The translations under genes and the position numbers were made by a program. 64,000 bases of DNA from a virus. Lineage: Duplodnaviria; Heunggongvirae; Uroviricota; Caudoviricetes. The notes beneath the pieces were generated by a model that was given only the letters and a program-made list of their open reading frames with translations, was not told the DNA's origin and searched no databases. Below, one piece after another: positions 1-64,000 of the stretch. The stretch spans positions 19,930 through 83,929 of the IMG/VR virus record IMGVR_UViG_3300042881_003883. One strand, 5' to 3'. Position 1 is the first letter of the stretch. The number at the start of each line of letters is the position of its first letter.

Positions 1-3000
1 CAAAACTTTGTAAGAAACGAACAAACATCATCTATGACGGTGTTGAGTTCATCTTTCGCTCTTACTGCATCTTACGCATTAAATGCTGGTGAAGCTGGTA
101 GTGGTGGAACTGATTTATTCATTTACTATACAAGTTCGTTAGTACAAACTGAAACTGGAAAAATTAACTTTACTGGTTCTGGTGTAAGTGTAATTGATTC
201 TGGTTCTGATGGTATATTAGTAACTATCTTAGGTGGCGGTGGTACTGGTGATGGTGATTTACTATCATCTCAAACCGCATCAATGTATGTGTTCTCATCA
301 TCATTTGCATCAATAGCCGAATACGCATTAAACGCAGTTGGTGGTGGAAGTGGTACTGGTTTCCCATTTGAAGGTTATGCTGCACTAACGGGAAGTTTAA
401 ATGTATCGGGTAGTTTAATTGTAACTGGTAGTACATTCATACAAAATTTACCATTAGGTTCAACAAATTTAGTGGTTACCTATAACCCAACAACTGGAAG
501 ATTAGAACAACAATCAATCGATGCAGCTGTTGGTACGAGTGGAGTAGATGGTACATCTGGAACTGGTGGTACATCTGGAACTGGTGGTACATCTGGAACA
601 AGCGGAACGAGTGGAACGAGTGGAAGTAGTGGAACTTCTGGTACGAGTGGAACATCAGGTACATCTGGAACATCAGGTACATCTGGAACAAATGGTACGT
701 CTGGTTCATCTGGGACAAGTGGAACAAGTGGAACATCTGGAACGTCTGGTACTTCAGCAACATCTGGAACATCTGGAACGTCTGGTACTTCTGGAAGTAG
801 TGGAAGTAGTGGTTCATCTGGAACAAGTGGGACAAGTGGAACATCTGGAACGTCTGGTACTTCAGCAACATCTGGAAGTAGTGGAACATCTGGTTCTTCT
901 GGAAGTAGTGGTTCTTCTGGAACATCTGGTTCAAGTGGTTCTTCTGGAACATCTGGTTCAAGTGGTTCAAGTGGTAGTAGTGGTTCATCTGGAACATCTG
1001 GTTCAAGCGGAAGTAGTGGTTCAAGCGGAAGTAGTGGAAGTAGTGGAACCTCTGGTTCATCAGGTTCGTCTGGTTCATCTGGAACAAGCGGAACGAGTGG
1101 AAGTAGTGGAAGTAGTGGTTCTTCAGGAACATCAGGTTCGTCTGGAACCTCTGGTTCATCAGGTTCATCTGGAACAAGTGGTTCAAGTGGAAGTAGTGGT
1201 ACGAGTGGAACGTCTGGTTCAAGTGGTACTACTGGTACATCTGGTTCTTCGGGAACATCGGGCACTTCTGGTTCTTCTGGAACATCTGGTAGAGAAGGTG
1301 GTAGACTTTTCGAAGTAATTAATGATGGATTCAATTATGCATTTGATGGATATGATGATGCTACATTCCCAACCTTAACATTAGTAAGAGGTGAATTATT
1401 TTACTTTGATGTAAGTGGAGTTTCAGCATCACACCCATTTGCATTAAGATTATCAAGCGGTAATACTTCAGTTGTAGATGGTACAATAAATAATGACCCA
1501 TTAAATGGATTAGCTGGAACAACTGATTTAATAGCATATAGAGTACCTGAAGATGCACCAAACAATATTGTTTATCAATGTGCAGTTCATTCATCAATGA
1601 TTGGAATTATTGAAATTGTTGATAAAAACGGAACTTCTGGTACATCTGGTACTTCTGGTAGTAGTGGAACATCTGGTACGAGTGGAACTTCAGGTTCTTC
1701 TGGGACAAGTGGAACCTCTGGTTCTTCTGGAACAAGTGGAAGTAGTGGTACTTCTGGTACCTCTGGAACGAGTGGTAGTAGTGGAACTTCTGGTTCAAGT
1801 GGTAGTAGTGGTTCAAGTGGAAGTAGTGGAAGTAGTGGAACATCGGGTTCATCAGGAAGTAGTGGAAGTAGTGGGACATCGGGTTCTTCTGGTTCATCTG
1901 GTTCATCTGGTTCGTCTGGAACGAGTGGAACGAGTGGAAGTAGTGGTTCTTCTGGTACGAGTGGTACGAGCGGTGAAAGTGGTTCATCTGGAACTTCTGG
2001 TTCAAGCGGGACAAGTGGAGTTGATGGTACTTCTGGTTCAAGTGGAACAAGCGGATTAGATGGAACATCGGGTACATCTGGTACATCGGGAACTTCTGGC
2101 ACTTCTGGTACATCTGGGACAAGTGGTACATCGGGAACTTCTGGAACTTCTGGAACTAGTGGTGAGAATGGTTCATCTGGAACATCTGGTTCTTCTGGAA
2201 CATCGGGAACGAGTGGAACATCAGGTACATCTGGAACAAGTGCAACATCTGGAACCTCTGGTACAAACGGAACGAGTGGAAGTAGTGGTACTTCTGGTTC
2301 ATCTGGTTCAACCGGTACTGATGGTACATCGGGAAGTAGTGGTTCTTCTGGGACAAGTGGTACGAGTGGTTCAAATGGAACAAGCGGAAGTAGTGGAACA
2401 TCTGGAACAAGTGGTTCAACGGGAACGGATGGGACAAGTGGTTCTTCTGGAACAAGTGGTACGAGTGGTTCGAATGGTACATCAGGAAGTAGTGGTACTT
2501 CTGGTTCTTCTGGTTCAACTGGTAGTAGTGGAACTTCTGGTACTTCTGGTTCTTCTGGGACAAGTGGGACAAGTGGTTCGAATGGAACGAGTGGAAGTAG
2601 TGGAACTTCTGGTTCAAGTGGTTCAACGGGAACGGATGGTACATCTGGTTCATCTGGTTCATCTGGAACAAGTGGAGTTGATGGAACGAGTGGAAGTAGT
2701 GGAACTTCTGGTTCAACTGGAACGGATGGTACATCTGGTTCATATGGTACATCTGGAACAAGTGGTTTATCTGGTTCAAATGGTACATCTGGAACTTCAG
2801 GTTTAAATGGAACTTCAGGTTCGTCTGGTACAAGTGGTTCATCTGGTTCATCTGGTACTAATGGTACGTCTGGTTCATCGGGAATTAGTGGAACTTCTGG
2901 GACAAGTGGAAGTAGTGGAAGTAGTGGTACATCTGGTTCAAGTGGTACATCTGGAACATCTGGAACCGCAGGTACATCTGGTTTAGATGGAACTTTATTT

Positions 3001-5346
3001 GGAAGTAGTGGTACTTCGGGTTCTTCTGGTTCAACTGGAACATCGGGAAGTAGTGGAACTTCTGGAACAAGTGGAGTTGATGGAACATTCTTCGGTTCTT
3101 CTGGTTCATCGGGTACTTCTGGTACAAGTGGAAGTAGTGGAACAAGTGGTTTGAGTGGTTCAAGCGGTACATCTGGAACTTCTGGAACAAGCGGACAAGA
3201 TGGAACATTCTTTGGTTCATCTGGAACCTCTGGAACATCTGGTGTTGGTACTAATGGTACATCCGGTTCAAGTGGTACATCTGGAACTTCTGGAACAAGC
3301 GGACAAGATGGAACATTCTTTGGAAGTAATGGAACTGCTGGTACATCTGGTACATCTGGTTCATCTGGAACAAGCGGAAGTAGTGGAACTGCTGGTACGT
3401 CTGGAACAAGCGGACAAGATGGAACTTTATTTGGAAGTAGTGGTACATCTGGTACATCAGGTCAAAGTGGTTCATCAGGTACTTCTGGTTTAGGTACAAA
3501 CGGAACCTCTGGAACAAGCGGACAAGATGGAACTTTATTTGGAAGTAGTGGAACATCTGGAACAAGTGGTCAAAGTGGTTCATCAGGTACTTCTGGTTTA
3601 GGTACAAACGGAACCTCTGGGACTAGTGGACAAGATGGAACTTTATTTGGAAGTAGTGGAACATCTGGGACAAGTGGTGAAAGTGGTTCATCTGGTACAA
3701 GTGGTATTGGGACAAATGGAACATCAGGTACTTCTGGACAAGATGGAACTTTATTCGGTTCGTCTGGAACATCTGGTACAAGTGGTGAAAGTGGTTCATC
3801 AGGAACATCTGGGTTAGGTACAAATGGTACTTCTGGAACAAGTGGACAGGATGGTACGTTATTCGGTTCATCTGGTACATCTGGAACATCAGGTGAAAGT
3901 GGTTCATCTGGTACTTCTGGGTTAGGTACAAATGGAACATCAGGTACTTCTGGGCAAGATGGAACTTTATTCGGTTCATCTGGAACATCTGGTACATCAG
4001 GTGAAAGTGGTTCGTCTGGAACATCTGGTGTTGGAACTAATGGAACATCGGGTACTTCTGGACAAGATGGAACTTTATTTGGTTCGTCTGGTACAAGCGG
4101 AACATCAGGTGAAAGTGGTTCTTCTGGAACATCTGGAGTTGGTACGAATGGAACATCAGGTACTTCTGGACAAGATGGAACATTATTTGGTTCATCAGGT
4201 ACTTCTGGTACAAGTGGTGAAAGTGGCTCATCTGGTACTTCTGGTATAACGGGCACCGCTGGTACTTCGGGAACATCTGGACAGGATGGAACTTTATTTG
4301 GTTCTTCTGGAACATCGGGAACATCTGGTATTGGTACTGATGGTACATCTGGTATAACGGGTACTGCTGGAACATCTGGGACAAGTGGACAAGATGGAAC
4401 TTTATTTGGAAGTAGTGGTTCTTCTGGAACAAGCGGAGTAAGTGGAAGTAATGGAACATCTGGCATTGGAACAAATGGTTCATCTGGAACAAGTGGACAA
4501 GATGGAACTTTATTCGGAAGTAGTGGTACTTCTGGTACATCTGGATTAGGTACTAATGGTACATCTGGATTAGGTACTAATGGTACTTCTGGAACATCTG
4601 GGCAGGATGGAACTTTATTTGGTTCATCCGGTACATCTGGTACATCGGGTTCATCTGGATTGGGTACAAATGGTTCATCTGGAACCGCAGGTACATCTGG
4701 TTTAGATGGAACTTTATTTGGAAGTAGTGGTTCATCTGGAACATCTGGAATGGCTGGTTCAAGTGGTTCAAGTGGTTTAAGTGGTACATCTGGTATTACT
4801 GGTGATGGTGGTTCATCTGGTACATCTGGTTCATCTGGGATATCGGCTACAATTACTGGAACTACTAATAACGGAGTTCTTACACTAAATGGGTCATCAC
4901 CCAATATTACAGCTGAAAGTGGACTTACTTATGATGGTACTTTATTAGATGTAACGGGTAACGCAACTATATCAGGTAATATAACTGGAAATAATGTAAC
5001 TGCAAATACATCAGTTTATACACCTAACTTTAGAGAATTATTTTCTAATTTAGGTACGGGTGGAAGTGTAACAATTAATTTAACAACTGCAAATAATTTT
5101 AGATATACGGCTAATGCAAATGTTACTTACACATTCTCAAACCCACCATCATCTCCTCAGGGATTTGGATTTACGTTGGTTTATGTGAATGGTGGTAACT
5201 TTACAACAACATGGCCGGCATCAGTAGATTGGGCTGGTGGTATAGCACCTGCGTTAACTGCAAATGGAACTGATATTTTAGTATTCTATACTTATGATGG
5301 TGGAACAACATATTATGGATTCTTATCCGCAGCAAATTTAAGTTAA
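1..5346 (+). CDS. Giant tail-fibre-like virion protein, 5'-partial; Gly-X-X tracts, internal cupredoxin-like domain, C-terminal beta-rich tip domain
   Basis: Frame 1 is open from base 1 (QNFVRNEQTSSMTV...), so the true start lies left of the window. More than 1200 aa of GTS/GSS triplets. C-terminus TWPASVDWAGGIAPALT...DILVFYTYDGGTTYYG resembles phage fibre ends. A fibre chaperone gene lies just downstream. Confidence 0.8.
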   Translation, partial: QNFVRNEQTSSMTVLSSSFALTASYALNAGEAGSGGTDLFIYYTSSLVQTETGKINFTGSGVSVIDSGSDGILVTILGGGGTGDGDLLSSQTASMYVFSSSFASIAEYALNAVGGGSGTGFPFEGYAALTGSLNVSGSLIVTGSTFIQNLPLGSTNLVVTYNPTTGRLEQQSIDAAVGTSGVDGTSGTGGTSGTGGTSGTSGTSGTSGSSGTSGTSGTSGTSGTSGTSGTNGTSGSSGTSGTSGTSGTSGTSATSGTSGTSGTSGSSGSSGSSGTSGTSGTSGTSGTSATSGSSGTSGSSGSSGSSGTSGSSGSSGTSGSSGSSGSSGSSGTSGSSGSSGSSGSSGSSGTSGSSGSSGSSGTSGTSGSSGSSGSSGTSGSSGTSGSSGSSGTSGSSGSSGTSGTSGSSGTTGTSGSSGTSGTSGSSGTSGREGGRLFEVINDGFNYAFDGYDDATFPTLTLVRGELFYFDVSGVSASHPFALRLSSGNTSVVDGTINNDPLNGLAGTTDLIAYRVPEDAPNNIVYQCAVHSSMIGIIEIVDKNGTSGTSGTSGSSGTSGTSGTSGSSGTSGTSGSSGTSGSSGTSGTSGTSGSSGTSGSSGSSGSSGSSGSSGTSGSSGSSGSSGTSGSSGSSGSSGSSGTSGTSGSSGSSGTSGTSGESGSSGTSGSSGTSGVDGTSGSSGTSGLDGTSGTSGTSGTSGTSGTSGTSGTSGTSGTSGTSGENGSSGTSGSSGTSGTSGTSGTSGTSATSGTSGTNGTSGSSGTSGSSGSTGTDGTSGSSGSSGTSGTSGSNGTSGSSGTSGTSGSTGTDGTSGSSGTSGTSGSNGTSGSSGTSGSSGSTGSSGTSGTSGSSGTSGTSGSNGTSGSSGTSGSSGSTGTDGTSGSSGSSGTSGVDGTSGSSGTSGSTGTDGTSGSYGTSGTSGLSGSNGTSGTSGLNGTSGSSGTSGSSGSSGTNGTSGSSGISGTSGTSGSSGSSGTSGSSGTSGTSGTAGTSGLDGTLFGSSGTSGSSGSTGTSGSSGTSGTSGVDGTFFGSSGSSGTSGTSGSSGTSGLSGSSGTSGTSGTSGQDGTFFGSSGTSGTSGVGTNGTSGSSGTSGTSGTSGQDGTFFGSNGTAGTSGTSGSSGTSGSSGTAGTSGTSGQDGTLFGSSGTSGTSGQSGSSGTSGLGTNGTSGTSGQDGTLFGSSGTSGTSGQSGSSGTSGLGTNGTSGTSGQDGTLFGSSGTSGTSGESGSSGTSGIGTNGTSGTSGQDGTLFGSSGTSGTSGESGSSGTSGLGTNGTSGTSGQDGTLFGSSGTSGTSGESGSSGTSGLGTNGTSGTSGQDGTLFGSSGTSGTSGESGSSGTSGVGTNGTSGTSGQDGTLFGSSGTSGTSGESGSSGTSGVGTNGTSGTSGQDGTLFGSSGTSGTSGESGSSGTSGITGTAGTSGTSGQDGTLFGSSGTSGTSGIGTDGTSGITGTAGTSGTSGQDGTLFGSSGSSGTSGVSGSNGTSGIGTNGSSGTSGQDGTLFGSSGTSGTSGLGTNGTSGLGTNGTSGTSGQDGTLFGSSGTSGTSGSSGLGTNGSSGTAGTSGLDGTLFGSSGSSGTSGMAGSSGSSGLSGTSGITGDGGSSGTSGSSGISATITGTTNNGVLTLNGSSPNITAESGLTYDGTLLDVTGNATISGNITGNNVTANTSVYTPNFRELFSNLGTGGSVTINLTTANNFRYTANANVTYTFSNPPSSPQGFGFTLVYVNGGNFTTTWPASVDWAGGIAPALTANGTDILVFYTYDGGTTYYGFLSAANLS
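532..1290 (+). repeat. Coding Gly-X-X (GTS/GSS) tract 1
   Basis: Degenerate 9-nt period (ggaacatct/ggttcatct/ggaagtagt). Confidence 0.95.
1630..4839 (+). repeat. Coding Gly-X-X tract 2, including 17 DGT(L/F)FGS units (core period 108 nt = 36 aa)
   Basis: caagat at 3415 and 3523 (108 nt apart); 17 units counted in the translation between about 2986 and 4725. Confidence 0.95.
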
Positions 5347-5353
5347 GAAAGTT

Positions 5354-6232
5354 ATGAGTATAGCAAGAAGATTAGTAACAGCAGCCGGTGGTAGTGAGGT
5401 ACTACCATTTCAATTCCAACTAACAGTTGGTGCTGGGCAATTATTTGAATTACCTTTAGTAACTGTTGGTGGTACTCAACCAAAAGTTCAAGTAGGATGG
5501 GGTGATGGTAATTCATCACCTATTATAGAAAGTGTAACTGATATTAATAGATTTCATACATATGCAACCGCTGGTACATATACGGTATCTGTAATTGGTT
5601 CACTACCTGGATTTAGGGTTGATAATAGTACATATAGAGTATTATATACTGCGATACTTGATTGGGGAAATGTTGGATTAAGAAGTATTAACTTTTATGG
5701 ATGTACAAATATAACATCAATACCTGGTGGTGCAATTGGTTTAAGTAGAATAACTCAATTTAACAATACATTTAGGGGTACTGGTATAACATCAATCCCA
5801 TCTGATTTATTTAGTTATTCTCCAATAGTATTGGATTTTATAGATACATTTTCATTTACAAGAATAACATCAGTTCCAAACAATTTATTTGATGAATGTA
5901 CTTTAGTAACATCATTTAACTCAACTTTTAACGCATGTACATCATTAGTGAGTGTACCAAATGAATTATTCAGATATAATACACAAGTAATTAACTTTTC
6001 ATCTACATTTAGAAATAATAGAGCGTTAACAAATATACCAACATTTTCATATAATCCAAATGTTACGGTATTTACGAATATATTTAATATGAGTTCCATA
6101 ACCAATGGTTCAGCTAGTTGGGGAACTGTTGAAGCACTTTGGTCTAGGTCACCTGAACCATTAGGTACAAACGCATTTAACAATTGTACTGGAATTACAA
6201 ATTACGCATCAATACCTGTAAATTGGAAATAA
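5354..6232 (+). CDS. Putative fibre-tip/adhesin: PKD-like N-terminus plus BspA/DUF285-like leucine-rich repeats
   Basis: VGWGDGNS (PKD-like); repeated F..TF..T.ITSIP.DLF units of about 23-25 aa; lies between a fibre gene and a chaperone gene. Confidence 0.6.
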   Translation: MSIARRLVTAAGGSEVLPFQFQLTVGAGQLFELPLVTVGGTQPKVQVGWGDGNSSPIIESVTDINRFHTYATAGTYTVSVIGSLPGFRVDNSTYRVLYTAILDWGNVGLRSINFYGCTNITSIPGGAIGLSRITQFNNTFRGTGITSIPSDLFSYSPIVLDFIDTFSFTRITSVPNNLFDECTLVTSFNSTFNACTSLVSVPNELFRYNTQVINFSSTFRNNRALTNIPTFSYNPNVTVFTNIFNMSSITNGSASWGTVEALWSRSPEPLGTNAFNNCTGITNYASIPVNWK

Positions 6233-6239
6233 TAAAGAT

Positions 6240-6692
6240 ATGTATTTAAAATTAGAAAACGGAAATATAAGATATCCTTACACAATTAGTGAACTTAAAT
6301 TGGAAAATCCAAATACAAGTTTCCCTGCGGTGTTAACTAATGAGGTATTAGAATCATTTGATGTATATTATGTAGAAGCTACTGAATATACTGATGATTA
6401 TACAAAAAACATAGAGGAAGGTACTCCAATCCTATCCGATTCATCATATATTCAAGTTTGGAATATAACCGATGCAACTGAATCAGAAATTTCAGTAAAA
6501 CTTGAAGAAAAATGGGTAGAAATTAGAATTATGAGAGATGCTTTATTAGCACAATCAGATTGGACCCAATTTCAAGACTCACCTATAAGTGGTACTACTT
6601 TAGTTGAGTGGCAAACATATAGACAATCTTTAAGAGATGTAACATCTCAACAAAATCCATATAATTTAAGCTGGCCGGCTAAACCAATGTAG
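6240..6692 (+). CDS. Tail fibre assembly chaperone (Phage_tail_APC-like)
   Basis: W.EIR..RDALLAQSDWTQ..D....W..YRQ.LRD.......WP.KP motif. Confidence 0.8.
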   Translation: MYLKLENGNIRYPYTISELKLENPNTSFPAVLTNEVLESFDVYYVEATEYTDDYTKNIEEGTPILSDSSYIQVWNITDATESEISVKLEEKWVEIRIMRDALLAQSDWTQFQDSPISGTTLVEWQTYRQSLRDVTSQQNPYNLSWPAKPM

Positions 6693-6708
6693 TAAAAGAA
6701 ATTTGTTT

Positions 6709-6717
6709 ATATTTATA
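6709..6717 (+). promoter_or_regulatory. Putative late promoter motif ATATTTATA
   Basis: Recurrent intergenic motif upstream of structural genes. Confidence 0.55.
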
Positions 6718-6743
6718 CCTATAAAGAATGGAATAAATAGCAA

Positions 6744-7064
6744 ATGAGAATAGATGCACCAAGTTTTTCGGGCTCAATTAACCAAGCACCTTCCGCATAT
6801 GCAACCCTAAGTGGTTCATTTACTGGAAGTTTTACTGGTTCCTTTAAGGGAGATATTGAAGTAACAACTGCTGAATTTACTAACCTAAGTGTAAAAGATA
6901 GTTTACGATTAGGGTATGATAAAGGTAATACTACTCAATATGTATTGGTATCAAGTGGCTCTATTGCGGTTTCTGGTTCGATAGATTTACAAGGCGGTTC
7001 ATTTAATGTGGATGGTGTAAATGTATTGGATTCAGCGATAGCATTTGCGATTGCATTGGGATAA
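6744..7064 (+). CDS. Hypothetical virion protein
   Basis: 106-aa ORF with GSFTGSFTGSF and a C-terminal AIAFAIALG; structural-gene context. Confidence 0.6.
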   Translation: MRIDAPSFSGSINQAPSAYATLSGSFTGSFTGSFKGDIEVTTAEFTNLSVKDSLRLGYDKGNTTQYVLVSSGSIAVSGSIDLQGGSFNVDGVNVLDSAIAFAIALG

Positions 7065-7075
7065 AAAAATAAAAT

Positions 7076-7408
7076 ATGGCAAATACATTTAAAAATAGTG
7101 TTAAAGGACCAGCCGGAACGGGTGGTTTAAGTGTTTATACGACTCCATCCAATGCTGTTGCAACGGTAATTGGGGTTAGTGTAGCAAATATTGTTGCTCA
7201 AAACATCAACGTTGATGTTCAGATAACTGATAACTCAGCTGGGGTAACAAAATATTTAATTAAAGGAGTATTAATTCCACAAGGTTCATCAACTATTTTA
7301 GTAGGTGGTGACCAAAAAGTAGTATTAGAAGCAAATGACTCTATTACTGTAACATCATCGGTGAACACATCAGCTGATGTTGTAGTATCAGTATTAGAAA
7401 TTACATAA
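7076..7408 (+). CDS. Hypothetical small virion protein (beta-rich)
   Basis: 110-aa ORF MANTFKNS...VVVSVLEIT, a type commonly seen beside fibre genes of large myoviruses. Confidence 0.6.
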   Translation: MANTFKNSVKGPAGTGGLSVYTTPSNAVATVIGVSVANIVAQNINVDVQITDNSAGVTKYLIKGVLIPQGSSTILVGGDQKVVLEANDSITVTSSVNTSADVVVSVLEIT

Positions 7409-7420
7409 ATATAAAGATTA

Positions 7421-10400
7421 ATGAAGTACGCAGGTAAGAATCCAAATGGTATTAATCAGGTCAGTCAAAGTTTACTATCGGTTGATGTAAACGGAGTACA
7501 GCAATTAACGGTATCAACGGCATCGTTAGATATCAACACTAAATTATCAGTTACTAATGGTGTTTTGGCATCATCATATACTGGTTCTGCTTTTAGTGGT
7601 AGTAAATTTGTTGGTTCTCAATTTTCCGGCTCATTCTCTGGTTCATTTAGTGGTGATGGTTCAAATTTAACCAAAATTCCATTTGAAGGATTAACCGCAG
7701 ATGCACAATCTAAAATTCAAAGTGGAGATGGGACAGCTAGAATATCAAATAATAAACTTTCTATAAATGTTAATACTGATATAACCGGTTCTTTATTAAC
7801 TACTGGAACGGTATCGGCATCTTTCTTAGCTGGAGATGGTTCAAACATAACAAATATATCAGCGGCATCGATTGGTGATATTAATCGATTAAAATCAGGT
7901 TCAGCAACCGCAACCATTTCTCCTAATAAAGGATTAGAAGTAAATGTAGGAATCGTAACTGAAAAATATTTAGGAGTTAGTGGTTCTGCTCAAATAGCTG
8001 GTAATTTAAATGTAGATGGTACAACAACTTTAAAAAGTTTAAATGTAGCAGGTACAATTACCGCAACTGAATTAAAAACAACATACATATCTTCATCAAT
8101 AATATTTTCATCTGGTTCCAATAAATTTGGTGACCAATCTTCGGATACGCATGAATTTACTGGTTCGTTAAGAGTTAAAGATACAATACAAATACCATCA
8201 TATACATCAAACCCAGTATCTGGTAAAGTTGGTGAAATATATTATAACACTTCAGATACTAACATATATCGTTGGACTGGATTGATATGGGAACCTGCGG
8301 CTGGTACGGCTGGTACATCAGGTACGAGTGGTACTTCAGGTACTTCAGGTACGTCTGGGACAAGTGGTACTTCTGGGACAAGTGGTAGTAGTGGTTCTTC
8401 TGGAGCTAGTGGTTCAAGTGGAAGTAGTGGTTCAAGTGGAAGTAGTGGAACATCTGGGACAAGTGGAACATCTGGTAGTGGTGGAACATCTGGTAGTGGT
8501 GGTTCATCTGGTACAAGCGGAAGTAGTGGTACGAGAGGAACTAGTGGTTCATCTGGAACTTCTGGGACATCTGGTACAAGCGGAAGTAGTGGAAGTAGTG
8601 GAAGTAGCGGTACATCTGGAACTTCTGGAACAAGTGGAACTTCAGGTTCATCTGGTTCAAGTGGATTCGGTTCAAGCGGAACATCTGGAAGTGGTGGAAC
8701 ATCTGGTACAAGTGGTACACGTGGTACCTCTGGTTCTTCTGGAACCTCTGGTTCATCTGGAACATCGGGTTCTTCTGGAATAAGTGGTTCGTCTGGAACA
8801 TCAGCAACAAGCGGAAGTGGTGGTACATCCGCAACAAGCGGAAGTAGTGGTTCAAGTGGAAGTAGTGGAACATCTGGTTCATCTGGTTCATCGGGAACGA
8901 GTGGTACTTCTGGAACAAGAGGAACTTCGGGAACTTCAGGAACTTCTGGGACTAGTGGGATATCTGGTTCGTCTGGTTCTTCTGGTTCTTCTGGAACATC
9001 TGGAACATCTGGAATATCTGGTTCAAGTGGTAGTAGTGGTTCAAGTGGAAGCTCGGGAACTTCTGGAACAAGTGGTACTCGTGGTACTTCTGGAACGAGT
9101 GGTATAGATGGAGTTGTTGGAGATGGTGGTACATCAGGTTCGTCTGGGAGTAGCGGTAGTAGCGGAACCTCTGGAAGTAGTGGTTCTTCTGGAACCTCTG
9201 GAACTAGCGGTTCATCAGGTACAAATTCAACGGCTGGTACGGGTGGAACGTCTGGTTCATCTGGAAGTAGTGGTTCATCTGGTACAAGTGGAACGAGTGG
9301 AACTTCAGGTTCTTCTGGGACAAGTGGAAGTAGTGGTTCTTCTGGAACATCTGGTTCTTCTGGAAGTAGTGGAACATCTGGAACATCTGGAACGAGTGGA
9401 ATAAATGGATTAATAGGAAGTAGTGGTACAGGTGGAACTGCTGGAACTGGTGGTACATCTGGAAGTAGTGGTTCGTCTGGAACATCTGGCACAAGCGGAA
9501 CTTCTGGAACATCTGGTACAAGCGGAACTTCTGGAACAAGAGGTACTGCTGGTAGTGGTGGTTCAAGTGGTTCTTCTGGAAGTAGTGGAACATCTGGAAC
9601 GAGTGGAACATCTGGTTCTTCTGGAAGTAGTGGAACTTCTGGGACAAGTGGAAGTAGTGGAACTTCTGGGACAAGTGGAAGTAGTGGAACTTCTGGAACA
9701 AGGGGTACTGCTGGTAGTGGTGGTTCATCTGGGACTAGTGGAAGTAGTGGAACATCTGGAAGTAGTGGAACTTCTGGTTCGTCTGGTTCAAGTGGAACTT
9801 CTGGAACGAGTGGAACTTCTGGAACGAGTGGAACATCTGGTAGTAGTGGAACATCTGGTTCATCTGGTGTATTAGCATTAACTGGTACAACTGATAATGG
9901 TGTAATCACATTAAACGGAACTGCACCAAACGCAACCGTTGAAAGTAATTTAAGATTCGATGGTACTACATTAGCAGTAACTGGTAACGCTACAATTAGT
10001 GGTGACCTTACTGTAAGTGGTACAACAACATATATTAATACAACAACTCTTAATGTAGGTGATAATATCATTACATTAAATGCAGATATTGGAGCAGCAA
10101 CTGCACCAACTGAAAATGCTGGTATAGAAGTTAAGAGAGGAAACGCAGCAACAAAACAATTTTATTGGAACGAATCAACTGATAGATGGTACGCTGATTC
10201 TGATTTACAATCTGCTGGTAATTTATATGGTACTCAAATAGATACTGGGCAAGGATTAACTGAAGTTCATTTGATGAACCAAAACGTTCGTACATCTGAT
10301 ACTATAACATTTGCTAGACTAAATCTTACAACAACAGGTAATGATTATTATTTTGCAGCAAATGGATTGACAATGACAAGTATCTCAACTGGTGAAACCA

Positions 10401-13400
10401 TTTGGAGAAACTTATCATCTTTACGTTTTACTGATAATAATGATTGGGATTATAATAGTTGGGCAGGATTAAAATTCATAAACGCATCTAAGAGAATTGT
10501 ATTGGGTGTAGGGGGTAATGTTTTTACAGCAAACTCAGCACAAACTGGTAACTTATTGTTGGATAGAATTGATACAATGTATTTATTCGATACAACTTAT
10601 TATTTAAACACCGGTACTTCAAACTTAAACTCATTAACATTAGCTGGTAATTTAGTAGCAGCTCAAGTTAATACTGGGCAAGGATTAACCGAAGTTCATT
10701 TGATGAACCAAAATGTTAGAACTACTGATAGTGTAACTTTTGCAAATATAACTGGTAATACAATTTATGTAGGTGGTGGCACTACATATTTTATTAATAA
10801 TGATATATCTCGATTAAATTATATAAATGCTAATGCTTTCGCACAAGAGCAAGGTAGTGTATTAAAAATAACATATCCAAATGGAGGTACATTAAATAAT
10901 AGTACATCATCCGTAACTGGAGCAATAAAGATACGACTTCCTCAATCGTGGACAAACACTATGATGGAGTTAAAAGTTCGTATTTACAATTATAGTGGAG
11001 ATACTTATTGGGAATACTCAATGGGTGGATATAATTATTCACCATCAACATCTTGGATTAATACAAATGCAAGTGTTGCTGGGGCAGCTGGGGCACCTGC
11101 ATATACTGTTAGATTTGCACATGATGGTACTTATTGTACAATATTCATCGGTGAATTAGCAACAACTTGGTCATACCCTAAAATAGTTGTTACTGAGTTT
11201 ATTGGTGGACATTCAAACTTCGCTGTATCTCAATGGGATGGTGATTGGGCTCTATCATTTGAAACAACATCATTTGGTACTGTAACATCCACTAAAACTC
11301 CAACATTAAGAACTGGTAATTTTATAGCAGATGGTACAATAAGTGGTACATCGATAGATACTGGACAAGGTTCAACTGAAGTTCATTTAATGAACCAAAA
11401 CATTCGTACAACGGATGATGTTACTTTTTCTACGATAAGAGGTACTAATTTTAGAGCATCAAACGCGTATTACTTAGGTGAAAATAATTTTTATCTTAAT
11501 TTAACAAATGGTGGTTGGTATTCTAATGTAAGGATTGCATCTGAAGTAGATATGAGGGCACCTATATTCTATGATACGGATAATACTGCATATTATACAA
11601 ATCCTGCTGGACTTTCTGTACTTAGCCATATCCAATTAGTAAATAACTGGGCTAACACTACTCCTAATGATGGTGCAATAAATATTAGAGGACAGTATCC
11701 ATCTATGACATTTAGAAATACTATATCCAATAATATGTGGTTAAGACATATGGATGGTAGTGGTGATATACAACATTATTTTGCATCTGGCGTTGATAGT
11801 ACTTCTTGGAGTATAAGACACTCAATGTTTACAAATGGTAGATTCTTCTCAGCTGAAAGCATGAGAACACCAATATTTTATGATTCAGATAATACCGCAT
11901 ACTATTTAGATGCAGCTAGTACTTCAAATATAAATGAAATAGTATCAGTAAGAGGGCAGTTTAGAAAAGCACAAACAAACAACAATTATACTACCGCTGC
12001 TTTATGGACTGAATCATATAGCACTACAACCACTGGTATTGCTTTTCACATTAGTGGTGTTGTTGGTAAGTATTTGGAAATGCGTACTGATGGTATTCTT
12101 TATTGGGAAAATGAAAAAGTTTGGACAGGTAGTACAGATGGTGCTGGTTCTGGATTAGATGCAGATTTATTAGATGGTCAACAAGGGACATATTATGACC
12201 ATAGAATATATACTTCTACTGGAAATATTGCTGGTTCTTTTTTAGGAGGACATTATTCATCTGGGGGAACTGAAAAACCTAACTCAGCTACATTCGGAGC
12301 TGGTAAGTTAAAGGTAGCCATGCTTAGTAACGGAAACCTTGGATTTGGTGGAAGTTGGAATGATGTTCTATGGATGTCAACTTATAATGGTGGTGATGTT
12401 AAACAAAGTTACGCAATTGTTGGAGATAAGTATGGTGATAACCTATGGTTCTCAAGACAAGCATTTGATTCTGCAACTTGGGGTACTGGTAGAAGATTGT
12501 GGCATAGTGGGGATACTACCATATCAACAACAGGTGATATGCGTTCTCCAATTTTCTATGATTCGGATGATACAACATATAGAATTGATGGAAATAGTAC
12601 ATCTGTTCTTAATAACTTAAATATTGCTGGAACTCTTACTGTAAATGGTACAATAAATTTAGGTAATGATTTCCAAATCGGTGATTATAAATATTTTGGA
12701 ATCAATAACTTAGGTGCATCTGCAACTCAAGCTAGAAGATTTGAAGTTGCACGAATTGGTATTGATTTTAATGATTGGAACTCTGTTGGTTTATTTGAAG
12801 TTGAACTTTCGGAAAATTACTACGATAAAGGTTTAAGAAAAAGATATATAGTTTCTTATGGATATGTTTCTGCAGCATCAGTTCAATTAGTTGAAGCAAA
12901 TGGTATAGGTTCAAATCACTTCCAAGTAACTATTGGTTCTGAAGTAGTTGTAAGTGGTGACCATAGATACATTCCTGTATATGTTGATGTTAGATATTAC
13001 TCATCAGTTGATGCTCTTATTAGAACTACACGAAGTATTACTACCAATACAAATAGTGCAATTGGTGCGGTTTATATTAACACATCACCTTCTGCAACTA
13101 ACATTTCCGATTTTACGGCAGATAGTATTGTATATCCAACTTCAGGTCAATTCGGTATTGCTGCACCAACATTCTACGATTCGGATAATACATCATATTA
13201 TATAGACCCATCTAATGGAGCAAATGGAATTTCTGCTAATTTACAGGGTAGAATTCAAGTTGGTACATTTAATAATTCTCAAACTAATACTGGTGAGGCT
13301 TGGATTGGTAGAGCATCTGATAGAGCAGCCGGTGTATTAACTGTACAATTAGGTGGTGGTGCAGGTAGATATTTAGAAGTAGTAGATAATGCTTGGACTA

Positions 13401-16400
13401 CTGTTGAGTTTAGTGTAAATGATAGTGGTGTTGCTACTGCAGCAGCAAGTTTTAGAGCACCTATATTCTATGATTCGAATAATACATCATATTATTTAGA
13501 CCCTACATCAACAACATCGTTAAGAACTGTTGGTAGTTGGAGAAGTGATTCATCTACATGGGATGGTGAATTTAGTGGTAAGATTCAATATCATTCTAAT
13601 AATTGGTATTTCCAAGCTGCTGGAGACTGGATTTGGAGAAATTCAGGTGGTAGTAACGTAATTTATGGTAACCAAAGTGGTGAATTGACTGCAACTGGGA
13701 ACATGCGTTCACCTATATTCTACGATTCTGATAATACTGGGTATTATACAAATCCAGCAGGAACATCTCGTATGAATGGAATTGCATTTGATGCAGCATC
13801 GCCTGTATATAGTGTAACCGCTGGAACATCATATCAACAACATTTTCAAATTAGAGAAGCAGGTGCTAGTGGTGCAAATGGTTCGGCCATTGCATACGCA
13901 CCATCAATTGGTTTCCATTGGAGTGGTGTAGTTGCATCCAATATTACAATGGAAGCAAGTGGTAGAATTTCAATAAGAAATAATCCGGGTACATCATATG
14001 AAAATTTGGTTGCTAACAATATGTACGCATATGCATTCTATGATGAAAATAATACTGGATATTACTTAGACCCTGCATCTACTTCTGTACTAAACGCAAT
14101 TAGATTGGGTACATCTGCAAATAATTCTACATTATCTGGAGCTGGTGATTGGGGTGTTAGATTTACTACAGACGTTGGATACATACAAATAGGACCTGCA
14201 AATAGTTCATATGCTCATATCTATACGGATAGAGGTAATTTCTATATGAACGTAAATGACCTTTATCTAAATGGAAACCTTGTACCCGCATTTGGATATA
14301 ATAGAGGTAGTGGTAACTTATTTGCAGCAATTTATTATGATGCAAATAATACTAATTATTATATAGATGGAGCATCAACATCAAACCTAAATGATTTACA
14401 AACTGCGGGAAGAGTTGTAATTGGTGGTAACTTTAGTAATAACGCATACAATTCAGTAGGTTCTGCTAGATTACATTTTGGAGGAGGTAACTCTGATGCA
14501 AATGATAACTATTACATAGGTACTAATATAGAAGGTTATGGTGGTTCATATACTAAATTAGATTTAAGATGGCATACTGGTATCCGTATGGGTGCACAAC
14601 CTGGATATGGTGGTATTCGTTTTTATGATACTGAAGATTTAGGTACGCTTATATTCTCAATTGGTACTGGTGATGCACATGTTAGGGTAACTAATAATTT
14701 ATATGTAAATGGATACACTTATTTAGGAAATGGTAACGCTGATGAAACTCATATTAATGATACTTTAAGAGTTGGTGCAACCGATAGTGGTGATTCTCAT
14801 TTCTATTTTGGAGAAGATTCATCATCTTGGTATGGTGACCATTGGTATTGGGATTCTGGATATAATGTTTATAGATATAGTAGATTCGCTGGAACTGATT
14901 CCCTAATTCACTACCATGATACGAGAGATACTACTAGAATTACATATGCTAGAAATATTGTATTTGATGATTTCGGAAAAGGTATAGTTGGTAACTATTC
15001 AGCAGAGAGATTACAATTGGTATTTGCTATGGGTGATTCATACAAACCAAATACGGCAGGTACATCAACGGCAAATATGTATGGTATTGGTTGGTCACAT
15101 CCAAACGCAGGTGGATTAGGTGGAGCTAATAATCTTAATGACCACGGTTTATTGATTATCAATAATGGTACATTTAGAGCAGCAATTTCATCTAGAATTG
15201 TGGCATCTGAAGAAGTAAGAGGTACATTATTTAGAGATTACAATGATAGTGGGTATTATTTAGACCCTAATACAACTGGAATTTCTTTAAGAATAGGTGG
15301 AACTGTTCATTCAGGTGGAGCATTTAGTAGTGATGGTTATTCATCATCATCACCAAACGTTGTGACACGAATAACTGCACCACAAGGAGCAGCATTTTCA
15401 TCAGATGGTTCTACTGGAGCTATTAGAATTAAATTACCATTTAGGGGAAATAACCCTATGTGGACTATGAAGGTTCGAATTTATAATTACTCTACTAACC
15501 AAACATCAGAATATCTATTAGGTAATTATGCTTATGACCAAGGTGGTTATAACTCATCTGCTACTTTTATAGGTGGAGCAAGTGCAACTGCACATACTGT
15601 AAGATTTGGTAATCAGGACGGAGTTGATTGTGTTTGGATAGGTGAAACAAATACTGGATGGAGTTATCCGGTAGTTAGTGTTATTGATTTTACATCTGGA
15701 TTTAGAAGTTCAAACGCTGATTCACAATCTAGAAATTGGAATATAGCAGTAGTAACATCATTTGGTACAGTCCAAACTGCAATAACGCCTGAAATTAGAT
15801 TATCTAATACATACGCTCCTACATTTAGAGCTGATACGGATATGAGGGCACCAATTTATTATGATACCAACACTGCGTATTATATAAATGGTGATGGTGC
15901 ATCAAACCTAAATACTCTACAAACTTATTCATATCAAGGTAATGGTAACGTAGGTGGAACTGGAAACGCATCTTGGCATCCATCTGGTATCTATTCAGCT
16001 GGTTATAACTGGTTGTATGGTGGTATCAATATGAATGGTGGCACATTAGATGGAGCAGGTCCAATTTATGGTACTATATATTATGATAGAAATGATTCAG
16101 GATATTATGCAGACCCTGCATCAACATCTAATTTTTATAATTTAAATTTAACTGGAGCTAAACATACCTACCTTACTATAAACCCTGGTAACGGATGGGA
16201 AGCAATGGTTCGTTATATTGGTGGTAGTGGTAGTAGTTGGTATGTTGGTAAACGTACATCAACTCAATTGTTAGGTAGTACTGATGCATTCCATATGTAT
16301 TCTGAAACTGCCGGTAGAACAGTTGGTGGATATGATACTGCTGGTAATCATTACGCATATGGTTCATCAAGAGCTACTATATTCTATGATATAGATGATA

Positions 16401-19204
16401 CTACATATTATATGAACCCCAATAGTAACACTTACTTATATGGTACATTTCAAGTAAATGGTGGACATGGGGATTCTCAAATTGGAGTTAGATTATTGTC
16501 TGGAAACAATGGTGCTGGTGCAGGTGAAATTAATTTAAGAATGTGGGTATCTGAACCTGGTGTAACGTGGAACTGGGGTGGATTTGGATATAACGTAACT
16601 AATAATAATGGTTCACCAAACGGATTTGGTAGAATAAATACCGCACACGGACAGGCATATATGAGATTTAGTGATGGTGGTGATTTGTATTTCTATAATA
16701 CAAATACATCTGGTACTAGAGTTACTAATATGGAAATGTATCCAAATAATACCGTATTATTTAACAACTACGCTACGGGTGGTAACTCATTAAGAGCACC
16801 AATATTTTATGATTCGGATAATACGGGATACTATGGTGATTTTGCATCAACATCTCGTATAAACGCTATTAATTATGATAATTTATATTGGGCGGGAGAT
16901 ACGAGTTATGGTTTCATTGGTAGAAACGTATATGCTGATACTGTAAATGGTAGAGGTAGTGACCCGTTAGAATTAAACTATTATGATGGTGGTGATGTTT
17001 ACATTGGACCTGGTGGTGGTAATAAAAATTTAAGAGCTAATCTTTACTATGATTATGCAAATACTGCATATTATTTAGACCCTAATGGAACTGCTAGATT
17101 ATCATATGTAGTAGCAAATGGTGGTATCCGAATTGATGGAAATGAAAACCTTTACTTAGATAACAACTATGGACAATCAATTGTAGGTGTTTATACATCT
17201 GTTAGATATCAGGGTATATTTGCAATGGGTAATGCATATAAATTAGCAATTGATGGTACTGGTACTGGTAACTTATATGGATTATCTTGGTCACATCCTA
17301 ATGCTGGAGGACAAGCTGGATTCTTAAATGACCACGGTTTATTGGTAATGAACTATGGTACAACTTTTGCGGCAATATCATCACGTGGTTGGTTCAGAAC
17401 TTCAGTTCAGGCACCTATATTCTATGATAATGATGATACTGGATACTATGGTAATTATGCAGGTGATAGAAGCACCAGCGTTAATGGATTTACCGCAAGA
17501 ACAGTAGAAGGAACCAAAGGAACATGGAAATACAATATCCCAAGATTTATTCATACGGGCGACTCTAATTATTGGGTTGGAAGTATGGGTTGGGGTACAA
17601 CTGACTTCAACACTATGATGACATGGGGTAGTGGATTCATTGATTCTTGGTCAAACCCATCAAATCAACCATCTGGTACTTCACATTGGGTAGGTACTCA
17701 AGCATATCACTACACCAATGCATACAATAGTGCATATGGTTGGCAGTTGGTAGGTGGTCCAATTGGAAATTTACGATTCCGTCAATCTTGGCCAAATGCT
17801 GGTACTTGGAGAACTGTACCTATGCTTGATGTGAATGATGGAAATAGTGGAGCAATGTATGCTGGAATTTATTATGATTCGGCTGATAGTGCATATTATG
17901 CAGACCCAGCATCAACATCTCGTTTAAATATAACTAAGACTGCATTAAAAGCTCATAATGATATGAGTGGTTATGGAGAAGGAAACTGGGTTTCAGATTT
18001 CAATCGAACTCCAATAAGTTCATTTACGTTTGGTGAAGATAAATATAATGGTGGTCCATCTGGAACTTGGTGGTTCCAGGTAAATATGAGACATGCAAAC
18101 TCAAGTAACTATTGGGGAACTCAATTGGCATATGGATGGGAAGATAATGCAAATGAAATTTATCAAAGAAATATTACCGGAGGAAGTTTCAGCGGATGGG
18201 TTAGATATCTAAATTCAAACAACTATTCTGGTTATTCAAATTTCGGAACAGGTACAGTTTATGGTGGTATATATTACGATGGTAATAACTCTGGATACTA
18301 TGGTGATTTTGCATCAACATCTCGTTTCAATACAACCATAACTGATACAACATACTTCGGTTCAGATACTAATAAAGGTAGAGCACAGGGATATGGTACT
18401 TGGTCAAATTCATTCCATAAAACGGCATACATGTCATTTGACTGGAACGCGAATTATGACACTTATTCAAATCATGGTATCGCATCTACTGATTTAAATG
18501 GTTCGTTTAGTGATTCGATGAGTATTAACTCATTTAATGATATCAACTTAAGATTAGATTCAAATGATAATAATGCAAACTCATATGTAAGAATACATGA
18601 TAATACTACTGGCCAGTCAGTTTCCGTAGCATATATCGGACGAGAGAGTGGTAACCCTATTGCATATTTCAATAATAGAGTATATGGTAACGTATATTAC
18701 CACAACAGTGATACTGCATATTATTTGGCTCCGAATGGTACTTCCAGATTGAATAGAACAAACTATGATTATGTTTATTCTTATAACTGGGTTTACGCAC
18801 AGGGTGATGTTATTGCATACTACTCTGATGAAAGATTAAAAACTAAAGTTGGTTCTATTGAAAACGCTTTAGATAAAATCTCTAAATTGAATGGATTCTA
18901 TTATGTTGAAAATGATTTAGCAAAATCATTCGGATACAAAAACGAAAAAAGACAATTAGGTTTATCAGCACAAGAAGTACAAGAAGTTTTACCTGAAATT
19001 GTGACATTAGCACCATTTGATACGGAAACTGATAAAAATAATAATATTGTAGGTTCCAAATCTGGAGAAGATTACTTAACTGTAAACTACGCTAAAGTAG
19101 TTCCTCTTTTAGTTGAAGGTATTAAAGAACAAACCGAAATAATCAATTCTCAGCAAAAACAAATTGATGAATTAAAAGAAATGATTAAATCTTTGATAAA
19201 ATAA
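7421..19204 (+). CDS. Giant modular tail fibre (3927 aa) with C-terminal intramolecular chaperone (peptidase S74-like)
   Basis: C-terminal YSDERLKT...ALDKI..LNG..Y...GLSAQEVQEVLPEIV...VNYAKVVPLLVEGIKE plus coiled coil; Gly-X-X tract; about 18 copies of a PIFYD..NT.YY.DP.STS linker. Confidence 0.9.
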   Translation: MKYAGKNPNGINQVSQSLLSVDVNGVQQLTVSTASLDINTKLSVTNGVLASSYTGSAFSGSKFVGSQFSGSFSGSFSGDGSNLTKIPFEGLTADAQSKIQSGDGTARISNNKLSINVNTDITGSLLTTGTVSASFLAGDGSNITNISAASIGDINRLKSGSATATISPNKGLEVNVGIVTEKYLGVSGSAQIAGNLNVDGTTTLKSLNVAGTITATELKTTYISSSIIFSSGSNKFGDQSSDTHEFTGSLRVKDTIQIPSYTSNPVSGKVGEIYYNTSDTNIYRWTGLIWEPAAGTAGTSGTSGTSGTSGTSGTSGTSGTSGSSGSSGASGSSGSSGSSGSSGTSGTSGTSGSGGTSGSGGSSGTSGSSGTRGTSGSSGTSGTSGTSGSSGSSGSSGTSGTSGTSGTSGSSGSSGFGSSGTSGSGGTSGTSGTRGTSGSSGTSGSSGTSGSSGISGSSGTSATSGSGGTSATSGSSGSSGSSGTSGSSGSSGTSGTSGTRGTSGTSGTSGTSGISGSSGSSGSSGTSGTSGISGSSGSSGSSGSSGTSGTSGTRGTSGTSGIDGVVGDGGTSGSSGSSGSSGTSGSSGSSGTSGTSGSSGTNSTAGTGGTSGSSGSSGSSGTSGTSGTSGSSGTSGSSGSSGTSGSSGSSGTSGTSGTSGINGLIGSSGTGGTAGTGGTSGSSGSSGTSGTSGTSGTSGTSGTSGTRGTAGSGGSSGSSGSSGTSGTSGTSGSSGSSGTSGTSGSSGTSGTSGSSGTSGTRGTAGSGGSSGTSGSSGTSGSSGTSGSSGSSGTSGTSGTSGTSGTSGSSGTSGSSGVLALTGTTDNGVITLNGTAPNATVESNLRFDGTTLAVTGNATISGDLTVSGTTTYINTTTLNVGDNIITLNADIGAATAPTENAGIEVKRGNAATKQFYWNESTDRWYADSDLQSAGNLYGTQIDTGQGLTEVHLMNQNVRTSDTITFARLNLTTTGNDYYFAANGLTMTSISTGETIWRNLSSLRFTDNNDWDYNSWAGLKFINASKRIVLGVGGNVFTANSAQTGNLLLDRIDTMYLFDTTYYLNTGTSNLNSLTLAGNLVAAQVNTGQGLTEVHLMNQNVRTTDSVTFANITGNTIYVGGGTTYFINNDISRLNYINANAFAQEQGSVLKITYPNGGTLNNSTSSVTGAIKIRLPQSWTNTMMELKVRIYNYSGDTYWEYSMGGYNYSPSTSWINTNASVAGAAGAPAYTVRFAHDGTYCTIFIGELATTWSYPKIVVTEFIGGHSNFAVSQWDGDWALSFETTSFGTVTSTKTPTLRTGNFIADGTISGTSIDTGQGSTEVHLMNQNIRTTDDVTFSTIRGTNFRASNAYYLGENNFYLNLTNGGWYSNVRIASEVDMRAPIFYDTDNTAYYTNPAGLSVLSHIQLVNNWANTTPNDGAINIRGQYPSMTFRNTISNNMWLRHMDGSGDIQHYFASGVDSTSWSIRHSMFTNGRFFSAESMRTPIFYDSDNTAYYLDAASTSNINEIVSVRGQFRKAQTNNNYTTAALWTESYSTTTTGIAFHISGVVGKYLEMRTDGILYWENEKVWTGSTDGAGSGLDADLLDGQQGTYYDHRIYTSTGNIAGSFLGGHYSSGGTEKPNSATFGAGKLKVAMLSNGNLGFGGSWNDVLWMSTYNGGDVKQSYAIVGDKYGDNLWFSRQAFDSATWGTGRRLWHSGDTTISTTGDMRSPIFYDSDDTTYRIDGNSTSVLNNLNIAGTLTVNGTINLGNDFQIGDYKYFGINNLGASATQARRFEVARIGIDFNDWNSVGLFEVELSENYYDKGLRKRYIVSYGYVSAASVQLVEANGIGSNHFQVTIGSEVVVSGDHRYIPVYVDVRYYSSVDALIRTTRSITTNTNSAIGAVYINTSPSATNISDFTADSIVYPTSGQFGIAAPTFYDSDNTSYYIDPSNGANGISANLQGRIQVGTFNNSQTNTGEAWIGRASDRAAGVLTVQLGGGAGRYLEVVDNAWTTVEFSVNDSGVATAAASFRAPIFYDSNNTSYYLDPTSTTSLRTVGSWRSDSSTWDGEFSGKIQYHSNNWYFQAAGDWIWRNSGGSNVIYGNQSGELTATGNMRSPIFYDSDNTGYYTNPAGTSRMNGIAFDAASPVYSVTAGTSYQQHFQIREAGASGANGSAIAYAPSIGFHWSGVVASNITMEASGRISIRNNPGTSYENLVANNMYAYAFYDENNTGYYLDPASTSVLNAIRLGTSANNSTLSGAGDWGVRFTTDVGYIQIGPANSSYAHIYTDRGNFYMNVNDLYLNGNLVPAFGYNRGSGNLFAAIYYDANNTNYYIDGASTSNLNDLQTAGRVVIGGNFSNNAYNSVGSARLHFGGGNSDANDNYYIGTNIEGYGGSYTKLDLRWHTGIRMGAQPGYGGIRFYDTEDLGTLIFSIGTGDAHVRVTNNLYVNGYTYLGNGNADETHINDTLRVGATDSGDSHFYFGEDSSSWYGDHWYWDSGYNVYRYSRFAGTDSLIHYHDTRDTTRITYARNIVFDDFGKGIVGNYSAERLQLVFAMGDSYKPNTAGTSTANMYGIGWSHPNAGGLGGANNLNDHGLLIINNGTFRAAISSRIVASEEVRGTLFRDYNDSGYYLDPNTTGISLRIGGTVHSGGAFSSDGYSSSSPNVVTRITAPQGAAFSSDGSTGAIRIKLPFRGNNPMWTMKVRIYNYSTNQTSEYLLGNYAYDQGGYNSSATFIGGASATAHTVRFGNQDGVDCVWIGETNTGWSYPVVSVIDFTSGFRSSNADSQSRNWNIAVVTSFGTVQTAITPEIRLSNTYAPTFRADTDMRAPIYYDTNTAYYINGDGASNLNTLQTYSYQGNGNVGGTGNASWHPSGIYSAGYNWLYGGINMNGGTLDGAGPIYGTIYYDRNDSGYYADPASTSNFYNLNLTGAKHTYLTINPGNGWEAMVRYIGGSGSSWYVGKRTSTQLLGSTDAFHMYSETAGRTVGGYDTAGNHYAYGSSRATIFYDIDDTTYYMNPNSNTYLYGTFQVNGGHGDSQIGVRLLSGNNGAGAGEINLRMWVSEPGVTWNWGGFGYNVTNNNGSPNGFGRINTAHGQAYMRFSDGGDLYFYNTNTSGTRVTNMEMYPNNTVLFNNYATGGNSLRAPIFYDSDNTGYYGDFASTSRINAINYDNLYWAGDTSYGFIGRNVYADTVNGRGSDPLELNYYDGGDVYIGPGGGNKNLRANLYYDYANTAYYLDPNGTARLSYVVANGGIRIDGNENLYLDNNYGQSIVGVYTSVRYQGIFAMGNAYKLAIDGTGTGNLYGLSWSHPNAGGQAGFLNDHGLLVMNYGTTFAAISSRGWFRTSVQAPIFYDNDDTGYYGNYAGDRSTSVNGFTARTVEGTKGTWKYNIPRFIHTGDSNYWVGSMGWGTTDFNTMMTWGSGFIDSWSNPSNQPSGTSHWVGTQAYHYTNAYNSAYGWQLVGGPIGNLRFRQSWPNAGTWRTVPMLDVNDGNSGAMYAGIYYDSADSAYYADPASTSRLNITKTALKAHNDMSGYGEGNWVSDFNRTPISSFTFGEDKYNGGPSGTWWFQVNMRHANSSNYWGTQLAYGWEDNANEIYQRNITGGSFSGWVRYLNSNNYSGYSNFGTGTVYGGIYYDGNNSGYYGDFASTSRFNTTITDTTYFGSDTNKGRAQGYGTWSNSFHKTAYMSFDWNANYDTYSNHGIASTDLNGSFSDSMSINSFNDINLRLDSNDNNANSYVRIHDNTTGQSVSVAYIGRESGNPIAYFNNRVYGNVYYHNSDTAYYLAPNGTSRLNRTNYDYVYSYNWVYAQGDVIAYYSDERLKTKVGSIENALDKISKLNGFYYVENDLAKSFGYKNEKRQLGLSAQEVQEVLPEIVTLAPFDTETDKNNNIVGSKSGEDYLTVNYAKVVPLLVEGIKEQTEIINSQQKQIDELKEMIKSLIK
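8303..9868 (+). repeat. Coding Gly-X-X (GTS/GSS) tract of the giant fibre
   Basis: About 520 aa of triplet repeats. Confidence 0.95.
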
Positions 19205-19207
19205 TTG

Positions 19208-19283
19208 ATATTTATATAAAAGAAGAAAAACTCCCAATCATACAACCAAAATTTATGTTTTGGGATTTTTCTTTATATTTATA
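19208..19283 (+). promoter_or_regulatory. Two putative late promoter motifs ATATTTATA (19208-19216, 19275-19283)
   Basis: Intergenic, upstream of the sheath gene; they flank an imperfect inverted repeat AAGAAAAACTCCCAA/TTGGGATTTTTCTT. Confidence 0.55.
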
Positions 19284-19331
19284 TGTGTATTTGATATTAT
19301 AATCAAACTAAACTTATTGGAGAAATAAAAT

Positions 19332-21668
19332 ATGGCAGAAAGAATTGTATCACCCGGAGTATTCACAAGAGAAAACGATTTATCGTTCTTGGCTCAGGGT
19401 ATCGGAGAAATTGGAGCAGCGTTTATAGGACCTTTCAAACAAGGACCTGCGTTTGTTCCCACAATCGTAAGAACACAATCAGAATTCGAAAACATTTTCG
19501 GAACACCTGATGGAACATACTACACAGAGTATGCGGTTCAAAACTATTTAAGAGAAGCAGGTACTGTGACTGTTGTAAGGGTAATGGATACCGGAGGATA
19601 TACACAAGCTACACCAATTGGTTTAGTTGCTAGTGGTTCTGCTGGTAAGAAATTAATCTCTACTATTCACTCAACCAACAATGGTGATGCTGAAGTAGGA
19701 TTTGGTCCATTTACTGTAACACCATCATTAACTATATCTGGTTCATTTGTAGTTTCTGGTTCTGGTATTGGTTTTGTATCATCATCTTTAGTTCCATCGG
19801 CAACTAATGATGTAAGTGATGTATTTGGTGAATCACCATTTGGTTCAAAAGATGGATATGTTTATTCATACTTTGAAAATGAAGCATCTGCATTTAATTA
19901 CAATACAAGCAATCCTGCTGGAGCAGTTGTAGCAATTGCATTACCATCTCAAGTATTTGGTGGTACTGATTTAGGATTAGGAGCACCTTCGCAAGCTGGA
20001 GCATCTCCTGCACAAACTCCTTATGTAAAATCACAACTTATTTCTGGTGAGAGATATGAATTATTCCGTTTCCATACATTAGGATATGGTAACAACGAAA
20101 ACACAAGATTTAAAATCGGTATTTCTAATGTGAAAGCAGCTGGTGAAGATGGAGCAACTGATTACTCTACATTCTCTGTATCTGTAAGAGCATACAATGA
20201 TACTGATAAGAGAAAATCAGTATTAGAAACATTTAACAACGTAAACTTAGACCCTGCATCTCCTAACTTTATAGCTAGAGTAATTGGTGATAGATTTATG
20301 ACAATTGATTCAACTGGTAAAATTACTGAATATGGTGATTGGTTGAATAACTCAAAATATATTAGAGTAGAAGTTAAAGAGCAAGGTTCATACCCTGTAT
20401 CAGCAGCACCATTTGGACATGGAGCTTATACTAATCCAATTGAAACAACAACAACAACACAGGCCGAATGGATACCTGCTGTTGTTTTCCAAACTGGTTC
20501 AGTAGATAATACTGCTGGTTCACCAATTTATTTTGCTGGTTTTGATTTCGAAACAATTGGTATTAAATTAGATAACGCTAATTATTTGGCACCATTACCA
20601 ACTACTAAAATTGGAGCAAACGTAGATTTCGGATTTGATTCTCAACTTACTTATGTAATGAGTGGTTCTGATTCAACTGATATGGCTAAGAGACAATTTA
20701 TATTAGGTTTCCAAGGTGGATTTAACGGACAATCTCCGGCAACTCCAATTAACTTAGGAACGGCAATATCAGCAGCTAACTCACAGGGATTTGATTTATC
20801 AACTTCTGTAGCTAGTGGATATGAGGCATACTCTAAAGCAATCAACGCAATTTCAAACGCTGATGAATATGATATCAATATGGTTGTAACTCCGGGTGTT
20901 ATTAGAAGATTACACACTCCGGTTACTACTAAAGTAATTGATATGGTTGAAGCTAGACAAGATTGTTTCTACATCGCTGATTTTAACGCAGCACCTGATA
21001 CAATAGCACAAGCTACTACTCAGGCAGCAGCAGTTGATTCAAACTACGCTGGTACTTACTACCCTTGGGTTAAGATGGTTGATTCAAACACTAACAAATT
21101 AATAAGTGTTCCACCATCAGTATTGTTACCTGCTGTGTACGCATCAAATGACGCTATTGCGGCTGAATGGTTCGCACCTGCTGGTTTGAATAGAGGAGGA
21201 ATCGTAGGAGCTGTTTCAGTTCTTAATAGATTAACACATTCTGAAAGAGATACTTTATATGAAAACAAAGTAAACCCAATCGCTTCTTTCCCTGGGCAAG
21301 GTATTGTAGCATTTGGACAAAAAACGTTGCAAGATAAAGCATCAGCATTGGATAGAATCAACGTAAGAAGATTATTGATTACCGTTAAAAAGTATATCGC
21401 ATCTACTTCTAGATTCTTAGTGTTCGAACAAAATACCGCAGCAACTCGTGGTAGATTTATCAACACTGTACAACCTTACTTAGAAGGAATTCAACAAAGA
21501 CAAGGTTTATACGCATTCAAAGTAGTTATGGATGAATCTAACAACACACCTGATGTAGTAGATAGAAACATTTTAGCAGGACAGATATTCTTACAACCAG
21601 CAAAAACTGCTGAATTTATTGTAATTGATTTCAATATCTTACCTACTGGAGCAAGTTTCTCAGCATAA
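19332..21668 (+). CDS. Tail sheath protein (T4 gp18-like)
   Basis: N-terminal SPGVFTRENDLS; C-terminal WFAPAGLNRG, VNPIASFPGQG..FGQKTL, RINVRRLL, FEQN, IFLQPAKTAEFIVIDF. Confidence 0.95.
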   Translation: MAERIVSPGVFTRENDLSFLAQGIGEIGAAFIGPFKQGPAFVPTIVRTQSEFENIFGTPDGTYYTEYAVQNYLREAGTVTVVRVMDTGGYTQATPIGLVASGSAGKKLISTIHSTNNGDAEVGFGPFTVTPSLTISGSFVVSGSGIGFVSSSLVPSATNDVSDVFGESPFGSKDGYVYSYFENEASAFNYNTSNPAGAVVAIALPSQVFGGTDLGLGAPSQAGASPAQTPYVKSQLISGERYELFRFHTLGYGNNENTRFKIGISNVKAAGEDGATDYSTFSVSVRAYNDTDKRKSVLETFNNVNLDPASPNFIARVIGDRFMTIDSTGKITEYGDWLNNSKYIRVEVKEQGSYPVSAAPFGHGAYTNPIETTTTTQAEWIPAVVFQTGSVDNTAGSPIYFAGFDFETIGIKLDNANYLAPLPTTKIGANVDFGFDSQLTYVMSGSDSTDMAKRQFILGFQGGFNGQSPATPINLGTAISAANSQGFDLSTSVASGYEAYSKAINAISNADEYDINMVVTPGVIRRLHTPVTTKVIDMVEARQDCFYIADFNAAPDTIAQATTQAAAVDSNYAGTYYPWVKMVDSNTNKLISVPPSVLLPAVYASNDAIAAEWFAPAGLNRGGIVGAVSVLNRLTHSERDTLYENKVNPIASFPGQGIVAFGQKTLQDKASALDRINVRRLLITVKKYIASTSRFLVFEQNTAATRGRFINTVQPYLEGIQQRQGLYAFKVVMDESNNTPDVVDRNILAGQIFLQPAKTAEFIVIDFNILPTGASFSA

Positions 21669-21691
21669 ATTAACAAATAAAAAAATAACTA

Positions 21692-21700
21692 ATATTTATT
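21692..21700 (+). promoter_or_regulatory. Putative late promoter motif variant ATATTTATT
   Basis: 20 nt upstream of the tube gene ATG. Confidence 0.45.
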
Positions 21701-21720
21701 AGTATAATAGGAGATAAAAC

Positions 21721-22209
21721 ATGGCAGAAGTATTAGAATTTTCACAAATGATGTTTACCAACTTCGAACCGAAGATGAAGAACCGCTATATTATGGAGAT
21801 TGACGGAATTCAATCTTACTTAATAAAATCAGCGGCTAGACCATCTATCACTTTCGAACCGGTTAAACTAGACCATATCAACACTTATCGCAAATTGCAA
21901 GGTAAGGGAGAATGGCAGGACATTACAATAACATTGTATGACCCAATCGTTCCATCTGGAGCACAACAAGTAATGGAATGGGTTCGTTTAGGATATGAAT
22001 CGTTAACTGGTAGAAAAGGTTACGCCGATTTCTATAAAAAGGACATCGATTTCTATATGCTAGGGCCTGTTGGTGATAAAATCGAACAATGGAAGTTAAA
22101 AGGAGCATTTATTGTATCTGCTAACTTCGGAGATTTATCATTTGATTCAAACGATGCAGCTGATATCGAATTGACATTGGCTTATGATTACGCAATTTTA
22201 GAATTCTAA
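21721..22209 (+). CDS. Tail tube protein (T4 gp19-like)
   Basis: 162 aa directly after the sheath gene; EPKMKNRY, W.DITITLYDP, W.L.GAF...FGDL, LTLAYDYA. Confidence 0.9.
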   Translation: MAEVLEFSQMMFTNFEPKMKNRYIMEIDGIQSYLIKSAARPSITFEPVKLDHINTYRKLQGKGEWQDITITLYDPIVPSGAQQVMEWVRLGYESLTGRKGYADFYKKDIDFYMLGPVGDKIEQWKLKGAFIVSANFGDLSFDSNDAADIELTLAYDYAILEF

Positions 22210-22236
22210 AATAAAAATCAATAATTACATTAATTA

Positions 22237-22272
22237 GAGAGGTTCTTTTATTAAGAATCTCTCTTTTTTTTT
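22237..22272 (+). terminator. Intrinsic terminator after the tube gene
   Basis: GAGAGGTTCTT-TTATT-AAGAATCTCTC stem (one G-U pair) followed by 9 T. Confidence 0.85.
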
Positions 22273-22289
22273 AATTTTTCAAAAAGTAT

Positions 22290-22298
22290 ATATTTATA
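22290..22298 (+). promoter_or_regulatory. Putative late promoter motif ATATTTATA
   Basis: Just downstream of the terminator and upstream of the chaperone gene. Confidence 0.6.
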
Positions 22299-22320
22299 TA
22301 CAAACAAATAAAGGTTAATT

Positions 22321-23094
22321 ATGAGCAATACTAAATTCGATTTCCCAACGGAAATTATTGATTTACCATCAAAGGGGTTAGTGTATCCCGAAAAACACCC
22401 ATTAAGAAAGGGTAACATTGAAATCAAATACATGACAGCTAGAGAAGAAGATATCCTTGCATCACAAACTTTAATTAAAAAAGGTGTGGTATTGGATAAA
22501 TTATTCGAATCTATTGTTGTTGAAGAAGGTGTTAATATCAACGATGTATTTATTGGAGATAAAAACGCAATTTTAATGGCAACAAGAGTATTAGGTTATG
22601 GGGCTGATTATACTGTTGAAATTACTGACCCATTTACATTGGAAAAACAATCAGTAACAATTGATTTATCTAAGGTGAAAACTAAAGATGTTAATGAATC
22701 TCTATTAAATGGTGAAAATAGATATAAATTCAAATTACCAAAATCAGGTAAAGAGTTGGTATTTAAATTACTAACACACGGTGATGAAACTGAAATTACA
22801 AAAGAAATTCAAGCATTAGAAAGATTATATAAAGGAAAGGGAGAAAAAACATTTGATGTTACTACTCGTTTGAAATATATGATACAATCTGTTGATGGAA
22901 ATGAAGATAAAGGGTTTGTTACAAGCTGGATTCAAAATGGATTCCTTGCATTGGATACTAAGGCATTTAGAAAATATGTTAAGGAGTTAAGTCCGGATAT
23001 GGATTTAAAATTTGATTTCACATCAGATGTAACAGGCGAAACGGAGGCGCTAGATATCCCATTTGGGATAAACTTTTTTTACCCTACCGAGTGA
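22321..23094 (+). CDS. Tail assembly chaperone / baseplate-hub assembly protein (short form)
   Basis: Between tube and tape-measure genes; LPSKG..YP, MTAREEDIL, F.LLT.GDE; ends ...INFFYPTE* across a T7 run. Confidence 0.7.
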   Translation: MSNTKFDFPTEIIDLPSKGLVYPEKHPLRKGNIEIKYMTAREEDILASQTLIKKGVVLDKLFESIVVEEGVNINDVFIGDKNAILMATRVLGYGADYTVEITDPFTLEKQSVTIDLSKVKTKDVNESLLNGENRYKFKLPKSGKELVFKLLTHGDETEITKEIQALERLYKGKGEKTFDVTTRLKYMIQSVDGNEDKGFVTSWIQNGFLALDTKAFRKYVKELSPDMDLKFDFTSDVTGETEALDIPFGINFFYPTE

Positions 23095-23287
23095 TTATAG
23101 TATTCAACTCCATACTCAAATTTGGGAGTTGGTTAATTATGGTAATGGATTCAGCTGGAATGATGTGTATTTCATGCCATCACAATGGAGAAAATTCTAT
23201 TTTAACAAATTAATTGAGTTAAAAAAGAAAGAATCCGAAGAACATAAAAAAGCACAACAACAATCGAAAGTGAGGATTAAAAGATAA
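23072..23287 (+). CDS. Start-less +1-frame ORF; probable frameshift extension of the chaperone (gpGT-like); not in the supplied ORF track
   Basis: After TAA at 23069-71 it reads TFFTLPSDYSIQLHTQIWELVNYGNGFSWNDVYFMPSQWRKFYFNKLIELKKKESEEHKKAQQQSKVRIKR*; no ATG until codon 35; ends inside a terminator. Confidence 0.7.
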   Translation, partial: TFFTLPSDYSIQLHTQIWELVNYGNGFSWNDVYFMPSQWRKFYFNKLIELKKKESEEHKKAQQQSKVRIKR

Positions 23288-23302
23288 TCCTCACTTTTTT
23301 TT
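23267..23302 (+). terminator. Intrinsic terminator overlapping the stop codon of the +1 ORF
   Basis: Perfect 12-bp stem AAAGTGAGGATT/AATCCTCACTTT with a 7-nt loop and a T-run. Confidence 0.85.
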
Positions 23303-23308
23303 ATCTTT

Positions 23309-23317
23309 ATATTTATA
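23309..23317 (+). promoter_or_regulatory. Putative late promoter motif ATATTTATA
   Basis: Immediately after the terminator, upstream of the tape-measure operon. Confidence 0.6.
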
Positions 23318-23341
23318 GGAGTACGAATAACATAAATTATT

Positions 23342-23536
23342 ATGGGAAAGAAAAATTTAAACGAAGGTTCAATTGTTGGATTCATAAATCGTTTTTTAGA
23401 TGACCTTCAAAAGGGTACTCAAGACAGGTTTATACAACAAGCCAAAAAGAAAGGAGTTCCTACTCACGTTACTGCCAGATTAACAACCATTGAAAAAGAA
23501 ATCAAAGAGTTAGAGAAAATTCTTAAGGATTTATAA
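23342..23536 (+). CDS. Hypothetical protein (64 aa)
   Basis: ORF fills the gap before the tape-measure gene; helical, charged composition. Confidence 0.6.
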   Translation: MGKKNLNEGSIVGFINRFLDDLQKGTQDRFIQQAKKKGVPTHVTARLTTIEKEIKELEKILKDL

Positions 23537-23542
23537 TAAATT

Positions 23543-26500
23543 ATGGCAGATAGCAACAGTCTACTTAAAGAAAGAGTTGAGATACTAAAACAAATTAAGC
23601 AAATTCAGCTTGAGCAGGGAAAAGATGCCGCTAAGTTGGATGAAACTTATATTAAATTAAAAAGTAGATTAGAGGGAATAGTAGGTACTTTAAAGACATT
23701 TGTTGATAATCAAAATAAAACAGTACAGGGTGCTGTTACATTAGAGCAAGAAGCTAAATCGTTGGGTACAATATACTCAGCTGTTTCTAATGAAATGCGA
23801 ACTCAAGCGATATTACAAAGAGATATAGCAACTAGTGTATCAGACCAATTAGCAAGAGGTAGTGAAATTTCTGAAAGAAATAAAACATCATCTGATATTG
23901 TAACTGATATATTATCACAATATAACGAACAATCATCGATAGCAAAAGAGTTAGCTCAACTAACCGCTGATGATATTGTTCAAAAAGCTGAATTAGAAGA
24001 TAAATTAAATTCAATTAGTGACCAAATTCAAGAGCAAGTTAATGCATTGGATAAGAGAACTAATGTAGCTAAACAATTTCTAAGTATTCAAGGGCAAATA
24101 GAAGCATCCATTGAATCTCAGGTTGTAGCTGCAAGGGATATGGCATCTCTAACACAAGAACAAAAAGATATATTAGAAGAACAGGCAACTGCGTTTGATG
24201 CTATAAAGAAAAAAATAGGAGCATTAGGTTCAACCTTAACAACATTTTTACTAAGACCTCAAGCAGCTATTGGAGCATTAGTAATTGCAACTGGTGCGTT
24301 CGCCAATAAATTTGGTGATATGAATAAAGAGTTGGGGCAATCATTCTCACAAGGATTGAACTCTTCAACTACATCCGCAACTGCATTAGGATTTATATTT
24401 GAAGATACTGCTAGTACTGTAAAATCATTAGCATCTGAATTCGGAGATGTATCTGCTGCAACATTCCAAACACAAGCTAATGTTGGGTTAATAGCTGCTA
24501 ATATGGGTATAACAAATACCGAAGCAGTTGGATTAATGGGTTCATTTGCAAGGTTGAATGGTGGTTCAACCGAAATAGCAGCAAATATGATTAAAACCAC
24601 TCAGGAGTTTGCAAACCAAAATGGAATTATACCTGCCGATTTAATGGCAGATTTAGCTGGTTCAGCTGAAGAGTTTGCATTATTTGGAAAAGATGGTGGT
24701 AAAAATATATTACAAGCAGCAGGATACGCTAAGAAATTAGGTGTAAATATGAGTACCATTAGTGGTGTTGCTGATAACCTATTGGATTTCGAATCATCTA
24801 TTACTAAGGAATTAGAATTAGGTGCAATGCTTGGTAAAGATATCAACTTAGATAGAGCTAGAGCATTAGCATATGAAGGTGATATGCAAGGTGCAATGAA
24901 TGAAACCTTAAGTGCATTAGGTGGTATTGAAGCATTCAACAAAATGGATTACTTCCAAAAGAAAGCATCCGCTGATTTATTAGGAGTTTCGGTTGCAGAA
25001 TTGGAAAAAATGGCTACAAACCAAGAGAATGCCAATACAATGGGTGCTGCTGTAAATGAAACGTTTAGTGCTATGGGGGAAACCCTTAACATGGGATTAA
25101 ATAAATATTTAGGTACTGGATTAGAGGGGCTTGGTGGGATGATTACAATGAGTGGTCAACTTGGCCAAGGGTTTAAATCATTGGGCATCGATATGGGTGG
25201 TATAGTTACTAAATCAGCTGATTTCTTAAAGAACTTAGTTAAGATGGGTGCACAAAAAGTAGCTGGTTTATTTGGTGGGGGTGCTACTGATGCTGTTGCT
25301 GGTGGAGCTAAAGATAAACTTTTAGCTGGTGTTGGTGATAAAGCAAAAAGTATAAAAACACCGGATACCGATGCTGGGGATAAGATGGGTAAAATGGGTA
25401 AGGGTATTAAGGCAAATGATTTAATTAAAGGAGCCGCAGCTATGTTAATTATGGCAGCCGCATTATATGTAGCAGCTAAAGCATTCCAAGAATTTGCAAC
25501 TGTTAAGTGGGAAGATGTTGGAAAGGGTTTAGTTGGGGTAGCTGGTTTGGCCGCAATTGCTTATGTATTAGGAAAAGCACAAGGTGATATGATAAAAGGA
25601 GCATTGGCAGTAGCAATATTAGGATTAGCATTAGTACCATTTGCATACGCAATGAGTTTAATAAGTGGATTGGACATTGGTTCAGTAATAGCAGCTGGAG
25701 CTGGTTTAGTAATATTTGGAGCAGCTGCATTCGCATTAGGTTCATTAATGATGACTGGTGCAGGAGCATTTATATTTGGAGCTGGTTTATTAGCATTAGC
25801 TGGATTAGGAATTGCAATGATGACATTGGGTGCTGGTTTATTAGTTGCCGCAGCTGGATTTAACGCAATTGGTGGTTCTATGGGAAGTGTAATATCATCA
25901 ATATCACAAATCGGAGATGTATTGGCTGGTATATTCGCATTTGTAGGACCAATGGCTATGTTATCACTTTCATTGGGGGTACTATCATTCGCATTGATAG
26001 GATTTGGTATGGCTGGTTTAATAGCCGCACCTGGTTTACTTCTTGTGGGAGCTGGTATAATGATGGTTGGTGCTGGATTAACACTAATATCAACTGCACT
26101 TACTACATTAAGTGGTGGATTAGGAAGTGTGTTAGGAATACTTCCACAAATAGGAAGTGTATTGAGTGGAATGTTTGAATATGCTGGACCGATTGCTATG
26201 TTATCACTTTCATTAGGTACATTATCGTTAGCATTGATGGGATTCGGATTAGCCGGTTTAATTGCCGCACCTGGTTTACTTCTTGTGGGAGCTGGTATAA
26301 TGTTGGTTGGTACTGGATTAAGTTTAATAACTACTTCACTAGCTACATTAGGTGGTGGATTGACAAGTGTTATAACGGCAATGTCAACGGTTGGTAGTGT
26401 TATTGGAGAAATGTTCCAATACATTGCACCAATAGCCGCTCTATCTCTTGCGTTAGTAGGATTAGCTGGAGCATTGACTTTAGTAGGTGTAGCTGGTATA

Positions 26501-26752
26501 GCTGCATTGCCTGGTTTAATGGCTGTAGCTGCTGTTGGAGCAATAGCAGTTGGTGTTGGTTCAATGTTAGGAATGGGTGGTGGAGAAGGAGCCGGTGCTG
26601 AAGGTGGTGATACCGCATTATTAGATGAAATTAAAGGTTTAAGAGCTGACCTTAGTTCTGGTAAGGTTGGTGTTTATATGGATGGAACAAAAGTATCAGC
26701 CGCAATTGGTAGAGTGGTAAATAAGGTAGGAAGTAATTCATACGCAATATAA
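23543..26752 (+). CDS. Tape measure protein
   Basis: 1069 aa; coiled-coil N-terminus, LLDFESSI.KELE.....G..INLDRAR.LA motif, Ala/Gly-rich hydrophobic repeats; canonical position. Confidence 0.85.
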   Translation: MADSNSLLKERVEILKQIKQIQLEQGKDAAKLDETYIKLKSRLEGIVGTLKTFVDNQNKTVQGAVTLEQEAKSLGTIYSAVSNEMRTQAILQRDIATSVSDQLARGSEISERNKTSSDIVTDILSQYNEQSSIAKELAQLTADDIVQKAELEDKLNSISDQIQEQVNALDKRTNVAKQFLSIQGQIEASIESQVVAARDMASLTQEQKDILEEQATAFDAIKKKIGALGSTLTTFLLRPQAAIGALVIATGAFANKFGDMNKELGQSFSQGLNSSTTSATALGFIFEDTASTVKSLASEFGDVSAATFQTQANVGLIAANMGITNTEAVGLMGSFARLNGGSTEIAANMIKTTQEFANQNGIIPADLMADLAGSAEEFALFGKDGGKNILQAAGYAKKLGVNMSTISGVADNLLDFESSITKELELGAMLGKDINLDRARALAYEGDMQGAMNETLSALGGIEAFNKMDYFQKKASADLLGVSVAELEKMATNQENANTMGAAVNETFSAMGETLNMGLNKYLGTGLEGLGGMITMSGQLGQGFKSLGIDMGGIVTKSADFLKNLVKMGAQKVAGLFGGGATDAVAGGAKDKLLAGVGDKAKSIKTPDTDAGDKMGKMGKGIKANDLIKGAAAMLIMAAALYVAAKAFQEFATVKWEDVGKGLVGVAGLAAIAYVLGKAQGDMIKGALAVAILGLALVPFAYAMSLISGLDIGSVIAAGAGLVIFGAAAFALGSLMMTGAGAFIFGAGLLALAGLGIAMMTLGAGLLVAAAGFNAIGGSMGSVISSISQIGDVLAGIFAFVGPMAMLSLSLGVLSFALIGFGMAGLIAAPGLLLVGAGIMMVGAGLTLISTALTTLSGGLGSVLGILPQIGSVLSGMFEYAGPIAMLSLSLGTLSLALMGFGLAGLIAAPGLLLVGAGIMLVGTGLSLITTSLATLGGGLTSVITAMSTVGSVIGEMFQYIAPIAALSLALVGLAGALTLVGVAGIAALPGLMAVAAVGAIAVGVGSMLGMGGGEGAGAEGGDTALLDEIKGLRADLSSGKVGVYMDGTKVSAAIGRVVNKVGSNSYAI
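25921..26400 (+). repeat. 240-nt (80-aa) tandem duplication in the tape-measure gene
   Basis: GCCGCACCTGGTTTACTTCTTGTGGGAGCTGGTATAATG occurs at about 26024 and 26264. Confidence 0.85.
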
Positions 26753-26753
26753 T

Positions 26754-28328
26754 ATGGCACAAACATTAGAAGAATTATTTAAAAGTAAACAATTAGCATC
26801 TCAGGATGGTAAAACTGCTGCCGTTGCTTATGATGTACGAAATAGTAAAGATATTAGGATATCTACTACTGATTTATTAGTAAATAATACTGGATTTGCA
26901 GCTGCAAGATTATTAAGAAAAGTAATTGGTGTAAGAAGAAGTGAAACTTTATTAGAAGAAGAGTTGACAGGAGTTCGTATAATCAGAGGATTATCAACAC
27001 CTGTAATATATGGTAATGAACTAACGAGAATTACACTAAGAACTACACCAATGTTGGATGCTATGAAATCAGCTACATCGGGTGAATTGAGTGATAGCGG
27101 TAAGATTGGTGGAAAGGTTTCAAAATTAAGAGATAGTGTAAATTCTAAATTAGGTATTCCAATAGGAGCAACTCCAACTTATGTAGTTGGTAAATTGATG
27201 GCAGGTGGAACGCTTGGTACTGAAAAAATAAATTTAGGATTGGTTCAAGATAGAATGAATGATTTAGCTGCAATTAAAAAATCAGCCGAAGGTTCATTAT
27301 TAGGTAAGTTACTAAAAGGTTTAGGTGGTGGTAATTTAAAAACTATTGGTAAACAAGCATTAGGAGCCGCTATAAAACTTGGTAAAGATGCGCTTAGAAA
27401 TAAACTATTTGGAGGTTCGGAACGTACTGGATTAAAAACAGAAGGAACTGTAATTGTAAAGGGTAGTGTTACTGGATTTACTAAAACCAGTACTGATTTT
27501 TTTGGAGTTGTTTCAACTAATTATGGATTTGATAAAGATGCAACTCCATCAACTAAACCTGAAAATGGACAGCTTGATGCAAAAGGTGCATCTTATACTA
27601 AAACAATATTTCCAGAAGGAGATACACCTAAAGATAGAAATGATTTATCATATAAGCAGGAATTAGAATTCAAACCAATTATATTCTCAAAAGAACCTGA
27701 TAAAATAAAAAAATTCTCAGAATCTAAAAAACAATCTAAGTGGGATAAGACTACATTTTTAGAAACTGATAAGCGTGGTATGTACACCAATAGGGATATA
27801 ATAAATGAATTGGATGTAAATGCAAAAAATGAAGATGCTGATTTTGTTGCTTTAAGATTTCAATCAGTAGCTGATAAAAAGCTTGTTCAATTTAGAGGTA
27901 CAATTACCGCATTAACTGAAACAATGTCACCAAGTTGGGATTCTAATAAATTTATAGGTTCACCATTTAATTATTATACATATACTGGAATTGAACGTAG
28001 TGTTAGTTTTAATTTTAAAGTATTTTCTTTAAATGAAGCTGAACATACAATTGCTTGGAAAAAATTAGATGCGTTGACTGGTATGACTTATCCAACTGCA
28101 TATTCTGGGTTATCTGTTACACCACCTTTAATGTATTTTACAGTGGGTAACTTATATAAAGGTAAAGAGGCATTTATAGATTCATTATCATATACAATTG
28201 ATGATAATTATCCTTGGGAAATTAAAAAAGGTATGGTATTGCCAATGATAGTTGATGTTGCTATTAGTATGACACTAATTGAAAGTAAATCAACAACTTA
28301 TAACAAATCAAAATATGCATATAAATAA
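26754..28328 (+). CDS. Baseplate / tail-tube initiator-like protein
   Basis: C-terminal FRGTIT.LTE..SPSW....IG....YTY.GIERSVSFNF...PP.....GN.Y; position after the tape-measure gene. Confidence 0.6.
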   Translation: MAQTLEELFKSKQLASQDGKTAAVAYDVRNSKDIRISTTDLLVNNTGFAAARLLRKVIGVRRSETLLEEELTGVRIIRGLSTPVIYGNELTRITLRTTPMLDAMKSATSGELSDSGKIGGKVSKLRDSVNSKLGIPIGATPTYVVGKLMAGGTLGTEKINLGLVQDRMNDLAAIKKSAEGSLLGKLLKGLGGGNLKTIGKQALGAAIKLGKDALRNKLFGGSERTGLKTEGTVIVKGSVTGFTKTSTDFFGVVSTNYGFDKDATPSTKPENGQLDAKGASYTKTIFPEGDTPKDRNDLSYKQELEFKPIIFSKEPDKIKKFSESKKQSKWDKTTFLETDKRGMYTNRDIINELDVNAKNEDADFVALRFQSVADKKLVQFRGTITALTETMSPSWDSNKFIGSPFNYYTYTGIERSVSFNFKVFSLNEAEHTIAWKKLDALTGMTYPTAYSGLSVTPPLMYFTVGNLYKGKEAFIDSLSYTIDDNYPWEIKKGMVLPMIVDVAISMTLIESKSTTYNKSKYAYK

Positions 28329-28339
28329 AATAAAAGTAT

Positions 28340-28630
28340 ATGGCAAGTAGATACGAAAATACAGAAATCAGAAATACTAATGATGGTAGACGAGTATATC
28401 GTTCAAAGATATACCCTGATATTCCATTAAGTGATACTGATATCTATGTAGTTACTGAATCAGATGATAGATTTGATACTCTAGCATATCAATACTATGA
28501 AGATGCATCACTTTGGTGGATAATTGCATCTGCTAATAATATACATGATGCACCATTTGGAATTCAAGATGGAACTGTATTAAGAATACCTACAAATTAT
28601 ATAGAGATAAGCAACAATTTTAATCAATAA
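28340..28630 (+). CDS. LysM-domain baseplate protein
   Basis: DRFDTLAYQYYEDASLWWIIASANN...G.VLRIP. Confidence 0.85.
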   Translation: MASRYENTEIRNTNDGRRVYRSKIYPDIPLSDTDIYVVTESDDRFDTLAYQYYEDASLWWIIASANNIHDAPFGIQDGTVLRIPTNYIEISNNFNQ

Positions 28631-28633
28631 GTT

Positions 28634-30829
28634 ATGTCAACATTTCCAAATTTCTCTCAAATAAAAAGTGGAATTACATCCAAGTTAGATGGTAGAAAGG
28701 GTAATTCATTTAAAGTATCAGGTTTAAACGCGTGGGTTAGATTAACATCTGGAGCAAGTCCGGGTTTAACAATGTATTCAAATCCAAATGTAAAACTATT
28801 TGATGCTGCTGGTATTTATGGTAGCTCTAATTCATCTGGTATTATTGGAACTCGTTGGGATGGTAAATCTGCTGTTGGTGGTGGTAGTAGTGGACCTCAA
28901 AGACCTGCTGCTATTGTAACTTCATTAGAAATTGATGAAGGTGCAGGAAATCTTTCTAGAAAAGCAACATTTTCAATTACTTGTTTTAGTAAATCGCAAA
29001 TGGAGGAATTATCTAAATATTTCTTAGAACCGGGTTATTCCATATTCATTGAATGGGGTTGGAACACTGCTGCTGGAGTTGGTGGATTGGTTGGATTAAA
29101 TGCGGCAACTGTATCATCATTTCAATCATTTCAAAAAACTGATGCACAAAGAAAAACGGGAGGTTATGAATACGATAACTACTTAGGATTTAATACTGGT
29201 GGAAGTATTAGTATAGATGGTGATAAATGGATTATTAGTGGCAAATGTACGGGATATACAGAGTTACCATCGTATTTAGTTACATCTGAAACTGGTGTTC
29301 AAAAGGATGGTGATGAAGGTACATTAGCAAGCGAACCTATTTATGGTGAAAATGATATAGAAACTGCTGGTGAAGCTGCTCTTGGTAAACAAAGATGGAT
29401 GAAGTGTTATAATTCACTTCCTGGTACAAGACAAACAGCTCATGTAAAAGCTTTGCAAGATTCTTTATCTGATGTAAATAATTTTATAGGATTTGATGAA
29501 GAGGTATCTGGGATGGTTAATGATTCAACTGATGGTAAAAGTTTATTTGGTATTACATTTGCTGAAAGTAAACTACTTGTTGGTGGTGAAAAAGTTTCAT
29601 TTCCAAAAGGAACTAAAATTGTATCTGAGCAAAAATTTATAAGATTTAGTGCATTAATGGAAATATTTAATGCAATTGGTGTAGAGGGATATACTTTAAA
29701 TGGTGAAGATTCTAAAATAATTTCGTTTATATTAAATACAAAAGATACTGCATGTTCTGCATTTAAACATATGTATAGTATTGATTCTACTAAATTATTT
29801 ATACCAAATAAAAGTACACCAGCTATGAAATTAGCAGGAATTTCAGATGTATTACCTAATATAAATGCATTAATCAGCGCTGCAACTGTTACTGATAATA
29901 GGGTTGGTGGAGTAGTAGAATTTCCAAACTCAGGTCCATTAAATCAAAAACAAACAAATGGTGCAGATACTATTACTAAAAACCCAGAAGAGTGGGGATA
30001 TTTGCATGATTTGTATATAAATTTTGATTTTGCAAAAGGTGTAATGGATACTAAAAACTTTTTTATTAAAGATGCACTTTATCAAATTTTAAATGGAATA
30101 TCATCTGCTGTAAATGGTATGTGGGATTTCCAATTAGTAGAGCATGCTGTAAATGAAACAACTACAGAATTAAGAGTATTTGAAACTAATTGTATAACAA
30201 ATAGTACACCATCTACCCCATATACATTTCAATTAACTGGTCCTGATTCTATTTTTATGGAAGCTAGTCTTGATTTGGATATTAGTGGAGCAAAAATGAA
30301 CCAAATTATAGGAAGTAGACTAGGTCAGAGTTTAAATGGGGATACTAAACATATACCAAAAGCTTTATTTAGTAGTAAAACGGATATGATAAAGGTTAAA
30401 ATGAAAAAGAAAGACCCACCTCCTAAAATTCCAACAATGGATACGGAAGATGCTAAAGAAGCTAATTTAAATTTAATATTAGGTAAATTATCATTTTATC
30501 CTAAAGTTGAACATACTGAGCAAAGTACATTAGATGGATTGGATTTATATGATATATGTTATTTAGGTGCATTTAATGACTCATCCATATTTTCAGCATT
30601 TAAAACTGGAAAAAATACCGAAGAAAAGGGAACAGCTCCATTAATGCCGATTAATTTTTCATTTTCAATACATGGTATAAGTGGTATTAAGAGGGGTGAT
30701 AAATTTAAAGTAAATGGAATTCCATCTGCATATAATAGTGGATTTTTCCAAGTGTTATCTGTAAAGCATACAATCGAAGGTATGGTATGGACAACTGAAG
30801 TTACTGGTGGATATAGACCAAAGCGATAA
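28634..30829 (+). CDS. Baseplate hub-like protein
   Basis: Follows LysM; FLEPGYSIFIEWGWN; C-terminal GI.GI..GD.F....IP..Y....FQV.SVKHTI....WTTEV. Confidence 0.6.
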   Translation: MSTFPNFSQIKSGITSKLDGRKGNSFKVSGLNAWVRLTSGASPGLTMYSNPNVKLFDAAGIYGSSNSSGIIGTRWDGKSAVGGGSSGPQRPAAIVTSLEIDEGAGNLSRKATFSITCFSKSQMEELSKYFLEPGYSIFIEWGWNTAAGVGGLVGLNAATVSSFQSFQKTDAQRKTGGYEYDNYLGFNTGGSISIDGDKWIISGKCTGYTELPSYLVTSETGVQKDGDEGTLASEPIYGENDIETAGEAALGKQRWMKCYNSLPGTRQTAHVKALQDSLSDVNNFIGFDEEVSGMVNDSTDGKSLFGITFAESKLLVGGEKVSFPKGTKIVSEQKFIRFSALMEIFNAIGVEGYTLNGEDSKIISFILNTKDTACSAFKHMYSIDSTKLFIPNKSTPAMKLAGISDVLPNINALISAATVTDNRVGGVVEFPNSGPLNQKQTNGADTITKNPEEWGYLHDLYINFDFAKGVMDTKNFFIKDALYQILNGISSAVNGMWDFQLVEHAVNETTTELRVFETNCITNSTPSTPYTFQLTGPDSIFMEASLDLDISGAKMNQIIGSRLGQSLNGDTKHIPKALFSSKTDMIKVKMKKKDPPPKIPTMDTEDAKEANLNLILGKLSFYPKVEHTEQSTLDGLDLYDICYLGAFNDSSIFSAFKTGKNTEEKGTAPLMPINFSFSIHGISGIKRGDKFKVNGIPSAYNSGFFQVLSVKHTIEGMVWTTEVTGGYRPKR

Positions 30830-30832
30830 AAT

Positions 30833-31204
30833 ATGAATTTGGATAGATATAAAAATATAATTAAATTACCATTAGAGTATAGGCCGGTAAGGGTAGTTAC
30901 GCATTTACCGGAACCAAGTGATTTTGATTATAAAAAAGGGTATATAACCAGATACTTTTTACAAAAGGCAAATGATTTTGATTCACCTATATATGAAGTT
31001 AAACAAAGTGCTATGATGAAATACGCTTCTAATAGTTTTTATACTGTTGCTTCATTAGATTGGAGATTAACAGGAACTAAAGAAGAGATTAAAGCTTCAA
31101 ATTCATCATCACTTAAATTAACATCACTTAAATTACCAAAGATAGCACTATATTTACCAAATCTTATACAATTTATTAAATATAATTTGGATAATTCAAA
31201 ATAA
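30833..31204 (+). CDS. Hypothetical baseplate-region protein
   Basis: 123-aa ORF ending the operon; P...DY.KGYITRYF. Confidence 0.55.
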   Translation: MNLDRYKNIIKLPLEYRPVRVVTHLPEPSDFDYKKGYITRYFLQKANDFDSPIYEVKQSAMMKYASNSFYTVASLDWRLTGTKEEIKASNSSSLKLTSLKLPKIALYLPNLIQFIKYNLDNSK

Positions 31205-31217
31205 TTTCATATATTTG
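31186..31217 (+). promoter_or_regulatory. Bacteroidota-type sigma70 promoter
   Basis: TTTG (31186-89), 20-nt spacer, TATATTTG (31210-17). Confidence 0.75.
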
Positions 31218-31236
31218 TATATAAAATTGTGCAATA

Positions 31237-32214
31237 GTGAAAATAAGTGTTATAGTTCGTACATACAACCGACCTGATTTATTAAAAGAAGCATTGGCAT
31301 CTGTCCAACTTCAATCTCATACGAATTGGGAGGTTATTATTTTTGATGATTCAGCATCTGATGTTAATTTTAACATTTATAAAGATTTTAAATCACAAAA
31401 TCCTAAAAATGATGTTTTATACCACACATCAAATACTCCATACGATTTATTTAAGAATTCTTGGAAAATTGGAGTAAAACTTGCTAATGGTGAATTGATT
31501 GTACGATTGGATGATGATGATTTATTGGCAGAAGATACATTAGAGTACTTATCAAACACATATACACAACATACTGAGTTAGATTTCTCATATGGTTCAG
31601 CTGTATTCTTTGAGAATACTACATTACAACAAATAAATCAAACTCAAACTCCATTAGAGGCCCCAAAGACAAGAGATTTATGGACAGCATATACAATTCC
31701 TAATAATCACCCTTGGACTCATCCTTGGAGTTGGACAACTAACTATTATGATGAACCAAAGCATTTTACATCTATAATTCATTGTAGTAAAGCAAATATT
31801 ATGTGCATTTATCACACATATGTAATGAGAACCTCATCTTTACTAAAAGTAATCGATAAATTTGATGTAACTTCTAATTTCGTTGATGATTTGGAAGTTA
31901 TGGGTAGTTTAGATTATTTAGGATTAGCACACACTTCAATAAAACGAATTTTGACTTATGCTAGAGTACATAATGAAGGTAGGGTAACTGATACTGGTTT
32001 AAAAGTAAATGGAACTGATTTGTGGAACGATATATTCCATATCAGAGATAAAGTTGACTATTTAAGAACTGAAGGATTTCAATCCAACATATATCTACCT
32101 AAATTAGATGGAAATTTTAATGAAGGTAGTATAACATCAGCACATCAGCACTATTTTTCAAATTATATCTTTAAAATAAAACAAATATCTAATAAATTTG
32201 GTAAATTCAAATAA
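31237..32214 (+). CDS. Glycosyltransferase family 2 (GT-A)
   Basis: ISVIVRTYNRPDLLKEALASVQLQSHTNWEVIIFDD; RLDDDD (DxD motif); GTG start. Confidence 0.85.
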   Translation: MKISVIVRTYNRPDLLKEALASVQLQSHTNWEVIIFDDSASDVNFNIYKDFKSQNPKNDVLYHTSNTPYDLFKNSWKIGVKLANGELIVRLDDDDLLAEDTLEYLSNTYTQHTELDFSYGSAVFFENTTLQQINQTQTPLEAPKTRDLWTAYTIPNNHPWTHPWSWTTNYYDEPKHFTSIIHCSKANIMCIYHTYVMRTSSLLKVIDKFDVTSNFVDDLEVMGSLDYLGLAHTSIKRILTYARVHNEGRVTDTGLKVNGTDLWNDIFHIRDKVDYLRTEGFQSNIYLPKLDGNFNEGSITSAHQHYFSNYIFKIKQISNKFGKFK

Positions 32215-32228
32215 TTTTCGTATATTTG
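32197..32228 (+). promoter_or_regulatory. Bacteroidota-type sigma70 promoter
   Basis: TTTG-N20-TATATTTG; the ATG follows 4 nt later. Confidence 0.75.
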
Positions 32229-32232
32229 TAGG

Positions 32233-33498
32233 ATGGTTATAGTAGAGTCACAAACTGAAGTAACGGAGTTTTTAAATTTATGGAATACTAAGACATCCAT
32301 AATCATTCCAATATGGTCTGATTTGGAAAAGCATCCTATACATAACAAATTATCATTTCTATATGTTAGATTTGATGATAAGGACTTTATTGTACCATTT
32401 AACCATATTGATTGTAAGACTCCTACGATTGATTTGACTACTTCTAAGGAAGCAAAATGGGTAATCAACAAAAAGGGATTACTTCAATGTAATTTGGGTT
32501 TACAAAACCTAAATGATTTACAATCTGATGCATTTTTTCAACACAATAAATTATATCCGATAGGTTTTGAGGACCAACCATTTATAACTCACTATACCCG
32601 AAGAGGTATACGAGATAATTTGGGCAAGATAGCACCTATTATGAAATGGGGTGAGTATCTTAGAGTGATATCTTCTACTTTTACTATTGGTATAGAGAAT
32701 GATTGGGTTGGAGATTCGATGATTCCCCTTCTTTCAGATATAGAACATTTTGGTGTTCGGGTCGATAGGGAAAAATTTCTTGATAGATGGCCTCAAGCTT
32801 CTAAACATTTACACAACGATATCGTTTACACCCAATACAACCCATACACCATTACATCCCGTCCATCCAACCGATTTGGTGGAATCAACTTCTCTGCCCT
32901 AAACAAATCCGATGGTACGAGAGAGGTGTTTATCCCAAAACCAAACCACATATTCCTACAAATGGATTATGATGCGTATCATCCACGTATTATTGGTAAG
33001 TTGATTGGTTACGAATTACCCAAAACATCCGTACACCAATGGTTAGCTGACCAATATGGTTGTGAGTATGGTGAGGGTAAAGGAATTACGTTCCAATTAC
33101 TATATGGTGGTATACCTGAGGAGTTTGAGCAAATACCTTATTATAAGGGTGTTAAGGAGTTCATTGAGAAGTTGTGGGATAAGAGTACCAAAGCTGGATA
33201 TCTTCAAACACAACATAGGAGAATCCCCTTAGATTGGATTGAAGGAAACAATCCGCAAAAATTGTTCAACTACCTACTTCAAGCGACCGAAACCGAATTA
33301 AATATGGAAAGGGTAGCTAAAATATTGGAATTTATCAAAGATACCGATATAGAACTTTCCCTATACACATACGATTCATTCTTATTTTCATATCCTGCTA
33401 ATTCCGATGTATCTCAAGCTAAAAAGTTAAAAGAGATAGCTGAAGGTGGTGGATTCCCCATTAATGCTAGCTGGGGAACTGATTACTCGAAACTTTAA
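32233..33498 (+). CDS. Short family-A DNA polymerase
   Basis: TITSRPS; motif A FLQMDYDAYHPRII; motif B KGITFQLLYGG; motif C LYTYDSFLF; only 421 aa. Confidence 0.8.
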   Translation: MVIVESQTEVTEFLNLWNTKTSIIIPIWSDLEKHPIHNKLSFLYVRFDDKDFIVPFNHIDCKTPTIDLTTSKEAKWVINKKGLLQCNLGLQNLNDLQSDAFFQHNKLYPIGFEDQPFITHYTRRGIRDNLGKIAPIMKWGEYLRVISSTFTIGIENDWVGDSMIPLLSDIEHFGVRVDREKFLDRWPQASKHLHNDIVYTQYNPYTITSRPSNRFGGINFSALNKSDGTREVFIPKPNHIFLQMDYDAYHPRIIGKLIGYELPKTSVHQWLADQYGCEYGEGKGITFQLLYGGIPEEFEQIPYYKGVKEFIEKLWDKSTKAGYLQTQHRRIPLDWIEGNNPQKLFNYLLQATETELNMERVAKILEFIKDTDIELSLYTYDSFLFSYPANSDVSQAKKLKEIAEGGGFPINASWGTDYSKL

Positions 33499-33506
33499 TA
33501 TTTATA
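33498..33506 (+). promoter_or_regulatory. Putative late promoter motif ATATTTATA
   Basis: About 30 nt upstream of the ATG at 33536. Confidence 0.55.
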
Positions 33507-33535
33507 TAAAATATTGTTTCAGAGAATCAGAAATT

Positions 33536-35545
33536 ATGGAGAAAAACGACTTCCTTTTAGACTTATTGCATGAGTTAGCCTATCGTTCCGATGAAGGTTA
33601 TCCTATATTGAGTAAACAATCACACATTTATCTTATATCTGAGATATTAGATGAGTGGGGATATACTCATATAAAAAATGAACTTATTCAAAATCTTACT
33701 GAAGCTAGTGAAGAGAAACACTATTCATCACCCGCACTTAATAAGACCGTTAAATACAAAGATAGAGATGGTAAGGATAAAGAAGGTTTAGTTGGTTCAT
33801 TACTTAGATTAGCTAAAGACCAACCTGGTAGAGAAGCGGCTGAAAGAGCATTACCTGCTGATGGAACACCTGAAAGAGAAAAAATAAATAATGAATTAGG
33901 TGGTGAAGGACAACCTAATAGAAATATAGAAAAAGAAAAGGAAGATAAAGCTGATGTTGAAGCTGGAAAGGCTGGCGAAGCACCTGCTGAAGCGGAACCA
34001 CCACAACCTGCTGTATTTGCTGGACAGGGTGGTGATTCATATAGAGCTGGGTTATCACCTAATGACCCTGCGTATCAACCAACTAAGGATACTGCTGAAA
34101 AAGAAATGGCATCTCCTAAGAGAGAAATAGCTGGTAAAGATAAAACACTTACTAAAATAAATTCAATTGAAAGTGAGGAGTTTAATAAAAGTATTCAACC
34201 AAGCGATGAGGAATTTGATATTAAAAATAAAAAAATAGCAAATCCGATTCCACCTCAACCATATAAGTTACCAGCATCATTAATTGAAAATCCTAAATTT
34301 CCTAAAAAGTATTTAACTGCATTGGAAAGAATGATGAATACAAAACCAACTGGAGATGGTACAAAATGGACACATTATAGTGATTTACCTGGAGGACAAG
34401 GCCAAATATCTGCACAGGCCGGTGAGTTAATGACGATGATGGGTACATCTATGAATGCTGATGAATTTAATGAATTTACTGATTCATTATCAACGCATGA
34501 GGCTGAGTTAATAAAAAACAATCCAAAATTAAAAACTGAAGGAAGTCGTATTATAACAAAGAGTTGGATTCAATCCGCTAGAAATAATAGACAGGCTATT
34601 TTAAATAGAATTACAAAAGAATACCCAAACTCAAAAATAGTTGCAACTGCTTGGGATACTAAAGATGATGTTGAATCATTGGGATTATCAGATTATGGTA
34701 AAAACAAAGGATTCTCAACTGATATGTATATTAAGATAAAAACTGAAAATGGTGATGAGATATTAGATGAGGTTTCTTTGAAAAAATCAACTGAAGTAAA
34801 CTTTTTAAATTCTGGTGCTGGTAAATTTATGGAATGGGATTCTGATTTACCAGATAACATAAACCAAAATGTTTATAAAGAAAATCAAAGAGCTAGATTA
34901 AGTGAAACTGGTACAAACCTAAAATCAGAAATTGAAAAATTATTAGCTAGTGGTTCAGATGAGTCTGTAAAGTTAAAAACTATATTTGATGAAAAGGGAA
35001 CTACATTTGCAGATGCATTAAATGACCTTATTAAAGGTAAAGGAAGTAGAGCTAAATCTAAAGTGATATTAGCAAGTATTAAAACATTAGCAGATGGTGG
35101 AAATGATATAGCTAAACAATATATTATGGAAAATGATAAAATCCATAAAGAATTCCAATCAAATGCAATAAAGGCAATTACGGAAAATCCAAAAATGAAA
35201 GAAGGTATGTTAAATGAGATTCGTTCTGAATTTCCACTCAAAGCTGTTTCTGATGGTGAAGAATCTATGGCAATTGGTTCAAATTCATTAGATAAAGCTA
35301 TTATGAAAAACATATTTGGAACATCTGATTACGATATGATAAAAGAAAAGTTGAGTGCTGAAACAGGTCCTCCTCCATTTTTAGGATATCAAGCTGAAGT
35401 GGGTGGAAAGATAATTCCATTGGCTGAAATTAAAGTTAGAGAAGATGGTGTTGGGTATGGTGGACAGATTAAATTTGAAATGACATTGGATAAACGATTT
35501 GCTAAAGTATTGAAAACAGCAAATGATGAAGTTTACAAATCATAA
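33536..35545 (+). CDS. Hypothetical protein with a possible PD-(D/E)XK nuclease-like region
   Basis: Likely start MEKNDFLLD at 33536 (the track start of 33446 overlaps the polymerase gene); acidic Pro/Ala linker; GFSTDMYI...DEVSLKKS. Confidence 0.5.
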   Translation: MEKNDFLLDLLHELAYRSDEGYPILSKQSHIYLISEILDEWGYTHIKNELIQNLTEASEEKHYSSPALNKTVKYKDRDGKDKEGLVGSLLRLAKDQPGREAAERALPADGTPEREKINNELGGEGQPNRNIEKEKEDKADVEAGKAGEAPAEAEPPQPAVFAGQGGDSYRAGLSPNDPAYQPTKDTAEKEMASPKREIAGKDKTLTKINSIESEEFNKSIQPSDEEFDIKNKKIANPIPPQPYKLPASLIENPKFPKKYLTALERMMNTKPTGDGTKWTHYSDLPGGQGQISAQAGELMTMMGTSMNADEFNEFTDSLSTHEAELIKNNPKLKTEGSRIITKSWIQSARNNRQAILNRITKEYPNSKIVATAWDTKDDVESLGLSDYGKNKGFSTDMYIKIKTENGDEILDEVSLKKSTEVNFLNSGAGKFMEWDSDLPDNINQNVYKENQRARLSETGTNLKSEIEKLLASGSDESVKLKTIFDEKGTTFADALNDLIKGKGSRAKSKVILASIKTLADGGNDIAKQYIMENDKIHKEFQSNAIKAITENPKMKEGMLNEIRSEFPLKAVSDGEESMAIGSNSLDKAIMKNIFGTSDYDMIKEKLSAETGPPPFLGYQAEVGGKIIPLAEIKVREDGVGYGGQIKFEMTLDKRFAKVLKTANDEVYKS

Positions 35546-35568
35546 AATAACCTTTGAAATTTAATTTT

Positions 35569-35577
35569 ATATTTATA
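35569..35577 (+). promoter_or_regulatory. Putative late promoter motif ATATTTATA
   Basis: Intergenic, upstream of 35615. Confidence 0.55.
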
Positions 35578-35614
35578 TGGGATTAATAACCCCCTTTATA
35601 ATAAAAACTAATAT

Positions 35615-36010
35615 ATGAAAACACAATTATTGTGTACATTTACAACGAAAGATGGATTACAACAAACTCTACAAAATATAAGAGAGACATACGTTATTGT
35701 CTATAATTATATTTATATTTTACAGAACAAAACTGATTTATCCGAATTGTACATAACGTACAATATCAATACCGAATATAAACCAACATATCCATTAGAG
35801 GATACAATTCTTATTCATAGAAAAAAAGAATCAAATACCTTATACACAATTAATGCTTTAAACCAATTGGTGAAAGAAGAAAATAATGGAGTATTGGATA
35901 ACAAATTTATGTTGGATTGGGCCAAATTTAAGAACTCAATAATACTTACCAATACAGATGGTACAAAACGAATACAAACTAGAGTATTTGAGGTTATAGA
36001 ATTTAAATAA
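35615..36010 (+). CDS. Hypothetical protein
   Basis: 131-aa ORF MKTQLLCTFT; A-rich leader. Confidence 0.65.
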   Translation: MKTQLLCTFTTKDGLQQTLQNIRETYVIVYNYIYILQNKTDLSELYITYNINTEYKPTYPLEDTILIHRKKESNTLYTINALNQLVKEENNGVLDNKFMLDWAKFKNSIILTNTDGTKRIQTRVFEVIEFK

Positions 36011-36036
36011 CAAAAAAACAATAAGGAATATCTAAA

Positions 36037-36432
36037 ATGTTTATACCAAATCATTTACATTTACTTGTAAAGGGAAGCATTAAAACTCCACCTCAAACGG
36101 AAAAAATACTAAACGTTTGGTTTAGTGAATTAGTTAATAAAGTAGGAATGAAAGTAGTTGCCGGTCCTACATCGGTTTATGTTAACGAACCGGGCAACGA
36201 AGGAATAACGGGAACAGTAACATTAGCAACATCGCATGCTAGTATTCACGTTTGGGATAATGATAATCCACCAATGTTCCAATTTGATTTATATAGTTGT
36301 TCAGATTTTACTGCAACTCAAGTATTAAATCATATAGATGAATGGTTTGGGTTGATAGAAGCTCACTACCAAATGATAGATAGAAATGGAAATGACTTTA
36401 AAATTATAGATTCCGGTCATTTTAAAAAATAA
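36037..36432 (+). CDS. speD: Pyruvoyl-dependent S-adenosylmethionine decarboxylase homologue
   Basis: LATSHASIHVW...FDLYSCSDF matches the AdoMetDC (E)SH.SIH.W...D.Y.C pattern. Confidence 0.75.
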   Translation: MFIPNHLHLLVKGSIKTPPQTEKILNVWFSELVNKVGMKVVAGPTSVYVNEPGNEGITGTVTLATSHASIHVWDNDNPPMFQFDLYSCSDFTATQVLNHIDEWFGLIEAHYQMIDRNGNDFKIIDSGHFKK

Positions 36433-36454
36433 CAATTAAATAAAATAATATACT

Positions 36455-37276
36455 ATGTTAGTTAAAAAAGGTGATAATAACGAAAATGTAAAAAAATTAC
36501 AAGCAAAATTAGGTTTAACCGCTGATGGAGTTTTTGGTGCTGGTACTGAATCAGCTGTAAAAGCTTGGCAAACAAAAAATGGATTAACTGCTGATGGTAT
36601 CGTTGGTGATGCTACTTGGGAAAAGATGGGATTGGGTGCAAGTACTCCAACTCCTTCTGTTGCTGTACCAGCATCTTCATTTAAATTGGCAGCTCTTAAA
36701 GGACACGTTCCTGATTCTGTAATTGCTCAAATTCCAGACACTGCTTCTAAATTCAATATTACAACTCCTCTAAGATTAGCTCATTTCTTAGCACAATGTG
36801 GACACGAAAGTGGTGGATTCAAAGCCGTTACTGAGAATGTTAACTATTCAGCAGATGGATTAGTAAAAATCTTCGGAAAATACTTTAATTCAACAACTGC
36901 AGCTGCATATGCTAGAAACCCTGAAAAGATTGCATCTAAAGTTTACGCATCAAGAATGGGTAATGGTGATGAAGCATCTAAAGACGGATTTAAATTTCGT
37001 GGACGTGGTTATATTCAATTAACTGGTAAATCTAACTATACTAACTTCGCTAAATTCATTGGTGAAGATACTGTTGCAAATCCTGATTTGGTAGCAACTA
37101 AATATCCATTAGCTTCTGCTGCATTTTTCTTTGATTCAAATAAACTTTGGTCTATTTGTGATAAAGGTTTTGATGATGCTACTGTAACATCGGTAACTAA
37201 AAGAGTAAATGGTGGTACTATTGGATTAGCTGATAGAATCAAACACTTCAAAGAATACTATAACTTATTAAAGTAA
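36455..37276 (+). CDS. Endolysin: PG-binding domain plus glycoside hydrolase family 19
   Basis: LQAKLGL.ADGVFG.GTE.AVK.WQ..NGL.ADGIVG; LAHFLAQCGHESGGF; FRGRGYIQLTGKSNY; TKRVNGG.IGL.DR. Confidence 0.9.
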   Translation: MLVKKGDNNENVKKLQAKLGLTADGVFGAGTESAVKAWQTKNGLTADGIVGDATWEKMGLGASTPTPSVAVPASSFKLAALKGHVPDSVIAQIPDTASKFNITTPLRLAHFLAQCGHESGGFKAVTENVNYSADGLVKIFGKYFNSTTAAAYARNPEKIASKVYASRMGNGDEASKDGFKFRGRGYIQLTGKSNYTNFAKFIGEDTVANPDLVATKYPLASAAFFFDSNKLWSICDKGFDDATVTSVTKRVNGGTIGLADRIKHFKEYYNLLK

Positions 37277-37289
37277 TATGGGGGTTGGT

Positions 37290-37745
37290 TTATTTAACTA
37301 AACCATAATATTCTATATTCTTAAGTGCGTTGTTAACCAACCAAGGTTCTACATTAGGTATTTTTGATAGGAATTCCAATTCATAATGATATGCTAATAT
37401 TTCCTCATAATTCGGAGGTAATTTTATGTTATGCTTTAAATAAAATAAATGTTTAGATTCATGCACTAATATAGCTGCTATGTTATTTATTGAATTAAAC
37501 CTCATATCTTTTTGGGATATCATTATGGTAACTGAATCTTCTGTTGTTGAAAAATCACCATCCCAATAGGTGATATGTTTACATACATCATTAATTAATT
37601 CATATTTATTAGGGTCAACTTGTTTTATTAGTGATAATGAAGTAGCTACCTTTGCTTTCCAATTATCACCAACATCATCGATTTTAATTTGTGAGTAACA
37701 ATCAAACACAAATAAAAAATTAATTAAAAGTAGAATCAGTTTCAT
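37290..37745 (-). CDS. Exported protein with HExxH (possible zinc metalloprotease)
   Basis: Signal peptide MKLILLLINFLFVFDCYS|Q; AAILVHESKH...EE; the only supported minus-strand gene. Confidence 0.6.
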   Translation of the reverse strand: MKLILLLINFLFVFDCYSQIKIDDVGDNWKAKVATSLSLIKQVDPNKYELINDVCKHITYWDGDFSTTEDSVTIMISQKDMRFNSINNIAAILVHESKHLFYLKHNIKLPPNYEEILAYHYELEFLSKIPNVEPWLVNNALKNIEYYGLVK

Positions 37746-37753
37746 ATTTTATC

Positions 37754-37762
37754 AATAAATAT
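37754..37762 (-). promoter_or_regulatory. Putative late motif (ATATTTATT on the minus strand) for the HExxH gene
   Basis: aataaatat on the + strand; divergent from the 37795 copy. Confidence 0.35.
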
Positions 37763-37794
37763 TTAAAAAAGTTAGATAAAATTGTAATCGCTAC

Positions 37795-37803
37795 ATATTT
37801 ATA
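37795..37803 (+). promoter_or_regulatory. Putative late promoter motif ATATTTATA
   Basis: 20 nt upstream of the cohesin gene ATG. Confidence 0.55.
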
Positions 37804-37823
37804 GGAAACATTATATAAAACGG

Positions 37824-39728
37824 ATGAAAAAACTATTATTTTTACTGCTGGTATCATTAGTACCAATCTTTGGGTATTCACAAACTTGCCCAACGCCAAC
37901 AACTTCTGGTGTTTTTATAACACTTGATTCAAATTATTTAGCTGGTACGGTAGCTGAAGGTTATACTAATGTAGGACTATGTTTTTACAACAATACAACA
38001 ACTGATATAACAGCATTTCAGTTTAGAGTTTATTATGATACACAAGCTTTCACTGGGGTAGACACACTTACTACATTGAATACAACATTTTCTCAGAACC
38101 TAAAATATGTTGATAATCCGGCTGCTGGTTATGTAACTGTCACAATGACTTATACTGGTAGTTCATCTACTTTTGAAATTCCAAATGGACCAATTGTTCA
38201 GTTGAAATTAACTCACGTAGCTGGATTTGCATCATTATCAACTATTGCTGATATGTCATTTGGAGCGGTAACTTATCCAGCAATTGCATCAAAGCAAAAT
38301 GGTATGGATAACGCACTTACATTACAAAACTTTGGTGGTAATATTATACCTCAAACAATGTCTTATCATGGTAAATTTAAGAACGTAACTGGAACAGCTG
38401 CTAAGAATTTAACTGTAGCTTTAGAAAAGAAACTTAGACCAAGTGGAGCTTGGACTCAGGTTACAACTGATATGACTGATATAAATGGTGACTTTGCATT
38501 TAATGCAATTGCAATTGATACAACTGGTTATGATGTTAGATTAAAAATACAGGGAGATACGTTATCAGTTGGTAATGTAATATCTACGGCAGATGCACAA
38601 AGAGTACAAGATTATGTATTAGGTACACAAGCACCAACTGGATTTGATTTTTACGCATCGGATGTTAATGGTGATAATGGTTTAAGTATATCGGATGCAT
38701 ATGGTATATTTGGTAGAATTTCTGGTAGATTCACCGCATGGCCTAATAGTGTTCAAAATGTAAAATTCTTTACACAATCTGAATATACTACTATTAATGG
38801 CTCAACAACCAATTATACATCAACAATTCCTGGTGTAACTAACTTTACGTTTAATATTGTTGCTGGACAACCTGATTCGGTTACATTCTATGTATTAGTA
38901 CCGGGTGATGCAAATGGAACGGGATATCGTATGGCACGTATTACTCCAATTGAGGTTTTAGTAGGACCACAACCTGGCGTTCCATCTCAAATTTACAATG
39001 TAATTGATGCTAGGGTAGAATATGATTTTCCAACAACTTCAATTGAAGTAAATGTTCCAACATTATCAGTTCAGGAAGGTAATTTAGTTAATATACCTGT
39101 AAAGGTATTAACAAATGGTACTGAGGTTGGTTCATTACAATTTGGATTAAAATACAACGATACTCTATTGGAATTTAAAGGAATTGAATCGAAATCAGCT
39201 ACTTCAAGTTGGTTAACATATTTGAATACTAATAATAATGAAATTTCTTGGGGTGGATATGATATTAGTGGTACACATATAAAACCATTAAGAGATGGTG
39301 ATGATGTTGTAACTTTAAAATTTATTGCAAAAAGACCTCAAGACCAATGGAGTACAAGTCCTCTTTGGACTACTAACAAATACGCTGGTAACAATCAATG
39401 TGTTGATTTAAGTATCACACCTACAAATGGTATTATACAGGTATTTAGAATGGCAAATGTTACTATTGATGAAATAGAGGGTATGCAAATATTCCCTAAC
39501 CCAACTGATGATTATGTTAACGTAAAATTTGAAGTTAAAGAATTTGGACCGGTTAGGTTATCAGTATATGGTCTTAATGGTATTGAATATAGGGTAGTAG
39601 TAAATGATAATATGCCTGAAGGTAATTACCAATACCAAGTTAGTTTAGGTAACTTAATTCCAGGTGTTTATGTTGCAGTTCTTAGAAAAACTACCAATAA
39701 CCTATCGAAAAAAATTATATTAAGATAA
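37824..39728 (+). CDS. Exported scaffold: cohesin, beta-sandwich, dockerin-like, cohesin, T9SS type-A C-terminal domain
   Basis: Signal peptide ...FGYS|Q; ITAFQFRVYYD and VNIPV...GSLQFGLKYN (cohesin-like); DVNGDNGLSISDA (dockerin-like); IFPNPTDDYVNV...SVYGLNG...L.PGVYV...SKKII (T9SS CTD). Confidence 0.75.
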   Translation: MKKLLFLLLVSLVPIFGYSQTCPTPTTSGVFITLDSNYLAGTVAEGYTNVGLCFYNNTTTDITAFQFRVYYDTQAFTGVDTLTTLNTTFSQNLKYVDNPAAGYVTVTMTYTGSSSTFEIPNGPIVQLKLTHVAGFASLSTIADMSFGAVTYPAIASKQNGMDNALTLQNFGGNIIPQTMSYHGKFKNVTGTAAKNLTVALEKKLRPSGAWTQVTTDMTDINGDFAFNAIAIDTTGYDVRLKIQGDTLSVGNVISTADAQRVQDYVLGTQAPTGFDFYASDVNGDNGLSISDAYGIFGRISGRFTAWPNSVQNVKFFTQSEYTTINGSTTNYTSTIPGVTNFTFNIVAGQPDSVTFYVLVPGDANGTGYRMARITPIEVLVGPQPGVPSQIYNVIDARVEYDFPTTSIEVNVPTLSVQEGNLVNIPVKVLTNGTEVGSLQFGLKYNDTLLEFKGIESKSATSSWLTYLNTNNNEISWGGYDISGTHIKPLRDGDDVVTLKFIAKRPQDQWSTSPLWTTNKYAGNNQCVDLSITPTNGIIQVFRMANVTIDEIEGMQIFPNPTDDYVNVKFEVKEFGPVRLSVYGLNGIEYRVVVNDNMPEGNYQYQVSLGNLIPGVYVAVLRKTTNNLSKKIILR

Positions 39729-39802
39729 TAATATGAGGTTACAAATGTGACCTCATAATTGTTATAATCAACTCAAAACAAATTAAACAAAAAAACAATA
39801 CT

Positions 39803-40126
39803 ATGTCAGAAGAAACAAACGCACCCGAATCAGAAGGAACTTGGTCAGGTTTAAAGAAAACAATTATTGGAACTCTATCAACTGCTGTATTAGCAGGTGG
39901 AACTTGGGTTACAACAACTCTATTTAATGGTGGAGATGATAAAGAAGAAACTAAAACAGAACAAGCTGCTCCAGCTGCACCTGTAATTATCAATCTACAA
40001 AATAATAACACTAATCAACAAAAACAATCGGGTGGTACAAATACAATTATTAAAGAAAAAACAATTGTAGAAAAACCTGCACCAGCTGCAGCACCTGCTA
40101 AACCAAAAGAAGAGGATTCTTGGTAA
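39803..40126 (+). CDS. Single-pass membrane protein with low-complexity tail
   Basis: One hydrophobic stretch (IIGTLSTAVLAGGTWV) followed by an N/Q- and A/P/K-rich tail. Confidence 0.6.
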   Translation: MSEETNAPESEGTWSGLKKTIIGTLSTAVLAGGTWVTTTLFNGGDDKEETKTEQAAPAAPVIINLQNNNTNQQKQSGGTNTIIKEKTIVEKPAPAAAPAKPKEEDSW

Positions 40127-40127
40127 T

Positions 40128-40847
40128 ATGAAAAAATTAATATTAATAATTTCTTCAATTTTATTATTTTCTATTGTTAGTAATGCACAAACAATTGGAA
40201 CTATTAAAACCGAAGAATATAAAGCTGATTTTGAAAAAAAACAATCTATTGCAGTTGTAGGTGACTATGATGGTGATATCGTTTTACCAATTCAAGTTTT
40301 AAAAATTGGTATTAACGAAGAACTTTACGAAATGTATCCTGAGTTAAAGGATAAGAGAGTTGGGCTTGGTGTTGCTAATATTGTTTTAGAATTCTTAGAG
40401 TCAACAGATAGATTTAAGTTTACTGAGGACCGTGAGGAGATTAAACAAAAAATGATTGCACAGGATAAGGCATCTGATAAGGGTATATCAAGTAATAAGA
40501 TAGAAGTGAAGGGTAATGTTATTTTAGCAAAATACTTCGTTTATATTGAGGTATATGACTTTTCAGTATCCGAAGATGAACAAATCAAAATGACTGATGG
40601 TTCAAAAACAACTCAAACAACTCGTTTGGGTTTACAGGTTAGATTCGTTGATGCTGAAACTGGTGAAATTATTACCGGTAGTGGTTTGGGTGAAGCAAGT
40701 ACAGTTAAAACTGCATCATTATTAGATGGTGTTGATGACATTAAATTTAACCAATCAACTATTGGTATATCAACTAAGAAAGCTCTTGAAACTGGAGCAT
40801 CTAGAGTTGTTTCAAAAATGATTAAAAAGGGAATATTTAAAAGTTAA
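40128..40847 (+). CDS. CsgG/HfaB-like exported protein
   Basis: Signal peptide ...SNA|Q; F.F.EDREEI, AKYFVYIEVYDFS, LGLQVRFVDAETGEII.GSG.GEA. Confidence 0.7.
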   Translation: MKKLILIISSILLFSIVSNAQTIGTIKTEEYKADFEKKQSIAVVGDYDGDIVLPIQVLKIGINEELYEMYPELKDKRVGLGVANIVLEFLESTDRFKFTEDREEIKQKMIAQDKASDKGISSNKIEVKGNVILAKYFVYIEVYDFSVSEDEQIKMTDGSKTTQTTRLGLQVRFVDAETGEIITGSGLGEASTVKTASLLDGVDDIKFNQSTIGISTKKALETGASRVVSKMIKKGIFKS

Positions 40848-40852
40848 ATATA

Positions 40853-41215
40853 ATGGGCAAAATAAGTGAATTTTTCGGTGGTAAATCTGATTATGTTAAA
40901 GTAGATGATAAAAATCGTTTCTATTTTATGTTGCAACAAATGCAAAATAATCGTTGGAGAATTACCGCAATTATATTAGGGTTATTTACCTTAATTATTG
41001 TTGGAATCAACTCTGGTGTATTTTTTGGTGTAGAAATTGGACAAGACTGGAAAGAAATGTTATTAATTTTATTAGGTGCCTTTGTTGGTAACTTAAATAA
41101 AGTTATAGATTATTGGTTCAACTCTGAAGATAGAGACAAAATGTTAATCCAAAAGGTAGATGAAGAGGATGGCGTATCTTTATCTAATACATTGGATTCG
41201 CAAGATGAAAATTAA
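40853..41215 (+). CDS. Two-TM membrane protein (holin-like possible)
   Basis: Two hydrophobic helices; LLILLGAFVGNLNKVIDYWFNS; acidic C-terminal tail. Confidence 0.5.
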   Translation: MGKISEFFGGKSDYVKVDDKNRFYFMLQQMQNNRWRITAIILGLFTLIIVGINSGVFFGVEIGQDWKEMLLILLGAFVGNLNKVIDYWFNSEDRDKMLIQKVDEEDGVSLSNTLDSQDEN

Positions 41216-42422
41216 AAAACTTTTAATAACAATAAGTTTTTTGTTCTCTACTATGGTGGTGTTAGGACAAGGGTTCTCATATACATTTACAGACCCATGT
41301 ACCTTAAAATCCAAAGATATTTTTATTAATAGCCCAAATGGTAGCGTATCATTAATATATTCTGGGCAAATTCAAAGTTTTACTCAAACACAATTACAAT
41401 CCGGTGCATTAGAAAGTTGGATTAATCAAGTTAATGCGAGTAATCCGCAAGGTTCCGGCCCTTGTGGTGGTGTTGGTATAGCACAAAGTACCAATTTAAA
41501 TGTAACGGTTGCAGCTAATAATATAGCAGTGTTAACAAGCGTTATGTCAACCATGTCATCACTTTCATCTATAAGTGGAGCAGCTGGTTCAGCAATACAA
41601 GGTACAGTTCAGAGTAATGAAAAAGTCGCATCTAACGGCAATAAATCAGATGATAAAAATGGTACATCTGGTAGTTCATCGCAATCAACTAAATCAAAAG
41701 GAGAATCGGAAGAAAAAACAGGTGAAGAAAAAGCTGAAGAGGCTGTATCATCTTCATCATCTAATTCATCTCAGGTTAAAGCTAAAGTAGCAGCTGTTAA
41801 ACGTGGTAATATTATGATGACTGGTGATATTGTTACTATATCAAGTGCTTCTGGTAATGAACCACAACAACTTAAAATTAATATGAGTTTTATCACATCA
41901 AATACTGAGAATACATTTGCTAAAGGGGCTTTGGTAAATTATACTACTGCAATTGATAATTCTTGTATAACACTATTTGCAGCTTGGAGACGTAAAAACT
42001 TAACATCAATAGTTGCAAATTCATCTATGTTGAATTTTGAAAAGGATTATTTTAATACAACATCGATAATGGAATCGTATAAAATAAAAAAAATAACAGC
42101 AACGTTGGGAGTAAATTATACTACTGGTAATATTGGTGAATCCAAATTCCAAAGTTTATCAACTTTAGGCGGAGTTGTTGGTAATTTCGATGTAGGAAAA
42201 AAAATGAGTACTACATTGATGTTTGTTACAGTATATTCACCATTTGTATATTATTATGAAGGCATGTGGTATCAATCGGGACTATTAGCAGTTCCATTTG
42301 TTGCAATTGATTACAAGCTAACTCAGAAATTTAAAATGAACATCAGTTTTAGTGGTGTTCAACAATTTAAGAGTGATGCTATAAACTACCAAGTATTACT
42401 TGGTGCTAAAGCACTTTTATAA
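41205..42422 (+). CDS. Exported protein with Ser/Lys-rich linker and putative C-terminal beta-barrel
   Basis: Likely start MKIKKLL at 41205; signal peptide ...VVLG|Q; alternating aromatic/hydrophobic strands (VPFVAIDYKL..KFKMNISF...YQVLLGAKALL). Confidence 0.55.
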   Translation: MKIKKLLITISFLFSTMVVLGQGFSYTFTDPCTLKSKDIFINSPNGSVSLIYSGQIQSFTQTQLQSGALESWINQVNASNPQGSGPCGGVGIAQSTNLNVTVAANNIAVLTSVMSTMSSLSSISGAAGSAIQGTVQSNEKVASNGNKSDDKNGTSGSSSQSTKSKGESEEKTGEEKAEEAVSSSSSNSSQVKAKVAAVKRGNIMMTGDIVTISSASGNEPQQLKINMSFITSNTENTFAKGALVNYTTAIDNSCITLFAAWRRKNLTSIVANSSMLNFEKDYFNTTSIMESYKIKKITATLGVNYTTGNIGESKFQSLSTLGGVVGNFDVGKKMSTTLMFVTVYSPFVYYYEGMWYQSGLLAVPFVAIDYKLTQKFKMNISFSGVQQFKSDAINYQVLLGAKALL

Positions 42423-42423
42423 A

Positions 42424-42873
42424 ATGAAAAAATTATTATTACTATCTTTGATGTTAATCACATCATTAACTTATGGACAAAAATGCTACACTGTTAAAAA
42501 TGTAGAGAGTCTTGCTAAAATTGAAAATATAAATCCTAAAAGATTTACATTAGGTGTTAAACAAATAACTGAAGAAATTCTATCTGAAAAATATAGTATA
42601 TGTGAAGATGGTGAATCAGTAATGGTTGTTGTTAAGAGTATTGAGGCACCTACAACAAGTATTTCAATTGGACCATTTGAAAAGAAAAGAAAAGTTACTA
42701 TTGTGACTGTTGATTTAATTATTAATGGTAAAGTATATACTGGAATTGGTGAAAGTAAGACTGATGTAAAATCTACATTTATTGAATTGCAAGATGAAAA
42801 TATTCCATTTGAAAAATCAGCGTTTTCAGCTGCATTAAAAAAATCATTAATAAGTGCTATTAACCAAATGTAA
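42424..42873 (+). CDS. Exported hypothetical protein (possibly CsgG-like fold)
   Basis: Likely start MKKLLLL at 42424; signal peptide ...TYG|Q; G.KQI.EEIL, Y.GIGES, FEKSAFS.ALKKSL echo the 40128 protein. Confidence 0.5.
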   Translation: MKKLLLLSLMLITSLTYGQKCYTVKNVESLAKIENINPKRFTLGVKQITEEILSEKYSICEDGESVMVVVKSIEAPTTSISIGPFEKKRKVTIVTVDLIINGKVYTGIGESKTDVKSTFIELQDENIPFEKSAFSAALKKSLISAINQM

Positions 42874-42874
42874 T

Positions 42875-44548
42875 ATGAGAAGATATCTCACCCTGTTATT
42901 ATTAATAATATCCAATATTGTATTTGCTCAAACATTTACATATTCGGGTTATATGTATAATGCGGGTGGATTACCAGCTCAAAATGTTGCTGTAAAATTA
43001 TATAAACGTACTACACCAACTCTTACTGGGTTTACATCACAAACCAATTATAACGGACACTCTTACTATCGTTCTACTGGTTCAATGACTTGGACTAATG
43101 CAAAGGTTGCTTGTGAAAATATGGGAGGTCACTTAGCTACCGTATCTAATTCAGCTGAGAACAATTTCTTATTTAATACATGGCCATCTGGTTGGATTGG
43201 ATATTATCAAGATAGAGTTTCTGGATATACTTATTCGGAAGCAGCTGGTGGATTTCGTTGGACAGAAACTAAAGTAACTGATGGATTGGTTGCTGATTAT
43301 GATGTTTCTTCTTATACATCAGGAACCACACTAACTGATATTGTATCTGGTATTAATTCTACATTATACAATACACCATCATACTCAAGTACTGGTGGGA
43401 AATATTTAACATTCAATGGAACTAATCAATACGCAATAACAAATAATTTAGCATCCAAATTTTCGAATAATAAAATAACTATAATGGCTTGGATATATCC
43501 AACCGGAAATGGAGTTATATCATCGGAATTAGGTGTTGGTAGTCCTACATCAGGTTGGCATGAATCAATAATGGAAATCACTGGAAGTAATACCCTTAGA
43601 GTTGGATTTTGGAATGGTAGTGGAATTACTCAATTAAGTACATCTATTACATTAAACGCTTGGCATTTGGTTTCTATTACTTATGATGGGGCATCAATGA
43701 AAGGATATTTAAATAATGTAAATTTTGGAAGTACTAATTTTACTAGAGATGTTCCGTATGTGTATTCGGGAAACGGACAATATTTCGCATTTGGATTAAG
43801 TGATGTTACTAATATGGGTTCTGGAGCTTATGGTAATTTTAGATTAGGTGATTATCAAATATTCAATAGAGCTATAACAGCCGATGAAATTGATAGAACA
43901 TATAACTTATATGCATATCGATATAAATTAAATCAATACACAAATTGGAATTCCGGAGAACCTAATAACTCACCCAGTGAAGATTATACACAATTTGTTA
44001 CAGGTGGTAAATGGAATGATTTAGGAAATACATCTTTACCTTATGTTATAGAATTTGATTATATTAACGATTTTACTCCATGGGTTTTACATCAAACAGT
44101 TTATACTAACTCTTCTGGATATTATTCATTTTCTCAATCAACCAATCCAGCAACCGAATGGTATATTCAATATGATATTCCAACACCTACAACACAACTA
44201 AGTACCAGTGATATTAATTCTATAATGTACAAAGTTATTAGTAATTCATTTAATGGATTAGATTATTATAAGTACGATGTAAATAATGATGGTGAAGTAA
44301 CTGTATCTGATGTTTATTATATTCATATGAAAAAAGTTGGGATGAAATCTATATGGGAAAATTCTTTACCAAATGTTAGATTATTTACCCAATCACAATA
44401 TAATATAATAAATTCATCAACTACTGATTTACGCCCTACCTATATAGGAACATCCTCAATTATAATAAATAATCCAACAAGTGGTGGAAGTTCAAATTAC
44501 TACTTAATTAATACCGGTTATTCTAATAGTACAACAATTTCGTACTAA
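42875..44548 (+). CDS. Exported lectin: C-type lectin with inserted LamG domain plus dockerin-like domain
   Basis: Likely start MRRYLTLL; signal peptide ...VFA|Q; TWTNAKVACENMGGHLATV...WIG; YLTFNGTNQY, ITIMAWIYP, WHLVSITYDG (LamG); YTNWNSGEPNN...WND; DVNNDGEVTVSDV. Confidence 0.8.
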   Translation: MRRYLTLLLLIISNIVFAQTFTYSGYMYNAGGLPAQNVAVKLYKRTTPTLTGFTSQTNYNGHSYYRSTGSMTWTNAKVACENMGGHLATVSNSAENNFLFNTWPSGWIGYYQDRVSGYTYSEAAGGFRWTETKVTDGLVADYDVSSYTSGTTLTDIVSGINSTLYNTPSYSSTGGKYLTFNGTNQYAITNNLASKFSNNKITIMAWIYPTGNGVISSELGVGSPTSGWHESIMEITGSNTLRVGFWNGSGITQLSTSITLNAWHLVSITYDGASMKGYLNNVNFGSTNFTRDVPYVYSGNGQYFAFGLSDVTNMGSGAYGNFRLGDYQIFNRAITADEIDRTYNLYAYRYKLNQYTNWNSGEPNNSPSEDYTQFVTGGKWNDLGNTSLPYVIEFDYINDFTPWVLHQTVYTNSSGYYSFSQSTNPATEWYIQYDIPTPTTQLSTSDINSIMYKVISNSFNGLDYYKYDVNNDGEVTVSDVYYIHMKKVGMKSIWENSLPNVRLFTQSQYNIINSSTTDLRPTYIGTSSIIINNPTSGGSSNYYLINTGYSNSTTISY

Positions 44549-44552
44549 TGTT

Positions 44553-44561
44553 ATATTTATA
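44553..44561 (+). promoter_or_regulatory. Putative late promoter motif ATATTTATA
   Basis: 19 nt upstream of the ATG at 44581. Confidence 0.55.
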
Positions 44562-44580
44562 AAAACAGAATAAAAAAATT

Positions 44581-45180
44581 ATGGCAAAGTACACAAAAGA
44601 ACAAATTGAAAAAGCAGTTAAATCAAAAGGATACGTTTGGTTTGAAGATGCTTCTAACAAAGGATTTGATTTAAACATCGTAGGTATCAGAAATTCATCA
44701 ACCGGTACAAAGGTTACTAACGTATTTGATGATGCAATTTCAGTATCATATAAAGATGGTGGTAATTGGATTTACAAAGAATGGGTAAACACAACCGACC
44801 CTGGTACAAAGGGAGTTAAAGAATATCATAATGCAGCTGGAGTTGCTCGTTTAGTTCCGGGTCAATATAGAGGTTCACATACATTGGGATTACATCAAGG
44901 TAAATACGAAGCACTTAAACAACAAAAGCCGGTTAAGGTTTATAGAGATGCTAATAGAGATATGAACTATGATGAAACCAAAATCCAAGAAGGTATCTTT
45001 GGTATCAACATCCACAAAGCTGGAGCAGATTCAACTTATGTTGAAAATTGGTCTGAAGGATGTCAAGTATTCAAAAAAGCAGCTGATTTTGAAGAATTTA
45101 TGGTTATTACGAGAAAATCAGGTGCAATACATGGTAAATCGTTTACATATACATTAATAGAATCGAAAGATATTGTTTAA
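44581..45180 (+). CDS. Putative L,D-transpeptidase (YkuD)-like cell-wall enzyme
   Basis: GINIHKAG...NWSEGCQV resembles the H...S.GC catalytic motif; TTDPG, LVPGQY. Confidence 0.55.
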   Translation: MAKYTKEQIEKAVKSKGYVWFEDASNKGFDLNIVGIRNSSTGTKVTNVFDDAISVSYKDGGNWIYKEWVNTTDPGTKGVKEYHNAAGVARLVPGQYRGSHTLGLHQGKYEALKQQKPVKVYRDANRDMNYDETKIQEGIFGINIHKAGADSTYVENWSEGCQVFKKAADFEEFMVITRKSGAIHGKSFTYTLIESKDIV

Positions 45181-45204
45181 TAACACATTGAATATCAATA
45201 ATTT

Positions 45205-45236
45205 AAAGGGAAAGCGAAAGTTTTCCCTTTTTTATT
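45205..45236 (+). terminator. Intrinsic terminator ending the late block
   Basis: AAAGGGAAA-GCGAAAGT-TTTCCCTTT followed by a T-run. Confidence 0.75.
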
Positions 45237-45266
45237 TGGAATTATCAAATATTTGTTGTATATTTG
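45235..45266 (+). promoter_or_regulatory. Bacteroidota-type sigma70 promoter
   Basis: TTTG-N20-TATATTTG. Confidence 0.75.
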
Positions 45267-45292
45267 AGTTATAACTTAAAACCCTAAAAGAT

Positions 45293-45697
45293 ATGATAAA
45301 TTTTGATAGAGTACCCGCTGGACAGATTTTTGATGTAACGGTTTCACAAGGAACCGCAACTAAAACAAAAAGATTAAAGTTATGTAAACTTAAAGCTCGT
45401 TCTATACTTTTTATAGAAGTGGATAAAACACTTAGAGTAAATACCTTTTACAAATTCCCAATTAAAGAGGTAACCCAATTATTGGAAGATTTAGATACAC
45501 CAGTTATAGAATTTAAAAATGGTGTAATGCCTGAGAAATGGGAATCTGCTTGGGATTCAATGGGTGGACCTTCTAAATCAGTTCAATCATATGGTAGATT
45601 CGCACAAGCAGCCAAACCATTTAGTAATCATTCCAAAGGATGGAGTTCAAATGCACCACAATATAACTATGGTGGGGGAGCTCACTTTAGAACTTAA
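45293..45697 (+). CDS. Hypothetical protein
   Basis: 134-aa ORF with its own promoter and an A-rich leader. Confidence 0.6.
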   Translation: MINFDRVPAGQIFDVTVSQGTATKTKRLKLCKLKARSILFIEVDKTLRVNTFYKFPIKEVTQLLEDLDTPVIEFKNGVMPEKWESAWDSMGGPSKSVQSYGRFAQAAKPFSNHSKGWSSNAPQYNYGGGAHFRT

Positions 45698-45716
45698 TAA
45701 AGTATTTGAGAAAACA

Positions 45717-45748
45717 TTTGGTATTCTCAGATAAATTTCGTATATTTG
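45717..45748 (+). promoter_or_regulatory. Bacteroidota-type sigma70 promoter
   Basis: TTTG-N20-TATATTTG. Confidence 0.75.
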
Positions 45749-45770
45749 TATAAATAATAAAACTAACGTT

Positions 45771-46160
45771 ATGTTTGGAAGAAATAAATCAAATAATACC
45801 AAAGCTCAGGAATTGAGAGATTTGGAAATTGAAAAGAATATAATCAATAGAGAAATTGAATTGTATCGTAGAGAAAAATTTAATCAAGTAGATAATGATA
45901 TTGAAACTCATAAAATCAAAAGATTAAAAGAAGTTGCAGAATTGGAAATTCAATGTCATAGACAATTGGGAGAATATGAACATGAATTTCATTCAACTAA
46001 AGAAATAAGAGGTATTGAGTTGGCAAGAGTGGAAGCAAAGATAGAAGCACTCAATTCAATTGAACCTACATTGATGGATATCATCAGTAATAAAGATAAA
46101 GAAATTGAACGATTGGTTAATATAATCAACGCATTGACAAACCATCGTACTAAAAAATAA
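45771..46160 (+). CDS. Hypothetical coiled-coil protein
   Basis: 129 aa, E/K/I-rich heptads. Confidence 0.6.
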   Translation: MFGRNKSNNTKAQELRDLEIEKNIINREIELYRREKFNQVDNDIETHKIKRLKEVAELEIQCHRQLGEYEHEFHSTKEIRGIELARVEAKIEALNSIEPTLMDIISNKDKEIERLVNIINALTNHRTKK

Positions 46161-46174
46161 TATTACGGATAAAA

Positions 46175-46206
46175 TTTGGAAGTATCAGATTTTATTCGTA
46201 TATTTG
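46175..46206 (+). promoter_or_regulatory. Bacteroidota-type sigma70 promoter
   Basis: TTTG-N20-TATATTTG. Confidence 0.75.
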
Positions 46207-46248
46207 TATAAATAAATGGATAAGACCATCTTAAAACTTGGTTTTTTG

Positions 46249-46257
46249 ATATTTATA
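46249..46257 (+). promoter_or_regulatory. Putative late promoter motif ATATTTATA in the SSB leader
   Basis: Second motif type in the same intergenic region. Confidence 0.45.
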
Positions 46258-46325
46258 TAAGGTGTAGGAAAGACACCATAATAAAACCATTAAAACTTAA
46301 TTATAAACTTTTAAAACAAAAAACA

Positions 46326-47159
46326 ATGGCTATTAATTTAGATGCAATTAGAGGTAGACTAAACAAACTACAAAACACTGGAAGTACAAAAAACAATCTT
46401 TGGAAACCAGCAAATGGTAAGACTCAAGTGAGAATCGTACCTTACAAGTTCAACAAAGAAAATCCTTTTATCGAACTTTATTTCCACTACAACATTAACA
46501 ACAAATCTTATCTATCTCCGATGTCTTTCGGAAGACCTGACCCAATTGTTGAGTTTGCTGACAAACTTAAACGAATGGGTGATAAGGAAGATTGGAAAGC
46601 TGCTAAGAAAATGGAACCGAAGTTGAGAACATTCGTACCTGTTATTGTAAGAGGTGAAGAAAACGAAGGAGTTAAATTTTGGGGATTTGGTAAGACGGTT
46701 TATCAGGAAATCTTAGGTTACATCGCTGACCCAGATTATGGAGATATTACCGACCCAACAACTGGTAGAGATATCACTATTGATTATGTATCAGCTGAAG
46801 ATGCAGGAACTTCTTATCCTGTAACTACAATTAGAGTTAAACCAACTCAAACTCCTATTTTGGAAGATTCTGAAAAATTGAAAGCAGCAATGGAAGGTCA
46901 AACTAACATTACTGATATCTATCAGGAACTTTCTTACGCTGAATTAAAAGGTGTATTAGAAGGGTGGTTGAATCCAACTGGTGATGAAGGTTCTGAATCA
47001 ACTTCACAATCAACATTATCAACACCGGCTCCGGCTCCACAATCGGCACCAGCAGCAGCTCCAATTAAAAATGAAGCATTCGCCGCTACACCAGCAGTTG
47101 AGGAACGTAAGAAAATGGATGATGTAGCATCAGCATTTGATGACTTATTCAACAACTAA
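46326..47159 (+). CDS. Single-stranded DNA-binding protein (T4 gp32-like)
   Basis: WKP..GKT.VRIVP, PFIEL.FHY, GVKFWGFGK, YGDITDP..GRD; acidic tail DDLFNN. Confidence 0.8.
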   Translation: MAINLDAIRGRLNKLQNTGSTKNNLWKPANGKTQVRIVPYKFNKENPFIELYFHYNINNKSYLSPMSFGRPDPIVEFADKLKRMGDKEDWKAAKKMEPKLRTFVPVIVRGEENEGVKFWGFGKTVYQEILGYIADPDYGDITDPTTGRDITIDYVSAEDAGTSYPVTTIRVKPTQTPILEDSEKLKAAMEGQTNITDIYQELSYAELKGVLEGWLNPTGDEGSESTSQSTLSTPAPAPQSAPAAAPIKNEAFAATPAVEERKKMDDVASAFDDLFNN

Positions 47160-47174
47160 AAACTAAAAAGTTAT

Positions 47175-48296
47175 ATGGCAAAAACATCGAAAGAGGTGGA
47201 TTTAGCAAGTGTTCTTGCTGATTCCCTAAACAAACAATCCAAAGACCAAAGAGTAGCATTCTTTTTGGATGCCGGAGATTCCCCAACCGACGTGAGTGGG
47301 TGGGTATCAACTGGAGCATCAATGCTAGATGTTGCCATTTCTAATCGACCTTATGGTGGATTACCTATTGGTAGAATCACCGAAATTACTGGACTTGAAC
47401 AATCTGGAAAATCATTAGTATCTGCTCACCTCCTTGCTGAAACACAAAAGCAAGGTGGTGTTGCGGTTCTAATAGATACCGAAAATGCGGTCAGTAGAGA
47501 GTTCTTACAGGCAATTGGAGTAGATGTATCTAAATTACTATATGTAGCGGCTGAGACAGTAGAACAATGTTTCGAATACACCGAAATCATTATTGAGAAA
47601 GTGCGAGTAGCATCGAAAGATAAACTCGTAACAATCGTAGTGGATTCAGTAGCAGCAGCATCAACTGAAAAGGAGATGGAAGCAGATTATGGTAAAGATG
47701 GATACGCAACCGATAAAGCAATTATTATCTCAAAGGCAATGCGTAAAATCACAAACTTAATTGGTAGACAGAAAATCACATTGGTTTTCACAAATCAATT
47801 AAGACAGAAGATGAACGCTATGCCATTCTCTGACCCTTGGACAACTTCTGGTGGTAAAGCAATCGCTTTCCACGCATCGGTTCGTTTAAGATTAAAGAGT
47901 ATGGGAACCATTAAGGCAAAGGAAAATGGTAACGATAGAATCGTAGGTATCAAAGTACGTTGTCAGGTTGTTAAAAATCGTATGGGTCCACCATTACGTT
48001 CCGCTGATTTCGATATCTTCTTTGATAGAGGAATCGATAACTATGGAGCATGGTTGGCGCAAATGAAAGAGCATGGTTTGGTAAAACAAACTGGTGCTTG
48101 GTATGAGTACACCGATATTGATACTGGTGAAATTATCAAATATCAATCTAAAGATTTCCCAAAATTATTACAAGATAATGACTCTATTAGAGAACAAATT
48201 TACAAAGGAATTTGTGAAGCAACAATCTTACAATATAAAAAGGATTCAATGGATACCGATAATTTGGTAGTAGATTCTGAGGTAATCGGGGATTAA
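47175..48296 (+). CDS. recA: RecA/UvsX recombinase
   Basis: Walker A GLEQSGKS; IVVDSVAA; FTNQLR; GGKAI.FHASVR; VKNRMGPP. Confidence 0.93.
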   Translation: MAKTSKEVDLASVLADSLNKQSKDQRVAFFLDAGDSPTDVSGWVSTGASMLDVAISNRPYGGLPIGRITEITGLEQSGKSLVSAHLLAETQKQGGVAVLIDTENAVSREFLQAIGVDVSKLLYVAAETVEQCFEYTEIIIEKVRVASKDKLVTIVVDSVAAASTEKEMEADYGKDGYATDKAIIISKAMRKITNLIGRQKITLVFTNQLRQKMNAMPFSDPWTTSGGKAIAFHASVRLRLKSMGTIKAKENGNDRIVGIKVRCQVVKNRMGPPLRSADFDIFFDRGIDNYGAWLAQMKEHGLVKQTGAWYEYTDIDTGEIIKYQSKDFPKLLQDNDSIREQIYKGICEATILQYKKDSMDTDNLVVDSEVIGD

Positions 48297-48313
48297 ATTA
48301 TAAAAAATATGTT

Positions 48314-48532
48314 ATGAGTAGATTGAAAGAAATGTTAAAAACAAGTGCACAAGCCGATAGAGCAAAAGCACTACTTACATTAGAATTATTAGAAAAGAAT
48401 CCAGCTGGAATTGGTGACCATTCTACAAATGATTTCTATAACAACGCTGAAGAAGCTCTTCAAATGTTGGTAGATGCAGATGATAGATTGAAAGCAATAG
48501 AAACTTATTTTAACTCTGATAAAACTAACTAA
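48314..48532 (+). CDS. Hypothetical protein
   Basis: 72-aa ORF with AGIGDH; its stop overlaps the next ATG. Confidence 0.6.
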   Translation: MSRLKEMLKTSAQADRAKALLTLELLEKNPAGIGDHSTNDFYNNAEEALQMLVDADDRLKAIETYFNSDKTN

Positions 48533-49578
48533 TGAAAGAACTCTATAAAGATATCCTCAATAAAGTGAGTGAGGAACACAAAACAAACCACCTAAGAGAG
48601 AGAAACAGTAGAGTTCTTATCATTGATGGACTTAATACCTTCATCCGTAGCTGGACAACTAATCCTACAATGAATGAGGATGGTGACCATACGGGTGGAG
48701 TTATTGGTTCATTAAAATCAATTGGATATCAAATCAGAGAATTCAACCCAACGAGAGTTATTGTAACTTTTGATGGTAAGAATGGTTCTGAATCCAGAAA
48801 GAAAATCCACGAAGGATATAAAGCTGGTAGAGAGAAGAATAGATTTAGAGTTAATCGCACCTATGGTGAGATGATGAGTGAAGAGGATGAACGATTATCA
48901 ATGAGGCAACAATTTGTATGGCTGAATGATATGTTGGATTATCTACCAGTTCAAACAATGATTTACGATGGAATTGAAGCAGATGATACTATTGCATATT
49001 TAACCCAATATACTCAAAATGAGTATGATGGTGAAGTTGTAATTGTTTCAACTGATAAAGATTTCCTACAATTAGTTTCTGATAAAGTTAGTGTATTTTC
49101 ACCAACTAAAAAGAAACTATATAATAGACAAGTTGTATTTGATGAATTTGAAATTTGGCCTGAAAATCTCCTATTATATCGTACATTAGATGGGGATAAG
49201 TCCGATAACATTCCGGGTATTAAAGGATGTGGTATCAAAACACTTCTTAAACGATTTCCTGAACTATCTGAAGATAGACTTATTACGCATGATGAATTGT
49301 TTCAAATGTGTGAAGGTAAATTGGGTAAAATCAAACTTTATAATGATATTTTAGAAGCAAGGGAACAACTCCTTATGAATAAGCGATTAATGGAGTTGAA
49401 AGAACCACATATACCAACAAATCAAAAGCTTAAGATAATTGATAGATTCAGAGAAGATGATGTTGCATTCAATAAATTAGAATTCCTTAAAGTTGGTAAC
49501 AAATATAAGGTTTTACAAAATTGGAGAGACATTAATGATTGGTTACAATCGACATTCCACAACATTATTATAAAATAA
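48532..49578 (+). CDS. 5'-3' exonuclease / RNase H (T4 rnh, PolI N-terminal family)
   Basis: LIIDGLN, TFDG, YKAGR, EADDTIA, STDKDFLQL, LDGDKSDNIPGIKGCG.KT. Confidence 0.92.
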   Translation: MKELYKDILNKVSEEHKTNHLRERNSRVLIIDGLNTFIRSWTTNPTMNEDGDHTGGVIGSLKSIGYQIREFNPTRVIVTFDGKNGSESRKKIHEGYKAGREKNRFRVNRTYGEMMSEEDERLSMRQQFVWLNDMLDYLPVQTMIYDGIEADDTIAYLTQYTQNEYDGEVVIVSTDKDFLQLVSDKVSVFSPTKKKLYNRQVVFDEFEIWPENLLLYRTLDGDKSDNIPGIKGCGIKTLLKRFPELSEDRLITHDELFQMCEGKLGKIKLYNDILEAREQLLMNKRLMELKEPHIPTNQKLKIIDRFREDDVAFNKLEFLKVGNKYKVLQNWRDINDWLQSTFHNIIIK

Positions 49579-49579
49579 A

Positions 49580-49611
49580 TTAGGTTTTATCACAAATTTT
49601 TTATATCTTTG
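49580..49611 (+). promoter_or_regulatory. Bacteroidota-type sigma70 promoter (variant)
   Basis: TTAG-N20-TATCTTTG. Confidence 0.6.
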
Positions 49612-49633
49612 TGGAAACAAATAGGTTATATAC

Positions 49634-50992
49634 ATGCAAAATACAGACACACTATCTAAATACGGACAATCATTTCAAACAAAAGTTTTATCTTGTTTGA
49701 TTGCTGATGTTCGTTTATTAGATACGCTCAGAGAGGTTATACATCCTAAGTTTTTTGAATCCGAAGCAAACAAATGGATTGTTGAGGAGATAATGGAATA
49801 TTATGATGATTTCAAACGTACACCATCATTAGATGTGTTTAAAGTTGAAATTTCAAAAATGGAAGATTCTGGAATGCAGAAACGAATTGTTGAACAACTT
49901 AAATTGGCATTTACCCAATTAGGTGATAATGACTTGGATTATGTAAAAAAAGAATTTTCTAACTTTTGCATCAATCAGAATCTTAAAGAAGCAATTGTAC
50001 AATCCGTTGATTTATTAAAAGCTGGTTCTTATGATAGAATTAAAGATTTAGTAGATAAAGCAATGAAAGTTGGAGTTGATACTGATTTGGGTTTAGATTA
50101 CGTTTTAGATTTTGAAGAACGTAGTGAAGATTTAAATAGAACAACTGTACCAACTTCTTGGGATTGTATTAATGGGTTAATGGATGGTGGATTAGGACCC
50201 GGTGAATTGGGAGTAATAGTTGCACCATCAGGAGTTGGTAAAACTTGGGTACTATGTGCACTTGGAGCGGCTGCTGTGAAAGCTGGAATGAATGTAGTAC
50301 ATTATTCATTAGAATTATCCGAACATTATGTAGGACAGCGATATGATACTGTATTCACACAAATCCCATCTGGGGATTTAAAAAATAGAAAAGAGGATGT
50401 ACTTCAAAAGATTAAAAAACTAAAAGGTAGATTACTCATTAAGTATTTTCCACCAAAGGGTATATCAGCTAGAAACATCGAATCTCACATTGAAAAGATG
50501 ACTGCTGCGGGTAATAAACCGGATTTAGTTATTATTGATTACGCTGATTTACTACTCTCTACTACAAACAAATCAGAATCAACTTATGGTGAGCAAGGTG
50601 GTGTTTATATTGAACTAAGAGGAATGGGTGGTATGTTAGGAATACCCGTTTGGACAGCATCTCAAACCAATCGTTCGGCAATTGATAGTGAAGTTATTGA
50701 AGCTGATAAAGTGGCTGATTCATACGCTAAAGTTATGAACGCAGATTTCATTATGAGTATCAGTAGAAAATCTAAAGATAAATTAAACAACACCGCTAGA
50801 TTTCACGTGATGAAGAATAGATTCGGACCGGATGGATTAACATTCCCATCTAAAATGGATACTAATATTGGTTCAATTGAAGTATTTGAAGCATCATCAT
50901 CTGATGGAATTATTACATCAAAAGAAAGTAATGATGGGGCGATTATGGAGAAGAAATTATTACATAAAAAATATGTAGATAACTTTGGATAA
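49634..50992 (+). CDS. dnaB: Replicative helicase (DnaB / T4 gp41-like)
   Basis: Walker A APSGVGKT; SLEL; IIDYADL; WTASQTNR; KNRFG. Confidence 0.92.
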   Translation: MQNTDTLSKYGQSFQTKVLSCLIADVRLLDTLREVIHPKFFESEANKWIVEEIMEYYDDFKRTPSLDVFKVEISKMEDSGMQKRIVEQLKLAFTQLGDNDLDYVKKEFSNFCINQNLKEAIVQSVDLLKAGSYDRIKDLVDKAMKVGVDTDLGLDYVLDFEERSEDLNRTTVPTSWDCINGLMDGGLGPGELGVIVAPSGVGKTWVLCALGAAAVKAGMNVVHYSLELSEHYVGQRYDTVFTQIPSGDLKNRKEDVLQKIKKLKGRLLIKYFPPKGISARNIESHIEKMTAAGNKPDLVIIDYADLLLSTTNKSESTYGEQGGVYIELRGMGGMLGIPVWTASQTNRSAIDSEVIEADKVADSYAKVMNADFIMSISRKSKDKLNNTARFHVMKNRFGPDGLTFPSKMDTNIGSIEVFEASSSDGIITSKESNDGAIMEKKLLHKKYVDNFG

Positions 50993-51147
50993 TACTCAAT
51001 CAATCAATATGTGGTATGTAAAAATACCAAACAAAAAAATAAAAAAATTAACTTTGTAAATTGAATTCTTTTTCAATATATACAATAGTTATAATCACCC
51101 AACTGAAAAAATGGTTGGACTTAACAATTAAAAACAAAATAAAGATT

Positions 51148-51318
51148 ATGGCAAATTCGCAAGAAATTTTCGAACAAATTAAAGAGTTATACACTCAATT
51201 TGAAAAAGAGCACAATGGTACAACCAAAGCTGCTAAATCAAGAGCTAGAAAAGCTATTGGTGAGATTAAAAAATTGGTAACTGATTATAGAAAAGTATCC
51301 ATAGAGGAAACTAAATAA
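51148..51318 (+). CDS. Histone H1-like Hc1-family nucleoid protein
   Basis: Likely start MANSQEIF at 51148; KAAKSRARKAIGEIKKLVTDYRKVS matches the Bacteroidota Hc1-like pattern KAAG.RARK...EL.KL....RK.S as I recall it. Confidence 0.7.
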   Translation: MANSQEIFEQIKELYTQFEKEHNGTTKAAKSRARKAIGEIKKLVTDYRKVSIEETK

Positions 51319-51331
51319 TAGAGTTAAAACT

Positions 51332-52327
51332 ATGAGCAAATTATTTACTGAAAGAATACCCTACAAACCATTTGAATTTCCAGTGTATTATGAAGAAGGC
51401 TGGTTAAAACAAGCTCAGGCATTTTGGTTACATACTGAAATCTCAATGCAGGGTGATGTTAAAGATTGGAATGAAAATCTTACATCTGATGAAAAACATT
51501 TGGTTGGTAACATTCTATTGGGTTTTGCTCAAACTGAATGTGCTGTATCTGATTATTGGACTACGATGGTAACCAAATGGTTTCCAAAGCATGAAATTAA
51601 GCAGATGGCTATGATGTTTGGTTCACAAGAAACAATTCATGCAACCGCATATTCATATCTAAATGAAACATTAGGGTTAGATGATTTCTCAGCATTTTTG
51701 CACGAACCTGCAGTTGCTGAGAAATTCCAACTCTTAACTTCTACTACAGCTGATTGGACACATAACGATTTGGAAACAAATCCGATAGCAAGACAGGAAG
51801 TAGCAAGAAGTTTGGCAATCTTTTCAGCATTCGCTGAAGGAGTATCGCTCTATTCATCATTTGCGGTTCTATATTCGTTCCAAATGAGAAATCTATTGAA
51901 AGGTATAGGACAACAAATGAAATGGTCTGTAAGGGATGAATCCTTACATTCTAAGATGGGTTGTCAATTGTTCAATCATATGTGTGAAGAGTTTCCTGAA
52001 TTAAAGGAAGCTAGTAAAGAATCAATCGAAGAAGCAGCTAAACTAATCGTAGAATTAGAATCTCATTTTATTGATAAGATGTTTGAAAATGGTGATTTAG
52101 AAAATCTAAAATCATCAGATTTGAAAGAATTTATTAAAGCGAGAACAAATACCAAACTTAGAGAATTAGGTTATGATGGTATTTTCGAATTCAACTCTAA
52201 GAAAGCTGATAATTTAGAATGGTTCTATCACTTAACTGGTGGTACTACACATACTGATTTCTTCGCTATTAGACCTACTGATTATTCAAAGGCTAATGAA
52301 GGGGAAGATTGGGGAGATTTATTTTAA
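51332..52327 (+). CDS. nrdB: Ribonucleotide reductase class I beta subunit
   Basis: FWLHTEI, FAQTE, QETIHATAY, AEGVSLYSSF, RDESLH, TDFF tail. Confidence 0.95.
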   Translation: MSKLFTERIPYKPFEFPVYYEEGWLKQAQAFWLHTEISMQGDVKDWNENLTSDEKHLVGNILLGFAQTECAVSDYWTTMVTKWFPKHEIKQMAMMFGSQETIHATAYSYLNETLGLDDFSAFLHEPAVAEKFQLLTSTTADWTHNDLETNPIARQEVARSLAIFSAFAEGVSLYSSFAVLYSFQMRNLLKGIGQQMKWSVRDESLHSKMGCQLFNHMCEEFPELKEASKESIEEAAKLIVELESHFIDKMFENGDLENLKSSDLKEFIKARTNTKLRELGYDGIFEFNSKKADNLEWFYHLTGGTTHTDFFAIRPTDYSKANEGEDWGDLF

Positions 52328-52333
52328 TAAACA

Positions 52334-52365
52334 TTAGGTTTAATCAAATAAATTTCGTATATTTG
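52334..52365 (+). promoter_or_regulatory. Bacteroidota-type sigma70 promoter (variant)
   Basis: TTAG-N20-TATATTTG; the ATG follows 4 nt later. Confidence 0.7.
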
Positions 52366-52369
52366 TAGT

Positions 52370-52783
52370 ATGAGTACATTCACATATTTAAATAATTGCA
52401 TCAAAACTGATATTGCACCAAGCCCAATACATGGAATTGGTACATTTGCTCTTAGAGATATCAAAGCCGGTGAATCATTATTTGAAAGATGGGATGGGGA
52501 AACTGGAACATATACAATAACCCATTTAGAATTTGAACAACTACCAATATATGTTAAACGCATAATACTTAAATCATACGAAAATAAAAGGGGTGAATAC
52601 CCCTTTGTATGGTTTAAATTATATAATGATGGATATTTTAATTTAGTAAATCCATTGGCATATACAAACACATTAGGTGTTGAAAGGGCTAACTTCAACA
52701 CTCAAAATAAAATAGCAATTACACACATTAAAGCAGGTGAAGAATTATTCGGAACCTACGATTTAGATAGCACAATATTATGA
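52370..52783 (+). CDS. SET-domain protein (degenerate NH motif)
   Basis: SPIHGIGTFALRDIKAGE...AITHIKAGEELFGTY. Confidence 0.75.
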   Translation: MSTFTYLNNCIKTDIAPSPIHGIGTFALRDIKAGESLFERWDGETGTYTITHLEFEQLPIYVKRIILKSYENKRGEYPFVWFKLYNDGYFNLVNPLAYTNTLGVERANFNTQNKIAITHIKAGEELFGTYDLDSTIL

Positions 52784-53088
52784 ATTTTGATGAATTAATA
52801 CAAAACGTAAAAGGATGGGCTGATGCTAAGGATATCCTAAAAGCAGAAAACGCACCCAAACAATTGATGAAAGTGATGGAAGAGTTGGGTGAAACCGCTG
52901 GAGCAATCGCAAAGAACAAAAAAACAGAAGAAATCCAAGATGGGATTGGTGATACATTTGTAACATTAATCATATTAGCATATCAGTTGGGATTAGAACC
53001 AGCTGAATGTTTAGAGCATGCTTGGAATGAAATTAAGAATAGAAAAGGAAATACTGTTAATGGTGTTTTCATAAAAGAAGAGAATTAA
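52780..53088 (+). CDS. mazG: MazG-like nucleotide pyrophosphatase
   Basis: KVMEELGETAGAI...EEIQDGIGDTFVTLIILA. Confidence 0.85.
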   Translation: MNFDELIQNVKGWADAKDILKAENAPKQLMKVMEELGETAGAIAKNKKTEEIQDGIGDTFVTLIILAYQLGLEPAECLEHAWNEIKNRKGNTVNGVFIKEEN

Positions 53089-53089
53089 A

Positions 53090-54871
53090 ATGGCTAAAAA
53101 TTACGGAGAAGATTTAGGTTGGGAATTGGGAGTAGATTTTCCAGAATGGGGAAATACCGAAATCTATGTAAAAACTATTAGTAAAGGGTATTTGCTAGCT
53201 GGAGAGAAACCAAAAGATGCATATTGGAGAGTTTCTACTAAAGTAGCACAACGATTAAACAAACCACAATTGGCATCAAAGTTTTTTGATTACATTTGGA
53301 AAGGTTGGTTAAACTTGGCTACACCTGTTTTATCAAACACTGGAACTGATAGGGGTTTACCTATATCTTGTTTCGGAATTGATGTAGCTGATTCAATATT
53401 TGATATTGGTACTAAGAATTTAGAACTAATGTTATTAGCAAAACATGGTGGTGGGGTTGGAATTGGTATTAATCAAATTAGACCAGCTGGAGCACAAATT
53501 ACTGGAAATGGAACATCTGATGGTGTAATTCCATTTACAAAAATCTATGATTCAACCATACTTGCCACAAATCAGGGTTCAGTTCGTAGGGGAGCAGCAT
53601 CTGTTAACCTAAACATTGACCATAAAGATTTTGAAGATTGGTTAGAGATTAGAGAACCAAAAGGTGATGTAAATCGCCAATCACTTAACCTACACCAATG
53701 TGCAGTAGTAGGTGATAAGTTTATGAGAAAGTTGGAAAACGGAGATGAAGAAGCTCGTAGAAAATGGGGTAAATTACTTCAGAAACGTAAAGCAACTGGA
53801 GAACCTTATATTATGTTTAAGGGTAATGTTAATAAACAAAACCCAGAGATGTACAAAGTTAATGGATTGAAAGTTCATATGACAAACATATGTTCTGAAA
53901 TCGCTCTTCATACTGATGAATCACATTCATTTGTATGTTGTTTATCATCTTTAAACTTAGCTAAGTACGATGAGTGGAAAGATACTGATTTAGTATATAC
54001 CGCAACTTGGTTTTTAGATGGAGTTCTTTCAGAATTTATCCAAAAAGCTAAAAACTTAAAAGGATTTGAAAACTCAGTTCGTTCTGCTGAAAAAGGTAGA
54101 GCATTGGGATTAGGTGTATTAGGATGGCACACTTATTTACAACAAAGGGGTATTCCATTTGAAGGAATGATTGCACAATTTGAAACTCGTAAGATTTTCT
54201 CTCAATTAAAGATTGAATCTGAAAGAGCAAGTAGAGATATGGCAGTTGAATTGGGTGAACCTTTATGGTGTAGAGATAGTGGGTTTAGAAATACACACTT
54301 AAGAGCAATTGCACCAACGGTATCAAACTCTAAATTGAGTGGTGATGTATCTGCTGGTATTGAACCTTGGGCAGCTAACGTATTTACGGAACAAACTGCT
54401 AAAGGAACTTTTATTCGTAAGAATGGTGAATTGGAAAGGGTTTTTAAAAAAATAGGAATCAATACAAAAGAAATTTGGGATAAAATTATGGCAGATGGAG
54501 GTTCAATTCAGGATATTAATGAATTGAATGAATGGAGATTCTTAAATGGTAAAGTATTAAAGAAAGAAGATATATCTGAATTAGATTACGAAAAATCATT
54601 TAATATTAAGGATGTATTTAAAACATTCAAAGAAATAAATCAATTAGAATTGGTTAGACAAGCTGGAATTAGACAGCAGTATATTGACCAAGCGGTTTCA
54701 TTAAATTTGGCATTCCCATCTACCGCAACACCAAAATGGATACATACTGTAAGTATGGAAGCATGGAAGCAAGGTGTTAAAACACTTTATTATATGAGAA
54801 CTGAATCAGTACTCAGAGGTGATATTGCTGATAGAGCAATGGATATTGATTGCTTGAGTTGTGATGGATAG
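53090..54871 (+). CDS. nrdA: Ribonucleotide reductase class I alpha subunit
   Basis: ATPVLSN, ISCF, GGGVG, TNICSEI, CCLSSLNL, AIAPTVSNS, KTLYY, C-terminal CLSCDG; no ATP-cone apparent. Confidence 0.95.
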   Translation: MAKNYGEDLGWELGVDFPEWGNTEIYVKTISKGYLLAGEKPKDAYWRVSTKVAQRLNKPQLASKFFDYIWKGWLNLATPVLSNTGTDRGLPISCFGIDVADSIFDIGTKNLELMLLAKHGGGVGIGINQIRPAGAQITGNGTSDGVIPFTKIYDSTILATNQGSVRRGAASVNLNIDHKDFEDWLEIREPKGDVNRQSLNLHQCAVVGDKFMRKLENGDEEARRKWGKLLQKRKATGEPYIMFKGNVNKQNPEMYKVNGLKVHMTNICSEIALHTDESHSFVCCLSSLNLAKYDEWKDTDLVYTATWFLDGVLSEFIQKAKNLKGFENSVRSAEKGRALGLGVLGWHTYLQQRGIPFEGMIAQFETRKIFSQLKIESERASRDMAVELGEPLWCRDSGFRNTHLRAIAPTVSNSKLSGDVSAGIEPWAANVFTEQTAKGTFIRKNGELERVFKKIGINTKEIWDKIMADGGSIQDINELNEWRFLNGKVLKKEDISELDYEKSFNIKDVFKTFKEINQLELVRQAGIRQQYIDQAVSLNLAFPSTATPKWIHTVSMEAWKQGVKTLYYMRTESVLRGDIADRAMDIDCLSCDG

Positions 54872-54896
54872 AATAAACAATTAAAACAAAAAGAAG

Positions 54897-55160
54897 ATGT
54901 TAGAAGTAAAGAAATTTTATGGAACTTGGTGTGGACCGTGTAAAATGTTAACACCAACGATTGAACGATTAAAAGAACAACATAGTGATGTTACTTTTAG
55001 AGATATTGATGTTGATAAAGATTTTGAGGCAGCATCTCAATACTCAGTTCGTAGTATTCCATTAGTGGTTATTGAAAAAAACGGAAAAGAAGTACAACGA
55101 TTTTCTGGAGTTCAATCTGAAATGGCATATACAAACGCAATTAATGAATGGAAAAATTAA
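54897..55160 (+). CDS. trxA: Thioredoxin
   Basis: WCGPCK active site; VRSIP. Confidence 0.92.
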   Translation: MLEVKKFYGTWCGPCKMLTPTIERLKEQHSDVTFRDIDVDKDFEAASQYSVRSIPLVVIEKNGKEVQRFSGVQSEMAYTNAINEWKN

Positions 55161-55169
55161 TATAAAAAA

Positions 55170-55373
55170 ATGCCAATACTAAGAGGTCAGTCTCACCCGT
55201 CATCAAAATTGACAGATGAGCAGGTTATACAAATAAGAAGGTTATGGAAAATGGGACACCGAAATGTTAGAGTAATTGCTCAAAACAACAAATGTTCCTC
55301 AGCCAATATTCTAAGAATTGTGAGAAATGAGACATGGACACACTTAAATGAATTTTGGACTGGTAGTTTATGA
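55170..55373 (+). CDS. Small stand-alone HTH protein (HNH-endonuclease C-terminal type)
   Basis: RGQSHPSSKLTDEQVIQIR...IAQ..KCS...I..IVRNETW; ATGA overlap with the next gene. Confidence 0.6.
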   Translation: MPILRGQSHPSSKLTDEQVIQIRRLWKMGHRNVRVIAQNNKCSSANILRIVRNETWTHLNEFWTGSL

Positions 55374-56137
55374 AAGAAAACAAACAATATTGCGATACTT
55401 CAAAGCTATCAATTAGATTAATAACCAAATCGGTAGCAAAGGATATTATAGTAAACAATCATTATAGTGGTTTGTGGACTAAAGTATCCTATGCTATTGG
55501 TTTATTTACCTCTGAAGTAGAAGAGCATACATTCTTTAGTAATGTAGAAGATAAATTAATTGGAGTTGCTTGTTATGGTGACCCAATAGGTAGAAGTGCT
55601 GGGCAATCAATTACACCCCTATTAGAACGGGATGAGGTATTAGAATTAACTCGATTATTTGTATTTGATGGTTATGGTTCTAATATTGAAAGTTGGTTCC
55701 TATCTCAAACATTTGATTGGTTAAGAGAAAATGTACCAAACATTAAAGCACTAATATCATATTCAGACCCGAAAGAAGGACATTGTGGTACTATATATCA
55801 AGCCACAAATTGGTTGTATCAGGGTAACAAACTAAGATTTAACGATAGTTGGGATTTTCGATGGGAAGAAGATGGTGATTGGCACCACCAACGAACATCT
55901 TATGTCAAATTTGGAACTAACAATCCAACTGAAATCCAAAAGATAGCATCATCTACGTTTTGGATACGAAAGAACCCAAGAAAACATAGATATGTGTATA
56001 TTCTCTCAAAAGGTGGCGAACGTAGGAAACTTATGAAAACCATAAAGCACCCATTATTCCCATATCCAAAGGAAAATGAGGAATTTATAGAACAAATTAC
56101 AAAAATGGAACCGATTAATTTGGAAATATCAAATTAA
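55370..56137 (+). CDS. Mom-like DNA-modification protein, copy 1
   Basis: IIVNNHYS, LIGVACYG.P, LELTRL, ESWFLS, LISYSD...H.GTIYQATNWLYQG. Confidence 0.75.
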   Translation: MKENKQYCDTSKLSIRLITKSVAKDIIVNNHYSGLWTKVSYAIGLFTSEVEEHTFFSNVEDKLIGVACYGDPIGRSAGQSITPLLERDEVLELTRLFVFDGYGSNIESWFLSQTFDWLRENVPNIKALISYSDPKEGHCGTIYQATNWLYQGNKLRFNDSWDFRWEEDGDWHHQRTSYVKFGTNNPTEIQKIASSTFWIRKNPRKHRYVYILSKGGERRKLMKTIKHPLFPYPKENEEFIEQITKMEPINLEISN

Positions 56138-56150
56138 TTTCGTATATTTG
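56119..56150 (+). promoter_or_regulatory. Bacteroidota-type sigma70 promoter
   Basis: TTTG-N20-TATATTTG. Confidence 0.75.
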
Positions 56151-56167
56151 TTTTATAAATTAAATAT

Positions 56168-56371
56168 ATGGCTAGGAAACCTATAAAGTTTTTTCCACTA
56201 ACAAATGAGTTAAGGGAACTTTTGAAACTTATAAAGACTATTGGTGGAGATTATCCACATCAACAATTAGTTGATTTCACATTACGTTCAGGTCATTACC
56301 ACCCAAAAGATAAGGTGTGGTTAAACAAAGTAAGAGAGCATTATATTAATACAACAATCAAATTAAATTAG
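56168..56371 (+). CDS. Hypothetical protein (67 aa)
   Basis: ORF directly behind a promoter. Confidence 0.55.
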   Translation: MARKPIKFFPLTNELRELLKLIKTIGGDYPHQQLVDFTLRSGHYHPKDKVWLNKVREHYINTTIKLN

Positions 56372-56373
56372 TT

Positions 56374-56526
56374 ATGACAGCAGAGGAGCAAATTGAAGAA
56401 ATCTTAATGGAGGCATCCGCATTTGGTTTACGTTTTGAAGTAATAGAAACTGCAAAACAATATCAATCTGAAGGAGTGGATAAGGTAACCGCATTTGAAA
56501 ACGCATTTAATGAGTGGGTAAAGTAA
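56374..56526 (+). CDS. Hypothetical protein (50 aa; below the ORF-track cutoff)
   Basis: MTAEEQIEEILMEASAFGLRFEVIETAKQYQSEGVDKVTAFENAFNEWVK*; fills the gap exactly. Confidence 0.6.
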   Translation: MTAEEQIEEILMEASAFGLRFEVIETAKQYQSEGVDKVTAFENAFNEWVK

Positions 56527-56527
56527 A

Positions 56528-57331
56528 ATGAAAGAAGAAGGTAAACATTATGTTGATGCCAGTAGAGTAAGTGTAGCTCCTATTGCTAAATCTATCGCTA
56601 AAGATATGATTGTTAAAAAACACTACACTCATGCTTGGACAGCATGTAGATACGCATTGGGTATCTATTATAGAGAAGATGAAACATCAGTTGGGTTTTC
56701 AGATAACAAATTAGTTGGAGTAGCAGTTTATGGGTTCCCTGTTGGAGCCAAAGCACCAACATCGGTATGTGATGGGTTAACAAAAGATAACATCTTAGAA
56801 CTTACCCGTTTGTATGTTGATGATGGATATGGTTCAAATATTGAAAGTTGTGCATTAGGTAAAACATTCCAATGGATTAGAGAAAATGATACTAATATTA
56901 AAGTATTACTATCATACGCTAATAATGGACAAGGACACGTTGGTGGGATATACAAAGCTACCAATTGGATTTATCAGGGATTAAATACTGATATTGCATT
57001 GATGCCAAATTGGGGAATTTCATTAATTAATGACCCATTCGATTGGATTCATAGTAGGACAGTTTATAATAACTGGGGAAGTGGTAATTTGGAGCATCTT
57101 AGAAAGGAAATTGGAAAGGATGGATATAAGGAGTTTTGGAGAAGAGAAGAACCACCAAAACATAGGTATATTCAAATATTACCCCAAAATAAGAAGGAGA
57201 GAAAGGACTTGATGGGTAGATTAAAACATCCAATACAGCCATATCCAAAGGATTTAAACGATTATAATACCGAAGTAGTACATCACACTACATACGCACC
57301 AGAAGAGAGTAATGACATCAATTTTTGGTAA
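56528..57331 (+). CDS. Mom-like DNA-modification protein, copy 2
   Basis: MIVKKHYT, LVGVAVYG.P, LELTRL, IES.AL, LLSYA...H.GGIYKATNWIYQG. Confidence 0.75.
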   Translation: MKEEGKHYVDASRVSVAPIAKSIAKDMIVKKHYTHAWTACRYALGIYYREDETSVGFSDNKLVGVAVYGFPVGAKAPTSVCDGLTKDNILELTRLYVDDGYGSNIESCALGKTFQWIRENDTNIKVLLSYANNGQGHVGGIYKATNWIYQGLNTDIALMPNWGISLINDPFDWIHSRTVYNNWGSGNLEHLRKEIGKDGYKEFWRREEPPKHRYIQILPQNKKERKDLMGRLKHPIQPYPKDLNDYNTEVVHHTTYAPEESNDINFW

Positions 57332-57380
57332 AATACTAACTTATTGATAATCAATTAGTTATAAAATAATTAAAAAACAT

Positions 57381-57411
57381 TTTGCTATATGAATTATAAT
57401 TCGTATCTTAG
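57381..57411 (+). promoter_or_regulatory. Bacteroidota-type promoter variant with a palindromic spacer
   Basis: TTTG-N19-TATCTTAG; the spacer holds a perfect palindrome GAATTATAATTC (57391-57402). Confidence 0.5.
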
Positions 57412-57423
57412 TGTTATAAAGAT

Positions 57424-57495
57424 AGGGTAAGAACTCACCCTTATATGAGTTCAAAATAAACAATGTGGTAAAGGTATCACCACAACAACGATACC
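57424..57495 (+). ncRNA. Two tandem H-type RNA pseudoknots in a 5' leader
   Basis: PK1 AGGGT/ACCCT + GAACTC/GAGTTC; PK2 TGTGGT/ACCACA + GGTATC/GATACC; same topology, different sequence. Confidence 0.6.
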
Positions 57496-57513
57496 AAAAA
57501 AAATTAAATTATT

Positions 57514-59037
57514 ATGGCTATTAAAAAATCAATTAGCGCAAAAGTTCTTTCTGGTGGAACTCTAAACAAACTAAGAGAAATGTCCCCTTATATTTATGTG
57601 GATAAGCATCAATTACAAAGATTGCTTGATAAGTGGGAGGATACAACATCAGCAAAACATATGAAAGCGTGTTTAATTGGACACTCAAATATCTACACAA
57701 TTGTATTAGTAAGTATTGATGGATGTTTAGACTATTGTGAATCATTGATATCTCAATATTCTGAAGGAGATGACAGATATGAATCTGTTAAAGAAACAAT
57801 TGATTACTTACAAAACCTAACAAAGTTAGGATATCGTTATCTAAATATAGATGGTCAACATAGAGTGGAATGTTATTCTGACTATTTAAATTCCAAATTT
57901 ACAATTACAGAATCAGTAATTGATTTAATCGAAAGTAAAGATGGTAATACAATACCATTTGAAATGAAAGGTATATATTTCAAAGATATGCCGGAACTTA
58001 CTCAAAAGCAAGTATTGGATTTACCAATTACAATTGTATTAGTTGAAAAAGCAACTTTGCAGGATATGGTTGATATTACAATCTATACCAATATCGGAGA
58101 ACCTTGGAATGATAATGAACGAAGAATTATCATACCATCTCAATTCAATAGATTCCTACATTCATTTATGAATAATAACCCATTATTAACAGCAATGTTT
58201 AATAATACAAAGAATCTATCAAGCGATTACTCTCTTTTGAAAAAGGGTGATGCACTTATAATAGCTGAATGGTTTGCATATTATTACAACGTATTGGAGG
58301 GTAACATATATAGTTGGCCAAAGAATTCTATGTTAGATACTATGGCTTCAATTGAAGGATTACCAAAACATAGTAAAAAGAGAATGAATGATACTAAATC
58401 ATTAATCAGTAAATCGATAGAATTAGCAAATTCAGCCGGAGATGTTAAATTTGAAAGAACATTCTTAGATAACTTATTTATATTAATGACGGTATTGAAT
58501 ACTCCATCTCACCCAATGAATAATAAAGATAAGGAGATAAAAATTAATAGTTATAAAAAGTTTATCGATTGGTTTGCAAAAACTGAAGCAACTTTGAGAA
58601 AGGAAGATGAATTCCTTATAGACCCGGCAACTGGAAAAGATTATGTACATCCTATTACTGGTAAGAAATCAACAAACGCCGAATCATTTAAAAGAAAATG
58701 TGGAGCTAAGAAAACGGATGATATACAAATTCGTTCTACTATGATTATGGAAAAGTTTTATAAAAGTTATGATAAACTTTTCGCTAGTGGTGTTATTACT
58801 TTAATTGATACTACAAACTATACTAAAAAACAAAAATTAAACGCAGCAATTCAAAATGATTGGATTGATGCTGATGGGAATGAGTTCACATTTGAGCAAC
58901 TAATGGGTACTAATTCAATTATGGAAGGTGACCATATTGATGCTAGAGCAAGTGGTAATGAAACTACTATACAAAATTTAGTAATCAGAAATAAAACATC
59001 AAATATCAGAAAATCAAATAAAGCAATTTTAAAATAA
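57514..59037 (+). CDS. DUF262 (ParB/Srx-like) plus HNH protein, GmrSD-like architecture
   Basis: LQRLLDKW and NIDGQHR in the N-terminal part; EGDHIDA...NL...N.RKSN at the C-terminus. Confidence 0.65.
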   Translation: MAIKKSISAKVLSGGTLNKLREMSPYIYVDKHQLQRLLDKWEDTTSAKHMKACLIGHSNIYTIVLVSIDGCLDYCESLISQYSEGDDRYESVKETIDYLQNLTKLGYRYLNIDGQHRVECYSDYLNSKFTITESVIDLIESKDGNTIPFEMKGIYFKDMPELTQKQVLDLPITIVLVEKATLQDMVDITIYTNIGEPWNDNERRIIIPSQFNRFLHSFMNNNPLLTAMFNNTKNLSSDYSLLKKGDALIIAEWFAYYYNVLEGNIYSWPKNSMLDTMASIEGLPKHSKKRMNDTKSLISKSIELANSAGDVKFERTFLDNLFILMTVLNTPSHPMNNKDKEIKINSYKKFIDWFAKTEATLRKEDEFLIDPATGKDYVHPITGKKSTNAESFKRKCGAKKTDDIQIRSTMIMEKFYKSYDKLFASGVITLIDTTNYTKKQKLNAAIQNDWIDADGNEFTFEQLMGTNSIMEGDHIDARASGNETTIQNLVIRNKTSNIRKSNKAILK

Positions 59038-59042
59038 AATGG

Positions 59043-60164
59043 ATGAGAGTATTAGTAATACCTAATTACACAAATTTTGGTATGGCAAAAGACATCAATA
59101 GGGATTCGTTCCTATTGGTGTTTAAGTCATTTTTAGACAACACCGAAATAGGAAAAGAATGGGAATGGATTCTCCCATACCCAGATTTAAATAACCACCC
59201 TGGTATAATCAATCAATTTGAATATCCCAATGTTAAGTTGGTTAAAATGGATGGATTGGATTGTTTTCCACCAAAAATGAGAGTAGATTATCCCAATAAT
59301 TTCTTCAACCGAATTATTGAAAAATATAATGGTGAATTTAATCTAATTTGGTCACATTTACCTGAATGGACTAATGAGTTTAAAATTACTCGTATTTACA
59401 ATAAAACACAACCTATTATTGGTTATTGTCATTGGTGGGAAATTAAAGATAATGGTGCTAGAGATGATAATTCATTTTGGAGAAATGTGAAAGGCATGTT
59501 ACAAATGAAGGTTTGTGGTGTAAACTCACAATGGGTTAAAGATTTGGTTATTAAAAGAGCAAAAGAAACATTTAAATCGCATATTACTGATAAGTTAGAA
59601 GAGATTATTCAACCTTGGTATTTAGGATGCGATTCAGCAACACCAACTCAAACATATAAACCAAAAACTATTGTGTTTAATCATAGAGAAGGTGTATATA
59701 CAGGTTCAGATTGGTTTTTTGAAACTATGGATAACCTATGGAAAGAAAGACAAGATTTTGAAGTTTGGACTTCCTTAAACAATATGAATAAACCATATAC
59801 CAAATATATTGGACATGCTGATAGGAATGTTTATATGAATCAATTAGCAGAAGCTCATTTTGGTGTAGGAACGTTTCAAGGTTATTCAGCATGGAGTATG
59901 AGTGCAACTGATGGGTTAAGTAGAGGTGTACCTTATTTACTACCTAATGATTTTTGTTACCCTGAAATGGTTGGTAACGAATACCCACTTCTTTACAATG
60001 GAAAAAAAGAATTTAAAGAAATGGTTGTTAAATTATTAGATGGTGAAATTGAAAGACCTGATATAACTCACATTGCTCAATCACTATTATGGGAATCTCA
60101 ACTTAAAAGTTGGAAAATCGAAGAAAACTTCGTAAATAATGCGAGAAATACTTTTGATAAGTAA
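59043..60164 (+). CDS. Glycosyltransferase (GT-B fold)
   Basis: IVFNHR; WSMSATDGLSRGVPYLLP...YPEMV resembles the GT4 E.FG....EA...G.P region. Confidence 0.65.
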   Translation: MRVLVIPNYTNFGMAKDINRDSFLLVFKSFLDNTEIGKEWEWILPYPDLNNHPGIINQFEYPNVKLVKMDGLDCFPPKMRVDYPNNFFNRIIEKYNGEFNLIWSHLPEWTNEFKITRIYNKTQPIIGYCHWWEIKDNGARDDNSFWRNVKGMLQMKVCGVNSQWVKDLVIKRAKETFKSHITDKLEEIIQPWYLGCDSATPTQTYKPKTIVFNHREGVYTGSDWFFETMDNLWKERQDFEVWTSLNNMNKPYTKYIGHADRNVYMNQLAEAHFGVGTFQGYSAWSMSATDGLSRGVPYLLPNDFCYPEMVGNEYPLLYNGKKEFKEMVVKLLDGEIERPDITHIAQSLLWESQLKSWKIEENFVNNARNTFDK

Positions 60165-60183
60165 AAAAATTATCGTATATTTG
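60153..60183 (+). promoter_or_regulatory. Bacteroidota-type sigma70 promoter
   Basis: TTTG-N19-TATATTTG. Confidence 0.7.
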
Positions 60184-60206
60184 TAGAACAATTAAATAAA
60201 AGAAAT

Positions 60207-62723
60207 TTGTATTCAAACATATATTATCAAAGAGAAAAGAACTTAGTCCATTTGTGGGATGATACTCAAGGGTATAGGAGTTTTCCATATACCCGATATG
60301 CTTATGAAAAAGCAGTAAATGGTGAGTACACCACTCTATATGGAGATAAGGTGACTAAGATTTATAAATTCAAAGGAGATGACCCTACACTATTTGAATC
60401 AGATGTACCTGAAACTACGAGAGTTTTAGTAGATATGTACACCAATTCGGATATTCCATCTGAAGGACACGTTACACTTACATATGATATTGAGTGTGAG
60501 ATGGAGAGTGGATTACCTGACCCAGAAAAAGCAGAGAATGAATTAACATCAATTGCACTGCATGATTCTGCTACTAACCAATATTGGGTATTAGTAATGG
60601 ATAAAAAAGGTCAAATGGTAGAGCGTAAAACTGATAAAGCTATCGTTATTCCGTTTACACATGAAGAAGATATGTTAATGAAATATTTGGAATTGTATGA
60701 GTATATAAATCCATCTATTGTAACTGGTTGGAATATTGATTATTTCGATACACCAATGTTATATAATCGTATCAAACGTTTATTGGGTGAAAGACATGCA
60801 AATAGATTATCACCAATTGGACAGTGTTTTTGGTCACCATATCGTAAAAGGTATTTTATGGCAGGTGTATCTTATTTGGATTACCTTTCACTTTATAAAA
60901 ACTTCACATATTCAGAATTAGATTCATATAGATTAGATACCATTGCTCAAAGAGAATTGGGTAGGGGTAAGATTGAATATGAAGGAAACTTAGATATCTT
61001 ATTCAGAGATGATATTGAAAAGTTTATTGAGTATAACTTAGTCGATGTTGAGTTAGTTGTTGATTTTGATAAGAAACTACAATTCATAGATACCGCTAGA
61101 GGTATCTGCCACGCAGGACACGTTCCATATGAAGATTTCGTATATTCATCAAAGTATTTGGAAGGAGCATTATTATGTTATCTTAAAAGAAAGAACATTG
61201 TAGCACCTAACAAACCTGCTGATAGAAGAGAGAGAATGGAAGCTCTTAAGGAAAATAATGAAGAGAAATTCATTGGAGCATATGTTAAAGCACCTATTGT
61301 TGGAAAATATGATTGGATTTATGATTTGGATTTAACTTCCCTATATCCATCAATCATTATGAGTATCAATATCTCACCAGAAACCAAAGTTGGTAAGTTG
61401 GAAGATTGGGATGCACAAAAATACTTAAAAGGTGAAGTTAATGAGTATAAAGTTGGTGATAATTACATAACAAAAGAAAATCTAAAAATTCTATTAGAGA
61501 AAAGTAAATATTCCGTAGCATCAAATGGTGTTATGTATAGAACGGATACACCGGGTTGTATTCCTGATATATTGGACTTATGGTTCTCTCAAAGGGTTGA
61601 ATTTAGAAAATTAGAAAAAAAATATGGTGATGAGGGAGATAAAGAAAAGTACGCATTCTATAAAAAACGCCAGCTGGTTCAGAAAATTTTACTTAACTCT
61701 TTATATGGGGTGCTTGGTCTTCCTGCCTTTAGGTTCTATGATGTTGATAATGCTACCGCTGTTACCACTACGGGACAGACAGTTATTAAAAGCACAGCTG
61801 ATATGGCTAACATCAAATACAATAAGGAGCTTGGCACTCCTGATGCTGACAGTAATATATATATTGATACTGATTCGGTATTTTTCTCCGCAGTTCCTCT
61901 TTTAGACCATCGAATTCCAAATTGGAAAAATGATGAGCAGGATGTAATTGCTGGTTATGTAAATGATATAGCTGGTGAGATGCAGAATTACCTAAATGAC
62001 TTCTATGATATCTTAGGTAAAAGGGTATTCAACATTGATAAGCATAGATTTGAAATTAAAAAGGAATTCGTATCAAAAGCTGGTATTTGGATTGCTAAAA
62101 AGAGATACGCACAATGGATTATTTCCGATAATGGTGTACCTTGTGATAGATTGGATGTAAAGGGATTAGATGTGGTTAGGTCATCATACCCAGCGGCTTT
62201 CCGTAAGTTTATGGGAGAAATATTAATTGAAATTCTTAGAGGTGATACGGAAACCCAAATAACTGATAAAGTTTATAATTTCAAAAAAGAATTGGTTAAT
62301 ATGGATGTTGTTAAGATTGCTAAAGCCGGAGCAGTTAAAAACTTAACAAAGTACATGCCAAAGAAGAAACAACAAACGGCAATGTTTCAATTCCCATCAG
62401 GTTGCCCAGCACACGTTAAAGCATCTATTGCATATAATCAACTATTAATTCATTTTGGTTTAGAAAATCAATTTGCACCATTAAAAGATGGTGATAAAAT
62501 TAAATGGGTATATCTTAAACAAAACCCATTTGGATTAGATGCAGTTGGATTAAATGGTTATAGTGACCCAAAAGAAATTATGGACTTAGTAACTACCTAC
62601 ATTGATTATGATAAAATCTTTGAAAGGGAACTCCTTAAGAAATTGGAAGATTTCTATGGAGCATTAAATTGGGGAGAGGTTTTATCCTCAACCAAAACAG
62701 CAGAAAAGTTTTTTGCATTTTAA
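60207..62723 (+). CDS. Family-B DNA polymerase (T4 gp43-like)
   Basis: Exonuclease YDIECE, GWNIDYFD, YNLVD; polymerase DLTSLYPSII, KILLNSLYG, YIDTDS, KKRY; TTG start. Confidence 0.95.
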   Translation: MYSNIYYQREKNLVHLWDDTQGYRSFPYTRYAYEKAVNGEYTTLYGDKVTKIYKFKGDDPTLFESDVPETTRVLVDMYTNSDIPSEGHVTLTYDIECEMESGLPDPEKAENELTSIALHDSATNQYWVLVMDKKGQMVERKTDKAIVIPFTHEEDMLMKYLELYEYINPSIVTGWNIDYFDTPMLYNRIKRLLGERHANRLSPIGQCFWSPYRKRYFMAGVSYLDYLSLYKNFTYSELDSYRLDTIAQRELGRGKIEYEGNLDILFRDDIEKFIEYNLVDVELVVDFDKKLQFIDTARGICHAGHVPYEDFVYSSKYLEGALLCYLKRKNIVAPNKPADRRERMEALKENNEEKFIGAYVKAPIVGKYDWIYDLDLTSLYPSIIMSINISPETKVGKLEDWDAQKYLKGEVNEYKVGDNYITKENLKILLEKSKYSVASNGVMYRTDTPGCIPDILDLWFSQRVEFRKLEKKYGDEGDKEKYAFYKKRQLVQKILLNSLYGVLGLPAFRFYDVDNATAVTTTGQTVIKSTADMANIKYNKELGTPDADSNIYIDTDSVFFSAVPLLDHRIPNWKNDEQDVIAGYVNDIAGEMQNYLNDFYDILGKRVFNIDKHRFEIKKEFVSKAGIWIAKKRYAQWIISDNGVPCDRLDVKGLDVVRSSYPAAFRKFMGEILIEILRGDTETQITDKVYNFKKELVNMDVVKIAKAGAVKNLTKYMPKKKQQTAMFQFPSGCPAHVKASIAYNQLLIHFGLENQFAPLKDGDKIKWVYLKQNPFGLDAVGLNGYSDPKEIMDLVTTYIDYDKIFERELLKKLEDFYGALNWGEVLSSTKTAEKFFAF

Positions 62724-62755
62724 TTTGGAAATGTGGAAAATAATTCGTATATTTG
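62724..62755 (+). promoter_or_regulatory. Bacteroidota-type sigma70 promoter
   Basis: TTTG-N20-TATATTTG. Confidence 0.75.
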
Positions 62756-62787
62756 TATAACAAAAAAGTAAAACTTAAAATTAAATT

Positions 62788-63483
62788 ATGGAAAAATTAA
62801 AATTAGATGGCTTCATCAATCGTTACAACCTTGGTGGTGAAGTAGAATCAGTAATGTTAAAATCAGATGATACAAGCGTATCAGTTAGAATGATTTCAGA
62901 TGACAAAACCTTATTAGGTGATGTAAGTGTAGTAGAATCGGAATTCCCAAATGGTGAGTTCGGTATTTACACCACATCTCAATTAAGAGGTTTGTTAAGT
63001 GTATTAGATAATGGTATCACTGTTGAGGAAGTTACTGGGGCATTGAAGTTCTCTGATAAAGGAACAAAAGTTCAGTATATGTTGGCAGCACCATCAGTTA
63101 TCCCATCGGTACCTGACTTGAAAGCACTTCCACCATTCAATGTAAATATTACATTAGATAATGAGTTTATTAATAAATTCATCAAATCTAAAGGAGCATT
63201 AGCTGACGCTGATACATTTACATTCACTTGTAAAGATGGTAAAGGTGAAATTATCTTAGGATACTCATCAATAAACTCTAACCGAATCTCAATTGGTGTA
63301 GATTGTAAATGTGAAGGTAATGTGGATGCAATTGCATTCTCAGCAAAATACCTAAAAGCTATCTTAATGGCTAATAGAGGTTCAACAACCTCATCATTAC
63401 AAATCTCATCACAGGGATTGGCAACGTTATCATTTACCGATGGTGACTATGTATCAAATTATTACTTAGTAGAGATTAAATAA
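62788..63483 (+). CDS. Sliding clamp (T4 gp45-like)
   Basis: 231 aa next to PolB; FGIYTTSQL..LLSVL; two-domain size; YYLVE tail. Confidence 0.7.
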   Translation: MEKLKLDGFINRYNLGGEVESVMLKSDDTSVSVRMISDDKTLLGDVSVVESEFPNGEFGIYTTSQLRGLLSVLDNGITVEEVTGALKFSDKGTKVQYMLAAPSVIPSVPDLKALPPFNVNITLDNEFINKFIKSKGALADADTFTFTCKDGKGEIILGYSSINSNRISIGVDCKCEGNVDAIAFSAKYLKAILMANRGSTTSSLQISSQGLATLSFTDGDYVSNYYLVEIK

Positions 63484-63503
63484 TAACAACTAAAAAGTAG
63501 CAT

Positions 63504-64000
63504 ATGAGCTTTTGGGATACCGAACCGCAAAAACCAATATTTGTATTTGAAGATGAGAAACAAAAACTCATCGAAAATATGAACTACCTTATGACAATGA
63601 GTGTAGAAGAACAAACCTTATACAAAAAATGGGTAGAGTTGCAGGAGGAATCTATGTTTAGGGATAAATCCCAAATGGCATCTCTATATGATACTCAATG
63701 GAAACCAACTGATATCAATAATAAGGAACTAACTATTAGAGAAATCGAAGAGTTAGACCCTTATGTTGAGATTGTTGAAGATGATGCAGTACAATCTACC
63801 AAATGGACTTATGTTCGTAAAATGATTCACACAATGAGTTGGACAGCAAATCCTGGTCGAAATGTGAAGATATTTATAAAAGATAGGAATAGTGGTAAAT
63901 TGTTAGGATTAGTTTCATTAGCATCCGATGTAACCGCAATGGGTGTTAGAGATAACTACATTGGTTGGACTAAGGAAGATAAATTTGCTAAAGGTAAACT
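63504..64000 (+). CDS. DUF4338 (DruA-like) protein, 3'-partial; not in the ORF track
   Basis: Hand translation MSFWDTEPQKP...ANPGRNVKIFIKDRNSGKLLGLVSLASDV...RDNYIGW; open to the end of the window. Confidence 0.65.
   Translation, partial: MSFWDTEPQKPIFVFEDEKQKLIENMNYLMTMSVEEQTLYKKWVELQEESMFRDKSQMASLYDTQWKPTDINNKELTIREIEELDPYVEIVEDDAVQSTKWTYVRKMIHTMSWTANPGRNVKIFIKDRNSGKLLGLVSLASDVTAMGVRDNYIGWTKEDKFAKGK

Follow-up and report, generated by a model that had tools for sequence, protein, structure and literature searches.

A conserved phage block of exported proteins between two cell-wall enzymes, with a possible role in lectin display on the infected cell

A cassette of eight genes was identified in a window of 64,000 nucleotides, the whole stretch of DNA analysed here, which belongs to a genome record of 148 kb that is 84% complete. 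The cassette is a phage-specific, conserved block of exported proteins located between two cell-wall enzymes of a large Flavobacterium-type phage. As the best reading of its gene content, held with a confidence somewhat short of an even chance, it would be an operon serving during infection to remodel the host-cell envelope and to display a lectin there in cellulosome style, through the host T9SS. The features are as follows.

36455..37276, + strand: endolysin of the upstream flank, PG_binding_1 plus GH19-type muramidase (Pfam, PHROG)
37290..37745, - strand: rev151, predicted exported HExxH protein, 151 aa (sequence reading, Atlas model, synteny)
37795..37803, + strand: ATATTTATA, putative promoter-like motif (copy count and placement)
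37824..39728, + strand: g1, predicted scaffold, 634 aa (Pfam, NCBIfam, homologues)
39732..39757, + strand: hairpin with 11-bp stem and weak T tail, directly 3' of the g1 stop (consensus terminator scan)
39803..40126, + strand: g2, 107 aa, single membrane segment (alignment, hydropathy)
40128..40847, + strand: g3, 239 aa, predicted exported CsgG-fold protein (homologue profiles, structure model)
40853..41215, + strand: g4, 120 aa, small membrane protein with two TM segments (hydropathy)
41205..42422, + strand: g5, 405 aa, signal peptide plus predicted barrel (alignment A2, AF2, Foldseek)
42424..42873, + strand: g6, 149 aa, small predicted exported protein (profile comparisons)
42875..44548, + strand: g7, 557 aa, C-type lectin, no CTD (Pfam, BLASTP)
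44581..45180, + strand: g8, 199 aa, second wall-enzyme-like protein, downstream flank (PHROG)

The preliminary description of this DNA had proposed seven contiguous genes behind ATATTTATA, flanked by two wall enzymes, and both points were confirmed. The seven + strand ORFs are tightly packed between 37824 and 44548, with intergenic gaps of -11 to +5 nt from g2 to g7, and the ATG of g1 is located 21 nt downstream of the motif. The window contains 13 copies of ATATTTATA, where 4.45 would be expected; 12 copies are on the + strand, and most lie 20-110 nt upstream of ORF starts. No copy lies within g1-g7, and the next one, at 44553, precedes g8, which also has a terminator-like hairpin of its own (45205-45230). 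The hairpin behind g1, identified by pattern match alone, is a possible attenuator. The upstream endolysin matched phrog_181 endolysin (E 1.1e-70) and Pfam PG_binding_1 (E 2e-14) and Glyco_hydro_19 (E 2.2e-9), while g8 matched phrog_3000 (E 1.5e-36) and endolysin phrog_33083 (E 3.9e-12); Pfam and PDB sequence searches with g8 gave no match, and by our own reading only it may bear an H...SxGC motif.

Flavobacterium phage immuto and at least 184 IMG/VR contigs carry the cassette; it extends to marine contigs with g3 identity of 35-41% and was found in both of the two 100%-complete relatives tested. The genes stay together, being syntenic in nearly all of the 80 IMG/VR loci inspected among the 184. 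The cassette was almost absent among the bacterial genomes searched, and the dockerin-like module described below was found in 0 of 300 other genomes in the family of MAG G001 (Flavobacteriaceae bacterium).

Sec-type signal peptides, earlier taken to direct five products (g1, g3, g5, g6, and g7) to the host envelope, were read from the sequence of all five and are kept in homologues. Gln directly follows the cleavage site in each of the five, and such +1-Gln signal peptides are kept among homologues of g1, g3, g6, g7, and rev151. The last of these, absent from the preliminary description, joins the cassette as its eighth gene and has an inverted orientation in this lineage; most loci keep it in synteny with the other genes, and in many cases it shares the strand of g6 and overlaps the end of that gene. 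It carries a signal peptide and an HESKH motif, and the similarity of its Atlas model to the Zn_peptidase, DUF2201_N, and M48 clusters (TM 0.53-0.71) suggests a minimal metallopeptidase-like protein. All eight products are predicted to be directed out of the cytoplasm, six with Bacteroidota-type signal peptides and two as inner-membrane proteins.

The scaffold g1 is composed of, in this order, a signal peptide, a cohesin-like domain (21-178), a module shared with g7 (about 180-345; beta-sandwich, dockerin-like segment, and FTQSEY), a cohesin (407-540), and a T9SS type-A CTD (556-632). The CTD proposed earlier stands above the curated cut-offs (Por_Secre_tail 38.1 bits, cut-off 27; TIGR04183 26.6 bits, cut-off 23) and is the sole CTD across the 148 kb record. 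Of the two cohesins proposed, the C-terminal one is likewise above the cut-off (Pfam Cohesin 43.2 bits, cut-off 24.1), whereas the N-terminal domain can be called cohesin-like only through its homologues, nine of 19 matching Pfam Cohesin. The dockerin-like assignment in g1 and g7 is also partly upheld: 12 of 31 homologous modules match Dockerin_1, but g1 itself (252-292) scores 19.3 bits, under the cut-off of 22.9. Because of this sub-threshold score and the single canonical DxNxDxxxxxxD Ca loop in each, the modules are dockerin-like and not bona fide type I dockerins. No cohesin-like or dockerin-like module occurs in the record outside g1 and g7, which together account for two of each kind.

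As described before, g7 combines lectin domains with a dockerin-like module and has no CTD. After its signal peptide come a beta-sandwich, in which a C-type lectin domain with an internal LamG domain is embedded (Lectin_C E 2.9e-9; Laminin_G_3 E 4e-15, Pfam), and the dockerin-like plus FTQSQY module shared with g1 (BLASTP E 4e-15). EPN...WND at residues 362-382 is retained in 15 of 15 lectin-bearing homologues checked, and g7 is a C-type lectin whose sugar/Ca site is intact. On the constant dockerin-like module, different heads were found, Lectin_C, Lectin_C + LamG, Lectin_C + Ig_7, PA14, and GEVED, and the replacement takes place within genomes otherwise 82-86% collinear; between genomes 86% identical, LamG is cleanly present or absent as an indel of about 750 bp. 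The adaptor and the anchor, fused here in g1, are two genes in immuto-type phages, a separate exported adaptor (cohesin-like + dockerin-like, 363 aa) and a separate exported anchor (signal peptide + cohesin + CTD, 243 aa), and in a complete jumbo relative Lectin_C and Cohesin are in one protein. The split of adaptor and anchor, the lectin-cohesin fusion, and the swapping of heads indirectly strengthen the case for lectin display.

In such display, the host T9SS would move g1 through the outer membrane, g1 would remain on or near the cell surface, and g7 would plug into one of the g1 cohesins through its dockerin-like module; in immuto-type phages the chain would run from lectin to adaptor to cohesin-CTD anchor. 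The infected cell or its debris would then be coated by a lectin head that is swapped in each phage lineage to suit host glycans. If so, one may speculate that glycan receptors are masked, which would keep progeny from being wasted on debris and prevent superinfection, or, alternatively, that infected cells stick to neighbouring host cells.

The products between g1 and g7 agree with several features noted earlier. By hydropathy scan, g2 is single-pass. Its N-terminus is acidic and cytoplasmic, and a weakly hydrophobic membrane segment rich in Gly/Thr (about 20-41) leads into a periplasmic tail of low-complexity P/A/K/E sequence with a conserved E-[DE]-[SP]-W at its end (alignment A7, 17 homologues); the matches of g2 are all weak (phrog_2658 'hol-like' E 0.0027; FliL E 0.03). 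The two-TM protein g4 has hydropathy segments at 34-63 and 67-86 and a charged C-terminus, and may be a holin-like small membrane protein; it gave no informative family match in Pfam, PHROG, and NCBIfam searches, and is present in part of the clade only, between g3 and g5 or ahead of g3. The CsgG-like nature of g3 holds for the fold. Direct comparison of g3 with Pfam gave no match, Pfam CsgG was matched by 17 of 34 distant homologues, E. coli CsgG was found by the g3 profile at E 1.7e-5, and the g3 model (pLDDT 83) aligned with CsgG at VIA Z 12.6-13.8; by this model g3 has the CsgG fold, and its homologous protein clusters number 6485. A pore of its own is another matter. Unlike CsgG, g3 here carries no lipobox Cys, which many of its relatives do carry, and its one long hairpin is polar, the second membrane hairpin of CsgG having no counterpart; with neither a lipid anchor nor hydrophobic membrane hairpins, a CsgG-type pore is therefore doubtful.

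The g5 ATG is at 41205 (405 aa), and the protein was analysed as a 398-aa stretch (41226-42422). Behind the signal peptide (alignment A2) it has a domain with two invariant Cys, a disordered S/E/K-rich linker of variable length, and a short helix. The C-terminal part, earlier a putative beta-barrel, is predicted as an outer-membrane barrel of 12 strands (residues 195-398, pLDDT 70-87; whole AF2 model 61). Foldseek matched it to NanC/KdgM (TM by target 0.63-0.65), FapF, and autotransporter barrels, AFDB matches were porins and autotransporters, and Atlas features matched KdgM, Tsx, and OmpG; Pfam gave no match across 24 homologues. The small exported protein g6, its signal peptide again read from the sequence, shows a weak CsgG/LptE-like relationship with the C-terminal half of g3: hhalign with the g3 profile gave a weak E of 0.0047, hmmsearch of this profile over the ORFs of the genome found g6 at an equally weak E of 0.0028, and weak Atlas leads were Lipoprotein_16 and LptE/CsgG clusters.

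The most deeply conserved set is g2, g3, g5, and g6. At the level of a guess, this core would consist of g2 as inner-membrane tether, g3 as periplasmic CsgG-fold ring, g5 as barrel with tethered N-domain, and g6, forming an outer-membrane-associated complex that anchors or assists the lectin assembly, closer to PelC with PelB than to the CsgG channel. A lysis function fits the core at least as well, because the block always travels with lysis genes and includes in g2 and g4 the only membrane proteins near the endolysins. In most relatives the cassette lies between or beside the GH19 endolysin and g8 despite rearrangements, and in DnaB-close relatives these two genes adjoin directly, the cassette missing between them. 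The core, with g4 as holin, could then be the outer-membrane and timing part of the lysis system, a trans-envelope spanin substitute destabilising the outer membrane after peptidoglycan cutting, with lectin and scaffold as add-ons. In topology, g2 followed by g3 corresponds to an inner-/outer-membrane pair, g3 being a lipoprotein in many relatives, and a crude scan of the whole record found no lipobox gene fit for an o-spanin; the record being 84% complete, however, a spanin could be absent from it. We regard this explanation as a serious rival, although on balance rather unlikely. Apart from the phrog_2658 match of g2, no product shows sequence likeness to known spanins, holins, or disruptins; as a globular CsgG-fold protein of 220 residues, g3 is unlike a short proline-rich o-spanin; the g2 tail has no coiled coil; the immuto endolysin is about 6 kb away from the cassette; and lysis would account for neither the T9SS-tagged scaffold nor the swappable heads.

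Two further explanations are less probable still, and about equally so. In one, a CsgG/PelC-like ring and the barrel would export a phage-made glycan, to which the displayed lectins bind in building a coat or matrix. PelC, a ring feeding the PelB barrel, is the second-best match of the g3 fold, every lineage seen has a distinct barrel gene after g3, and a GT2 glycosyltransferase is inside the cassette of the jumbo relative; but PelC (Z 9-9.6) matches clearly less well than CsgG (13.8), the cassette contains no Wzx/Wzy, ABC, or synthase gene, and a 12-stranded barrel is small for polymer export. In the other, the genes would be morons, independent exported accessory proteins co-located with no mutual assembly, and the cohesin- and dockerin-like folds generic beta-sandwich and EF-hand spacers. 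Many bacteria have cohesin- and dockerin-like modules that are non-cellulosomal and are not known to pair, and the modules here score under the Pfam cut-off. The cassette also moves around genomes and is mosaic in nature, g3 being 76% identical to that of immuto and DnaB 41%, against 57% and 82% for G303. Yet the same genes recur in the same order from freshwater to the marine contigs, gene gaps are tiny or overlapping, fission and fusion tie adaptor, anchor, and lectin, and the connector module is confined to these phages among the genomes searched. That g1 and g7 are virion decoration or fibre proteins with signal-peptide-like N-termini unused for export is very improbable. It is true that receptor-binding proteins typically combine a constant module with variable lectin-type heads, and that the head region has the behaviour of a host-recognition island. 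Against this, every homologue checked keeps the canonical +1-Gln signal peptide, a virion assembled in the cytoplasm has no use for a T9SS sorting domain, PHROG gave no structural match, and the cassette lies with lysis and replication genes outside the tail module.

The earlier statement that no such system had been described needs qualifying, because T9SS cargo in Cryophage (PMC7468147) and csgG/csgF clusters in pelagimyophages (PMC7029224) have been published and the GenBank annotation of immuto names cohesin and lectin domains; these published precedents cover only parts of the cassette.

Between a GH19 endolysin gene and a second endolysin-like gene, g8, a total of seven plus-strand genes (g1 to g7) form, together with the gene for an exported HExxH protein, a cassette that is real, conserved and specific to phages, and the anatomy claimed for it in the preliminary description was borne out. 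The record of origin is 147.9 kb in length and 84% complete, and the window represents its bases 19930-83929. The elements of the locus are as follows (positions in the window).

36455-37276, endolysin with GH19 and PG_binding_1 domains, upstream flank of the cassette
37290-37745, minus strand, exported HExxH protein of 151 aa, in opposite orientation directly 5' of the g1-g7 block
37824-39728, plus strand, g1, scaffold
39803-40126, plus strand, g2, single-pass protein
40128-40847, plus strand, g3, CsgG-fold protein
40853-41215, plus strand, g4, two-TM protein
41205-42422, plus strand, g5, predicted barrel
42424-42873, plus strand, g6, exported protein
42875-44548, plus strand, g7, lectin
44581-45180, plus strand, g8, second endolysin-like gene, matching phrog_3000 and the endolysin phrog_33083

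The intergenic gaps from g2 through g7 range from -11 to +5 nt, and the motif ATATTTATA is located 21 nt 5' of g1. A total of 13 copies of this motif were observed in the window against 4.45 expected, 12 of the 13 on the coding strand and mostly closely preceding ORF starts; none is located within g1-g7, and the next copy precedes g8. A hairpin was found 3' of g1 and a better terminator-like site 3' of g8. This layout fits one or two transcription units. The g8 product was recognized by PHROG only, with no Pfam or PDB sequence match, and its stretch HKAGADSTYVENWSEGCQVF looks like the YkuD-type His...Ser-x-Gly-Cys catalytic motif, with which it would be an L,D-peptidase-like enzyme. Immediately 5' of the GH19 endolysin gene, an ORF of 131 aa (36037-36432, plus strand) carries LATSHASIHVWDN, which by our own reading is similar to the region in which SpeH-type S-adenosylmethionine decarboxylase proenzymes cleave themselves.

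The distribution of the cassette was followed mainly through g3, for which 252 relatives were collected by exhaustive search, 6485 homologous protein clusters were found, and at least 184 IMG/VR contigs were identified. The gene order g1, g2, g3, (g4), g5, g6/g7 is kept in nearly all of 80 inspected IMG/VR loci, with the HExxH gene and endolysin genes nearby, and even marine contigs with g3 identity as low as 35-41% retain the cohesin-CTD protein (CTD, T9SS C-terminal sorting domain) together with the g2-g3-g5-g6 core, confirming that the genes stay together in relatives. Among cultured phages in the GenBank set, the cassette was found only in the Immutovirus phages of Flavobacterium sp. LMO8, and megablast of the region against 50,697 GenBank phage records gave no match. 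On the bacterial side, an alignment query with eight sequences against 185,579 species genomes gave only four MAG contigs, and the dockerin-like module was detected in none of 300 other genomes from the family of MAG G001 (record title, Flavobacteriaceae bacterium). The cassette is thus essentially phage-specific, and its assignment as a prophage or host gene set was rejected because the bacterial genomes that were searched nearly all lack it. Of 200 genomes sampled from the same family, a single one encodes a g3-like protein, the sole non-phage match to the g3 profile there; at this locus (L099, G061:C21:1-2823), a CsgG/LpoB-like lipoprotein of 311 aa is followed by three small lipoproteins, without synteny to the phage cassette, and we take it to be a bacterial lipoprotein cluster.

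The position of the cassette is not fixed within the clade. In relatives with DnaB 70-89% identical, the GH19 gene is immediately next to g8, without the cassette between them, and the two 100%-complete relatives that were tested (252 and 287 kb) have the g3, lectin and barrel genes at another place in the genome, indicating that the module is clade-wide but has moved and been exchanged. In line with this, g3 is 76% identical to its counterpart in Flavobacterium phage vB_FspM_immuto (immuto), of which DnaB is only 41% identical and the group of SSB, DnaB and RNR 36-59%, whereas against the relative genome G303, g3 is 57% and DnaB 82% identical. Slower evolution of g3 than of the core replication genes was rejected, since relatives close in DnaB (70-82%) have g3 of only 57-58% identity; the high identity to immuto combined with the low identity to DnaB-close relatives therefore points to module exchange. 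In the complete 287 kb relative (locus L183, G304:C1:69500-88500), the homologues of g3 and g5 are separated (9735-11246) by inserted genes, which encode a GT2 glycosyltransferase and a calcineurin-like phosphoesterase.

The signal peptides predicted for five of the seven genes (g1, g3, g5, g6, and g7) were all recognized, and the HExxH protein carries a sixth. When read from the sequence, all six show the n-h-c organization and end before Gln; cleavage before Gln is the signal-peptidase-I pattern of Bacteroidota. The signal peptide of g1 is MKKLLFLLLVSLVPIFGYS|QT, with an equivalent kept in 18 homologues, and signal peptides are likewise retained in the checked homologues of g3, g6, g7, and the HExxH protein.

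The scaffold g1 terminates with a T9SS type-A sorting domain at residues 556-633 of 634, as claimed, which exceeded the curated cutoff levels of both PF18962 (38.1 bits; cutoff, 27) and TIGR04183 (26.6 bits; cutoff, 23), and the genome scan identified it as the sole copy in the record (E 6e-11). Preceding it, residues 407-540 match the full Cohesin profile (PF00963, positions 1-139) at 43.2 bits against a cutoff of 24.1, and in the marine relative L084, the Cohesin match is likewise above the curated Pfam cutoff. The second of the two cohesin-like domains attributed to g1, at the N terminus, is cohesin-like only via its homologues, 9 of 19 of which match Pfam Cohesin (best E 3.3e-5); the domain itself gave no Pfam Cohesin match, its profile reached the ScaC cohesin (5LXV) weakly at E 0.09, and its similarity to the C-terminal cohesin is also weak (hhalign E 0.026; BLASTP E 0.36).

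The module shared by g1 and g7 (BLASTP E 4e-15) is composed of a beta-sandwich, a dockerin-like helix/Ca loop/helix, and an FTQSEY segment. Against the Dockerin_1 cutoff of 22.9 bits (PF00404), the g1 module scored 19.3 bits by hmmscan and 16.9 bits in the genome scan, and that of g7 14.9 bits in the genome scan; 12 of 31 homologous modules match Dockerin_1 at E of 0.01 or below (best 1.6e-5), and the module profile reached PDB dockerins at E 0.08-0.14. By alignment, each module contains a single canonical Ca loop, DVNGDNGLSISD in g1 and DVNNDGEVTVSD in g7, instead of two tandem Ca-binding loop-helix repeats, the helix, with an invariant Asp, being all that is retained of the first repeat. Because only one Ca loop is canonical, "dockerin-like" is the proper term for these domains.

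The g7 product (557 aa) agreed with its earlier designation as a lectin with a dockerin-like domain and no sorting domain. Besides a signal peptide, it has a C-type lectin domain interrupted by a LamG insertion, with the N-terminal half of Lectin_C (PF00059) matching at 38 bits (cutoff, 22.6); the homologue at locus L007, without the LamG insertion, gives the full PF00059 domain at 60.9 bits. The EPN...WND sugar and Ca site, at residues 362-382, is intact both in g7 itself and in all of the 15 lectin-bearing homologues checked.

Several observations altogether argue that these parts act together. Across the whole record, the cohesin-type modules number exactly two, as do the dockerin-like modules, and there is a single CTD; every one of them is located within g1 and g7. 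The scaffold, fused here in g1, is split in immuto-type phages into two exported proteins, an adaptor of 363 aa with cohesin-like and dockerin-like domains, and a minimal anchor of 243 aa with its own signal peptide, cohesin and CTD, while in the jumbo relative (L183), C-type lectin and cohesin are fused in one protein of 764 aa. In addition, the glycan-binding head carried by the dockerin-like-module protein differs by lineage, being a C-type lectin, the same with LamG, with Ig_7, PA14 or GEVED, and the head is cleanly inserted or replaced between collinear genomes that are 82-86% identical elsewhere, which is the behavior of a host-recognition island. The gene fission and fusion, together with the presence of two modules of each kind, would lend indirect genomic support to cohesin-dockerin pairing. 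When a complex of both g1 domains (the N-terminal cohesin-like one and the C-terminal cohesin) was predicted with the dockerin-like module of g7 as partner and Ca, the score of 0.52 did not exceed that of the control with chain 1 swapped, 0.54. The mini-cellulosome proposed in the preliminary description is plausible, with indirect support from module counts, fission and fusion, and head exchange, and with binding of the dockerin-like module to either cohesin as its putative element.

For g3 (239 aa), direct searches of Pfam, NCBIfam, PDB sequences and PHROGs gave no match, but its assignment as CsgG-like was upheld through its family: 17 of 34 sampled homologues match CsgG (PF03783; best E 1.9e-17), and the g3 profile finds E. 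coli CsgG (3X2R) at E 1.7e-5. The AF2 model of g3 (pLDDT 83) aligns with CsgG at Z 12.6-13.8 over 178-194 residues (Foldseek E 1.4e-7), the VIA Z of 13.8 to CsgG being about 3.5 above that to the next family; a second tier includes CT253, FlgT, and LptE (Z about 10), PelC, the ring of the PelBC exporter (Z 9-9.6; PDB 5T10, 9H80), and TraT (Z 7.3).

The protomer fold is thus common to g3 and the E. coli CsgG channel (PDB 4UV3, 3X2R), but, as read from the predicted model and the alignments, the membrane hairpins and the lipobox Cys are not. The lipobox position of g3 reads ...FSIVSNA|QT, and several close and distant relatives carry the Cys (...FSCK or ...GC); the Cys is thus lost in the g3 of the window and kept in many relatives. 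In addition, g3 falls short of CsgG by about 40 residues, a single long hairpin (136-175) is present in its model, of which the tip (146-165, SVSEDEQIKMTDGSKTTQTT) is polar, as it is in the aligned homologues, and a predicted 14-residue loop takes the place of the second CsgG membrane hairpin. Because of these four features, g3 probably does not form a CsgG-type pore, and the pore proposed in the preliminary description was not sustained. As for the partners of CsgG, the neighboring genes match no curli-family model (csgE, csgF, csgA or csgB) in Pfam, NCBIfam or PHROGs. YPEL.DKRVGLG, the motif most strongly conserved in the g3 family, aligns with the constriction loop YPASNF of CsgG, the constriction Asn and Phe being replaced by Lys and Asp, and this alignment suggests a ring with a functional center. 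A separate barrel gene, g5, is located beside g3, and by analogy the pair may recall PelC with PelB; a PelBC-like glycan exporter is, as a whole, a lesser reading of the core.

The predicted order of g5 is an N-domain bearing a pair of invariant cysteines, a disordered linker that varies greatly in length, a short helix (182-192), and a barrel of 12 long strands (195-396). The Foldseek and AFDB matches include autotransporter barrels, with porins scoring equally or better, and Pfam Autotransporter was matched neither by g5 nor by 24 g5 homologues. DUF3187, a lead from the neighbor of a distant g3 homologue, was rejected for g5, as the Pfam scan gave no support in the same 24 homologues. Direct Pfam, NCBIfam, PHROG, and PDB-sequence searches were uninformative for both g5 and g6; a weak relationship links g6 to the C-terminal half of g3. 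The g2 product is single-pass; it has a weakly hydrophobic segment rich in Gly and Thr, and its C terminus carries the conserved ...E-[DE]-[SP]-W. The two-TM, holin-like g4 is present in only part of the clade.

The reading that we favor, tentatively and at somewhat under an even chance, is that lectins are displayed on the envelope of the infected cell via host Sec and T9SS, with the g2-g3-g5-g6 core as the base. The exported products of g1 and g7 would form a cellulosome-like chain on the surface, from lectin through adaptor to anchor; the core would be an outer-membrane-associated base, and the displayed lectins might mask receptors or capture neighbors. A fuller version of lectin display, that a large clade of Bacteroidota phages encodes a self-contained cohesin-dockerin assembly with interchangeable lectin heads mounted by T9SS on a CsgG-fold ring/barrel base, for receptor masking or host capture, is more doubtful as a whole; in such an assembly the lectin heads would sit on the dying cell and its debris. 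The main rival, that the core is instead the outer-membrane and timing part of lysis, is considerably less likely. The core travels with endolysin genes, g2 and g4 are the only membrane proteins near the endolysins and both are inside the cassette, and a crude regex scan of the record detected no gene for an o-spanin-type lipoprotein, and indeed no credible lipobox ORF in its 148 kb (84% complete); the periplasmic tail of g2, however, is of low complexity, unlike the coiled coil of spanins. Lectin display and lysis are compatible and not mutually exclusive. Lesser still are the readings of the genes as unrelated morons or as virion parts. PADLOC gave no defense-system match to any of the eight cassette proteins.

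With respect to known systems, the closest include cellulosome scaffolds with an anchoring scaffoldin, an adaptor scaffoldin and dockerin-tagged subunits, such as Acetivibrio cellulolyticus ScaB (PDB 4UYP). Common to both are cohesins (one above the cutoff and a second cohesin-like in the cassette), a helix/Ca-loop/helix module on cargo and adaptor, a surface-anchoring end, and, in immuto-type phages, the three tiers of anchor, adaptor, and cargo. Unlike cellulosomes, the cassette is virus-encoded, a lectin takes the place of an enzyme as the cargo, anchoring is through a T9SS CTD and not an SLH or sortase signal, and the dockerin-like module, below the cutoff, has one canonical Ca loop and is fused to the beta-sandwich and FTQSEY. 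The same cassette is present in the nearest cultured relative, immuto (gp013-gp019; NC_055915, Immutovirus; host, Flavobacterium sp. LMO8) as lectin, adaptor, cohesin-CTD anchor, g2, g3, g5, and g6, but there the lectin gene comes first and is without the LamG insertion, the scaffold is split in two genes, the endolysin gene is located about 6 kb from the cassette, and no homologue of g4 or the HExxH protein was detected in the locus.

In the literature, precedents exist for pieces of the cassette only. Cryophage genes encode proteins with type-A T9SS sorting domains, including a PA14-domain protein, in a variant-dependent manner, and hijacking of host secretion has been proposed (Bellas et al. 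2020, PMC7468147); the phage-borne, variable type-A cargo and the PA14-domain protein have parallels in the cassette, but cohesin and lectin each have 0 occurrences in the text of that paper. In pelagimyophages, Zaragoza-Solas et al. (2020, PMC7029224) described a conserved csgG/csgF "curli" cluster of unknown function, and put forward aggregation for "sibling capture" as its role. It resembles the cassette in having a CsgG-family protein with unknown neighbors between the replication and structural modules, but its CsgG and CsgF are recognizable and near those of alphaproteobacteria (PMC7029224), whereas the divergence of g3 is too great for Pfam to match it directly; in the cassette, CsgF, CsgE, and CsgA were not detected, the host phylum is different, and T9SS, cohesin, and lectin parts are present in addition. 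In immuto, the GenBank names are limited to "cohesin domain-containing" and "lectin C-type domain-containing" proteins, and literature searches found no functional study of its cassette proteins. The statement that no such phage system had been described thus holds for the cassette as a whole, for which no description was found in literature searches, and not for its pieces, as noted for Cryophage, pelagimyophages, and immuto.

If lectin display is true, a very common group of aquatic Flavobacteriia phages, known from at least 184 viral contigs, with about 6,500 protein clusters for g3 alone and with jumbo genomes of 250-430 kb among its members, would rebuild the infected-cell surface with a plug-and-socket lectin kit of its own. 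This would bear on how progeny escape loss on debris in dilute waters, on superinfection and aggregation of bloom-degrading bacteria, and on the outer-membrane passage of Bacteroidota phages, no spanins being known here. It would also provide a natural compact system combining cohesin-dockerin with T9SS display. The fuller version, if true, would mean that a functional cohesin-dockerin system is present in a virus for the first time, and that its genes represent a new class of phage "exit strategy" genes. A direct test is feasible, as phage immuto and Flavobacterium sp. LMO8 exist as a cultured pair.

Other genes of the window were also noted. An ORF at 31237-32214 (plus strand) gave a GtrB-like glycosyltransferase match (phrog_22739, E 4e-7), a hint that surface glycans may be altered by the phage. 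Two giant plus-strand ORFs, at 1-5346 (>1781 aa, with the 5' end open) and 7421-19204 (3927 aa), include patches of raised G+C (0.43-0.46 against about 0.32 elsewhere) and may encode fiber or adhesin-like virion proteins.
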